Notes: a model not told the origin generated them from the sequence alone. Positions 1 to 64,000 are shown, numbered from the stretch's first letter. The stretch is 64,000 nucleotides of DNA from Phyllobates terribilis (GCF_046119375.1 NW_027362761.1:89218001-89282000); one strand, 5' to 3'. Program-made: numbers and translations.

Positions 1-178
1 CCTTATCGATCTGAAAAAATGCCCAGGATATGCAAGGCTTAGAGCCCATGCGACCTGAAGAGCCACAACGACTTGTGGTCAGAGGCAGAGTTGTGGTTGA
101 GGATGCAGTTGTTGACGTGCTTCCAGTACTCCGTCTCTGTCCAGGAAGGCGCAACCTAACCTCATCGTCAATAGCATC
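1..178 (-). pseudogene. Probable hAT transposase N-terminal fragment just upstream of a BED finger
   Basis: Minus-strand open frame VTDAIDDEVRLRLPGQRRSTGSTSTTASS...GSKPCISWAFFQIDK; the WAFF ending parallels SRVWNFFKD at the start of the BED finger in copy C. Runs off the window edge. Confidence 0.4.
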
Positions 179-845
179 TGTGACGCCCCGCTGCGCTTGG
201 TATCACAGATCCTAGAAGAGTGCATTGATGGAATCCTCCACAAGAGGCCCCCATAAACTTTCACACATCTATACCTTCCACCTCAGACCAGCAGAGGGAG
301 CCCATTAGGGATATAAATAGGGAAGGTGGAGCTAGGCAGTTCAGTTCCTCTGAAGAGTTCCTGCAGTAGAGAAGCCTAAGAGAGGTCAGTCTGCAGTTGA
401 GCGCAGTCTAGTCTGGAGAACTCAGTTAATAGTTCAGCAGTGGAGGACGAGGCTCCTGCTAGAAATATTCAGGGAGCCCAGACAGAGCTTAAGGTGTGCC
501 GGCGCCATAAGATCGGTGAAGCGCGGCAAGCTGCCTTTAGTGTGTATAGCCTAGTGAGGGCCCGAGTAGGCCGAAGGCGAGTGGCGAGTTAGTACATAAG
601 GGGCAGAGGGGTTTAACCAGCTCACCCCGAAGCATTTACCGGACACCGGATCCGAGCTTACCGGGATCTCTATGACCCAGTAAGGCATAACCGGAATCCC
701 TGGAGAACTACAAGTCCCAGGATCGCTAAGGTGCTGATACGTGACAGAGCCAGGAGACGCTTAGGCCCCGCATACTGGGAGCGTGAACTCCAAGAGAAGG
801 CCCTACCACAAGGTCAGCCAGCGCAGGTCAGAGACAAAGTTAGGC
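179..845 (+). mobile_element. 3'-truncated LTR (Gypsy-like)
   Basis: Starts TGTGACGCCCC...TCACAG, the same architecture as the TSD-bounded LTR at 55448 (TGTGGCACCCC...CCACAG); TATA-like ATATAAATAG at 311; no CA end or TSD seen because it joins satellite at ~845. Confidence 0.5.
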
Positions 846-1050
846 CTGCATAGCACCCCTCACCCCCAATCCTGGCTTGCATGGCACCCAGCATCCTAAT
901 CCTTGCATGCATATCGCCTCTGATCCCTCATCCTGGTATGCATGGCTCCCTCATACCCAATCCTGGCATGCATGGCACCCTCAGCCTTATCCTGGTATGA
1001 ATGGGCCCCTCACCCCCATCCTGGTATGGATGGTACCCCATCCCTCATCT
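845..1050 (+). repeat. Orphan fragment of the 31-bp satellite
   Basis: About 7 monomers colinear with 3033-3235, including rare variants gcatatcgcctctgatccctca and gaatgggcccctcaccccc. Confidence 0.85.
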
Positions 1051-1964
1051 TAATAACTTCTACTAAAGTGTACAGTTGACTAAGTTGTGTATAAGGAGTA
1101 TACGTGGCATAAATGAAAGACATTACACATGTAAGACGCTAAGCACATAGCTGATTACACAATACATGTACTTGTGCTCTTTAGGGTACAAGACAACCAA
1201 AGTAAACTCTATTGGGACTGTGTTATGTCACTGTTGGGGACACTATATAATGTCCTTTAATTTTTGGTTGTGGCTGTGTCTAACCGTACAGGGACATGGT
1301 CTGATCATACCACATCACCTGGTCAAGGGAGAAAGCAAAAAAGTATACAGATAATACAGCATGAGATCACAGCAGATTCTTTCTGTGAGGTAAAACATGT
1401 TTTTAAAAAGGAAGGGAAATGTTTTATCTAACAGAAAGAATCTGCTATGCTGTAATGTCTGTATATTCTTTTGATTCCTCACCTGGCCAAGAGATATGGT
1501 ATGTGCAGATCATGTTACTGCACGGTCAGACACAGCCATTACACAGTACACAGCAGGGGCACATTTATAAGATTATCTCAGGACAGGAATATTTATATTT
1601 AACACATTCAACTGAGGAACTTATTTTTATTCCAAGATCTATTGATTAAAATATACTTTATTCGGTGGACATCCCCAATAACTGTATAGACTGTGCATGT
1701 TGATTTTCCTCAACCTTTCCCATCAAAAGACACTTGAGCTTTGATGTTAACTTCTGTGGTTGGCCTGGATGTCTCTGTGAGATTGTTGCAGTTCCATGTT
1801 TTTTTAATTTTTTGTATCAATTTTGCTACTTTTGCTACAGTTTTCTGACTGATAAGTAAAGCTTCGATGATCTTCTAGTAGTCTTCATTCTTTTGTGTAA
1901 AGAAATTATTTTATTTTTGAGGTCTTGTGACATTTCTATTCCATATAGTGCCACTGCTGACAGC

Positions 1965-2218
1965 CAGGAATGAGCAGACCTGTGGATGTTCGGGTACTGG
2001 TACCCGACCCAAACTATATTCCAAAGTTTGGTTCAGGAAACAGAACTGTACCCAAACTTGAACCAGAACCCAAACCACATTGAAAACAATGGAGACCTGA
2101 ATTTTTTAGCTGGAAATTTCTCTCTCTCTTTTCCCCAGAACTTCAAACGTTGCAACTAACTTATGAGAGAAGTCTGTGTTCGGCATTAAGTACGAGACAA
2201 CAGGTTCGCTCATCTCTA
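1965..2218. mobile_element. hAT MITE
   Basis: Ends CAGGAATGAGCAGACC / GGTTCGCTCATCTCTA; flanks ctgacagc (1957-1964) and ctgatagt (2219-2226) form a 6/8 TSD; reverse-complement homologue of 12275-12548. Confidence 0.75.
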
Positions 2219-2759
2219 CTGATAGTATGAAATGGGAAGGAGGGTCTTTGTTTTGTTGTGTTTTTGTTTCTGTGTAAACATTATTACACCCTTCCCCAAA
2301 GCACAACTGTGTTAAAAAAATTATGCCTTTTGAAATCTGACCATTGAAAATTACCTTTTCTTTTCTTGTTTTCTTGCTATATTTGTGCCAATCCATTCAA
2401 TAAATTTAAAGGGAGCCTGTCACCTCAAAAAGCAAATTGAACACTTAGCCACTATAAACAGCAAGAATATTACTGAAACCTTGACTAATTTTGATTATTT
2501 CCTGAAAGTCAAAGTAAACATAGGCTGACCCTCATTATTACAAGATGGAACAAAAGCTAAATTTTATATCTAGTTCAAAGTTTTACACAAAAATTTAAAA
2601 AGAATTCACAAATATACACTATTTGCGTAACCAGCCATTTTCACATTTTACGTTAACTGTTACTCCATATAAATAGAGGTACCCAAAGAAAAAATGGTTC
2701 TATAATATATGCACATCCAAATATATAGAAGTAGCTACTGAACCCATTCTATGCCTGGG

Positions 2760-5700
2760 TGTGCTGCCCCCCATCCTGGTATTTGTGCTGCCCCCATCCT
2801 GTCCCCCCATCCTATCCTGGTATGCAAGGCAAACCTCAAACATAACCTGGTGTGCATGGCACCCCTTACTCCTACCCTGGTATGCATGGCACCCCTCATC
2901 CCTATCCTGGTATGCATGGCACCCCTCATCCCCATCCTGGTATGCATGACACCCCTCATCCCCATCCTGGTATGCATGGCCCCTCATCCCTATCCTGTTA
3001 TGCATTGTACCCCTCACCACCAATCCTGGTATGCATAGCACCCCTCACCACCAATCCTGGTTTGCATGGCACCCCGCATCCTAATCCTGGCATGCATATC
3101 GCCTCTGATCCCTCATTCTGGTATGCATGGCTCCCTCATACCCAATCCTGGCATGCATGGCCCCCTCAGCCTTATCCTGGTATGAATGGGCCCCTCACCC
3201 CCATCCAGGTATGGATGGTACCCCATCCCTCATCTCTATCCTGGTATGTATGGTACCCCTCATTCTGGTATGGATGGTACCCCTCATCCCCAATCCTGGC
3301 ATGCATGGCACCCCTCATCCCTAATCCTGGTATGCATGACACTCCTCATCCCCAATCCTGTTATGAATGGCACTCCTCATCCCCAATCCGGGAATGCATG
3401 GCACCCCTCATCCCTAATCCTGGTATGCATGGCACTCCTCATCCCCAATCCTGGTATGCATGGCAGTCCTCATCCCAATCCTGGCATACATGGCACTCCT
3501 CATCCACAATCCTTGCATGCATGGCACCCTCAGCCTAATCCTGGTATGCATGGGCCCTTCACCTCCATCCTGGTATGCATGGTACCCCATCCCTCATCCC
3601 TATACTGGTATGTATGGCACCAAATATCACTATCCTGGTATGCATGACCCTCATCCGAATCCTGGTATGCATGGCACCCCTCATCCCCAATCCTGGTATG
3701 CATGGCACCCCTTATCCCCAATCCTGGTATGCATGCCACCCCTCATCCAAAATCCTGTTATGCATGGCACCCCATCTTTCATCCTGGTATGTATGGCACC
3801 CCTCATCCCCAATCCTGGTATGTATGGTATCCAATCCCTCATCCTGGTATGTATGGCACCACTCATCCCCCAATCCTAATATGCATGGCACCCCATCCCT
3901 CATCTTGGTATATATGGTACCCCTCATCCCTATCCTGGTATGTATGGTACCCCTCATCCTGGTATGCATGGCACCCCATCCCTCATCCTGGTATGTATGG
4001 TGCCCTTCTTCCCTATTCTGGTATGCATGGTATCCCTCATACTGGTATACATGGCATCCTTCATCCCAATTTTGGTATGTATGGCACCCTTCATCCCAAA
4101 ATCCTGGCATGTTTTGCCTTCTCATCCACCAATCCTGGCATGCATGGCAACCCATTCCTCATCCTGGTATGCATGGCACCCCTCATCTCTAATCTGATAC
4201 GTATGGTACCCCTCATCCCTATCCTGGTATGTATGGTACCCCTCATCCTAGTATGCATTGTACCCCATCCCTCATCTTGGTATGCATGGTACCCCGCATC
4301 ACTATTCTGGTATGTATGATCCCCTCATCCTGGTATACATGGCACCCCTCATCACAATTCTGGTATGTATGGCCTCCTCGTCCCCCAAACCTGGTATGCA
4401 TGTCACCCAATCCCTCATCCTGGTATGCATGATTCCCTCATCCCCAATCCTTGTATGCATGGCCCCCTCATCACTATCCTGGTATGCATGGCACTCCTCA
4501 TCCCCCTATCCTGGTATGCATGGTACCCCTCATCCCTATTCTGGTATGCATGGCACCCCTCATCCCCAATGCTGGTATGCATGGCACCCCTCAGCCCCAA
4601 TGCTGGTATGCATGGCACCCCTCACCTCCCAATCCTGGTATGTATGGCACCCCTCATCCCCAACCCTGATATGCATGGTCCCCTCACCCCAATACCTGGT
4701 ATGCATGATACCCCTCACTCCCCAATCCTGGTATGCTTGGTACCCCTCATCCCTATTCTGATATACATGACACCCCTCATCCCCAATCCTGGTATGCATG
4801 GCACTCCTCATCCCCAATACTGGTATGCATGGCAGTCCTCATCCCACTCCTGGCATGCATATCGCCCATCATCTCTCATCCTGGAATACATGGCTCCCTC
4901 ATACCCAATCCTGGTATGCATGGCCCCCTCAGCCTTATCCTGGTATGCATGGGCCCCTCATCCCCATCCTGGTATGCATTGAACCCCATCCCTCATCCCT
5001 ATCCTGGTATGTATGGCACCAAATATCTCTATCCTGGTATGCATGGCCCCACATCCGAATCCTGGTAGGCATGGCCCCTCATCCGAATCCTGGTATGCAT
5101 GGTACCCCTCTTCCGAATCCTGGTATGCATGGCACCCCTCATCCCCAATCCTGGCATGCATGGCACCCCTCATCCCCAATCCTGGTATGCATGGCACCCC
5201 TCATCCCCAATCCTGGTATGCATGGCACCCCTCATCCCCAATCCGGGTATGCATGGCACCCCTCATCCCCAATCCTGGTATGCATGGCACCCCTCATCCC
5301 CAATCCTGGTATATATGGCACCCCTCATCCCCAATCCTGGTTTGCATGGCACCCCTCATCCTCAATCCTGGTATGCATGGCAACCCTCATCCCCAAACCT
5401 GGTATGCAGGCACCCCTCATCCCAATCCTCGTATGCATGGCACTCCTCACCCACAATCCTGGTATGCATGGCACCCCTCATCCCCAATCCTGATATGCAT
5501 GGCACCCTTATCCCCAATCCTGGTATGCATGTCACCACTCATCCCCAATCCTGTAATGCATGGCACCCCATCTCTCTTCCTGGTATGTATGTCACCCGTC
5601 AACCCCCAATCCTGGTATGTATGGTACCCAATCCCTCATCCTGGTATGTATGGCACCACTCATCCCCCAATTCTAATAAGCGTGGCACCCCATCCCTCAT

Positions 5701-8700
5701 CCTGGTAAGCATGGTACCACTCACCCCTATTCTGGTATTCATGGTACCCCTCATCCTCGTATACATGACACCCCTCATCCCAATTCTGGTATGCATAGCA
5801 CCCCTCATCCCCCAATCCTGGTATGTTTGGCCTCCTCATCCCCCAATCCTGGTATGCATGGCATCCCATTCCTCATCCTGGTATGCATGGCGCCCCTCAT
5901 CTCTATTCTGGTATGTATGGTACCCCTCATCCCTATCCTGGTATGCATGGCACCCCTCATCCTGGTATGCATGGTACCCCATCCCTCATCCTGGTATGCA
6001 TGTCATCCCATCCCTCATCCTGGTATGCATGGAACTCCGCATCACTATTCGGGTATGTATTGTCCCCTCATCCTGGTATACATGGCACCCCTCATCACAA
6101 TTCTGGTATGCATTGTCTCCTCATCCCCTAATCCTGGTATGCATGGCACCCAATCCCTCATACTGGTATGCCTGACTCCCTCATCCCCAATCCTGGAATG
6201 CATGACCCCCTCATCACTATCCTGGTATGCATGGCACTCCTCATCCCCAATGCTGGTATGCATGGCACCCCTCACCTCCCAATCCTGGTATGTATGGCAC
6301 CCCTCATCCCAAATCCTGATATACATGGTCCCCTCACCCCCCCAATGATGGTATGCATGGTACCCCTCATCCCCAATGCTGGTATGCATGGCATCCCTGA
6401 TCCCCAATTCTGGTATACATGGCACCCCTCACCCCCCAATCCTGGTATGTATGTCATCCCTCATCCCCAATCCTGGTATGCATGGTCCCCTCACCCCCCC
6501 CAATCCTGGTATGCCTGGTACCCCTCATCCCCAATCCTGGTATACATGGCACCCCTCATCCCCAATCCTGGTTTGCATGGCACCCCTCATCCCCAATCCT
6601 GGTATGCCTGGCACCCCTCATCCCCAATCCTGGTTTGCATAGCACCCCGCATCCCCAATCCTGGTATGCATGGCACCCCTCATCCCCAATCATGGTGTGC
6701 ATGGCACACCTTATCCCCAATCCTGGAATGCATGGCACTCCTCATCTCAAATCCGGGTATGCATGACACTCCTCATCCACAATCCTGGTATGCATGTCAC
6801 CCCTCATCGCCAATCCTGGTATGCATGGCCCCACATCCGAATCCTGGTATGCATGGTACCCCTCATCCGAATCCTGGTATGCATGGCACCCCTCATCCCC
6901 AATCCTGGTATGCATGGCACACCTTATCCCCAATCCTGATATGCATGGCAATCCTCATCCCCAATCCTGGTATGCATGGCACCCCTCATCCCCAATCCTG
7001 GTATGCATGGCACTCCTCATCCCCAATCCTGGTATGCATGACAGTACTCATCCCAATCCTGGTATGCATATCGCTCATCATCCCTCATCCTGGTATGCAT
7101 GGCTCCCTCATACCCAATTCTGGCATGCATGGCCCTCTCAACCTAATCCTGGTATGCATGGGCCCCTCATCCCCATCTTGGTATGCATGGAACCACATCC
7201 CTCATCCCTATCCTGGTATGTATTGCATCAAATATCTCTATCCTGGTATGCATGGCCCCGCATCCGAATCCTGGTATGCATGGCCCCTCATCCGAATCCT
7301 GGTATGCATGGTACCCCTCATCCGAATCCTGGTATGCATGGCACACCTCATCCCCAATCCGGGTATGCATGGCACCCCTCATCCCCAATCCTGGTATGCG
7401 GGCACCCCTCATCCCCAATCCTGGTATGCATTTCACCCCTCATGCCCAATCCTGGAATGCATTGCACCCCTCATCCCCAATCCTGGTATGCATGGTACCC
7501 CTCATCCCCAATCCTGGTTTGCATGGCTCCCCTCATCCCCAATCCTGTTATGCATGGCACTCCTCATCCCCAATCCTGGTTTGCATGTCACCCCTCATCC
7601 TCAATCTTAGTATGCATGGCAACCCTCATCCCCAATCCTGGTATGCATGGCACCCCTCATCCCAATCCTGGTATGCATGGCACTCCTCATCCCCAATTCG
7701 GTTATGCATGACACTCCTCACCCACAATCCTGGTATGCATGGCACCCCTCATCCCCAATGCTGGTATGCATGGCACCCCTCATCCCCAATCCTGGTATGC
7801 ATGCCACCACTCATCCCCAATCCTGTAATGCATGGCACCCCATCTCTCATAATGGTAGGTATGGCACCCCTCATCCCCCAATCCTGGTATGTATGGTACC
7901 CATTCCCTCTTCCTGATATGTATGGCACCACTCATCCCCCAATTCTAATATGCATGGCACCCCATCCCACATTCTGGTATATATGGTACCCCTCATCCCT
8001 ATTCTGGTATAATTGGTACCCCTCCTCCTGTTATGCATGGCACCCCATCCCTCATATTGGTATGAATGGAACCCCATCCCTCATCCCTATCCTGGTATGT
8101 ATGGCACCAAATATCACTATCCTGGTATGCATGGCCCCGCATCCGAATCCTGGTATGCATGGCCCCTCATCCGAATCCTGGAATGCATGGCACCCCTCAT
8201 CCGAATCCTGGTATGCATGGCACCCCTCATCCCCAATCCTGGTATGCATGGCACCCCTCATCCCTAATCCTAGTATGCATGGCACCCCTCATCCCCAATC
8301 CTGGTATGCATGGCACCCCTCATCCCCAATCCTGGTATCCATGGCAGCCCTCATCCCCAATCCTGGTATGCATGGTACCCCTCATCCCCAATCCTGGCAT
8401 GCATGGCACCCCTCATCCCCAATCCTGGTATGCATGGCACCCCTCATCCCCAATCCTGGTTTGCATTTCCCCCCTCATCCTCAATCCTGGTATGCATGGC
8501 AACCCTCATCCCCAATCCTTGTATGATTGGCACCCCTCATCCCAATCCTGGTATGCATGGCACTCCTCATCCCCAATCCGGGTATGCATGACAATCCTCA
8601 CCCAGAATCCTGGTATGCATGGCACCCCTCATCCCCAATCCTGGTTTGCATGACACACCTCATCCCCAATCCTGGTATGCATGCCACCACTCATCCCCAA

Positions 8701-9775
8701 ACCTGTAATGCATGGCATCTGATCTATCATCCTGGCATGTATGGCACCCCTCATCCCCCAATACTTTTATATATGGCACCACTCATCCCCCAATTCTAAT
8801 ATGCATGGCACCCCATCCCTCATTCTGGTATGTATGGTACCCCTCATCCCTATCCTGGTATGTATGGTACCCCTCATCCTGGTATGCATGGTACCACTCA
8901 TCCCTGTTCTGGTATGCATGGTATCCCTTATCCTCGTATACAAGACACCACTCATCCTAATACCGGTATGTATGGCACCCCTCATCCCCCAATCCTGGTA
9001 TGTTTGGCCTCCCCATCCCCCAATCCTGGCTTGCATGGCATCCCATTCCTCATCTTGGTATGCATGGCACCCCTCATCTCTATTCTGGTATGTATAGTAC
9101 CCCTCATCCCTATCCTGGTATGCATGGTACCCCTCATCCTGGTATGCATGGTACCCGATCCCTCATCCTGATATGCATGGTACCCCGCATCACTATTCTG
9201 GTATGTATGGTCCCCTCATCCTGGTTTACATGGCACCCCTCATCACAATTCTGGTATGCATTGCCTCCTCATCCCCCAATCCTGGTATGCATGGCACCCA
9301 ATCCCTCATCCTGGAATGCATGACTCCCTCTTCCCCAATCCTGGCATGCATGGCCCCCTCATCGCTATCCTGGTATGCATGACACTCCTCATCCCCAATG
9401 CTGGTATGCATGGCACCCCACACCTCCCAATCCTGGTATGTATGGCACCCCTCATCCCAAATTCTGATATGCATGGTCCCCTCACCCCCCAATGATGGTA
9501 TGCATGGTAATCCTTATTTCCCAATCCAGGTATGCATGGTACCGCTCATCCCTATTCAGGTATGCATGGAACTTCTCATCCCCCAATACTGGTATGCATG
9601 GTACCCCTCATCCCCCAATCCTGGTATGCATGGCACTCCATCCCTCATCCTGGTATGTATGGTACCCCTCATTCCCCAATCCTGGTATGTGTGGCCCCCT
9701 CAACCCACAATCCTGGTATGTGTGGCCCCTTCATCCTCCAATCCTGGTATGTATGGCACCCCTCATCCCTTTCAT
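2760..9775 (+). repeat. Satellite array 1, 31-bp consensus ATCCCCAATCCTGGTATGCATGGCACCCCTC
   Basis: Roughly 230 tandem monomers with shorter and longer variants, read directly from the sequence. Confidence 0.97.
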
Positions 9776-10002
9776 GCTGCACACATTAAAAAAAAAACAC
9801 TTATTCTCACCTTTCTTCCCTGTGCTCCGGAGCTGCTGCGTCCTGTTCTGCCGCAGGCCGGGGGAGGAGTGCGGTGCCGAACAGCGCGGCATGGGCACGC
9901 TCGTACTCCTGTGCTGCACTCCTCCGGCAGAACAGGACGCAGCAGCTCCGGAGCACAGGGAAGAAAGGTGAGTATAATTGTTTTTTTTTTTAATGTGTGC
10001 AG
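9776..10002. repeat. Long inverted repeat (~75-bp outer arms plus 10-bp inner arms)
   Basis: 9776-9852 is the near-perfect reverse complement of 9925-10002; ggaggagtgc and gcactcctcc pair internally. Confidence 0.92.
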
Positions 10003-10326
10003 TACTGCAAATGTGTCTTCAGTAAAATGGAGCTGGATCGCGATATGCGCATGCGCTGATTCTGATACCTTCACTCCTGTCCCGGTCTCCGGCGAGAAAA
10101 GAGGCGCCGCGGCAACGCTCCTCCCGGTCAGGTAAGTATGGCACCGGAGATCGCGGTATGCGTTCAGTGCCTATGCATTCCGCAATCTCCGGTGCCATAC
10201 ACACTCCGCTTACCTTTAACGGCTCCATGCGTTCTTCTGTCTGGAGCCAGACTGTGCAGGCGTGTCCTGCTTGCACAGTCTATAAAGGCTTCAGGCAGAG
10301 GGATGCTTGTAGCATTTTATTATAGA

Positions 10327-10664
10327 TATCCAAAAAAAATGGAAGCAAATGTGACTTACCATAAATATATAAGAAATATATTTTATTGAGAAAGTATTTC
10401 AGTATAAAATTATAAAAGAATAACGGGAGAAAGTGCCAATGAGCACCTCACCACTACAGGGAACATAAGGAGATAGGCTTTTCCTAGGTAGTAATCAGAT
10501 AATAATCAAAGATATGCAAAACAACGTATAAACTCCAATTTACAGATGATCAAGATGGCTTAATGGGGTATACAGGGACACAAGGCCATGGTAATAATAT
10601 ACAATAGCGTAATACAATCAAGGGCTATAACAGAAGTCATATTTGCTTCCATTTTTCTTTGGTA
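10327..10664. repeat. ~340-bp segment bounded by ~31-bp inverted repeats (possible MITE)
   Basis: tatccaaaaaaaatggaagcaaatgtgactt versus reverse complement of aagtcatatttgcttccatttttctttggta. Confidence 0.45.
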
Positions 10665-11194
10665 TTACATACGAATAGATTAGTGGAGTCAAGCTAATGC
10701 TGGAACTTGGTTTACTTGGTGCTTGCATCTGTATTTTCCGTAATATAGTAAGAAGTGTAATAGAACATCTACAATTGTCATACATTTAGTTTCTTGTACA
10801 CTATTTATTTACTATGCCAAAATGTTTCATTTGTTTATTTATAATTAAATTGTAAAATTCACAAGGAGGTCACATTTGCTGAGGTCAATTCTGTTTGCTT
10901 GTTTTATTATTTACTGGAATAGTAATCAATTTTAATATCATTTTGTAACCATGTGAAAAGAGAATAAATTTACAGCTTATAAATACAGTATAAATCATTA
11001 CTAAACAAGATTAGATTTGAAATGCCAATATGCATTTACAAACATTCAGTCAGCCTCACATTTACCAGAAAAAATAGAATTTTCACTTAAAGTACAATAC
11101 ATTATATAGAACAACTAGGGATCAATTAACTATAACAATATTATGAAATACATAAAACAACATTTTAATATTGTCAAAAGTTTTAGAAAATTCC

Positions 11195-11403
11195 TGCGGC
11201 TGCATGTTTTTCGGCGGTAGACAGACGCAGCACATACAGGGATTGCCTGTTTGCTAGGCAATCCATGCATATGTTGCTTCTGTCTAATGCCACAAAACAT
11301 GCAGCCTCATGATCTCGAACATATCAGAGCACCCCAAAATTACTCGGATAACACCAGAGCATGCTCGCATAACACTTTATCTGAGCACATTTGCTCATCA
11401 CTA
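11195..11403. mobile_element. Truncated hAT MITE (one end)
   Basis: Ends gctcatcacta, matching the family TIR; internal hairpin ~11199-11306 centred on gggattgcctgtttgctaggcaatcc. Confidence 0.6.
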
Positions 11404-12274
11404 ATTAAAATACATCTTGTCCCACAAAACAAGTTTTTGTATGGCTGCATTAAAAGAAATTTCACACACATATAGTTTTTGAAATACATTGTGGAAAAAA
11501 AATTCTGTTTCTATCCCCTTACTGACATGTGACATGCATGTCCTGCACATGACTGGTGCAGGTATGGAGAACAAGCTCAGAAGCTGAGCCTGCTCCTTAC
11601 AGCACAGGAGTCACATAGCACTGACAGCATTTTTATGCTTTTATATAATATAGAATTGGTCGAAATAATAAAGCTACTTTCACATTGCGTTCTGTGTCCT
11701 CATCGGGCTATACATCCAAAACGGGGTCTGGACATATGAGCTGATGGGGGCTGTAGACTACAATAGTGACGACACATGTCTCTCAGAAGAAGCAATACCT
11801 ACCTGGGGTTTCAGGTCGCCTGCACATGAACCATCCAATCACAAGACATTCAAGCCAGGAGAGGAACTGAGGAAACTGGTGATGAATGTGGGTATTAGTA
11901 CCAAGCAATGGCAGTTATCAAGTAGGTCCAGTAGCTGAGTGAGAGCTACAGGAAAATATCTAAGGAGAAACAAGTATTGATTTTTTTTAATCTATTGTGA
12001 GCCTTTTAAAATAAATATCCAAATGGACAATCTTTTTTATTGACTAACTCCAAATAAAGTGACTGTCTTCCTCCTTAATGCAAAAACCTACAAATCCAAG
12101 CATTCCTTGAAATCTGTAGACACTTAGGACTTGTTGTGATTTGTAGTTTTTATCATTGCAAACTGCCATGCTATAATTTCACAGTGAAGGTTTACTCACA
12201 GCTACAGAGGAGTGGTGAACCTGCAACACAATTGAGGGATGCTAATGAGTTGCCACAGCAGCCATGGGCATAAG

Positions 12275-12548
12275 TAGAGATGAGCGAACCCGAAAGTTTA
12301 GTGTTCATACCGGACAGTTAGTTTCTGACGCTAAACACCGAACATGGACTTTCCCCGGAAGTCCATTGCAATGTTCAGAGTTCAGGAGGAAGTCCATTTC
12401 AGAGAAAGAGAGAGAGATTTTTTTTCTCTTACAATGGGGTTGGGGTTTTGGTTGAAGTTCGGGTACAGTTCTGGTACCCAAACTGAACTTTGGAATAAAG
12501 TTCGGGTCAGGTACCAGAGCCAAACTTCCACGGGTCAGCTCATCCCTA
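12275..12548. mobile_element. hAT MITE, 274 bp
   Basis: TIRs TAGAGATGAGCGAACC / GGTCAGCTCATCCCTA; 8-bp TSD ggcataag / ggcataac (7/8). Confidence 0.85.
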
Positions 12549-12929
12549 GGCATAACACTGGTTCCTATTCTATGTAAAGTATATACAAACCAATTCCTAA
12601 TAAGCTGCCAATCAGTATAACATTTGACCGTCAAATATTGTAATGTATTATAAAAGTGATTATGTTTAAGTCCATAATGAGAATTTGCTGTGATCCATTT
12701 TTTTCATGCAAAGTGAACAGTGTAATGGATTTAGAATTCAGCAACACAAAAAATGCTAAAAAGAATTCCATTCGCAAAAGTAGCAAAATGTAAAAAAATA
12801 GAAAATAACATACAACTTTAGTATCATTGTAATCATAACAAAGTATAGAATGAAGTTAACAAATCATTTACATTGCACATTGGACCTCATTAAAACAAAT
12901 TAAACAAATTACTACTCTCAAAATTTAAA

Positions 12930-13036
12930 TTAAAGGGTTTATCTAGTACTTTGATATAGATGACCGATCCAATATGATATTGATGACCTATCCTAAGGAT
13001 AAGCCATCAATATCCAAGTCCTAGACAATCCTTTAA
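12930..13036. mobile_element. TTAA-flanked T2/Kolobok-like MITE
   Basis: ttaaagggtttatctag ... ctagacaatcctttaa with internal hairpin atattgatgacctatcctaaggataagccatcaatat. Confidence 0.55.
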
Positions 13037-13554
13037 ATAAAACTTATTTAAAACTTTTTATATCTCCAAAATAGTGTTATTAAAAAATCATCTCTCCAAA
13101 AACAAGCTCTCATACACTTACAAAACCTTTAGAATGCAGTGATGGTAAAAAGGAACATTTTTAAGTGTAAAAAGAGATAATACAGAAAAGTTTTTTACAC
13201 AATTTGTTTTTTGCAACGAATTAAATGATAGTATTACAGAGCCTTCAATTAGGAATTAAAATTGTAAATATTCATTTGAGGTCAATGATTGGACAGGCTC
13301 TTTAGAATCCCTTATTTTCATGAATATTAATAAGGGATATTTCCATGATTTTGGAGTAAGATGATGTTGTTGATAGATTTGCAAGCTTGTTTTCTCTTCT
13401 CCAAAAAATGCTGCTTTAAACTGTGTAAGATGGGATCCTTAGTGCATATACATTTTTCTACATAATATATTGTTCTAAGTACAGGCAACTCATCAGCTAA
13501 TTCATGCTGCTACAACCCTGTGCAGAATTTTCAAAAACATCTTAATTTATTTTG

Positions 13555-13735
13555 TAAGATCTGCACTTACACTCCTTAGCATGCTTGGCGGTGAGGTTAA
13601 TAACGGTTGTCTGAGGAATGTTACGCTATGTTGAATGCATTTGGGAATGTAAATCATCAGGATCCACTGCTGGCAGCTCCCATTGCAATTTCCGACCAAT
13701 GTTGTTCCAAATATGCTCAATGTACTAGATATCTT
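13555..13735 (-). pseudogene. Tc1/mariner transposase C-terminal relic
   Basis: Translates to IEHIWNNIGRKLQ...NIPQTTVINL then frameshifted SMLRSVSA, resembling the Tc1 DLSPIEHIW...IPQ...SMPRR C-terminus; contains stops. Confidence 0.6.
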
Positions 13736-13790
13736 TATGTCCAAAATAAAAGCGGAATTCACTGATACAGTGGATATACCTCCTTTTTAG

Positions 13791-14555
13791 TGTTAAGAAT
13801 CGTGGTTCTGTGCTCCCGCCTGGGAATGGAGCAGGTCCAGTTCTACACTACCCCAGTCGCAAGCGTCGCCATTGTCCTGACCCTGGAGGCAGAGTTCCTA
13901 CGCGTGCAGGGAAACTGTCCCAATCTTGTAGAGTGTCGCTTTCTGGTGTTGTGGGGTATGTAAGAACACGAGACAGCATTTCTCTCACTGATTTCTCTGC
14001 CTGGGGAAGATGGGACCCTGTCTTGCCTGGTTTCCAGGAAACACAGGATGCTGCTTTGTCTGACGCTAATCAATGGTGGCATTTTGTCCAGTCTGCTGTT
14101 GAAGATAGCAGAAAGTGGTTGTCTGGGAATAATTATGAGGTAATCAACACCTGATCATTAGGCGAGCTATATAATCCTGCTCCATGCTCAGCCCTTTGCT
14201 GTTTATTGCAGTTCCTTTGTGCTTGGTGGTGAAGGATGCTAGTATTAGTCTTGCTATATTTTCAGGGGTTTTCTCATTTTCTCTTCTGGCTTTACTTCCT
14301 GCGGGTTCTTGCAGAAGTTCTCACCTGGTTCTTGACTAGGCACCAGCCGTGTCACCAGATGCCAGCTGTCCAGCAACAGTGGGACTGGAAAGGGCTCTGC
14401 CAAAGTTCCCCTTCTATTTAGTGAGAGCTGGGTGATGAGTATTCCCGACCCTTAAACGCTTGCCTAGCTGGGCTGCTTCTGTCAAGTGCGTCTGTGCCTG
14501 CGCCTTTGCTGGTTTTCTCCCAGTCTTGCTGGGTTCCTCTGCAAAGTGCATAGCA
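13791..14555 (+). mobile_element. Solo LTR, 765 bp
   Basis: TGTTA...TAGCA termini; 5-bp TSD TTTAG at 13786-13790 and 14556-14560; TATA-like ctatataa at ~14167. Confidence 0.75.
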
Positions 14556-14699
14556 TTTAGACTCTATTGCCATCTTGCTCTGCATCATGATACCATTGAG
14601 AGGAGGTCATTAGAACACCTGCAGCTGTATTTCTAGCCTTTTGCCCAATATCATGCAAATGCCTTCTCTTAGTTTGTGTAGACACTTCTTGATGCTTTA

Positions 14700-15549
14700 G
14701 GCTATGTGCCCACGATGCAGAAATGAAGCAGAAAATTTCTGCAGCATTTCTGCATCTCCCTGGCAGAAGAAAAACATGCAGATTGTGCATGCATTTTTCC
14801 TGCCAAATACATGCGGATTTGAAGCTTATTCACATGCATTTCTGCATGCGGATTGACAAGCACTTTCCAGGCGATTTTAGCATCACTTGGAAAGTGCTTG
14901 ACAACTAGGTCACACTATATAAATCCATGCAAACAGCATGGTTTTATATAGTGTGACCGTAAGAATGTTTAAAAATAAAAAAATAAACCTATACTTACCT
15001 TCCGATGGCCTGGCGTGTGTTGCTGCGCTCCTTCCTGGCTGCCAGCTGATTGCGGGACACTGCACTGAAAGACCTGCCGTCACATGACTGTGACGTCACC
15101 GCAGGTCCTTCAGTCCTGCCCACAAGCACAGGGAAGGAGACTGGGGGCCGTCGGAAGGTGAATATAATCTTTTTTTTTTTTTTTTAACTTTTTTTTACAG
15201 GTACAATGGTACCCAGGTCTGGATGAGAGTCTCCTCTCCTCCAGACTTGGGTACCTTCCGCACATTGAAACGCATATAATCCGTGAGTACAAATGTACAG
15301 TCGCGGTTTCTGTGCGTCTCAATGCAAGTCAATGGCGGCGATTACGCCGCGCTTCCACAAAATTAATGGACATGCTGCGGATTTTTGAGTGCAGCATAAA
15401 CGCTGCGGAAAAATCCGCAGCATGGGCATTGACAGTGCGGCTTGTCATTGGGGACCATGGGGGGCGGATTGCCATGCATTTTTGAAGCGTTTATGCTGCG
15501 GAAATTCTGCAGCATAAACGCTTGAAAAACGCATCGTGGGCACTCAGCC
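14700..15549. mobile_element. PIF/Harbinger-type non-autonomous element, 850 bp
   Basis: TIRs GGCTATGTGCCCACGATGC / GCATCGTGGGCACTCAGCC; 3-bp TSD TTA on both sides; internal inverted repeat ~14990-15010 / 15145-15165. Confidence 0.8.
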
Positions 15550-15959
15550 TTAGGGTTGGTATTAGGCAGTAAAAAAGGGCAACAGTATTTACCTGCCCAG
15601 GCATCAGAACTAATGCTGCTTTTGACCTGGATTTTTTTCCATGTTCATTTCTCTCCCCCTCCCCTTGCACCACCTGTGTGTGTGCATACTGCACCTGCAG
15701 AACTGCTGATCAGTGATGCACCTCACTGACAGAAATCTTTTGGACAGGACTTTTTTTTCTTGTTCATTTTTTGTATTCTCACTGTGCACCACTTCTGCAT
15801 GTGCTTCCTGCAGCCGTTGAGCGCTGATCAGTGATGTACACAGATTGGCATCAGGTTGTTGTTTTTCTGTTTGTTTTTTAAAAAAATATAAAAAAAAATG
15901 GAGTAAAAATAATAATTTACATTAGTTGATAGGTCAAGATTAGAGAAAGTAAAAATATA

Positions 15960-16585
15960 CTGTAGTATGAAGCTGCATCTTGTCTCCAACACGCTGTGAC
16001 AAAATGGCTCCCACCGCAGAGTCTGAGGCATCTACTTCGACAACAGACAGCAGTTCAGGATTTGGATCGACAAAAATGGTGCAGAAGTGAAAATAGTCTT
16101 TAGTTTGTCAAAGACCCCTTGAGCCTCTGGAGACCAGAAAAACACTTTGGTTTTCTCTGTGAGTGAAGTAATTGGCTGAATGATATTTGAAATTTTTTTA
16201 ATGAATCTTGTACAGAAATTTGCAAATCCTATAAAGCGCTGGACGTCTTCTAAATTTCTTGGGGTAGACCAGTCAACTACCACTCAGATTTTTCTGGGAT
16301 CCATGATCAGATCTTCTGGGGAGATGATGTATCCCAAAAATTGAGTCATGGTTTGTTCAAATTCACATTTTTCGAGTTTGATATAGAGATGATTTTCCTG
16401 TAGACGTTCCAGGACTAACTGGACATGCCTGCTATGCTCCTCCAAGGTGTCTGAAAATATAAGAATGTCATAGAGATAATCAACAACAAATCGATTCAAG
16501 AAATCTTTAAAAATATCATTAATGAAGGGCTGAAAGGTGGCAGGTGAGTTGCTGATGCCGAAAGTCATAACCAGGTATTCAAAAT
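15960..16585 (-). pseudogene. Ty3/Gypsy pol: RT C-terminal half and start of RNase H
   Basis: FEYLVMTFGISNSPATFQ, YLYD (decayed YLDD), KCEF, FLGYII, WSPEAQ...F.KLK, VEVDASDSAVGAILSQ; frameshifted and truncated at ~15960. Confidence 0.92.
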
Positions 16586-17754
16586 TAGAGATGAGCGGTG
16601 TTCGACTAGAGCTGTTCGCCAATCTCAAATTCGAGCTGTTTTGGGCGGTGTTCGAGTTATTCGACGAACCCGAACGATTTGCAAAAATTCGGCTGTTCAA
16701 GGTTATGTTCGATAACTGTTCGTGCACCAAAAGCGTGTCCTGCATGTCTGGCGCTATTTTGAGCACCAATCATGCAGGGATTGCCTGCCACTCACTGTAA
16801 TGCCACAGCCATGGTGGTTGTGGCATTACAGTGATTGCCCAAATCGATGGGAACAGTGCCCACAGTGAAACATGAAAAGCCGGCAATTCAGCAGCGGCAT
16901 ACACCGGTACCCGACAATTTAGAACAGAAAGAATAGAGAATCACACATAGATTAGATAGATAGAAACATGTCAGTCACATATATATGGAGTACAGTGACA
17001 GTGTTGCTTACTGTACTTGTCATTTAGTGTAAAGGATTTATTAAAAAAAATAATAGTGTTTTCATGCACTGTCTCTTTAAAAAAGCCGGCCGGCAATTCA
17101 GCATCTGTACCCGACAATTTCGAATAGAAGGAATAGAGCTTCACACATAGATTAGATAGATAGAAACATGTCAGTTACATATACATGAAGTACAGTGATA
17201 GTGTTGATTACTGTACTTGTCATTTAGTGTTAAAATAAAGGATTTATTTAAAAAAAAATTGGCGTGGGGTTCCCCTTAATTTTAGTCTCTAGTGGAGGTT
17301 AAGCAGATGGCTGGGGCAGATGTTTGAAGCCTGGGAAGGGGGTAATACCCACGGAGCTTCCCAGGCTACTAATATCAGCCCCCAGCTGAATACCTAGCCT
17401 CTACTAGCTATTAAAATGGGGGACCCCCCCCAAAAATGACGTGGGGTCCCCCCTTTTTTAATAGCTAGCAAAGGCTAGGCAGACAGCTGGGGACTGATAT
17501 TAATAGCCCAGGAAGGGTACCATGAATATTGGCCCCCTCCCAGACTACAAACACCAGCCATCAGCCGCCCCAGAAATTCTGGCACTTAGCCTCGCTCTTC
17601 CCACTGCCCTGTAGCGGTGGCAGTGGGGTAATAGGGCTGGGGTTGATGTCAGCTTATAATGCCAGCTGACATCAAGCCCAGGTTAGTAATGGAGAGGCCT
17701 CTATAAGACACCCCCATTACTAACCCCATAGTCAAAGTTAAAAGAAAACACAAA

Positions 17755-18510
17755 CACCCAGAATAAAGTCCTTTAATTGAAATAAACACAAAATTCTTTA
17801 TTGTTCTAAATTAAACCATACTTACCATCACACCCATTCCAGCTGAAGCCAACGATCTCCTGCAATAAAAGAAAAATAATAAAGCAACCTCATCCTTACC
17901 TTTCCATGGTTCCCAGGACAGCTCCAGCTCTGCTACATCGAGATGACAGGCTGGACCGCAGCAGAACCCTGCCATCCAGCCTGTCATCCCGCAGACACTG
18001 AGAAGCGCAGGCATGCTTGCGCTCCTCAGTGTCTCTCTGTGACGGCATAAAGATGAGCCGAGGTCATGTCCAATGAACTCGGCTCACCTCATGCACGTCA
18101 CTGACAGCGAGGGAGAATTCTCACGCTGAAGCGCTGAGTGCAGGAGAATTTTCCCACGCTGTCAGTGACGTGCATGAGGTGAGCCGAGTTCATTGGACAT
18201 GAACTCGACTCATCTGGATGCCGTCACAGCGAGACACTGAGGAGCGCAAGCATGCCTGCGCTTCTCAGTGTCTGTGGCATGGCAAGCTGGATGGCAGCGT
18301 TCTGCTGCGGTCCAGCCTGTCATCTCGATGTAGCAGAGCTGAAGCTGTCCTGGGAACCATGGAAAGGTAAGGATGAGGTTGCTTTATTATTTTTCTTTTA
18401 TTGCAGGAGTTCGTTGGCTTCAGCTGGAATTGGCGTGATCGTAAGTATGGTTTAATTTAGAACAATAAAGAATTGTGTGTTTTTTCAATTAAAGGACTTT
18501 ATTCTGGGTG
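17755..18510. repeat. ~756-bp palindrome (~360-bp arms)
   Basis: cacccagaataaagtcc...ctgacagc (17755-18110) mirrors gctgtcag...ggactttattctgggtg (to 18510); mirror ORFs 17811-18014(-) and 18252-18455(+) translate almost identically. Confidence 0.93.
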
Positions 18511-19034
18511 TTGTGTTTTTTTTAAATACTTTACTAGAAATTCATTGTGGTCATGTCTAATATTGGTGTGACCCCATGAATTTCGGGCTCAGGGCCAGCT
18601 GATAATGCCAAGCTGGCCCTAACCCCTTTATTACCCAGAGAGCCACCGCACGAGGGCCCTGGATGAGTTGGGTACAGCGCCAGAGGATGGCGCTTCTATG
18701 AACGCGCCATTTTCCGTGGTGGCTGCGGACTGCAATATACAGCGGGGGGGCAGAAAGCTTGGGCCTCCCTGCGCTGAAGATTCCAGCCCCCAGCTGCCTA
18801 GTTGTACCCGGCTGGACCCAAAAATAGGGCGAAGCCCCACGTATTTTTTTTTTAATTATTTCATGAAATTCATGAAATAATTAAGAAAAAAGGGCTTCCC
18901 TATATTGTTGTGTCCGGCCAGGTACAAATAGGCAGCTGGTGGTTGGGGGCAGCCCGTTCCTGCCTGCTGTACCTGGCTGGACACAAATATAGTGCGAAGC
19001 CCCACGTCAATTTTTTTTTTAATTATTTCATGAA

Positions 19035-20530
19035 ACTAGATGGTGGCCCGATTCTAACGCATCAGGTATTCTAGAATATGTAAGCGGCAGACCCGGCGCA
19101 ATCAGCAGAGCGGTGTTTAAATTTGGCGCCAAAATCGCTGACTGGTCGCGGCTAGCAACCGCGACCAATCAGCAAAGCGGTGTTGAAATTTGGCGACTTT
19201 ATCGCTGATTGGTCACGGCCGGCGGTCGCGACTAATCAGCAGAGTGGGGTTTAAATTTTGCGCCAATAATGCTGATTGGTCGTGGCCAGCGAACGTGACC
19301 AATCCGCAGAGCAGCGTTTAAATTTTGCGCCAATAATGCTGATTGGTTGCGGTCGCGACCAATCAGCAAAGCGCTGTTTAAATTTGGCTCCAATAATGGT
19401 GATTGGTCACGACCGCGACCATTCAGCAGAGCGGTGTTTAAATTTGGCGGCAATAATGTTGATTAGTCGCGGCCGGCGGTCGCGACCAATCAGCAGAGCG
19501 GGGTTTAAATTTGGCGCCAAGAATGCTGATTGGTCGCAATCGCCGGCCGCGACCAATCAGCAGAGCGGTGTTTAAATTTGGCGCCAATACTTCTGATTGG
19601 TCGCGGACGGCGACCGCGACTAATCAGCAGAGCGGTGTTTAAATTTTGCGCCAATAATGCTAATTAGTCGCGGCCGGCATCCGCGACCAATTAGCAGAGC
19701 GGGGTTCAAATTTGGCGCAAATCTCGCTGATCGGTCACGGCTGGAGTCCGCGACCAATCAGCAAAGCGTTGTTTAAATTTGGCGCCAAGCTCGCTGATTG
19801 GTCGCGGCCGCTATTTAAATGTGGCGCCCAAATCGGTGATTGGTCGCGGGCAGCGTCCGCGACCAATCAGCAGAGCGGTGGTTAACTTTAGAGCCAAGAT
19901 CACTGATTGGTCGCGTGCGGAGAGCGCGACAAATCAGCGAATCGTATTGGTGAGAGCCGGGGAGCGCCGCTGCCTGGTCGGATACTTCCACTGCGAGAAG
20001 CCGGGAGATGAGCGACTGCTCGCAGCAGAAGTATCCCGACCCGCAGCGCCGCTCCCCGGTCCTCCCTTGACACCCTAGCCGCTGATGTCCCCACAGTATC
20101 CGCATGGTGTTACAAAGATCCGGACATTTGTGTTAAAAATCGCTGATTGGTCGCTGGCGCTGCCCGCGACCAATCACCGATTTGTGCGCCAAATTTAAAT
20201 ATCGGCCGCGATCAATCACCGATCTTAGCTCCACATTTTAACACCGCTGTGCTGATTGGTCGCCGACGCTGGGCACGACCAATCACCGATTTTGGCGCCA
20301 CATTTAAATAGCGTCCGCGACCAATCAGTACAGCGGTGTTTAAATATGGAGCCAAGATGGGTGATTGGTCGCGGCCGATATTTGAATTTGGCGCCCAAAT
20401 CGGTGATTGGTCGCGGGCAGCGCCAGCGGCCAATCAGCGATTTTTAACACAAATGTCCGGACCTTTGTAACACCATGGTGATTGACCCGCGACCAATCAC
20501 TGATCTTGCCGCCAAAGTTAAACACTACTG
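19035..20530. repeat. CpG-rich 60-67-bp tandem repeat with paired CCAAT boxes, preceded by a Helitron-like start
   Basis: Starts actagatggtggcccgattctaacgcatcaggt; unit cgcgaccaatcagcagagcggtgtttaaatttggcgccaataatgctgattggtcgcgg with starts at 19481, 19548, 19615, 19682, 19749 (period 67). Confidence 0.85.
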
Positions 20531-22285
20531 TGCTACTCATGCACGTCACTGACAGCGTGGGAAAATTCTCACGCTGAAGCGCTGAGTGCAGGAGAATTTT
20601 CCCACACTGTCAGTGACGTGCATGAGGTGAGCCGAGTTCATTGGACATGACCTCGGCTCATCTTTATGCCGTCACAGCGAGACACTGAGGAGCACAAGCA
20701 AGCCTGCGCTTCTCAGTGTCTGCGGGATGACAGGCTCGATGGCAGCGTTCTGCTGCGGTCCAGCCTGTCATCTCGATGTAGCAGAGCTGAAGCTGTCCTG
20801 GGAACCATGGAAAGGTAAGGATGATGTTGCTTTATTATTTTTCTTTTATTGCAGGAGATCATTGGCTTCAGCTGGAATCGGCGTGACGGTAAGTATGGTT
20901 TAATTTAGAACAATAAAGAATTGTGTGTTTATTTCAATTAAAGGACTTTATTCTGGGTGTTTGTGTTTTCTTTTAATTTTGACTATTGGGTTAGTAATGG
21001 GGGTGTCTTAAAGACGCCTCTCCATTACTAACCTGGGCTTGATGTCAGCTGGCTTTATAAGCTGACATCAACCCCAGCCCTATTACCCCACTGCCACCGC
21101 TACAGGGCAGTGGGAAGAGCGAGGCTAAGTGCCAGAATTGGCGCATCCTATGGATGCACCATTTCTGGGGCGGCTGAGGGCTGGTGTTTCTAGCCTGGGA
21201 GGGGGCCAATATTCATGGCACCCTTCCTGGGCTATTAATATCAGCCCCCAGCTGTCTGCCTAGCCTTTGCTAGCTAATAAAATAGGGGGGACCCCACGTC
21301 ATTTTTTTGAGGGGGTCCCCCATTTTAATAGCTAGTAAAGGCTAGGTATTCAGCTGGGGGCTGATATTAGTAGCCTGGGAAGCTCTGTGGGTATTACCCC
21401 CTTCCCAGGCTTCAAACATCTGCCCCAGCCGTCTGCTTAACCTCCGCTAGAGACTAAAATTACGGGGAACCCCACGCCAATTTTTTTTTTTATAAATCCT
21501 TTATTTTAACACTAAATGACAAGTACAGTAACCAACACTGTCACTGTACTTCTTATATATGTGACTGACATGTTTCTATCTATCTAATCTATGTGTGATG
21601 CTCTATCTTTCTGTTCTAAATTGTCGGGTACAGATGCTGAGTTGCCGGCCGGCTTTTTTAAAGAGACAGTGCATGAAAACACTATTATTTTTTTAAATAA
21701 ATCCTTTACACTAAATGACAAGTACAGTAACCAACACTGTCACTGTACTTATTATATATGTGACTGACATGTTTATATCTATCTATCTATGTGTGAAGCT
21801 CTACTCTTTCTGTTCTAAATTGTCGGGTACCGCTGCTGAATTGCCGGCCGGCTTTTTTAAAGAGACGGTGCACGAAAACACTATTATTTTTTTTAATAAA
21901 TCCTTTACACTAAATGACAAGTAAAGTAACCAACACTGTCACTGTACTTCTTATATATGTGACTGACATGTTTCTATCTATTTAATCTATGTGTGATGCT
22001 CTATTCCTTCTTGTCTAAATTGTCGGGTACCGGTGTATGCCGCTGCTGAATTGCCGGCCGGCTTTTTTAAAGAGAGCGTCTTCTGAGCAGTTTGTCAGCT
22101 TTTGGACACATTTGAAGGTGTTTTCTATGTGTTTCTATGTGTTTTTGTTTGCCTGCCATTGGTTTTAACGGTGTTCGACGGTGTTCTAAGGTGTTCGACG
22201 AACAGTTCGACGAACAGTTCCTCGAACATCCCGGTGTTCAACGAACCGAACCGAACCCGAACACTACGGGGGTGGCTCAACACTA

Positions 22286-23658
22286 TTCAAAATGTCCATA
22301 TCTACTTCTAAAGGCAGTTTTCCACTCATCTCCCGGGCGAATTTGTATCAGATTATAAGCCCATCTTAGATCGAGTTTGATAAAAATCTTGCCAGAACAT
22401 AGTCTCTCCAGAAACTCAGGAATTAAGGGTAGTGGGTAGCGATTTTTAATGGTAATCTTTTTTAATTCTCTGTAATCAATACAGGGCCGTAGGGTTCAGT
22501 ACTTTTTTTTCTACAAAAAATGAGGGTGCTCCAGCTGGCGAAGAAGAAAAGAAGAAGGTTGAATGAAGCCTTTCTCTCAGTTTTCATCTATATACTCTTT
22601 TAGCACCTTCAATTCTGGTTCAGAGAGATTGTAAATGTTCCCAAACGGAATGGATGCTCCAGGAAGCAATTCAATGGGACAATCATAAGAATTATGAAGA
22701 GGTAGTTGATCGGCTTTCTTCTTACTGCAGACCTCACTGAACTGCTGGTACTGAGGTGGTAGTTTATCATAATTCTGATGAGAAATCTCAGATACTTGAA
22801 TTTGTTTAACAACAAGTAAATTAGCATGGCAATTGTTCTTACAGTATTCAGAGGGAAAAGTAATGTTCCTCGATGCCCAATTGATAGAAGGGGTATGTGA
22901 TGAGAACCAGGGAATTCCTAGAATAACTGGAAATTTTGGAAAGGAACTAATATGAGAACTAACAGCTTCATGATTATTTGGTTCAATACAGATTTCAAGT
23001 ACTATTCTCTTGTGAGTAACAGGTCCAGAAGATAAAGGTGATCCATCCACAGTTTCCATATTGATTGGCATGGATTTAGTCCTACTTGCAATGTTATTAT
23101 CAAGTATGAATTGTAAGTCCATGAAATTCACTCCTGCTCCAGAATCTAACATAGCCGAAACTGCATTTTTTGGCTCCCAATTATGACCTGTATGGGAAAG
23201 ACAAAAAGAGACGATGGTGATCTCTCTTTGTCTTTATCCTGCATAACAGATGAGATGGTCTGCATAACCGGATCTAGCTGTCCAGAAAGGTCTAAATCAC
23301 TTGCAGTTTTGGCATTGGTGAAGGCTATAGTCCTTTTATTAGGACAGTTAATGGCAAAATGTCCAGAGTTCCCATAATAGAGGCATAAGTTTTCAGTACT
23401 TCGCCTCTCATTTTCTACTGCAGAGAGAGGATTTCAGATTACATCAATTTGCATAGGTTCAGGCACAGTTTCCATTTCCTGTTGATTTTTTAATGTGGAT
23501 TGAGTAAATGAATAGTTAGGATTATTTCCAAATACTCGCAGTCTTTCTTTTCTTCTTTCTGTGAGTCTCTGCTCAATTTCGATGCACAATTGAATAAAGT
23601 CCTCTGCGCAAAATAATTCTGTTAGGAACTGACTTGGGTTGAAGTAGTGATATTGCAA
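22286..23658 (-). pseudogene. Ty3/Gypsy (sushi-like) gag C-terminus, protease and RT N-terminal half
   Basis: PEPMQID; zinc knuckle LCLYYGNSGHFAINCP (~23342-23390); protease LDSGA; PFGNIYNLSEPE; [40 protein letters not shown]; rejoins YLVMTFG at 16577 across the TSD. Confidence 0.93.
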
Positions 23659-23915
23659 TCACTAGGGACAGCACCGGTAGGTAGCGTAGTCAGTGATGTC
23701 AGGAATCGGTAAATAGGAAAGCAGTATAATCTTGAAGGGTTTAGCAAGTAATGTTGTCAGGGAAGCCAGGAATCGATGCACAGGAAAGCAGTATAATCTT
23801 GTATGAAGCAGCAGGAGAAGGGAGAGCTTGACTAAAGGCTGGGAGCTCAATAATCTCACAAGGAGAAGGTGCCAGGCCAGGTTTAAATATGGTGTTCAAT
23901 CAGGAGGAAGCCAAA
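23659..23915 (-). mobile_element. LTR-like fragment abutting truncated gag
   Basis: Non-coding; TATA-like tatttaaa on the minus strand at ~23881; no termini identified. Confidence 0.3.
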
Positions 23916-23924
23916 AACTTATAT

Positions 23925-24252
23925 ATGCCAACTTGATGCACTCTACACAACTTACATATGCCAACCTGATGTACTTTACACAACTCAGATATGCCAACCT
24001 GATGCACTCTACACAACTAAAATATGCCAACCTAATGTACTCTACATAACTCAAATAAGCCAACCTGATGCACTCTACACAACTCAAATATGCCAACCTG
24101 ATGTTCTCTACACAACTTACATATGCCAACCTGATAAACTTTACACAACTCATATATGCCAACCAGATGTTCACTACACAACTTACATATGTCAATCTGA
24201 AGTACTCTACACAACTCAAATATGCCAACCTGATGCATTCTACACAACTTAC
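23925..24252 (+). repeat. 33-bp tandem repeat, ~10 copies (tatgccaacctgatgcactctacacaacttaca)
   Basis: Direct reading; produces the YANLMHSTQL(T/K) ORFs; same unit at 38359-38560. Confidence 0.92.
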
Positions 24253-25297
24253 AGGTCTAGACACAAGAGTCAGTGGGTGCTCTCATCTTCTGTCCTGGCT
24301 TTCTTTGGAAAGACCGCGTGGACCAGGGCTCATCGCACTGAACGGGCAGAATACTACTCAGACAGCACAGGTTGAGGGTAACACAATCGGGTTATGCTTT
24401 ATTGGATCACCAACAGTCAATAACATATAGTACAGTCCCAGCAAGTATGCAAGATGGGGCAAATGACAGAGTCTTACTCTTCCTCTGCCTCGCTGAGAAT
24501 TAGAACACTTGTGACTTTAGGGCTTCCAAGGCCAACTACCCCAATCAGTAGCACCCTGTTTTTGGCAGGCACCCACAGAGAGGAGGTAGTGGCAAGCTTA
24601 GGAAGCTGACAAATTCAATTGAGATATGTGGCCAGGTGACCTGATTGTCCCAACATGAGTTCTCCAAACGTCTCCATGGATTCAGTAATGGGCAGTGGAT
24701 CAAATCTGTATTCCTACTGGTGCCTTGGCTACCATCCTCTAGAGTCTCTCTGTAGAAGGATAGAGGTTCCTTTTTCTACCCACATTTGTCCTTCAGGCCA
24801 TTATCCACAGGTTTGTGGGGGAGGTGGGAGGATGTTATCTCTCATTGTTTGAGTGTTCAATTAATCTGCATTTTTTTCAAGTAATGTCTGCAGAACAGCA
24901 AGTTGCATGGACTGATACAAAGGGTAATCAACATTTTAGCAAACATTGTTTGTTCAATTAACTTGCATCTTTGTGCTTGACGAGCTCGGTGCTCTACGAG
25001 TATTTCCGGGTTGCTCGGGCGGAAACTCGGGTCCCCTCCCTGCATGTTTAGTGCTCTTTAGAGAGCCAATAAACATATAGGGATTGCCTGCCACGCACTG
25101 TAATGCCGAAGCGATGTTGGCTGTGGGCATTACAGTGATTGGCTGGCTGCACAAAGTTTTCAGGAGTATATGAGACCGGGCGCCGCCATGCTCGTCACAG
25201 TCTACTCCAGAATCAGGCAGAGTAGGGAGAGCTGCTGTTGCGTCAGGAAGAGATTTGCTTGTTCATAGTTAGTATAGCTATTCCACAACATATATCT

Positions 25298-28200
25298 ACT
25301 AGCTATTGAACCCGTTCTACGCCTGGGTGGCGAGCATTTTAATTGGTATATGGTCTCCCATGCTGGTGTGCGCTGCCCCTCTCCTGGTATTTGTGCTACC
25401 CCCATCCTGTCCCCACCATCCTATCCTGGTACGCATGGCAACCCTCATCCCCAATCCTGGTATGCATGGCACACCTCATCCCCATCCTGGTATGCATGGC
25501 ACCCCTCATCCCTATCCTGGTATGCATGGCACCCCTCAGCCCCAATCCTAGTATGCATGGCACCCCTCACCCCCAATCCTGGTATGCATGGCACCTCTCA
25601 CCCCCAATCCTGGTATGCACGGCACCCCTCACCCCCAATCCTGGTAAGCAAGGCACCACTCATCCGCAATCCTGGTGTGCGTGGCACCCCTCATCCCCAA
25701 TCCTGGTATGCATGGCACCCCTCATCCCTATCCAAGTATGCATGGTACCCCATCCCTCATCCCTATTCAGGTATGTATGGTATCCCTCCTCCTGGTATGC
25801 ATGGTACCCCATCCCTCATCCCCATCCTGGTATGCATGACTCCTCATCCAAATCCTGGTATGCATGGCACTCCTCATCCCTATTCTGGTAAGCCTGGCCC
25901 ATCATCCGAATCCTGGTATTCATGGCCCCTCATCCCCAATCCCGGTATGCATGGCACTCCTCATCCCCAATCCCGGTGTGCATGGCACCCCTCATAACCA
26001 ATCCCGGTACACCTGTCACCCCTCAACCCCAATCCCGGTATGCATGGCACCACTCATCCCCAATCCCGGTATGCATGGCACCCCTCATCCCCAATCCTGG
26101 TATGCATAGCACCCCTCATCCTCAATCCTGGTATGCATGGCTCCCCTCATCCCCAATCCTGGTATGCATGGCACCCCTCATCCCCAATCCTGGTAAGCAT
26201 GGCACTCCTCATTCCCAGTCCTGATATGCATGACTCCCTCATCCCCAATCTTGGTATGCATGATACCCCTCATCCCCAATCCTGGTATGCATGGCACCCC
26301 TCATCCCCAATCCTGGTATGCATGGCTCCCTCATCCCCAATCCTGGTATGCATGATACCCCTCATCCCCAATCCTGGTATGCATGGCACCCCTCATCCCC
26401 AATCCTGGTAAGCATAGCTCCCTCATCCCCAATCCTGATATGCATGGCACCCCTCATCCCTCATCCTGGTATGCATGGCTCCCTCATCCCCAATCCGGGT
26501 ATGCATGGAACCCCTCATCTCCTATCCTGGTATGCATGGCACCCCTCATCCCCAATCCTGGTATGCATAGCTCCCTCATCCCCAATCCTGGTATGCATGG
26601 CACCCCTCATCCCCAATCCTGGTAAGCATAGCTCCCTCATCCCCAATCCTGATATGCATGGCACCCCTCATCCCTCATCCTGGTATGCATGGCTCCCTCA
26701 TCCCCAATCCGGGTATGCATGGAACCCCTCATCTCCTATCCTGGTATGCATGGCACCCCTCATCCCTAATCCTGGTATGCATAGCTCCCTCATCCCCAAT
26801 CCTGGTATGCATGGCACCCCTCATCCCCAATCCTGGCAGGCATGGCACCCCTCATCCCCAATCCTGGTATGCATTGCTCCTCATCCCCAATCCTGGTATG
26901 CATGGCACCACTCATCCCCAATCCTGGTAGGCATGGCACCCCTCATCCCCAATCCTGGTATGCATGGCACTCCTCTTTCCCAGTCCTGATATGCATGACT
27001 CCCTCATCCCCAATCTTGGTATGCATGATACCCCTCATCCCCAATCCTGGTGTGCATGGCACCCCTCATCCCCAATCCTGGTATGCATGGCTCCCTCATC
27101 CCCAATCCTGGTATGCATGATACCCCTCATCCCCAATCCTGGTACGCATGGCACCCCTCATCCCCAATCCTAGTATGCATGGCACACCTCATCCCCATCC
27201 TGGTATGCATGGCACCCCTCATCCCTATCCTGGTATGCATGGCACCCCGCAGCCCCAATGCTGGTATGCATGGCACCCCTCACCCCCAATCCTGGTATGC
27301 ATGGCACCTCTCACCCCCAATCCTGGTATGCATGGCACCCCTCACCCCCAATCCTGGTATGCATGGCACCACTCATCCGCAATCCTGGTGTGCGTGGCAC
27401 ATCTCATCCCCAATCCTGGTATGCATGGCACCCCTCATCCCTATCCAAGTATGCATGGTACCCCATTCCTCATCACTATCCTGGTATGTATGGTATCCCT
27501 CCTCCTGGTATGCATGGTACCCCATCCCTCATCCCCATCCTGGTATGCATGGCTCCTCATCCGAATCCTTGTATGCATGGCACTCCTCATCCCCATTCTG
27601 GTATGCATAGCCCATCATTCGAATCCTGGTATTCATGGCACCTCATCCCCAATCCCGCTATGCATGGCACCCCTCATCCCAAATCCCGGTATGCATGGCA
27701 CCCCTCATAACCAATCCCGGTATACCTGTCGCCCCTCAACCCCAATCCCGGTATGCATAGCACCCCTCATCCCCAATCCTGGTATGCATAGCACCCCTCA
27801 TCCCCAATCCCGGTATGCATGGCACCCCTCATCCCCAATCTTGGTATGCATAGCACCCCTCAACCCCAATCCCGGTATGCATAGCATCCCTCATCCCCAA
27901 TCCCGGTATGCATGGCACCCCTCATCCCCAATCCTGGTATGCATGGCACCCCTCATCCTCAATCCTGGTATGCATGGCTCCCCTCATCCCCAATCCTGGT
28001 ATGCATGGCTCCTCATCCCCAAAACTGGTATGCATGGCACCCCTCATCCCCAATCCTGGCTGGCATGGCACCTCTCATCCCCAATCCTGGTGTGTATGAC
28101 TCCCCTCATCCCCAATCCTGGTATGCATGGCTCCTCATCCCCAATCCTGGTAGGCATGGCATCCCTCATCCCCAATCCTGGTAGGCATGGCACCCTTTAT

Positions 28201-31200
28201 CCCCAATCCTGGTATGCATGGCACTCCTCATTCCCAGTCCTGATATGCATGACTCCCTCATCCCCAATCTTGGTATGCATGATACCCCTCATCCCCAATC
28301 CTGGTATGCATGGCACCCCTCATCCCTAATCCTGGTATGCATGGCTCCTTCATCTCCAATCCTGGTATGCATGATACTCCTCATCCCCAATCCTGGTATG
28401 TATGGCACCCCTCATCCCCAATCCTGGTATGCATGGCTCTTTCATCCCCAATCCTGATATGCATGGCACCACTCATCCCTCATCCTGGTATGCATGGCTC
28501 CCTCATCCCCAATCCCGGTGTGCATGAAACCCCTCCTCTCCAATCCCGGTATGCTTGGCACCCCTCAACCCCTATCCCAGTATGCGTGGCACCCCTGATC
28601 CCTATTCTGGTATGCGTGGCACCCCTCATCCCTATTCTGGTATGCGTGGCACCCCTCATCCCCAATCCCGTTAAGCCTGGCACCCCTCATCCCCAATCCC
28701 GGTATGCGTGGCACCCCTCATCCCCAATTCCGGTATGCAAAGCACCCTCATCCCCAATCACGGTATGTGTGACACCCCTCATCCCCAATCTCGGTATGCA
28801 TGGCACCCCTCATCCCCAATCCTGGTATGCATGGCACCCCTCATCCCCAATCCTGGTATGCGTGGCTCCCCTCTTCCCCAATCCCGGTATGCGTTGCAAC
28901 CCTCATCCCTATTCTGGTATGCGTGGAACCTTTCATCCCCAATCCTGTATGCGTGGCACCTTTCATCCCCAATCCTGGTATGCGTGGCACCCCTCATCCC
29001 CAATCCCGGTATGCATGGCACCCCTCATACCCAATCCCGGTATGCGTGGCACCCCTCATCCCTATTCTGGTATGCATTGCACCCCTCATCCCTATTCTGG
29101 TATGCGTGGCACCCCTCATCCCCTATCCCGGTATGCGTGGCACCCCTCATCCCCAATCCCGGTATGTGTGGCAACCCTCATCCCTATTCTGGTTTGCGTG
29201 GCACCCCTCATCCCTATTCTGGTATGCGTGGCACCCCTCATCCCCAATCCCGGTATGCGTGGCACCCCTCATCTCCAATCCCGGTATGCTTTGCACCCCT
29301 CATCCCCAATCCCGGTATGCGTGACACCCCTCATCCCCAGTCCCGGTATGCGTGGCACCCCTCATCCCCAATCCCGGTATTCGTGGCACCCCTCATCCCC
29401 AATCCCGGTATGCGTGTCACCCCTCATCCCCAATCCCGGTATGCGAGGCACCCCTCATCCCTATTCTGTATGCGTGGCACCTTTCATCCCCTATCCTGGT
29501 ATGTGTGGCACCCCTCATCCCCAATCCCGGTATGCATGGCACCCCTCATCCACAATCCCGGTATGCGTGGCACCCCTCATCCCTTTTCTGGTATGCGTGG
29601 CACCCCTCATCCCTATTCTGGTGTGCATGGCACCCCTCATCCCTATTATGGTATGCGTGGCACTTTTCTTCCCCAATCCTGGTATGCATGGCACCCTTCA
29701 TCTCCAATCCCGGTATGCGTGGCACCTTTCATCCCCAATCCTGGTATGTGTTGCACCCCTCATCCCCAATCCCGGTATGCGTGGCTCCCCTCATCCCCAA
29801 TGCCATTACTCGTGGCACCCCTCATCCCCAATCCTGGTATGTGTGTCACCCCTCATCCCCAATCCTGGTATGCGTGTCACCCCTCATCCCCTATCCTGGT
29901 ATGCATGGCACCACTCATCCCCAATCCTGTTATGCGTGGTACGCCTCATCCCCAATCCTGGTATGTTTGTCACCCCTCATGCCTATTCTGGTATGCGTGG
30001 CACCCCTCATTCCCAATCCCATTATGCGTGGCACCCCTCATCCCTATTCTGGTATGCATGCACCCCTCATCTCCAATCCCGGTATGCGTGGCACCTTACA
30101 TCCCCAATCCTGGTATGTGTGCCACCCCTCATCCCCAATCCCAATATGCGTGGCTCCCCTCATCCCCAATCCCATTATGCGTGGCACCCCTTGTCCCCAA
30201 TTCCGGTATGCGTGGCACCCCTCATCCCCAATCCCGGTATGCGTGGCACCCCTCATCCCTATTCTGTATGCGTGGCACCTTTCATCCCCTATCCTGGTAT
30301 GTGTGGCACCCCTCATCCCCAATCCCGGTATGCATGGCACCCCTCATCCCCAATCCCGGTATGCATGGCACCCCTCATCCACATTCCCGGTATGCGTGGC
30401 ACCCCTCATCCCTTTTCTGGTATGTGTGGCACCCCTCATCCCTTTTCTGGTATGCATGGCACCCCTCATCCCTATTCTGGTATGTGTGGCACCTTTCTTC
30501 CCCAATCCTGGTATGCATGGCACCCTTCATCTCCAATCCCGGTATGCGTGGCACTTTTCATCCCCAATCCTGGTATGTGTGGCACCCCTCATCCCCAATC
30601 CCGTTATGCGTGGCTCCCCTCATCCCCAATGCCATTATTCGTGGCACCCTTCATCCCCCATCCTGGTATGTGTGTCAGCCCTCATCCCCAATCCTGGTAT
30701 GCGTGTCAACCCTCATCACCTATCTTGGTATGCGTGGCACCACTCATCCCCAATCATGGTATGCGTGGTACGCCTCATCCCCAATCCTGGTATGTTTGTC
30801 ACCCCTCATCCCTATTCTGGTATGCGTGGCACCCCTCATCCCCAATCCCATTATGCGTGGCACCCCTCATCCCTATTCTGGTATGCATGGCACCCCTCAT
30901 CTCCAATCCCGGGTTGCGTGGCACCTTTCATCCCCAATCCTGGTATGTGTGGCACCCCTCATCCCCAATCCCAGTATGTGTGGCTCCCCTCATCCCCAAT
31001 CCCATTATGCGTGGCACCCCTCGTCCCCAATTCTGGTATGTGTGGCACCCCTCATCCCCAATCCCGGTATGTGTGGCACCCCTCATCCCCAATCCCGGTA
31101 TGCGTGCCACCACTCATCCACAATCCCGGTATGCGTGTCACCCCTCATCCCTATTTTGGTATGCGTGGCACCCCTCATCCCCAATCCAGGTATGCGTGGC

Positions 31201-33162
31201 ACCCCTCATCCCCAATCCCGGTATGCATGTCACCCCTAATCCCTATTTTGGTATGCATGGCACCCCTCATCCCCAGTCCTGGTATGCACGGCACCCCTCA
31301 TCCCCAATCCTGGTATGCGTGGCACCCATCATCCCCAATCCTGTTATGCGTGGAACCCATCATCCCTATTCTTGTAGGCATCGCACCCCTCATCCCCAAT
31401 CCTGGTATGTGTGGCACCCCTCATCCACAATCCCGGTATGTGTGGCACCCCTCATCCCCAATCCCAGTATGTGTGGCACCCCTCATCACTATTCTGGTAT
31501 GCGTGGCACCCCTCATCCCTTTTCTGGTATGCGTGGCACCCCTAATCCCCAATCCCGGTATGCGTGGCACCCCTCATCCCCAATCCCGGTATGCGTGGCA
31601 CCCCTCATCCCCAATCCCGTTATGCGTGGCACCCCTCATCCCCAATCCTTGTATGAGTGGAACCCCTGATCCCCAATCCCGGTATGCGTGGCACCCCTCA
31701 TCCCCAATCCCGGTATGCGTGGCACCCCTCATCCATATTCTGTTATGCGTGGCACCCCTCATCCCTATTCTGGAATGCGTGGCACCCCTCATCCCTATTT
31801 TGGTATGCGTGGCACCTTTCATCCCCAATCCTGGTATGCATAGCACCCCTCATCCCCAATCCCGGTATGTATGGCACCCCTCATCCCTATTCTGGTATGC
31901 GTGGCACCTTTCATCCCCAATCCTAGTATGCATGGCACCCCTCATCCCCAATCCCGGTATGCACGGCTCCCCTCATTCCCAATGCCATTATGCGTGGCAC
32001 CCCTCATCCCCAATCCTGGTATGCGTGTCACCCCTCATCCCCAATTCTGGTATGCGTGTCACCCCTCATCCCCATTCCTGGTATGCGTGGCACCCCTCAT
32101 CCCTATTCTGGAATGCGTGGCACCCCTCATCCCTATTCTGCTATGCGTGGCCCCCCTCATCCCAAATCCTGGCATGCGTGGCTCCCCTCATCCCCAATCC
32201 CATTATACGTGGCACCCCTCATCCCCAACCCTGGTATGCAAGGCACCCCTCATCCCCAATCCTGGTATGCATGGCACCCCTCATCCCCAATCCCGGTATG
32301 TGTGGCACCACTCATCCCCAATCCTGGTATGCGTGGCACCCCTCATCTCCAATCCCGGTAAGCGTGTCACCCCTCATCCCCAATCCCGGTATGCGTGTCA
32401 CCCCTTATCCCTATTTTGGTATGCGTGGCACCCCCCATCCCCAATCCTGGTATGTGTGGCACCCCTCATCCCCAATCCTGGTATGCATGGCACCCCTCAT
32501 TCCCAGTCCTGGTATGCGTGGCACCCCTCATCCCCAATCCTGGTATGTGTGGCACCCCTCATCCCTATTCTGGTAGGCGTGGCACACCTCATCCCCAATC
32601 CTGGTATGTGTGGCACCCCTCATCCCCAATCCTGGTATGCATGGCACCCTTCATCCCTAAACCTGGTATGCGAGTCACCCCTCATCCCCAATCCCGGTAT
32701 GCATGGCTCCCCTCATCCCTATTCTGGTATGCATGGCTCCCCTAATCCCGATATGTGTGGCCCCCTCACTCCCCCACTATGCACACATCCCCAAAAAAAT
32801 AAACAGTTATACTCACCTTTCTTCTCTGTACTCCAGCGCTGCTGCGTCCTCTTCTGCCGGAGGGCGGGGGAGGAGTGCGGCACTAGAACACCGTGCTGTG
32901 CGGCGCCATTTTGCTGAAGACACACTGTAAATGTGTCTTCAGTAAAATGGCGCTGGATAGCGCTATGCACACGCGCCGATCCGACGTCTCACTCCGCCCC
33001 CGGTCTCCGCTGAAGGGAGGCACCGCGGCAACGCTCTTCCCGGTCAGGTAAGTATGTAAGTATGGCTCCGGAGATCGCGGTGTGTGTTCAGTGCCTACGC
33101 ATACCGCGCGATCTCCGACGCCATACACCTCCTCTTACCTGTAACGGCTGGATGCGGTCTTC
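25298..33162 (+). mobile_element. Non-autonomous Helitron/Helentron-like element 2 with expanded central tandem array
   Basis: Starts actagctattgaacccgttctacgcctgggtggcgagc; right flank homologous to element 1 until ~33162, where it joins Tc1 sequence. Confidence 0.5.
25365..32780 (+). repeat. Satellite array 2, 31-bp monomer
   Basis: Same monomer as array 1; from ~28500 dominated by the variant CCCGGTATGCGTGG. Confidence 0.97.
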
Positions 33163-33164
33163 TC

Positions 33165-33500
33165 CTCATTGAATACTTTGTTCTGTACAAAGTTGAATGT
33201 GCTGACATCAAAATCACGCAAAAATCAGCAATGGAAATCAAATTTATTAACTAATAGAGGCCTGGATTTGGAGTCACCCCTAAAATAAAAGTGGAAAAAT
33301 AGACTACAGGCTGTCCAGCTTTGATGTAATGTCCTTCAAACAAGTCAAAATGAGGTTCAGTATTGTGTGTGGCCTCCACGTGCCTGTTTGACCTCCCTAC
33401 AATGCCTGGGTATGCTCCTGATGAGGTTGCGGATGGTCTCCTGTGGGATCTCCTCCCAGACCAGGACTAAAGCATCCGCCAACTCCTGGACAGTCTATGG
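33165..33500 (-). mobile_element. Tc1-like transposon fragment (transposase C-terminus and downstream region)
   Basis: TVQELADALVLVWEEIPQETIRNLIRSIPRHCREVKQARGGHTQY* with stop at 33357-33359, a typical Tc1 C-terminus. Confidence 0.88.
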
Positions 33501-33860
33501 TGAACTATGGTGAAGAAATTTGAACTGAAAGTGGAAAAATTGGCCTCCTTTTCCATTCTGTTGCAGTGTGCTGGTGAAGCTATTCACACTGGGTCTCTTT
33601 GTGTAGGAAAATATTAGTAAATTACAGGCCTACAATTTAAAGCCATGGTTCTCTGTCAGACATATCACCGAAAAGATTTCTGGAATCATACATTTCTTCC
33701 ATTTTCATTCCGTTGCAGTGTGTCGGTGAAGCTATTCACTTTATGTCTCTGTGGAGAATAATATTAGTAAATTACAGGCCTACAATTTATAGTTGTGGTA
33801 CTCTGTCAGACATATCATATATAACTGCATTTCAAAATCAACTATTGTCCTCCATTTAAA

Positions 33861-36510
33861 ATGGGCAAGGTGCATGGCAAGGGACGGGGAAGTGGACGTG
33901 ATGGTGATGGTGCATGCAGAGGCCGAGGACGTGGTCGCGGGCAAGGTGAAATTGTACCACAACAAACACCCACATATTCTTGCTCGACCTTCCTGTCCCA
34001 ATAACTAGGGGACCGCAGAGCACCACTATTGCACACAGAGCAGTGTGAAAAGATTATTGGTTGAATAGCAGATAATGCTTCCAGTCATTTGGCCACCACC
34101 ACCACCACCCTGTCTTCCACACGGTCAAGTCTCAGTAGCCGTGAGTCTGGACCGCATATTCCTCACCCTGATCCTCCATCCTCCCACCATGCCGAGTGCC
34201 CGGAGACAACTGCTCCCACACTTGGACACTCCGAAGAGCTGTTCACTTTTCCATTTATAGATTCGGGCCTCTCACCTGGTCCACTTGAAGTGTGGCAAGA
34301 GGAGATCGCATGTAGAGATGCCCAAATATTGGAGCAGCCACGATCACATGAAGGAAACAGTGGTAAAGTGCAATTACTGTCGCAAGTGGTGGATGAAGAT
34401 GATGAGACACAATTGAAAAAAAGTCTGGAGGAGGACCAGGGTGCAGAAGTGGAAGTCAAGGTGGTGGATTATATAGTAACTGATCCAACCTGGCAGGGGG
34501 ACGCACAGAGCGAGGACAGCAGCACACAGCGGGATGAAGGCGTAGCACCACAACAGACAGGAAGAAGCAGTGTGGTGGCCGTAGACACAAGGCAGGAAAG
34601 TGTTCCTCATAACGCCAACACAAAGGAAGTTGCCAATACAACTGTTAGGTCTTCCCGAGTCTGATTTTTTTTTAAAGACTCTGCAAATAACCCCAAAAAG
34701 GCCATTTGCACCGCCTGCCAGGCCAGGATCAGCAGGTTTAGCAAAACTACCAGTCTGACCACCACCAGCATGATCAGGCACATGGCAGCAAAGCACCCGA
34801 CTAAGTGCGCCGAACCCCAGGGTCCAGGAACAGTGTCTGCGGGTGACACCACTGTTTCCTCCGCTGTTGTGTTTGTACGCCAATCCCCTGCCTATGGCGC
34901 ATGCCAATAAACCTCCTACCCTGCACCTGTTGTTTCACACTCTCAAGTAGCACCATTAACAAGCACGTCCATGTCCTTGTCCCAGCGCAGCGTTCAGTTG
35001 TCCCTATCCCAGTCCTTGGAACTCAAGCGCAAATATGCAGCTAATGCCCCGCAAGCTACACTACTAAATCCACACATTTTGCGAATGCTTGCTCTCGAAA
35101 TGCTGCCTTTTAGGCTCGTGGAGATGGAAGCTTTCCGCAACCTGATGGCGGCAGCTGTCCCTCGGTACTCTTTCCTCAGCCGCCACTATTTCTCCCGGTG
35201 TTCCATCCCTGCATTACACAAGCACGTGTCCCGCAATGTTAGACATGCCCTCAACAACGCAGTAACTGGGAAATCCACCTAACCACGGACATGTGGACAA
35301 GTGCTTGTGGGCAGGGATGGTACATCTCGCTGACGGCACACTGGTTAATATAGTAGAAGCCGGGACCCAGTCGGACCTTGGGACGGAACACGTCCTCACG
35401 AAGCCTAGGATTGCAGGTTGCCCCCACATTCTATAGTTCCTGCACCTTCTCCTCCTCTTCAGCCTCCATCTCCGAAATGACCACATCAGTCGCAAGCTGG
35501 ACTGCAGCACTGCCTCGGCCAACTGGCAACAGGTTGTGCTGATGCTCATATGCTTAGGTGACAAACCACACAAAGCTGAAGAGTTCTTGACAGCTTTGAA
35601 TGACCAGGCAGATCTGTGGCTGACACCGCTGACCCTACAGCTAGGCATGCTCGTGTGTGACAATGGCTGGAATCTGGTGGCTGCCCTGAAGCGAGGAGAG
35701 CTCACACACATACTATGCCATGGTCCATGTGCTTAACTGATCTGCAATGTCCCCATGCATTGTAACTCTACATTGCAGATGTTGGGAAGGATTTGTGAGC
35801 AGAAGAGGGCAGTTGTTGACTACCAGCATCAACAAGGCTGTCGATAACCTCAGGAGTGGACATGGATGTCAGGCATCTGTACCATCCTCCAAAACTTTGA
35901 GGACTCCACCAAGATGGTGAGCGGCGATGACGCCATAATTAGCATTACCATCCCGCTTCTCTGTCTACTGAAACTCTCTCTGCTATGAATTAAAAAGGAT
36001 GCATTGCAGGCAGAGCACGATGAGATGGAGCAAGGAACCATACAGGGTGATTACACACAGCCCAGCCTCATCTCATCCCAACATTGATTGGGTGACAATG
36101 AGGAAGATGAGGAGGAGGTAGAACAGGAGCTAGTTTCCTGTGCTATAGATGGTACAACCTGCACAAATGTCATACCGTCTGTTCAGTGTCGATGGCCTGA
36201 GGACAGGGAGGAGGAGGAAGAGGAGGAGGATGAGAAGGAGAGCATGGTCAGTCGTCCTCTTGGTGAGGACACGGAAGTCTTGCCTATTAGCAGTCTGGAA
36301 CGCTTGGCTGACTTTATGTTATGCTGCCTTACCTGTGACCCTTGCGTTGTCCAAATTTTAGGTGACAATCATTTCTGGTTGGTGACACTTCTAGACCCAT
36401 GCTACAGGGAGAACTTTATGTCTCTTATTCCCTTGCAGGACAGGCCTAATAAAATGGTGCAATACGAGAAGGCCCTTGTTGCAGAATTCTTAACAAAATT
36501 CCTATCTATG
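33861..36510 (+). pseudogene. hAT transposase pseudogene (copy A), C-terminus deleted
   Basis: ATG 33861 MGKVHGKGRG...; BED-finger DNA at ~34640-34800; LEMLPFRLVEMEAF...PSRHYF; VCDNG; multiple stops and frameshifts; after ...KFLS it jumps into 3' subterminal sequence. Confidence 0.9.
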
Positions 36511-38358
36511 AATTTTCCCGAAGAAGATGCCAGGGCCCACCAGAGGAGTCTCCAGATCTCTGGTGGGCTCGTCCAACCCTGCCGAGTAGCAGCCCTGGCT
36601 AAGAAAAGTGTGTGGGAAGGTTCCCAGACACTATATGGCTGATTTTTTCTTAATGTGGATTAGACGTGCTTCATTGCATGTTATTTCTGAAACCGCATTG
36701 CAGATCAGGCCATTGCCCAACTCTGTAGTCGTGAAATTAAAGGGCAAAGACAGATGTTTGTGTGTCGAAGCACCACCTACAAGTACGAGCTGATGTTGGA
36801 CAGGCTGCTGCCATTGCTTATGTGCCAAGCTGCATTAGAAGACTTCCTGAGAGAAATGACAGCTGGAGTAGATATGGTTTCCCAAGTCCTTTCACTGAGC
36901 TAAAAAATATGTCTGGGGTAAGATACAACTCTCACCGACATGCTGTGGACTGGCTCCGTACCGTCCCTGGACACATTCACTTGTCCACGTGTTTGTGGTT
37001 AGGCGGTCTTTCCCATTAAGTGCACTGGGGAGGGCACAGGTAATTTTCTGGGACTCGCACTTATGGAAGGCGGAGACGACACCGGGACAAATAGTGGCGG
37101 CTGGGGACCGAGTATGGACACCCGGCCGCCACTGCCATGAGGTTGTGGACAGCTTCCACGTCCACAAGCCTAAAAGGCCACATTTCAAGTGCAAACAAGC
37201 AGGCCAGAAATGTGTCAGTTTAATATTGCGGCCTTTGGGTGGGTGGGTGGCTCCTTGCATACTTGCGCTTGCATTCCAAGTAACTGAAAACTAAGCATAT
37301 GGTGACCTCTATCATCATCATGGCCTCACCTCGGCACTATGAAATCTTCTGATGGAAGAGCCAGGGCCCTGGCTAAGAAATTTGTTTGGGAAGGTTCCCA
37401 TACACTCTATGGCTGCATTTTTAATGTGTACTGACTCCGTACTGTCCCTGGCCACATTCACTTGTCCACGTGTTTGTGGTTAGGCGGTACTTCCCACCTA
37501 AGTGCACTGGGGAGGGCACGGGTAATGTTGTGGGACCCGTGCTTGTGGAAGGCGGAGACAACACCGGGAGAAATAGTGGCGGCTAGGGACTGAGTATGGA
37601 CACCAGGCTGCCGCTGCCATGAACGCTGCACTTGGACAAGGACTTGGATGGAGATTGCTGCAAGTCTGCAACGACAGGTGCATGGGGGGAGGCATCTTCG
37701 CATTCACCAAGGATTACTTATGATGGGCACACTTTTAGGTAGTGACCTCGGAGTCAGAGATGCATCCAGGGGTCTTCCCCATGCTGTTCCCATGTCTTTT
37801 CAGCACTGTATGCATGTGTCTGATGATGTGTCACACACCAAATGGCCAGATAAGGTTGTAAATTGTTAAAATTACATTTCCCAGTGAATGCATTTGTCTT
37901 GGTTGAAAGCAATGCAAAAATGCATCAAAAACGCTATGTGTGAGCATAGCCCAAGGTGTGGAGGAGCATTTTGCCTTATGTATAAGTCATTTCCCTGGAA
38001 AGGATGTTCTTTAACATTTTTCCCAGGAAAATCCATTTTGGTTTCCTTTTTGCATGTTTTATTGTGAGTCCGTAAAAGTGGCATAATACCTCTGACAACA
38101 TTGTTGACAGCAGTGATCTGGGTGTCCGAAATGATTCCAGGGGTCTTTCCCATGCTGATCTCATCATTTGAGCACTGTTCCCATCGATTTGGACAATTTT
38201 TAGGCCCTCTGCAGACCGCCTGGGGGAGCCACCGGAAAAGTACTCAAGTTTCCCATAGACTTACCCTGGGTTCGTTACTCGGTCCGAGCACTCGATCATT
38301 CCAATTTGCTCGAAGCGAATAACGAGTACCCGAGCATTTTAGTGCTCGCTCATCACTG

Positions 38359-40243
38359 ATGCCAACCTGATTCACTTTACACAAATTACATATGCCAACC
38401 TGATGTACTCAACACAACTTACATATGCCAACCTGATGTACTTTACACTACTTACATATGGCAACCTGGTACACTCTGCACAACGTACTTATGCCAACCT
38501 GAGGTGCTCTACACAACGTACATATGCCAATCTGATGTTCTCTACACAACACATATATGCTACCACATTATAAAATTCACATACCAGGAAACACTAGATC
38601 AATTCCAATATAGCGTCACTTGTGGGGGGTTTCCACTGTTTTGGCCCCTGAAGGGCTCTGAAAATGCATCATGGCTTCTGCAAACAATTCCATCATAGTC
38701 TGCGCTCCAAAACATCACTCCTTCCATTTGGAGCTTAGCAACAATTTTCACAACATATGGGGTAACATTGTACTCAGGAGAAATTGCACAACAAATTTTG
38801 GCATCCATTTTTTCTTGATAGTCTTAAGAAAATGAAAAAATTTGGGGTAAAGCAACATTTTTGTGGGAAAAATCTATTTTTTTTTAATTTTTACAGTTCA
38901 ACATTTTAAAATTCTGTAAAGTACATGGGGGTTCAAGGTGGTCACTACAAATCAAGATACATTCTTTCAGGAGTGTAGTTTCCAAAATGGGGTCAATTGT
39001 AGGGTTTCCCACTATTTTGGCACATCAGGGGTTCTCCAAACACGGCATGATGCCCACAGATGATTCCATCCAAGTTTGCCTTTCAAAACGTCACTCCTTC
39101 CTTTAAGCAATGTGTCCAAACACCAAATTAGTCTGAATAAGGGGTCTGAACATAGATGGAGCATAGAATGTGGCGCTCACCCCTCTATGCTGGATCCTAC
39201 CCTACAACAGGTATAACCATTCCCTGCCACACTCATGCCATTACATTTCCCTTTTGTAAATTAAACGGGCAGTGCAATAACACTTGCTGAGCTGTGCAAT
39301 AATACTATATATACTACATAGGAGGCCAAAATATCACATATAAGGGCTCTGCAAACTGCAATCACTAGTGGGGGTTTCCACTGTTTAGGCACATCAAGGG
39401 ATCTGCAAAAGCAACATGGCATCCGCTAACAATTCCAGCCAATTTTGCATTCCAAAAGTCAATTGGTGCTCCTTACCTTCTGAGAGCTGTCATGCGCTCA
39501 AACAGTAGTTTTTTTTTATCACATATTGGGTATTGGCTTACTCAGGAGAAATTGTACAACACATTTTGTGGTTCATTTTCTCTTATTACCCTGGTAAAAA
39601 TAAAACATTTGGGACCAAAACAACATTTTTCTGGGAAAATGTAACATTTTTTTTTTCTTCCATATTGCTTTAATTCCCAGGATGCGCCTAAACAGTAAAT
39701 AAACTTCTTGAATGTTGTTTTGAGCAGTTTTAGACGTGCAGTTTTTAAAATGGTTTCACTTTTAGGTATTTACTGTCAGATAGCTTCAAATGTGTTGTGG
39801 TCCGTGAAAAAATTGGTTTTGTAAATTTTGTTGGAAAAATGAGAAATTACTGATAATCTTTTAACCCTTCTAACTTCCTAACAAAAAAAAAAATATGTTT
39901 AAATAATGATGCTGACATAAATTTGACATGTGTTAAATGTTATTTATTAACTATTTTGTGTGACATAACTCTCTGGCTTAAGGGCATAAAAATGAAAAGT
40001 TTGAAAATAGCTATTTTTTATAATTTTTCACCAAAATTCAGATATTTTCACAAATGAACATTAAAAAATTCTATTCAAATTGATGACTAGCATGAAGTAC
40101 TATGTATCCTGAAAAAACAATCTCCAACTCACTGGGATCCATTTAAATGTTCCAGAATTATTACCACATAAAGTGATAGTGGTCAGGATTTTAAAATTTG
40201 GCCTCGTCAGGAAGGTAAAAACAGTCTCGGGAGAAAGGGTTAA
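38359..40243. mobile_element. piggyBac-like non-autonomous element, right portion
   Basis: Terminates ...gagaaaggg|TTAA (40240-40243); internal repeated blocks (tactcaggagaaattg at ~38772 and ~39540; ggggtttccact at ~38625, ~39002, ~39371); begins with the 33-bp repeat. Family call rests on the terminus and on recall of frog repeats. Confidence 0.55.
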
Positions 40244-42203
40244 ATAGAAGTAGGTAATTTTTACATGTACAACTCTAGTGTGGAACCCCTGCAATCAATT
40301 CCTCCAGTAGAGCCTAGGAGCTCCAGTCCAATAATGGCCGTCATGCACCATGCTTTTATTAGTTTTAGAGAGAACTACGCAGCTTTTACAGGAGTATATA
40401 TTCTCATTATCTTATGAACTATACAAATATCTATTACTTGATAAGTCCAGGACAGGAATGAGAATCTAAACTTGACTGGGTGCTGAATTTTAAGTTTCTT
40501 ATCGTAACATACAAGCATAAGAACACACAGATATAGTACTCAGCTAAAAAACAGGTATAATTTTACATAACCATATTATGTTCTTAAACAACAGGCATAA
40601 GTGCATCTATTCTTTCATTATCTTATGCCATCAGCGATTCTAGAATTGTCTTTGCTTTACTCTTTTGAGCCTAGATGCATTTATTTGATGACTGAAGAGG
40701 TTTCTGAACATTTACAGAGTGTTGAAAGGCAGGGAATGCCTAATACCTGGATGCAGAAATGTAAGGAAAATGCCAATTTCCCCTAAAAGGTTTGATTAGA
40801 ATTAATTATCTGTCCACATATAATAGTGATTTATTTTATTATTTACTTGTAGTATTAATATTTAAATAACGTAATGTATGAAATACTTTCCTAAATGTAT
40901 TAGTAATAAAGAAATCATTTAATGACCTAAACAAACTCTTTAGAAAATATGAATTGTGGAAAATTAAAAATGAATTGAGAAAGGATGGTGTCTGTGTTTT
41001 TATAAGAATTGAATATGACAAATGAAACTGTACAAAACGTTGTACATCACATTGAAATGATTTGATCTCTGAGGGTTAAGCATGAAAAGAAATGGCAGGT
41101 TACCAGGATTCTGATGATTGAAAAATATCATTACTCACCTACAGGCATTGCAGGTTCAATATCAAACCATCAAATCAAGTCTTGGAGGTGTCAGGAATGA
41201 TTTTCCAAGAGCATACTTATGAAGTGTCAGTATTTTCTCTGTTATGCCAAGAAAATGGATTTTCAATTGTTCCTTTTAGAGTGTTCATGTTTAGACTGTC
41301 CGTTTTTCTGAATTCTAGTGCATTACTATTATTTTTAGTATTTAAGGAACCTTACATAGTCAAAGGTGAAACAATATTTCATATTATAATGTCTAGTGAA
41401 ATCTAAAAAAAAAAAAATTGTAAGGTACATCTCTGGCAGCAGAAAGGCAGGTAGTGCTGAAAGTGAATATAGCATATTTGATTACTTATCATCATTTACT
41501 GCTATGTCCACTATTGAATGCATGTCCTTCTGTTAAGTTTAGGATATAGCATTGCATTTTGGTAGAATTATTCCACGTCTGTGTCTTCCATAGGTGCATG
41601 CCACATACATATAGTAAAGAAACACATGGCTTTGTCTTAAGTGAAGTACAATCGTGTAAAAAACGTTTTCCTGGATTATAAATAGTTCACATCTTAGATA
41701 AAGTTTTGTTTTTTTAAACTGTACTCAATGAAATATAAGTCAGTTTTTAATTTCTTCGACCATTTAGAATAATGTTTAGACCACAAAGTTGCAAGTGATC
41801 TACTTGCAGATTGATAGCAATCTGACAGTAGGGTTGAAGTTCAGCCATTGGGACTAATAATTCTAATATGGCTAATGCACATGGCTGTACTCAGGATTCA
41901 CGTTACATTGTTTCAGAATATAGACACTACAGTCCATATCAGAATTGTTGGTAAAACAGTGGAATGCTACAATGCAAACTGTGTTATAGTATTCAATCTG
42001 AAAGCACTGCAAACTGTAATGATCTGCACCAGTCTATGCAAACAATATTGCTGTCCATGCACAAAAGAAGCTGGACAGGTACAGTCAATAATAAATAAAA
42101 TAAAGCTAAAAATTCAAATAGTTTTTCTTTATATTTATAGGGAAAATCTCCACTGATGCTTGAAGAACACTCTAACATGTTTCTGACTTTAGTTGCACAC
42201 TTA

Positions 42204-42400
42204 GGCCATGACCCCACTATCAGTATTTGGTCAGTATTCGGTCAGTATTTTTTCTCAGGAGTGGGAGCCAGTCAGAGAAAAGGTATAATAGAAACAAGTC
42301 ACCAATTCTGCATTGATCACCCACTCCTTGTTTTGTCTCCCACTTCTGAGAAAAAATACTGACTGAATACTGACCAAATACTGATAGTGGGGCTGTGCCC
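42204..42400. mobile_element. Harbinger-type MITE, 197 bp
   Basis: ~45-bp arms cccactatcagtatttggtcagtatt... / ...aatactgaccaaatactgatagtggg; TSD TTA on both sides. Confidence 0.8.
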
Positions 42401-43179
42401 TTAGTCACAGAATATAACAAAGCACCTTAGAATTGCAAATTTAAGCGAATCATCCAACAACTATGTGAAACATCCATTATAGTGATGAGCGAGCAAGCTT
42501 GCAACTGCTCGGTGCTCGCCCGAGCATCTCACTACTCAAGATGCTCGGCGCTTGCCGAGTATTTCCGGGGTTGCTCGGCGGGAGCTTGGGTCCCCTCCCT
42601 GCATGTTTGGCACTCTTTAGAGCGCCAATCAACATGAAGGGATTGCCTGCCACTCACTGTAATGCCGTAGCCATGTTGGTTGTGGGCATTACAGTGATTG
42701 GCTGGCCGCACAGCGTCATCAGGTCTATATCAGATCTGGCACCGCCATAATCGTCACAGTCACTCCAGAATTAGACAGTATAGGGAGAGGTGCTGCTTGT
42801 GTATTAGGTAATGTAGGGAGAAAAACCGTACATTACACATATCCATCTTAACAAACAGTCCTTTTGAAAACTAACTAATCCATCTGCAGAGATATCAGGC
42901 AGGCAGTGTATATAGACAGACAGGCAGGGTATATAGCAGACTGCAGTGCATATAGCACAAGAGGCTCCATTCCAATTCTGCCTTCTGCTGCTGTTAGATA
43001 TTTCTATACAAAGGCCCAGGTCTCAGGGGCGAGGAATACTTTTCTTTGGATCTTAATCCTCATTATTTGCTTAAAAAGCAATCCAGAGAGCACAGTTTTT
43101 CTGCACCATTTGCTTGTTGGCACTGCAGAATACAGCCAGGTCCTTTCCATATTATAGCGTTAGAAATCCAACTATTGAA

Positions 43180-43668
43180 AACTGTGTTTTCTCCATCAAA
43201 TGTATCACATATACGTTGTCAGAAAATACTGCCATTTCTGGCCTCCATTAAAAATTTCCTTTAGTGTGTCAATGAAGCAATTCACACCAGTTTGCTTTTC
43301 AAACTACTTACCTACAGGACAGGTATTTAAAACTCTATTTTCTCCGTCACACGGATCACATATACGTTGTCAGAAAATACTGCCATTTTTGGCCTCCATT
43401 AAAATTTTCCTTTAGTGTGTCAGTGAAGCAATTCACACCAGTTTGCTGTTCAAACTACTTACCTACAGACCAGGTATTTAAAACTCTGTTTTCTCCGTCA
43501 CACAGATCACATATACGTTGTCAGAAAATACTGCTATTTCTGGCCTCCATTAAATATTTCCTTTAGTGTGTCAGTGAAGCAATTCACACCAGTTTGCTGT
43601 TCAAACTACTTACCTACAGGCCAGGTATTTAAAACTCTGTTTTCTCCGTCAAACGTATCACATATAAG
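43180..43668. repeat. 151-bp tandem repeat (~3.2 copies) upstream of the copy B ORF
   Basis: ttttctcc recurs at 43187, 43338, 43489, 43640. Confidence 0.9.
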
Positions 43669-43725
43669 TTCGCTCCAAACTCAGTCATTTTTAGTGAGCG
43701 TGGAAGATACTGTCCTCCATATAAA

Positions 43726-46700
43726 ATGGGCGAGGCACATGGCAAGGGAAGGGGAACTGAACGTGATGGTAATGGTGCATGCAGAGGCCGAGGACAAGGC
43801 CGTGGGCAAGCTGAAATTGTGCCACAACAAACACCCACATCTTCTTGCCTGACCTTCCTGTCCCAATATCTAGCGGACTACAGTACACCACAATAGAACC
43901 CAGAGCAGTGTCAAAAGGTTGTTGGTTGGATAGCGGAAAAAGCTTCCAGTCACTTAGCCACCACCACCACCATCACCCTATCTTTAACACGGTCAAGTCT
44001 CAGTAGCCTTGAGTCTGGACCGCATATTCCTCACCTTGATCCTCCTTCCTCCCACCATGCCGAGTGCCCGGAGACAACTGCTCCCTCACTTGGACACTCT
44101 GAAGAGCTTTTCACTTTTTCATTTATAAATTCGGGCCTCTCGCCCGATCCACTTGAAGTGGTGCAAGAGGAGATCGCGTGTAGCGATGTCCAAATATTTG
44201 AGCAGCCACGGTCACACGAAGGCGACGGTGGGAAAGTGTCACAAGAGGTGGGCGATGATGAGACGCAATTGCCAGAAAGTCAGGAGGAGGACCAGGGTGC
44301 GGAAATGGAAGACAAGGTGGTGGATGATATAGTAACTGACCTAACCTGGCAGGAGGACATGCAGAGCTAGGACAGCAGCACACAGGGGGAGGGAGGCAGA
44401 GCACCCCAACAGGCAGGAAGAAGCTGTGTGGTGGCCGCAGACAGAAGGCAGGCAACCGTTTCCCACAACACCAACACAAAGGATGTTGCGAGTACAACTG
44501 TTAGGTCTTCTCGAGTCTGGTTGTTTTTTTATTAACTCTGACGATAAACCCAAAAATTCCATTTGCACCACCTGCCACGCCAGCATCAGCAGGGGTGGCA
44601 AAACGACCAGCCTGACCACCACCAGCATGATCAGGCACATGGCAGCAAAGCACCCGACTCTGTGAGCTGTACCCCAAGGTCCAGGAACAGTGTCTGCAGG
44701 TGGCACCATTGCTTCTTCCACTGTTGTGCATGCAAGCCAATCCACTGTCCATGGTGCATGCGAAGATGCCTCCTGCCCGGCACCTGTCATTGCGCACTCT
44801 CAAGTAGCTGCATCAGGAAGCACGTCCATGTCCTTGTCCCAGTGAAGCGTTCAGTTGTCCATACCCCAGTCCTTGGAATGCAAGCGCAAATATGCAGCCA
44901 AGGCTCCACAGGGCACACTACTAAATTCTCACATTTTACGACTTCTTGAGCTCAAAATGTTGCATTTTAGGCTCGTGGAGATGGAAGCATTCCACAACCT
45001 GATGGTGGCGGCCGTCCCTTGGTACTCGATCCCCAGCCGCCACTATTTCTCCCGGTGTGCTGTCCCCGCATTACACAAGCACGTGTCCCAAAACATTAGC
45101 CGTGCCCTCAACAACGCAGTTACCTGGAAAGTCCACCTTCCCACGGACACGGGGACAAGTGCTTGTAGGCAGGGACAGTACATCTCGCTGATGGCACACT
45201 GGGTTAACATAGTGGAAGCTGGGACCCAGTCGGACCTTGGGATGGAATATGTCCTTCTGACGCCAAGGATTGCGGGCCCTAGGTCAATCAGGTTTGCCCC
45301 CACGGTCTACAGCTCCTGCACCTCATCCTCCTCAGCCACCTCCTTCTCTTCAGCCTCCAGCTCTGAAATGACCACATCAGTCACAAGCTGAAAGCACTGC
45401 AGCACTGCCTCGGCCAAGCGGAAACAGGCTGTGCTGAAGATAATATGCTTAGGTGACAAACCGCACAATACTATAGAGTTGTGGACAGCTCTGAAAGAGC
45501 AGGCAGATCTGTGGCTCACACCGCTGTAACTACAGCCAGGCATGGTCATGTGTGACAATGGAGGGAAACTAGTGGCGGCTCTGAGGCGAGGCGAGCTCAC
45601 ACATGTACCATGCCTAGCCCATGTGTTTAACCTCGTGGCTCAGCGGTTTCTCAAATCCAACCCAGAGGTGCCGGATGTGCTTGTTAAAGTACACTGCCTG
45701 TATTCCCATTTTAGAAAGTCAGCTACAGCTTCCGCCGCCCTTGCAGTGGTTCAGCAGCGTTTGCAGCTTCTTGCTCACAGACTGGTATGTGATGTCCCCA
45801 CGCGTTGGAACTCTACACTGCAGATGTTGGGAAGGATTTGTGAGCAGAAGAGGGCAGTTGTTGAGTGCCAACATCAACAAGGGCATCGGTATTCAGTTCA
45901 GACTCCACATATAAGACCTCAGGAGTGGACATGGATGTCAGACATATGTACCATCCTCCAAAACTTTGAGGACTGCACCAAGATGGTGAGCGGCGATTAT
46001 GCCATAATTAGTGTCACCATCTCGCTTCTCTGTCTTCTGAAACGCTCTCTGCTCACAATCAAAGAGGATGCATCGCAGGCGGAGCACGATGAGAAGGAGC
46101 AAGGAACCATACAGGGTGATTACACACAGCCAAGCCTCATCTCATCCCAACGTGGATTGGGTGACAATGAGGAAGAGGAGGAGGAGGAAGGACAGGAGCT
46201 AGTTTCATGCACTATAGACGGTACTGCCTGCACAGCTGTCATACCGTCTGTTCAGCGTGGATGGCCAGAGGACAGAGAGGAGGAGGAGGAGAGCATGGTC
46301 AGTCATCCTCTTGGTGAGGACACAGGAGTCTAGCCTGTTAGCAGTCTGGCACACATGGCTGAGTTTATGTTAAGCTGCCTTTCCCATGACCTCCGCGTTC
46401 TCAAAATTTTGGGTGACAGTCATTACTGATTGGTGCTACTTCTAGACCCACGCTACATGGAGAACTTTATATCTCATATTCCTGAGGCGGACAGGTCTAC
46501 AAAAATGGGGCTGTACCAGAAGGCCCTTGTTGTGGAACTATTAAAAAAATTCCCATCTGAAAACGCTGGCGGCAGAGGGCACACTTCGTTGGACAACCAA
46601 GGAGTACAGGCGAGAGAGACACAACTCCAATCCAGCAGAGGCATGGGAACACTGTCAAAGTTCTGGGAGAGTTTTCTCAGACCCTCCCATTGCACAGGCC

Positions 46701-47036
46701 CTGAGGCACGGGGTACTCTCACAAGGAGTGCAAAGGTTTGGAAGATGCTGAGAGAGTACCTTGCCTACTGTACCAACGTCCTCTGTCTCTTTTAATTATT
46801 GGGTATCCAAGCTGGATACGTGGAATGAAGTGGCTCTCTATGCATTGGAGGTCCTGGCCTGCCCTGCCGCCAGCATTTTATCAGAGCGGGTTTTTAGTGC
46901 CACTGGTGGAATTTTAACTGATAAGCGCATCCGCCTGTCAACTCAAAATGCTGACAGGCTGACTCTTATAAAAATGTACAAGGGCTGGATTGGGCCAGGC
47001 TTCTCAACACCACCGAATAATAGCAGCGTAACTTAA
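43726..47036 (+). pseudogene. hAT transposase pseudogene (copy B)
   Basis: MGEAHGKGRG start; BED finger (ICTTCHAS...TTSMIRHMAAKHP); VMCDNG; HVPCLAHVFNL; PTRWNST; SERVFSATGG...PPNNSSVT*; several stops and frameshifts. Confidence 0.93.
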
Positions 47037-47460
47037 ACTCAAATCTAGTGTCTTTTCTTGGGAGGTGTTTTCCCATGCACCTTTTCACACCCACACATGG
47101 GTCTACGCTTCCTGATTTTGGCTATTTGCTCTTGTCCTCTTCCATCTCCTCATCCTTCACCACCATATAACCAGGGTGACCGTGGTCCGTGATGCAACAC
47201 CCACATAATTTTTTTAATGCAGTTTATAATGCCCGTAAAAAAAAAAATTTATACAGTATGTTCATGTATACCCCCCAGGGGTAAATGTTTGTCAGCCCAT
47301 ACACTTAGTGCATGGGCATTACAAGTATAGGAGGCCCGCTCCTTTCTAATGGAAACATTTTTTTATGAGGCCCTCCTCCATATCTCTTCCAAGGAGCATT
47401 GAAGTTCTTCCAAATTTTTGGCAGGCCTTGCATTCACTGCATAGGCCAACACTATGGGAG

Positions 47461-47950
47461 ACTCTCTCCTTTCTAATGGAAATTTGTCGCTACTGTGGCC
47501 CTGCTCTATGTGTCTTTAAATTCTAAATGAGGTTTTTCCTAAAATTGTTCAACCTTTGGACTCACTGCATACCCTATAACTGTGTAGCAGACTCTCTCCT
47601 TTCTTATGGAAATTTGTCATTACTGTGGCCCTGCTCTATGTGTCTTTAAATTCTTAGTGGGGTTTTTCCTAAAATTGGTCAGCCTTTGGGCTCACTGCAT
47701 ACCCTATAACTGTATAGCAGACTGTTTCCTTTCTAATGGGAATTTGTCGTTACTGTGGCCCTGCACTATGTGTGTTTAAATTCTTAGTGGGGTTTTTCCT
47801 AAAGTTGGTCAGCCTTTGGACTCACTGCATACCCTATAACTGTATAGTAGACTCTCTCCTTTCTAATGGAAATTTGTCATTATTCTGGCCCTGCTCTATG
47901 TGTCTTTAAATTCTTAGTGGGGTTTTTCCTATAATTGGTCAGCCATTGGA
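47461..47950. repeat. 130-bp tandem repeat (~3.8 copies) downstream of the copy B ORF
   Basis: Unit starts at 47461, 47591, 47721, 47851. Confidence 0.9.
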
Positions 47951-50900
47951 CCCTCCTCTTTTCAAAGGGGTATTGGGTTGCGTCCAAATTTTTGGCAGCC
48001 GCTCGCATGAGGTTATGAAAAGCTTTCTCCTCCACGAGCCTAAAAGGCCATATTTCAAGTGAAAGCAGCATTAGAGGACTTCCTGTGAGAAATGACTGCT
48101 GGGTAGAAATGGTTTCCCAAGTCCTTTCACCAAGCTAAAGAATATGGCTGTGGTTAAATACAACTCAGCAAAAAAAGCTGTGGACTGGCTCTGTACCGTA
48201 CCTGGCCACATTCACCTGTCCACGTGTTTGTGGTTAGGCGGTCCTTCCCAGTAAGTGCACTGGGGAGGGCACAGGTAATGTTGTGGGACCCGTGCTTGTT
48301 GAAGGCGGAGACGACACCGGAAGAAACAGTGGCGGCGGGGGACCGAGTATGGACACCCGGCCACCGCCGGCATGAGGTTATGAAAAGCTTCCGCCTCCAC
48401 AAGCCTAAAAGGCCACATTTCAAGTGCAAGCAGCTGTAAAAAAATTGGCAGTATAGTATTTCAGCCTGTGGGTGGGTGGCTGGCTGCATACTTGCACTTG
48501 CATTCCAAGGAATCGGGTAGGGACAACTAAACGCTGCACTGGGACAAGGACATGGACGGTGATTATTGCAAGTCTGCAATGACAGGTGCATGGCGGGAGG
48601 CATCTTCGCATGCGTCAAGGATCACTTACGATGGGCACACTTTTAGGCAGTGACCTGGGAGTCAGAAATGCTTCCAGAGGTCTTCCCCATGCTGTTCCCA
48701 TGTCTTTTCAGCACTGTATGCATGTGTCTGATGATGTGTCACACAGCACATGGCCAGATAAGGTTGTAAAATGTTAAAATGACATTTCCTGGTGAATGCT
48801 TTTGTCATGGTTGAAAGCAATGCAAAAGTAAAAAAATGCATGAAAAAATGCTACGTGTGAACATAGCCCAAGGTGTGGAGGAGTATTTTTGGTTTTGGTT
48901 ATTTATTTTGCCTTATATACAAGTCATTACCCTGGTAAGGATGTTCCTTAATGTATTTCCCAGGAAAATCCATTCTGGATTGTTTTTGTATGTTTTATTG
49001 TGAGTCCATAAAAGTGGCGTAATACTCTGACAACGTTGTTGACAGCAGTGACCTGGGAGTCAGAAATGCTTGCAGGGTCTTCCCCATGCTGTTCCCATGT
49101 CATTTGAGCACTGTTCCCATCGATTTGGGCAATCTTTAGGCCCTCTGCAGACCGCCAGGGACGGCCGCCTGAAAAATGCTCGAGTTTCCCATAGACTTAC
49201 ATTGGGCTCGTTGCTGAGGTCGAGTACCCGAGTATTCCAATTTGCTCAACCCGAGCAACGAGTACCCGAGCAATTTATTGCTCGCTCATCACTAATTCAT
49301 TACAATTAATGAGAAATGAGCAGAGGAACAATCTATATAACCATATAAAGTACAAAAAAAGAAAACACTATAAATATATATTGTGTCATTGATGCTGCAT
49401 ATAATTTAATGAAAAAACATGCCACCCTTCCTATAGTTTATACCTTTAGGTTGCTTTGTATCCAATTTGATTAGCCAAAATAATTTATTCAAAAAAAATT
49501 TTTTTTACTGCCATCTACCTCATCTTTTTGGGGATTTAACCCTATCATAACAAAAAAAAAAAAAAACAATTAGTGTTTCCATTATGTTTATAAAATCTGT
49601 TTCACAGCAGCTAATAAATTATATTCTTCCTTGCAAGATTATAAAGATGTTCTGCAATTTTTTTTATTTTTGACTAGCACAACCCACGTATTTCACAATA
49701 CAAATATTACAATCAATGCAATATATTATGTGATGTGCACGCATTTAATAAAATAATTTCTATGAGAAAACATAAATGTTATTTATTTATTTATTTATTT
49801 TTGCAAATTGACACATATTGCCCATATTTCGTGAAAATTAAAAATTATCCTTCAATGAAAGCCAAATAGTATTTTTATACAATTTTTATACATACTTTGA
49901 GACAATGTGTTGCCTAAAGAGCAACCTCTTCTTGCACATGTCTGCATCCATTCTCTAGAATTTTATTAAAGATGTCATCTTGATATAAAACTGAAACTTA
50001 TCTGGAGATTATAATTCTGACCTTATTAAATTGAAGGCTATATGGGTTACTGAATCTTAAAAGATTAATTATTAGTTGAAAAGGAGGTTCTGTTTATATC
50101 CTTTTCGGTTTTTCTTTCCATTGATAATGCACTTTCTCTAGTTATACTTAGCATTTTTTAATATGATTTATCAATTACGGTATATAGTGTTTGTATCCTC
50201 TCATTTTTAGTCTATCCTTGATGATTAAATTTTCATCAAAAAAGTTTTTTTCTTCAGAGCAAATACATTTTGCCCTGGTGAATTCCTTACAAGTCATAGA
50301 TTCAGTGCTCCGATGGGATCGTGAAATTCCCCTTCATTAGCTATCATGTCTCTTGGTGGGAAGAGTGTTTTATTTTTTCCCAATTTAATCCTTTCTGCTC
50401 AAGCATAATCTGGAATGGTCGTTAAGCGGATGATATTTTTATCTTTTGGTTTAGCAACACCATGATCATCCTAGATTTTGTTCAATACATAAACCACAAT
50501 AATGTTAATGTAAGATTTACATTCACATGTTCTAAAATTAAAATGAAATTTTTTTACTTTCTGCTGACTGGTAATCCTGTATCTACATTAATAAGATCCA
50601 ATGCTCTATTTTTCTGAAACCTATCTGTGGCAACACCACATTTTCTGCTGACAGTTGTAATACCATGAACACTATCACATCTATCTCTTATGGAGAATTC
50701 AAAGTCAAACACAACCAAAAAAATTACTATAATTTACACTTGAAAGTAAGAAATTATAGTTCACATGTATGTCAGCCCAAGAGATAAGCATAATTTATCA
50801 AGAGGCATGTGCATTGGTCAAGTGTCATTATGTCATATTGTTGCTTTGGTAATTTAACCCCAAATTATAGTTGAATAGTGCATATTTGTTAATTTTTTTG

Positions 50901-51140
50901 ATGTAAAACAACTTTAAGAAAGAAAAACAGAATGATAATAAATTTATATAACTACAGAGCTGGAACACAGAAAAAGATTGCTAACTTACCTGAAACAGAT
51001 ACAGTCAAGAGGAGGGGAAAGTATGACTTTAATTTAATTTGGTCTGGCATGGTATCAATTATGCATTTTAAGTTCAGGGCATGTGAGTACATTCCGTCGT
51101 TTTCTCCTGTTGTTTTGCAGTCATATGACCTCACTTGACC

Positions 51141-51410
51141 TTTTTAATTTATTTTATTTGTAATTATTTTTAATTACGCTACCAGCTAAAGCCATTTACA
51201 TTCACTATCAACACTGTCCACACTGTGACTCACAGTCTAAAATCCCATGTCAGTATGTCTTTGGTTGCGGGAGGAAAGCAGAGTAACTGCCAGACACTCA
51301 CACAAACACGGGGAGAACATACGAACTCCTTGCAGATGTTGTCCTTGGTGGGATTTGAACCCAGGACCCAAGCACTGCAAAGAAACAGCACTAAACACTC
51401 AGTCGCCGTG
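51141..51410 (-). mobile_element. tRNA-derived SINE (V-SINE type)
   Basis: Minus strand: degenerate box A, box B ggttcaaatcc, caaggacaacatctgcaaggag, V-domain-like ctccccgtgtttg...tttcctcccg, A-rich tail; TSD-like ttgacctttt / tgatcctttt. Confidence 0.8.
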
Positions 51411-51769
51411 TGATCCTTTTGTGTGCTTATTCTAGCATATATGGTATCAGCCATGGCTCAGTGGCATCATGCGGTGTAAATTGATAAATAAGAAGTCAGA
51501 CTACCTCTGCTTGCTATGGTGTGGCGAAGAATAGTCTATTCATCACCCCAATATCACATGGTATTCTTATGATCAATAGGAGGGAAAACATCACTTCATT
51601 GCAAAGGAAAAAGGTCCTAAACCAAATTAGAATTATAATATCCATTCAACAAAAAGTGGAATTAAACTTATAAATTGAATGTTCCATATCTGATCATCCC
51701 CTTTAAAATTGATAAACTCTAGTCTAATGTGCCTTTCATGCACCTCATGCTAATATATATTTATTATAT

Positions 51770-52545
51770 TGTATATTATAGTATTTCAATGCCTCACCAT
51801 CAAAATGGAGGAATTACAATTAATTTTGTTGGAAAATAATTATGACATAATGGGGATATCTGAGACATGGCTGGACGAGAGCCATAACTGGGCAGTTAAT
51901 TTACAGGGCTATAGTCTGTTCAGAAATGACCGTACAAACAAGCGAGGGGGGGTGTGTGTTTATATGTAAAATCATCCTTAAAACCCATCTTGCGTGAGAT
52001 ATATGTGAATCTAATGAAAATGTAGAGCCCCTGTGGGTCGAGATAAGGGGAGGGGGAAAAAATAATAAATTACTGATAGAGGTTTGTTATAAGTCTCCAA
52101 AAATAATGGAAGCAGCGGAGAATATCCTCATAAAGCAAATAGATGAAGCAGCGACTTAAAGAGAAGTCATTATTATTGGGGACATTAACTACCCTGAAAT
52201 ACATTGGGGAACAGAAACCTGTAGTTCAAGCAAAGGTAATAAGTTTCTGACAACTATGAGAGACAATTACCTTTCTCAACTGGTTCAGGACCCAACAAGA
52301 TACGAGTTGGGGGTCACTTGGGTAATAGTGATCACAAATAGTAAGTTTTCATGTATCCTTTAATAAGATGTGTAGTAGAGGGGTGACAAGGACACTAAAC
52401 TTCAGGAAGGCAAATTTCCAACAGTTGAGAGATGATCTTAGTGCAATAAACTGGGACGATATCCTGAGACATAAAACTACACAAAGCAAATGGGAGACAT
52501 TTATTAACATCCTGAATAGGACCTATGTACATTATATACTCTATG
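51770..52545 (+). pseudogene. CR1 LINE ORF2 endonuclease fragment (CR1-a)
   Basis: KMEELQ...YDIMGISETWLDESHNW...QGYSLFRNDR..KRGGV; GHLGNSDH; RTLNFRKANF; frameshifts and an internal deletion at ~52300. Confidence 0.88.
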
Positions 52546-53003
52546 GCCAGACAGAATAACTGAGGTGCAGGTCGGGGGGCACCTGGGAAATAGTGACCAC
52601 AACACTATACAATTCCACATGTGCTTCAGTAGGGTGTCCAACAAGGGAGTCACAAAAACACTGAACTTCAGGAGGGCAAAGTTTGATCTGCTAAGAGATG
52701 CCCTTAACCTTATAGACTGGGATAGTATCTTCAGTAATAGGAGCACGGATAGAAAATGGGAAATTTTCAAAACAGTCCTACATAGTCACTGTAGAAGGTA
52801 CATACCTTATGGGAATAAAAGGGCTAGGAATAGGAGGAAGCCAATGTGGCTAAATGAGGAAGTCAAGAGGGCAATGAAAAACAAAAAAAAGGGCTTTCGG
52901 TAAACTTAAACAAGAAGGCAGCGAGGAAGCGCTAATATCTTATAGGGAAAAAAACTAAATCTGTAAGAAACAAATAAGATAGCAAAAGAGGAGACAGAGA
53001 GAC
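52546..53003 (+). pseudogene. CR1 LINE ORF2 (CR1-b), part left of the hAT insertion
   Basis: VQVGGHLGNSDHN...KTLNFRRAKFD...RRKPMWLN...KEETER; continues at 61767. Confidence 0.9.
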
Positions 53004-55447
53004 TAGTGTTGAGCGAGCACTAAAATGCTCGGGTGCTCGAAGCTCGGGCCGAGATCACCGTGATACTCGGGTGCTCGACCCGAGCAACGAGCCCAATGTT
53101 AGTCTATGGGAGACTCGAGCATTTTTGCGGCGGCACCCCCGGCAGTCTTTTAAAAGCCTAACAAGTGCCCAAAACGATAGTGACAGTGCTCAAATGACAT
53201 GGGGACAGCATGGTTCAAAAACGAAAGTGAAACTTTTTTCCTGTGAAATATGTTAAAGAAGTTCCTTTTCAGGGAAAATAAATCACCCAAAAGAAAAATA
53301 CTCCTCCACACCTTCAGCTATGTTCACAAGTAGCATTTTTTATGCATTTTTGCACTTTTGTATTGCTTTCAACTATGACAAATACATTGACCGGGAAATG
53401 TCATTTTAACATTTTACAACCTTATCTGGCCATGTGCTGTGTGACACATGCATAAAGTGCTGAAAAGACATGGGAACAGCATGGGGAAGACCCCTGGAAG
53501 CATCTCTGACTCCCAGGTCACTGTCTAAAAGTGTGCCCATCATAAGTGATCCTTGCCGCATCAGAAGATGCAGACTTGCAACTATCCCCATGCAAGTTCT
53601 AGTCCCAGGGCAGTGTTCAATTGTACCTCCCCCATTCCTTGCAACGCAAGGGCAAGTATGCAGCCTGCCACCCACCCACCCCCAGGCTGCAATACCATAC
53701 TGCTTGCTTGCTTGAACTTGAAATTGGGCCTTTTAGGCATGTGGAGGCGGAATCTGGCCACCACGTCATGGCTGTGTTGGCGGCCTGGTATCCATACTCA
53801 GTCCCCAGCCGCCCGGCGGCTGGGTGTCCTTACTCGGTCCCCAGCCGACCCGCGGCCGGTGTCCACACTCGGTCCCCAGCCGCCTGGGGGCAGCCGGGTG
53901 TCCATAAACGGTCCCCAGCCGCCCCTATTTCTCCTTGGAACATCCCCCCACACACTTTTCTTAGCCCAGCCTGCTTTAGGCAGCATTGGACGAGCCCACC
54001 AGAGAACCAGACTCCTCCAGTGGGCCCTGATTTCTCCATCGGTGGAGTTGAGAGTGCCAAGGTGAGGAGCATGATGATGATGACAGAAGTTAGCATCTGC
54101 TATGTTTTCTTTTAATGCAAGTGTAAGTGTGCAGCCTGCCACCCACCCACCCCCAGATTGCAATTCCATACTGCTAGCTTGCACTTGAAATGGGGTCTTT
54201 TAGTTTGGAGAAGGCCGAAGCTGGCCACTACCTCATGGCTGCGTCGGCAGCGAGGTATCCATACTCAGTCCCCAGCCGCCCCTATTTGTCCTGGTGTGCC
54301 TTATACATAAGATTAAGCGCGTATACCAAAACATTACATGTGCCCTACCCAGTGCATTTAGTGGGATGGAGAGCATATTCGGCTGTAGTGTGTGCATGCC
54401 AAACCCCTGTTCATGGTACATGCGAAGATGCCTCCCACCTTGCACCTGTCGTTGCAGACTTGCAACTATCCCCATTCAAGTCCTTGTCCCAGGGCAGTGT
54501 TCAATTGTACCTCTCCCATTCCTTGCAATGCAAGCGCAAGTATGCAGCCTGCCACCCACCCACCCCCAGGCTGCAATACCATACTGCTTGCTTGCTTGCA
54601 CTTTAAATTGGGCCTTTTAGGCATGTGGAGGCAGAATCTGGCCACCACGCCATGGCTGTGTCGGCGGCCTGGTATCCATACTCAGTCCCCAGCCGCCTGG
54701 TGGCCGGGTGTCCCCGCTTGCTCCCCAGCCTCCAGGGGGTGGCCGGGTGTCCATACTCGGTCCCCAGCCACCCCTATTTGTCCCGGTAACCTTTCCCACA
54801 CTTTTCTTAGCCTGGCCTGCTTTAGGGCAGCATTGGCCGAGCCCAACGGACTATCAGATTCCTCCGGTGGGCCCTGGCTTCTCCATCAGGGGAGTTGAGA
54901 GTGCCAAGGTGAGGAGCATGATGAGGATGATAGAAGTTAGCATCTGCTTTGTTTTGTTGTAATGCAAGCGCATGTATGTAGTAGCGTCTAGGCCTGAGGT
55001 GGTCAGCGTTTTGGCGCATATCCTACCTCCTCCGAGGATTGCTGGATGTTTTCCTGCTACTATCCAAGTTCTATGACTCCCGTTAAAACAAAGCTTCAGG
55101 TGATAAATGATGGATGAGGTAGTGGCAAAGGAGAAAGAGCAGTAGGAACAGGGACCATTCACATCAATATCAGGCCAGTCAACCAGATATGTCTTGTAGG
55201 ATATGTTTCTGTAACAAAAGGAGCGGTTCGGCTACACAGTTATAGGGCATACAGTGAGTGCAATGCCTACCAATAATTTCGAGGCACTCCAATGCCCCTT
55301 GGAAATGACATGGAGGTCAGAGGGCGTTAACTAAACCTTTTTTTCCATTTATAGCAACTGGGTCTCCTGTGCACTAATGGCCTAAGCAGTGAATGGAAGG
55401 CTTTCCAAAAATTATGAGGAACTGCAATGCCCCTTACAAGAGCCATG

Positions 55448-56473
55448 TGTGGCACCCCAGTGGTCTGTTCACCACAGTAATAGAGATATTATGTCGGAGA
55501 GCAAGTGGGAGGTTTCTTGGTCAGGATCCCTTAAACATGCAACATCCTCCTGCCCCAGTCCTGGGAGGGGAGAATTCTGCCCTTATAAACTGGATCTGGG
55601 GCGGGGTTGAGTGAGTCAGAGAACAGAGAACAGTCAGAGTCAGAGTGAGAGCAAGGGAAAGTAACAGCAAGGAGCTCTGTAGGAGCTAGGAGCTAAAGAC
55701 CAGGGGCTGGAAGCTGAGCAGAGCTCGCCCTGGCTGAAGACAATAGGAACCGGACACAGGAGTCCAAGGCTGTTAGGACTTATATATCCAGCAGCAGAAA
55801 CCAGCCGGCAGGGGATTTCAGGTCCTCTGGCCATAGAAGCCCAGAGGGTCAGTCACAAGCAAGAGACCAGCACCGCCGTTGTGGAGTGGAGGCTAACAGA
55901 AGGCCCCAAGTCACCAGCCATACGGGTGAGCACTACACGGTACACTCAGGGACGTGGCTACTTCTACCCGCTTACAGCAAGGTAGCCAAGAAGAGTGCAG
56001 ACAGATGGGGAGACCTACAACTCCACCTGGCCAGGGGAACTCCTGCTTGCTCACAGACTGACCAGGCCTCTTATGCTAGCCAGTGCTCCCGGGAGGGTCT
56101 ACCTTATAATCATCAGTAAAGACCCTGAACTGCACTGCAAAGACTCTGAGTCGTTCCTGCTGCGCTCGTGCACCATCACCCCCATCATCCACACTCACTG
56201 CCCTGAGGCTATACTCCTCCCGTGGGGAGTTATCCCATTCTCTGCTGCGCACACAACACCAGCCTCAGCGGTCTGCCTCGCAGCGGTGGTACTCCCTATC
56301 CGCAATCCATGGGTGGCGCAGTCGGACAATTAACCTCAAAACCTAAGAAAGACTGCCACTGGTTTGACCAGCCTGAGCCACGGGACCGGGTAACCGCCAC
56401 GGAGACTACAGACCCCAGAGACCCGGCACCGGGTATCCCACACACGTGTACACACGGCCCAGGGGGCGCATCA
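55448..56473 (+). mobile_element. Solo Gypsy-type LTR, 1026 bp
   Basis: TGTGGCACCCC...GGGGCGCATCA; 4-bp TSD CATG (55444-55447, 56474-56477); TATA-like cttataaa ~55586; uninterrupted paralogous site agagccATGcagtac at ~56603-56617. Confidence 0.9.
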
Positions 56474-56870
56474 CATGCAGTACAGCATATTACAAACATA
56501 AGTCCCATTATTTGAGGAGTGGGTCTCCCATAGTATTTGCTTATGCTTTCCAAGCAAAAGCTGCCAAAAATTAGGACAGAGCAACTTGCAATGCCCCTTA
56601 CAAGAGCCATGCAGTACAGCATATTATAAACATAAGTCCCATTATTGGGGAGTGGGTGTCCCATTGTATTTGCTTATGCCTTGCAAGCAAAAGCTGCTAA
56701 AAATAAGGACGGAGGAACTTGCAATGCTGGCACCCTGGTGGTATAGTGGTGGTGGAGGCTGAGGATAAGGAGAAGAAGATAAAACAGCCGAAACGAGGAA
56801 GCGTATACCCATGTGTGGTTGTGAAGCGGTGTATATGAATACACCTCCCGAAATAACACAGTGGATTTGA

Positions 56871-59291
56871 CTATGTTACTCTGCTGTCATTTGGTGGTGA
56901 TGAGAAGTCTGGCCCAATCCAGCCCTTGTTCATTTTGATAAGGGTCAGCTTGTCAGCATTGTCAGTTGACAGGCGAGTGCGCTTATCAGTTATAATTCCC
57001 CCAGCGGCACTAAAAACACGCTCCGATAACACGCTAGCGGCAGGGCTGGACAGGACCTCCAAGGTGTACAGAGCGAGTTCATTCCAAGTGTCCAGCTTGG
57101 ATATCCAATAATTAAAAGGCACAGAGGAATCACGGATGATGCTGGTACGGTCGGCAAGGTACTCCCTCACCATCTTTTGAAAATTTCCACTCCTTGTGAG
57201 AGTACCCCGCACCTCAGGGCCTGTAAGCTGGGCGGGTGTCAGAAAACTGTCCCAGAACGTTGACAGTGTTCCCCTGCCTCTGCTGGATTGGAGTTGCATC
57301 TCTCTCGCCTGTATGCCTTGGTTGGGCAACGAACTGTGACCTCTGCCGCTAGCGTGTTCAGATGGGAAATTTTTTAAGAGTTCTGCAGCAAGGGCCTTCT
57401 GGTACTGCCCCATTTTTGTAGACCTCTCCACCTCAGGAATAAGAGAGTGAAAGTTCTCCTTGTAGCGGGGGTCTACAAGTGTCACCAACCAGTAATGACT
57501 GTCACCCAACATTTTGACAACGCAAGGGTCACGGTTAAGGCAGCGTAACATAAAGTCAGCCATGCATGCCAGACTGGTAACGGGCAAGATTTCTGTGTCC
57601 TCACCAAGATGACGACTGACCATGCTCTCCTCCTCCTCTTCCTCCTCTCCCCTGTCCTCAGGACACCCACGCTGAACCGACGATATGACACTTGTACAGG
57701 TACTACCGTCTACAACGCATGATAGCAGCTCCTGTTCTTCCTTCTCCTCCTCCTCTCCCTCATTGTCCCCCAATGCACGTTGGGATGAGATGAGGCTGGG
57801 CTGTGTGTAATCGCCCGCTACGGCTTCTTGATCCATCTCATCATACTCTGGCTGCAATGACTCCTCTTTAATTCTCTGCAGAGAGCGTTGCAAAAGACAG
57901 ACAAGTGGGATGCTGACACTAATGATGGCGTCATCGCCACTCACCATCTTGGTGGCCTCCTCAAAGTTTGTCAGGATGGTACATATGTCAGACATCCAGG
58001 TCCACTCCTGAGGTCTTATGTGTGGAGTCTGACCTGAATATCGACGGCCTAGTTGCAGCTGGTACTCCACAACTGCTCTCTTCTGCTCACAAATCCTTTG
58101 CAACATGTGGAGGGTAGAGTTCCAACGTGTGGGGACATCACACACCAGTCGGTGTGCCGGAAGCTGCAAACGCTGCTGCAACACAGCAAGGTCGGCGGAA
58201 GCTGTAGCCGACTTGCAAAAATGAGCTGACAGGCGGCGTACTTTCACGAGCAGATCTGGCAACTCGGGGTACGATTTAAGAAACCGCTGAACCACGAGGT
58301 TAAGCACATGAGCAAGGCATGGTACGTGTGTGATCTCACCTCGCCTCAGAGCCGCCACCTGGTTACGGCCATTGTCACACACGACCATGCCGGGATGTAG
58401 GTTCAGCGGTATCAGCCACAGATCTGCCTGCTCTTTCACAGCTGTCCACAACTCACAAGCAGTGTGAAGTTTATCACCTAAGCTTATGAGTTTCAGCACA
58501 GCCTGTTGCCGCTTGGCGGAGGCAGTACTGCAATGCTTCCAGCTTGTAACTGATGTGGTGATATCTGAGATGGCGGCTGAACATGAGGAGGAGGAGGAGG
58601 AGGAGGATGCGCAGGAGCTGTACACTGTGGGGGCAACTCTGACTGACATAGGGCCCACAATCCTCGGTGTGGGGAGGATGTGTTCCGTCCCAAGGTCCGA
58701 CTGGGTCCCGGCTTCCACTATGTTTACCCAGTGTGCCGTCAGAGAGATGTACCGTCCCTGGCCACAAGCACTTGTCCACGTGTCCATTGTCAGGTGGACT
58801 CTCCCAGTAACTGATTTGTTGAGGGCACGGCAGATGTTTTGGGACACGTGCTTGTGTAGTGCGGGGATGGCACACCGGGCAAAATAGTGTCGGCTGGGGA
58901 CCGAGTACCGAGAGACGGCCACCGCCATAAGATTGCGGAAGGATTCCGTCTCCACCAGCCTAAAAAGCAGCATTTCCAATGCAAGCAGTCGTGAAATGTG
59001 CGAATTTAGGACTGTGGCCTGTGGGGCGTTAGCTGCGAATTTCCGCTTTCGTTCAAAGGTCTGGGATATGGACAATTGAACACTGCGGTGGGACGTGGAC
59101 GTGGACGTTGATGCTGTTTCTTGAGAAACTGCCATAACAAGTGAAGACTGAGAGGAGGGGGCATCTTTACATGCAGTATGGACAGGGGATTGCCTTGCGC
59201 ACACAACAGGGGGTTCTTTGCATGCACAACAGTGGAAGAAGCAGTGGTGACACCCGCTGACACTGGTCGTGGACCCTGGGTTTCGCCCCAC
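56871..59291 (-). CDS. hAT transposase catalytic portion, 806-aa open frame
   Basis: Hermes-like motifs all present: LTMDTWTS (D), VVCDNG (D), CLAH (CxxH), PTRWNST, SVLSERVFSAAG (E) and the C-terminal dimerisation region. Confidence 0.9.
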   Translation of the reverse strand: MGRNPGSTTSVSGCHHCFFHCCACKEPPVVCARQSPVHTACKDAPSSQSSLVMAVSQETASTSTSTSHRSVQLSISQTFERKRKFAANAPQATVLNSHISRLLALEMLLFRLVETESFRNLMAVAVSRYSVPSRHYFARCAIPALHKHVSQNICRALNKSVTGRVHLTMDTWTSACGQGRYISLTAHWVNIVEAGTQSDLGTEHILPTPRIVGPMSVRVAPTVYSSCASSSSSSSSCSAAISDITTSVTSWKHCSTASAKRQQAVLKLISLGDKLHTACELWTAVKEQADLWLIPLNLHPGMVVCDNGRNQVAALRRGEITHVPCLAHVLNLVVQRFLKSYPELPDLLVKVRRLSAHFCKSATASADLAVLQQRLQLPAHRLVCDVPTRWNSTLHMLQRICEQKRAVVEYQLQLGRRYSGQTPHIRPQEWTWMSDICTILTNFEEATKMVSGDDAIISVSIPLVCLLQRSLQRIKEESLQPEYDEMDQEAVAGDYTQPSLISSQRALGDNEGEEEEKEEQELLSCVVDGSTCTSVISSVQRGCPEDRGEEEEEEESMVSRHLGEDTEILPVTSLACMADFMLRCLNRDPCVVKMLGDSHYWLVTLVDPRYKENFHSLIPEVERSTKMGQYQKALAAELLKNFPSEHASGRGHSSLPNQGIQAREMQLQSSRGRGTLSTFWDSFLTPAQLTGPEVRGTLTRSGNFQKMVREYLADRTSIIRDSSVPFNYWISKLDTWNELALYTLEVLSSPAASVLSERVFSAAGGIITDKRTRLSTDNADKLTLIKMNKGWIGPDFSSPPNDSRVT

Positions 59292-60229
59292 AAAGTCGGG
59301 TGCTTTGCTGCCATGTGCCTGATCATGCTGGTGGTGGTCAGGCTGGTAGTTTTGTCACCCCTGCTGATGCTGGCATGGCAGGTGGAACATATGGCCTTTT
59401 TGGGGTTATCAGCAGAGTCTTTAAAAAAATTCCAGACTCTGGAAGACCTACCGCTGGTACTGACAACGTCCCTCGTGTTGGTGTTACGGGGAACGGTTGC
59501 CTGCCTTCTGTCTGCGGCCACCACACTGCTTCTTCCTGCCTGTTGGGGTACTCTGCCTCCCTCCCCCTGTGTGCAGCTGGCCTCACTCTGCATGTCCTCC
59601 TTCCACGTTGGGTTAGTTACTAGATCATCCACCACCTCCTGCTCTTCCACTTGCGCACCACGATCCTCCTCCTCACTTCCTGACAATTGTGTCTCATCAT
59701 CGTCCACCTCTTGTGACAGATTGCCAACGTCGACTTCCTGTGGCCGTGGCTGTTCAAATATTTGGGCATCGTAACATGGGATCTTCTCTTCCACCACTTC
59801 AAGCGTATCATGCGAGGGGCCCAAATATGGAAATGGACCAGTGAACAGCTCTTCAGAGTGTCCAAGTGTGGGAACACTTGCTGTCTGACGACACTCGGCA
59901 TGGTGGGAGAAAGGAGCATCAGGGTGAGGAGGAGTATGTGTTCGAGACTCATGGCTACTAAGAGTTGACCGTGTGGAAGACAGACCGGAGGTGGTGGTGC
60001 CCAAGTAACTGGAAGTATTATCTGCTATCCAATTAATAACCTGTTCACACTGATCAGTTCTCAATACTGGTGTTGTTCTGTGCTTCCCTAGTAATTCGAT
60101 CAAGAAGTGGGAGCGAGAAGATGTGGCTGTTGGTTGTGGCACATTTTCACCTTGGCCACGGCCCCGTCCTCTGCACGAACCATCACCAGAACGTGCACTT
60201 CCACGTCCCTTGCCACACGCCTTGCCCAT
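59006..60229 (-). CDS. hAT transposase N-terminal portion with BED zinc finger (407-aa frame, frameshifted to the catalytic frame)
   Basis: RG-rich start, acidic region, VWNFF...AICSTC...SMIRHMAAKHP; frame lost at a 23-nt duplication near 59200-59230. Confidence 0.88.
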   Translation of the reverse strand: MGKACGKGRGSARSGDGSCRGRGRGQGENVPQPTATSSRSHFLIELLGKHRTTPVLRTDQCEQVINWIADNTSSYLGTTTSGLSSTRSTLSSHESRTHTPPHPDAPFSHHAECRQTASVPTLGHSEELFTGPFPYLGPSHDTLEVVEEKIPCYDAQIFEQPRPQEVDVGNLSQEVDDDETQLSGSEEEDRGAQVEEQEVVDDLVTNPTWKEDMQSEASCTQGEGGRVPQQAGRSSVVAADRRQATVPRNTNTRDVVSTSGRSSRVWNFFKDSADNPKKAICSTCHASISRGDKTTSLTTTSMIRHMAAKHPTLWGETQGPRPVSAGVTTASSTVVHAKNPLLCAQGNPLSILHVKMPPPLSLHLLWQFLKKQHQRPRPRPTAVFNCPYPRPLNESGNSQLTPHRPQS

Positions 60230-60310
60230 TGTAAATGAAGTAAAATAGCTTAAACTTGCACTATCAATGGAAAAAGGGTAATAAAGAGTAGATTAGAACC
60301 GTGGAAGAGG

Positions 60311-61090
60311 AAAACCACAGTTATTGTTTACTGGGGTATACCACACTTTTTTTAAATAGATATTTGCTGTTGAACAGTGGACGACACACTCAAACTGCTT
60401 TTTTTCAGATACCAAAGGCCCAAAACTGGATAGTACAGCGATTTGACCCGTGGAACAGCGAAAACACACTGGGATGTCGGGCCTACACAAGACTATTTTC
60501 AACAGATATATTTTTGTGTCACAACAGTCAGGAGACACTGCTGTTATTCTTTTAGGAAAAAACTACCAAAAGCTGAATAATAGAGATTTTTTACCGTGGG
60601 ATGGCAAAACCACAGTTATTGTTTACTGGGGTATACCACACTTTTTTAAATAGAGATATGTGCGGCTGAACAGTGAGCGACACACTCAAACTGCTTTTTT
60701 CTTAGATACCAAAGGCCCAAAACTGGATAGTACAGCGATTTGACCCGTGGAACTGCGAAACTACACTGGGATATCGGGCCTACACAAGACTATTTTCAAC
60801 AGATATATTTTTGTGTCACAACAGTCAGGAGACACTACTGTTTTTCTTTACGGAAAATATACCAAAACCTGAATAATAGAGATTTTTTACTGTGGGATGG
60901 CAAAACCACAGTTATTGTTTACTGGGGTATACCACACTTTTTTAAATAGAGATATTTGCGGCTGAACAGTGAGCGACACACTCACACTGTTTTTTTATAT
61001 ACAAATGGCCCAAAATGGATAATACAGAGGTTTGAACCGTGGAAGTGCAAAACAACACTTCTGTTTCTCTAGCATACACCAGACTATTTT
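60311..61090. repeat. ~295-bp tandem repeat (~2.7 copies) upstream of the copy C ORF
   Basis: aaaaccacagttattg at 60311, 60606, 60902. Confidence 0.9.
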
Positions 61091-61766
61091 CAACAGTTAT
61101 ATTTGTGTCTGAAAAATCAGAGACATGCTTTTTTTGGGTGGGGGGGGACACACCAAAAGGTTAATAAGGCGGGTATTTGTACAGTGTGAAGGAGGAAAAA
61201 AAGGAGAATTTAGATGAAAAAAAAAGGATTTTTCCTGGCCCACAACACCTGGTGCTAAGTCCAGCTATTTCAGCAACAGGAGCACACAGGACTGTAATGC
61301 AGCATTTGCTGGTATAACCACTGTGTCTCCTATACAGCCTGCCTGCCTGGTATCTGGGATGGATATTAGTCCTGAAAAGGACTGTTTGTTTGTTCTGGCA
61401 GCCTTTACAGACCCTACACTAACTATTTTGCAGTTTATATCTCTCCCTACATCAGCACTGTCCCTACACTGTCTAATCCGGACCGACTGTGTCCAAGATA
61501 GCGGCGCCCGGTTTTAAATACTCGAGGTGACGCTGTGCGGCCAGCCAATCACTGTAATGCCCACAACCAACATGGGTGCATCATTACAGTGACTAGCTGG
61601 CAATCCCTGCATGTTCATTGGCTCTGTAAAGAGTGCCAAACATGCAGGGCGGAGACCCAAGCTCCCGCCCGAGTAACCCGGAAATGCTCGGTGCTCGCCG
61701 AACATCCCGAGTAGCGTAATGCTCGGGCGAGTACCGAGCAGTGTCAAGCATGTTCGCTCAACACTA

Positions 61767-63497
61767 AGAGAGACTAATTGCCAAGGAAAGTAAAATGAAT
61801 CCCAAACTGTTCTTTAACTATATAAACAGTAAAAGGATTAAAACTGATGGAGTTGGGCCATTGAAAAATAACCTGGGTAAAATCATAGAGGGCGATGAGG
61901 GTAAAGCAAACCTACTCAATAGCTTCTTCTCCACTGTTTTCACAAAAGAAAACAATTTATCGGAGGAAATGCAGAGTGATAAAGTAAACCCTCCGCTAAA
62001 TATCACCCACCTAACCCAGGAGGAAGTTCAGAAACGCCAAAATAATATCAAAATAGACAAGTCACCAGGCCCAGATGGCATACACCCCCGGGTACTAAAA
62101 GAATTAAGTAATGTGATAGACAGACTGCTGTATCTTATATTCAAGCACTCTTTATGGACAGGGACTGTCCCACTAGACTGGCGCCAAGCAATTGTGGTAC
62201 CAATATTCAAAAAGGGGTCTAAAAGTGACCCTGGGAACTATAGACCAGTGAGCTTAACGTCTGTTGTGGGTAAATTGTTTGAAGGATTTCTTAGAGATGC
62301 TATTGTAGAATATCTTAATGATAATAACTGTCTAACTCCATATCAACATGGATTCATGAGGGATCGCTCCTGCCAAACAAACCTGATCGCCTTCTACGAG
62401 TAGGTGAGCTCACAGCTGGACCGGAGAGAGTCAGTGGATGTTGTATACCTTGACTTCTCCAAAGCGTTTGATACCTTGCCACACAAAAGGTTGGTATATA
62501 AAATGAGAATGCTTGGTCTGGGGGATAATGTGTGCAAGTGGGCAAATAGCTGGCTGAGTGATAGAAAGCAGAGGGTGGTTATCAATGGAGTAAGCTCAGG
62601 GTGTGTCAGGGTTACTAGCGGGGTGCCTCAAGGGTCTGTCTTGGGCCCTATATTATTTAATATATTTATTAATGATCTAGTGGAAGGGTTGCATAGTAAA
62701 ATAGCAATATTTGCAGATGATACTAAACTTTGTAAAGTAGTTAATACAGATGAGGACAGGGCACAGCTACAGGAGGATTTAGATAAATTGGGGAGTTGGG
62801 CCAAAAAATGGCAAATGGGGTTCAATTCCAATAAATGTAAGGTCATGCACATGGGAAAGAAAAACAGCAGTCACCCATACATATTAAATGGGAAACCGTT
62901 GGGGAAATCTGACATGGAGAAGGACCTGGGCGTCTTGGTTAACAGCAAATTAAATTGGAGTGCCCAGAGTCAGGCAGCAGCTGCGAAGGCAAATAGTGTC
63001 ATGGCATGCATCAGAAGAGGAATAGGGGCATATGATGAGAACATTGTTCTTCCTCTGTATAAAGCGCTGGTAAGGCCGCACTTAGAATGTTGTGCACAGT
63101 TCTGGGCTCCGGTGCTCAGGAAAGACATATTGGAGCTAGAGAGGGTACAAAGGAGGGTGACTAAGGGAATAAAGGGAATGGAGGAACTAGAATACCCAGA
63201 GAGGTTGTCAAAATTAGGCCTATTTACGTTGGAAAAGAGAAGGCTTAGGGGAGACCTCATAAACATGTATAAATACATCAGGGGGCAGTACAGAGATCTC
63301 TCCCATGACCTGTTTATACCAAGGATGGTGACAAAGAAGAGGGGGCACACTATGCGTCTGGAGGAAAAGAAGTTCCTGCACCAGCATAGAAGGGGATACT
63401 TTACGGTCAGAGCCGTGAGACTCTGGAACTCTCTGGGAGAGGAAGTGGTGATGTCCAACTCACTTAATGAGTTAAAGAGAGGCCTGGACACCTTTCT
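61767..63497 (+). pseudogene. CR1 LINE ORF2 reverse transcriptase (CR1-b), 3'-truncated
   Basis: KSPGPDGIHP, PGNYRPVSLTS, QHGF, YLDFSKAFD, GVPQGSVLGP, FADD, DLGV, LEKRRLRGD; single in-frame TAG at 62401-62403; no 3' UTR. Confidence 0.96.
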
Positions 63498-63498
63498 T

Positions 63499-64000
63499 GT
63501 CACAGCCTTACACTGAGGAGCGCAAGCATGCCTGCGCTTCTCAGTGTCCGCGGGATGACAGGATGGATGGCAGCTTTCTGCTGCCATCCAGCCTGTCATC
63601 TCGATGTAGCAGAGCTGGAGCTGTCCTGGGAACCATGGAAAGGTAAGGATGATGTTGGTTTTTTATTATTTTTCTTTTATTGCAGGAGATCATTGGCTTC
63701 AGCTGGAATGGGCGTGATGGTAAGTATGGTTTAATTTACAACAATAAAAAATTGTGTGTTTATTTCAATTAAAGGACTTTATTCTGGGTGTTGTGTTTTT
63801 TTTAAATACTTTACTAGAAATTCATGGCGGTCATGTCTAATATTGGCGTGACCCCATGAATTTCAGGCTAAGGGCCAGCGATAATACCAAGCAATCCCTA
63901 ACCCCTTTATTACCCAGTGAGCCACTGCACCAGGGCCCTGGATAAGTTGGGTACAGCGCCAGAAGATGGCGCTTCTATGAACGCGCCATTTTCCGGGGTG
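63499..64000. mobile_element. Internal segment of another copy of the 5.7-kb palindromic hAT element family
   Basis: Colinear with ~18224-18720; the ORF at 63528-63734 nearly duplicates 18252-18455. Confidence 0.9.

What the first reader, a model, noticed from the sequence alone, without database searches (positions are those of the whole stretch)
44755..48612. hAT family with a built-in antisense module: inverted copies of its own transposase CDS downstream of the ORF in all three copies
Seen: in copy B, ~48170-48612 is the reverse complement of ~430 bp of the transposase CDS (44755-45185, from just after the BED finger through the first catalytic Asp region), with a 22-nt perfect match (44823-44844 vs 48537-48558); a second partial unit lies at ~47990-48070. 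Copy A has two such units (~36890-37270, ~37440-37710) and copy C three (~53560-53940, ~54115-54370, ~54417-54800), always antisense to that element's ORF. The junction with the 3' subterminal sequence (aagtgtgcccatc-taagt-atccttg followed by the agatgc of the CDS copy) is at the same point in A, B and C, so the module is ancestral to the family and not a one-off rearrangement. Established: inverted duplications of transposon sequence can yield hairpin RNA and silence the family (maize Mu killer). Inference: read-through or 3'-end antisense transcripts would give dsRNA/siRNA against the transposase, making this a self-limiting DNA transposon that carries its own silencer.
Basis: partly seen in the sequence, partly recalled or inferred. 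Interest (0 to 1): 0.8.

Follow-up and report, generated by a model that had tools for sequence, protein, structure and literature searches.

The report
Frog hAT transposon with inverted CDS relic
A very abundant frog "cut-and-paste" transposon family really does carry backwards copies of a piece of its own transposase gene near its 3' end, but these copies look like an old, neutrally decaying rearrangement rather than a working self-silencing device.

Summary
Three copies of one BED-finger hAT transposon lie in the window: A about 24984-38358 (+), B 42480-49294 (+), C 53004-61766 (-). Each carries 1.2 to 3 tandem units between the ORF and the 3' subterminal region. Each unit is an inverted copy of about 430 bp of the element's own CDS. 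All three copies share the same junction with the 3' subterminal sequence, and the units share derived changes, so one old event is ancestral to all three.

In a DNA run of the same species, Logan contigs give the module the same summed depth as the CDS (ratio 1.0). That fits family-wide fixation in a very high-copy family.

The "built-in silencer" reading is not supported:
- The arms are only 64-76% complementary today.
- They were at most about 82% alike in the common ancestor of the three copies.
- The units evolve neutrally (omega about 1 in every frame) and show no within-copy homogenisation with the CDS.
- The transposase diverged under purifying selection (omega 0.44-0.51), so active lineages carried the module and still amplified massively.
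- The most intact copy, C, has the weakest complementarity.

No stranded or small-RNA data could be tested. First-stage readers of this scan flagged the same layout in at least eight other windows of this genome; none has been followed up.

The best reading is a fixed, neutrally drifting relic of an inverted partial duplication. A weak antisense small-RNA role is not excluded.

The parts
42480..49294 (+). hAT copy B, complete ends, 6815 bp. The TIRs are TAGTGATGAGCGAGCA at 42480-42495 and 49279-49294. The TSD is ATCCATTA / ATTCATTA (7 of 8).
43720..47040 (+). Copy B transposase CDS remnant. It is broken by frameshifts and stops into ORFs 44563-44949, 44855-45391, 45542-46333 and 46430-46795.
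44748..45182 (+). Copy B source segment of the CDS, from after the BED finger to the first catalytic Asp block. This is the segment that is copied in inverted form.
47459..47951 (.). Copy B 130-bp tandem repeat (3.8 copies) between the CDS and the module.
47994..48070 (-). Copy B partial second inverted unit.
48063..48621 (-). Copy B main inverted unit. 48192-48621 is the reverse complement of CDS 44748-45182 (74%). 48063-48191 is the non-CDS spacer part of the unit, shared with copy A.
48622..49294 (+). Copy B 3' subterminal region and TIR. CCGAGCA-type subterminal motifs cluster in the last 200 bp. It contains an internal duplication of about 70 bp (48647-48717 and 49045-49114).
24984..38358 (+). 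hAT copy A. The 5' TIR and the first ~65 bp are missing. A 7.3-kb 31-bp minisatellite (25423-32749) sits in the 5' non-coding part. The CDS remnant is 33843-36507 and lacks its C-terminal part. The 3' TIR is at 38343-38358.
34890..35330 (+). Copy A source segment of the CDS.
36827..37280 (-). Copy A inverted unit 1, on the CDS-proximal side.
37425..37710 (-). Copy A inverted unit 2 (partial), abutting the 3' subterminal region at the shared junction.
53004..61766 (-). hAT copy C, complete, 8763 bp, with a perfect 8-bp TSD (AGAGAGAC on the + strand). The transposase lies in two overlapping ORFs, 60229..59006 (407 aa, zf-BED) and 59291..56871 (806 aa, hAT dimerisation domain), which implies one frameshift.
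58745..59215 (-). Copy C source segment of the CDS.
53569..54113 (+). Copy C inverted unit 1, next to the 3' subterminal region. It has a 24-bp deletion at the junction and an internal 36-bp micro-duplication.
54114..54418 (+). Copy C inverted unit 2 (partial).
54419..54978 (+). Copy C inverted unit 3, 91% identical to unit 1.

Best explanation
The module is a relic of one old inverted partial duplication of about 430-470 bp of the transposase CDS. It was inserted directly upstream of the 3' subterminal region of a master element of this frog hAT family. The likely cause (inferred) is template switching during gap repair or another aberrant transposition event. The duplication became fixed in the lineage, then behaved like the element's other internal tandem repeats, gaining and losing units by slippage or unequal exchange. 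Since then it has drifted neutrally as non-coding 3' sequence. It does not now act as an effective hairpin silencer, and it did not prevent the family from staying active and reaching a very high copy number. Shown here: the structure, its single origin, neutral evolution of the units, purifying selection on the CDS of module-bearing lineages, and abundance equal to the CDS. Inferred: the mechanism of origin and the lack of function.
For: Single origin: the junction is the same in A, B and C. The units share derived states against all three CDS copies, for example CCACCCACCC, GGGTGTCCATACTC and CCCCAGTGCACTTA. Old origin: the Fitch-optimistic identity between the ancestral CDS and the ancestral unit is at most 82.4%, with 71 fixed differences in 404 columns. 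Neutral units: omega is 0.84-1.4 in every frame, including the long open alternative frame. Unit identity between copies (84-89% A-B; the C units differ by more than the CDS synonymous distance) is no higher than elsewhere in the element. No co-evolution of arms: the units of A are closer to the CDS of B than to the CDS of A. Active carriers: whole-CDS omega is 0.44 (B vs C, 784 codons) and 0.51 (A vs C) in the true frame, against 1.1-1.2 off-frame. Abundance: DNA run X1 laid 357,036 contigs at 80% likeness or more, and the summed depth of the module bins 48188-48561 (mean about 2.09 M) equals the mean of the CDS bins (about 2.07 M). Weak hairpin: Watson-Crick pairing is 73% in B, 74% in A and 64-65% in C; the longest perfect helices are 22 nt in B (18 is the next longest), 25 nt in A (unit 2) and 15 nt in C. 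No cis-site role: the subterminal CCGAGCA-type motifs are confined to the terminal 200 bp and absent from the module. Tandem dynamics: unit number is 2, 1.2 and 3, and B's single unit aligns with A's unit 1 on one side and A's unit 2 on the other. Relatives in Dendropsophus, Leptodactylus and an ENA contig (48-57% aa identity) lack any inverted CDS piece.
Against: The arms can still form a long imperfect duplex in silico: net cofold energy -227 kcal/mol against -19 for shuffles, with 341 of 435 positions paired. There is no AATAAA or ATTAAA between the stop codon and the 3' TIR in B, and only one in C, so sense transcripts may run through the module. Contigs from runs guessed to be RNA libraries cover the module at about 0.3-0.6 of the CDS level, and one contig joins CDS position 45741 to 48120 at the module. 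Long retention of the module in active lineages could also mean it is useful. piRNA targeting tolerates mismatches. Only three copies were read base by base, and genome-wide fixation rests on coarse contig depth.
Confidence: 0.6

Rival explanations
1. This is the reader's reading: a built-in silencer. Read-through transcripts fold the module back onto the 5' CDS, or pair in trans with other copies' mRNA. The dsRNA is diced into siRNAs, or antisense piRNAs are made from the 3' UTR, and these lower transposase expression, making the family self-limiting.
For: The inverted geometry is fixed in the family. There is no canonical poly(A) signal upstream of the module in B. RNA-library contigs cover the module. 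An imperfect duplex is thermodynamically favoured. There is precedent that inverted duplications of transposase sequence silence MuDR (PMC3440606) and the hAT element Ac (bioRxiv 10.1101/2020.01.07.897926).
Against: The arms were at most 82% alike already in the ancestor of the copies and pair at 64-76% now, with few helices of 18 bp or more. No selection keeps the arms complementary. The family amplified to a very high copy number while carrying the module, and its transposase stayed under purifying selection. The known silencers are near-perfect, one-off loci, not family-wide features. From established population genetics (my own knowledge, not checked here), self-restraint is hard to select for in a transposon. 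No strand or small-RNA evidence is available.
Confidence: 0.13
2. The module has a cis function unrelated to RNA silencing. Possibilities are a spacer or structural DNA needed for 3' end recognition, extra transposase-binding sites, or a 3' UTR element that affects mRNA stability or export.
For: The module is retained in all three copies at a fixed position next to the 3' subterminal region. One block, TACTC.GTCCCCAGCCGCC, is well conserved between the units and the CDS and is micro-duplicated in C. It contains TACTCGG, a 7-mer that also occurs in the subterminal regions.
Against: The main subterminal motifs are absent from the module. The TACTCGG occurrences are homologous positions in repeated units, so they amount to a single independent occurrence. 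Unit number and sequence vary freely (64-89% identity; 1.2-3 units). Related hAT elements lack the module.
Confidence: 0.08
3. The pattern is an artefact or a local one-off: a mis-assembly, or a rearrangement private to this locus and copied by segmental duplication.
For: The three copies lie within 37 kb of each other.
Against: The copies differ by 16-20% and have different flanks and TSDs. One is in the opposite orientation. Module depth in an independent DNA run equals CDS depth over hundreds of thousands of contigs.
Confidence: 0.01

Closest known systems
Mu killer (maize), an inverted partial duplication of mudrA (PMC3440606)
   Same: Both contain an inverted partial copy of the transposase gene, and both could give a hairpin RNA if transcribed through.
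   Different: Mu killer is a single rearranged locus with near-perfect arms that include a TIR. It is transcribed from a flanking gene and is a proven siRNA source and heritable silencer. Here the inverted piece sits inside every element examined, the arms are only 64-76% alike, and neither silencing nor small RNAs have been shown.
Ac/Ds composite insertions made by alternative transposition (bioRxiv 10.1101/2020.01.07.897926)
   Same: Both are in the hAT superfamily. Inverted duplications of element sequence arise from aberrant transposition, which is a plausible kind of origin for the module.
   Different: Those are new, locus-specific, perfect inverted repeats that silence Ac. They are not transmitted as part of a transposing family.
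Tol2 internal inverted repeats (IIRs) (bioRxiv 10.64898/2026.01.12.699174, citing Izsvak 1999)
   Same: Tol2 is a vertebrate hAT element with a family-wide internal inverted repeat of about 300 bp that is compatible with full activity.
   Different: The Tol2 IIRs are two adjacent arms in an intron, derived from an Angel MITE insertion rather than from the transposase CDS. Here one arm is the CDS itself and the other lies about 3 kb downstream as a tandem array.
Bacterial IS antisense regulators: IS10 RNA-OUT (own knowledge) and IS200 art200 (PMC4513863)
   Same: They are the only well-documented cases of element-encoded antisense RNA that limits the element's own transposase.
   Different: They are short cis-antisense RNAs transcribed opposite the 5' UTR with perfect complementarity, in a prokaryotic setting. 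They are not a duplicated inverted CDS fragment.
Internally rearranged Ds-type derivatives from abortive gap repair or template switching (own knowledge, not checked here)
   Same: Filler DNA and inverted internal segments copied from the same element arise during repair after hAT excision.
   Different: Those are usually private to individual defective copies. Here the rearranged form is the one that propagated.

Membership tests
hAT superfamily DNA transposon | 8-bp target site duplication | tested here: met
   Copy C has AGAGAGAC on both sides (8 of 8). Copy B has ATCCATTA / ATTCATTA (7 of 8).
hAT superfamily DNA transposon | Short terminal inverted repeats starting (T/C)AG.G | tested here: met
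   TAGTGATGAGCGAGCA occurs at both ends of B (0 mismatches) and of C (1-2 mismatches) and at the 3' end of A. There were 8 matches in the window against 0.33 expected.
hAT superfamily DNA transposon | Transposase with a BED zinc finger, an RNase-H-like core and a C-terminal hAT dimerisation domain | tested here: met
   Pfam zf-BED at 4e-9 and Dimer_Tnp_hAT at 2e-8. Homologues are anuran 'ZBED4/6-like' proteins carrying PF02892, PF27039 and PF05699.
Mu killer-type hairpin silencer | Inverted duplication of transposase sequence | tested here: met
   437 bp at 74.8%, E = 1e-74.
Mu killer-type hairpin silencer | Near-perfect long dsRNA arms suitable for dicing | tested here: not met
   Watson-Crick pairing is 64-76%, with indels. 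The longest perfect helices are 15-25 nt. The ancestral arms were at most 82% alike.
Mu killer-type hairpin silencer | Both arms transcribed in one RNA | tested here: inconclusive
   Contigs from runs guessed to be RNA cover both arms, and one joins the CDS to the module. However, they are unstranded, family-level and possibly DNA-derived. There is no canonical poly(A) signal before the module in B.
Mu killer-type hairpin silencer | Small RNAs from the arms and reduced transposase RNA or activity | not testable with these tools
   Small-RNA reads are shorter than the 31-mer index, and the single read-laying run was used on contigs.
Tol2-type internal inverted repeat | Two adjacent inverted arms derived from a MITE inside an intron | tested here: not met
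   One arm is coding sequence and the other is a 3' tandem array about 3 kb away. No TIR or MITE ends lie at the unit borders.

The most novel reading that the evidence does not exclude
This hAT family would be a eukaryotic DNA transposon that carries its own antisense trigger. Every transcribed copy would deliver antisense-CDS sequence in its 3' UTR, feeding piRNA or siRNA production against the family's transposase. The element would thereby tune its own activity, or the host would exploit it, which would help such elements coexist with a giant frog genome.
Probability: 0.1. Interest if true: 0.8.

Novelty: new variant of a known kind. Interest (0 to 1): 0.38.

Why it matters
If the module were functional, it would be the first family-wide, element-borne antisense regulator known in a eukaryotic DNA transposon. 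It would also be a test case for the theory of transposon self-restraint in giant amphibian genomes.

As the evidence stands, the finding matters in two more modest ways:
- It shows that a hAT lineage can acquire a 430-bp inverted copy of its own coding sequence, keep transposing and amplify enormously. Such a hairpin-prone architecture is therefore not lethal to a transposon in a frog germline.
- It is a practical warning for annotation. The module produces spurious antisense "transposase" hits and open reading frames of 120-170 codons that are not under coding constraint.

Tried and rejected
- **Units as a coding gene.** The long ORFs in the units (122-170 aa, same alternative frame in A, B and C) do not look coding. 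Omega is about 1 in all frames, several frames are open at once in this GC-rich sequence, and a protein search with the 154-aa ORF found nothing.
- **Foldback or long-TIR structure.** Only the 17-bp TIR matches between the 5' and 3' ends.
- **Nested self-insertion.** The unit borders lie inside the CDS and no TIR sits at either border.
- **Transposase-binding array.** The subterminal motifs are absent from the module.
- **Significance of the 22-nt perfect match.** It is not significant (P about 0.16).
- **Closer family members from other frog genomes.** Anomaloglossus and Ranitomeya imitator loci returned no DNA because the files are too large. Only more distant relatives could be read, and they lack the module.
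- **Literature.** Searches found no description of a eukaryotic DNA-transposon family with a fixed inverted CDS-derived module. The searches were limited to the held library.
- **Earlier scan notes.** They are first-reader titles only, none followed up.
Full report
**What is there**

The window holds three diverged copies of one DNA transposon family. A 16-bp terminal motif, TAGTGATGAGCGAGCA, occurs at 42480 (+) and 49294 (-), at 53004 (+) and 61766 (-), and at 38358 (-). There were 8 matches with up to 3 mismatches against 0.33 expected.

- **Copy B** (42480-49294, + strand, 6815 bp) has perfect TIRs and the flanks ATCCATTA / ATTCATTA.
- **Copy C** (53004-61766, - strand, 8763 bp) has a perfect 8-bp duplication, AGAGAGAC.
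- **Copy A** ends at 38358. Its 5' part is recognisable from 24984 but lacks the first ~65 bp, including the TIR. It contains a 7.3-kb 31-bp minisatellite.

Copy C encodes the transposase in two overlapping ORFs, implying a single frameshift. The 407-aa ORF has a BED finger and the 806-aa ORF has the hAT dimerisation domain. The nearest database proteins are anuran "ZBED4/6-like" hAT transposases, 66% identical at best. The host is therefore a frog. Earlier notes of this scan place other findings more than 800 Mb further along the same sequence, so its chromosomes are very large.

**The observation**

BLAST of copy B against the window gives 44756-45182 vs 48613-48192 in inverted orientation, 74.8% over 437 bp. 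With sensitive settings the E-value is 1e-74.

- The 22-nt perfect match is exact but unremarkable at this identity (P about 0.16).
- A partial second unit lies at 47994-48070.
- Copy A has two units (36827-37280 and 37425-37710). Copy C has three (53569-54113, 54114-54418 and 54419-54978).
- All units are antisense to their element's ORF.
- The copied segment runs from just after the BED finger to the HLTMDTWTS block.
- The junction of the last unit with the 3' subterminal sequence is the same in A, B and C. An internal unit of C instead continues into CDS-like sequence at that point.
- In the alignment of all units with the three CDS segments, the units share many derived states against all CDS copies. 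The units are therefore one clade from one event that predates the split of A, B and C.
- The spacers between units are also homologous between A and C.

**How widespread it is**

Logan contigs of a DNA run of the same species laid 357,036 pieces on 43700-49294 at 80% likeness or more, so this is a very high-copy family. The summed depth over the module bins (48188-48561, about 2.09 M) equals the mean over the 17 CDS bins (about 2.07 M). This measure is coarse, because summed contig depth is not a copy number. It does fit the module being present in about as many copies as the CDS.

Runs from other, coded species hold about 20% of the exact 31-mers of the B locus, including the module. Close relatives therefore share it.

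More distant relatives show no inverted CDS piece. These are from Dendropsophus, Leptodactylus and an ENA contig, at 48-57% protein identity. The module is therefore specific to this family, not a general trait of frog hAT elements.

First-stage readers flagged the same layout in at least eight other windows of this genome. These are unchecked leads, not evidence.

**How it evolves**

- **Age.** The units are 71-76% identical to the CDS segments in A and B, and about 65% in C where the alignment is reliable. Taking at each column the most favourable parsimony state, the ancestral CDS and the ancestral unit of the three copies differ at 71 of 404 columns or more. They were thus at most 82% alike. 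The duplication is much older than the split of the copies.
- **No constraint on the units.** Nei-Gojobori omega is about 1 in all three frames (0.84-1.4 in the long open alternative frame), so the 120-170-codon ORFs in the units are not coding.
- **No concerted evolution.** The units of A are closer to the CDS of B than to the CDS of A. Nothing keeps the arms of one copy complementary.
- **Active carriers.** The transposase core shows omega 0.44 (B vs C, 784 codons) and 0.51 (A vs C) in the true frame, against 1.1-1.2 in the other frames. Much of the divergence among A, B and C therefore accumulated in active, selected lineages, and all of them carried the module.

**Hairpin potential**

As RNA, the two arms of B would pair at 73% Watson-Crick (76% with G:U), with 23 gap columns. 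The longest perfect helices are 22, 18, 15 and 14 nt. The net cofold energy is -227 kcal/mol against -19 for shuffles.

In A pairing is about 74%. In C, the only copy with a nearly intact ORF, it is 64-65%, with no perfect helix above 15 nt.

The sense direction has no AATAAA or ATTAAA between the stop codon and the 3' TIR in B, and only one in C. Read-through into the module is therefore plausible.

Contigs from runs guessed to be RNA cover the module at roughly 0.3-0.6 of the CDS level. One contig joins 45741 to 48120, which is a deletion derivative. These contigs are unstranded, family-level and may include DNA, so they show presence, not a hairpin transcript.

**Other ideas tested**

- The 5' and 3' ends share only the 17-bp TIR, so this is not a foldback element.
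- The unit borders lie inside the CDS without TIRs, so it is not a simple nested insertion.
- The subterminal CCGAGCA-type motifs cluster in the terminal 200 bp and are absent from the module, so it is not a binding-site array.
- Unit number (2, 1.2 and 3) and the mosaic alignment of B's unit with A's two units show ordinary tandem-repeat dynamics. The element's other internal arrays behave the same way: periods of 151 bp, 130 bp, 133 bp (121-bp offset by BLAST) and 296 bp.

**Interpretation**

The best-supported reading (confidence about 0.6) has these steps:
1. One old inverted partial duplication of CDS occurred. By inference it arose from template switching or aberrant transposition, events known in hAT elements (bioRxiv 10.1101/2020.01.07.897926, and my own knowledge of abortive gap repair).
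2. It was fixed in a master lineage.
3. It became a small tandem array.
4. It has drifted neutrally ever since.

The family's success with the module in place argues that it is not an effective self-silencer. So do the high divergence of the arms already in the ancestor and the lack of any selection for complementarity.

A residual role as a source of mismatched antisense small RNAs, piRNAs in particular, cannot be excluded without small-RNA data (about 0.1-0.15). A cis role in transposition or mRNA handling is possible but unsupported (about 0.08).

**Comparison with what is known**

- Mu killer (PMC3440606) and the Ac composite insertions share the inverted-transposase geometry. They are one-off loci with near-perfect arms and proven siRNAs.
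- The Tol2 internal inverted repeats are family-wide and compatible with activity, but they derive from a MITE in an intron (bioRxiv 10.64898/2026.01.12.699174).

I found no description of a eukaryotic DNA-transposon family with a fixed, CDS-derived inverted array, within the limits of four library searches. I therefore rate it a new structural variant of a known kind of element. Interest is moderate and would rise sharply only if small-RNA data showed the module to be a trigger.

Noticed in passing
window 2814-9769 and 25423-32749: Two arrays of about 7 kb each (about 230-240 copies) of the same 31-bp minisatellite, ATCCTGGTATGCATGGCACCCCTCATCCCCA, with strong negative GC skew. The second lies inside the 5' non-coding part of hAT copy A, where copies B and C have 151-bp and 296-bp tandem repeats instead.
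   Followed up: partly
window 23916-24249 and 38359-38550: The same 33-bp satellite (..ATGCCAACCTGATGTACTCTACAC..) lies on both sides of copy A, so A probably inserted into a satellite array. About 720 bp of unrelated sequence (24255-24975) replaces A's 5' terminus.
   Followed up: partly
window 2203-2218 (-), 12275-12290 (+); L001 3692-4848; L002 8953-10297: A second hAT-like terminal motif, TAGAGATGAGCGAACC, occurs here. In Dendropsophus (L001) it forms short MITE-like pairs of about 230 bp, and in Leptodactylus (L002) the related motif TAGAGATGAGCGAGTA forms a pair about 190 bp apart (8953/9141). A related non-autonomous family is therefore shared across neobatrachian frogs.
   Followed up: no
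window 52565-52903 and 61795-62403: LINE-type reverse-transcriptase ORF fragments flank copy C on both sides.
   Followed up: no
window 54980-56470: Copy C has about 1.5 kb between the module and the CDS end with almost no counterpart in A or B. It may be an insertion or lineage-specific sequence and was not identified.
   Followed up: partly
window 45134/46543, 45741/48120 and 48675/49081 (joints): Contigs from other family members skip 1408, 2378 and about 405 bp of copy B. The first two joints occur only in the runs guessed to be RNA and look like internal-deletion derivatives. The third matches recombination between B's direct repeats at 48647-48717 and 49045-49114.
   Followed up: no
L001 10001-13210 (Dendropsophus ebraccatus): The annotated 'ZBED6-like' gene fuses leucine-rich-repeat exons to a hAT transposase, and a second LRR gene lies 8 kb downstream. 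This is either a chimeric gene model or exon capture.
   Followed up: no
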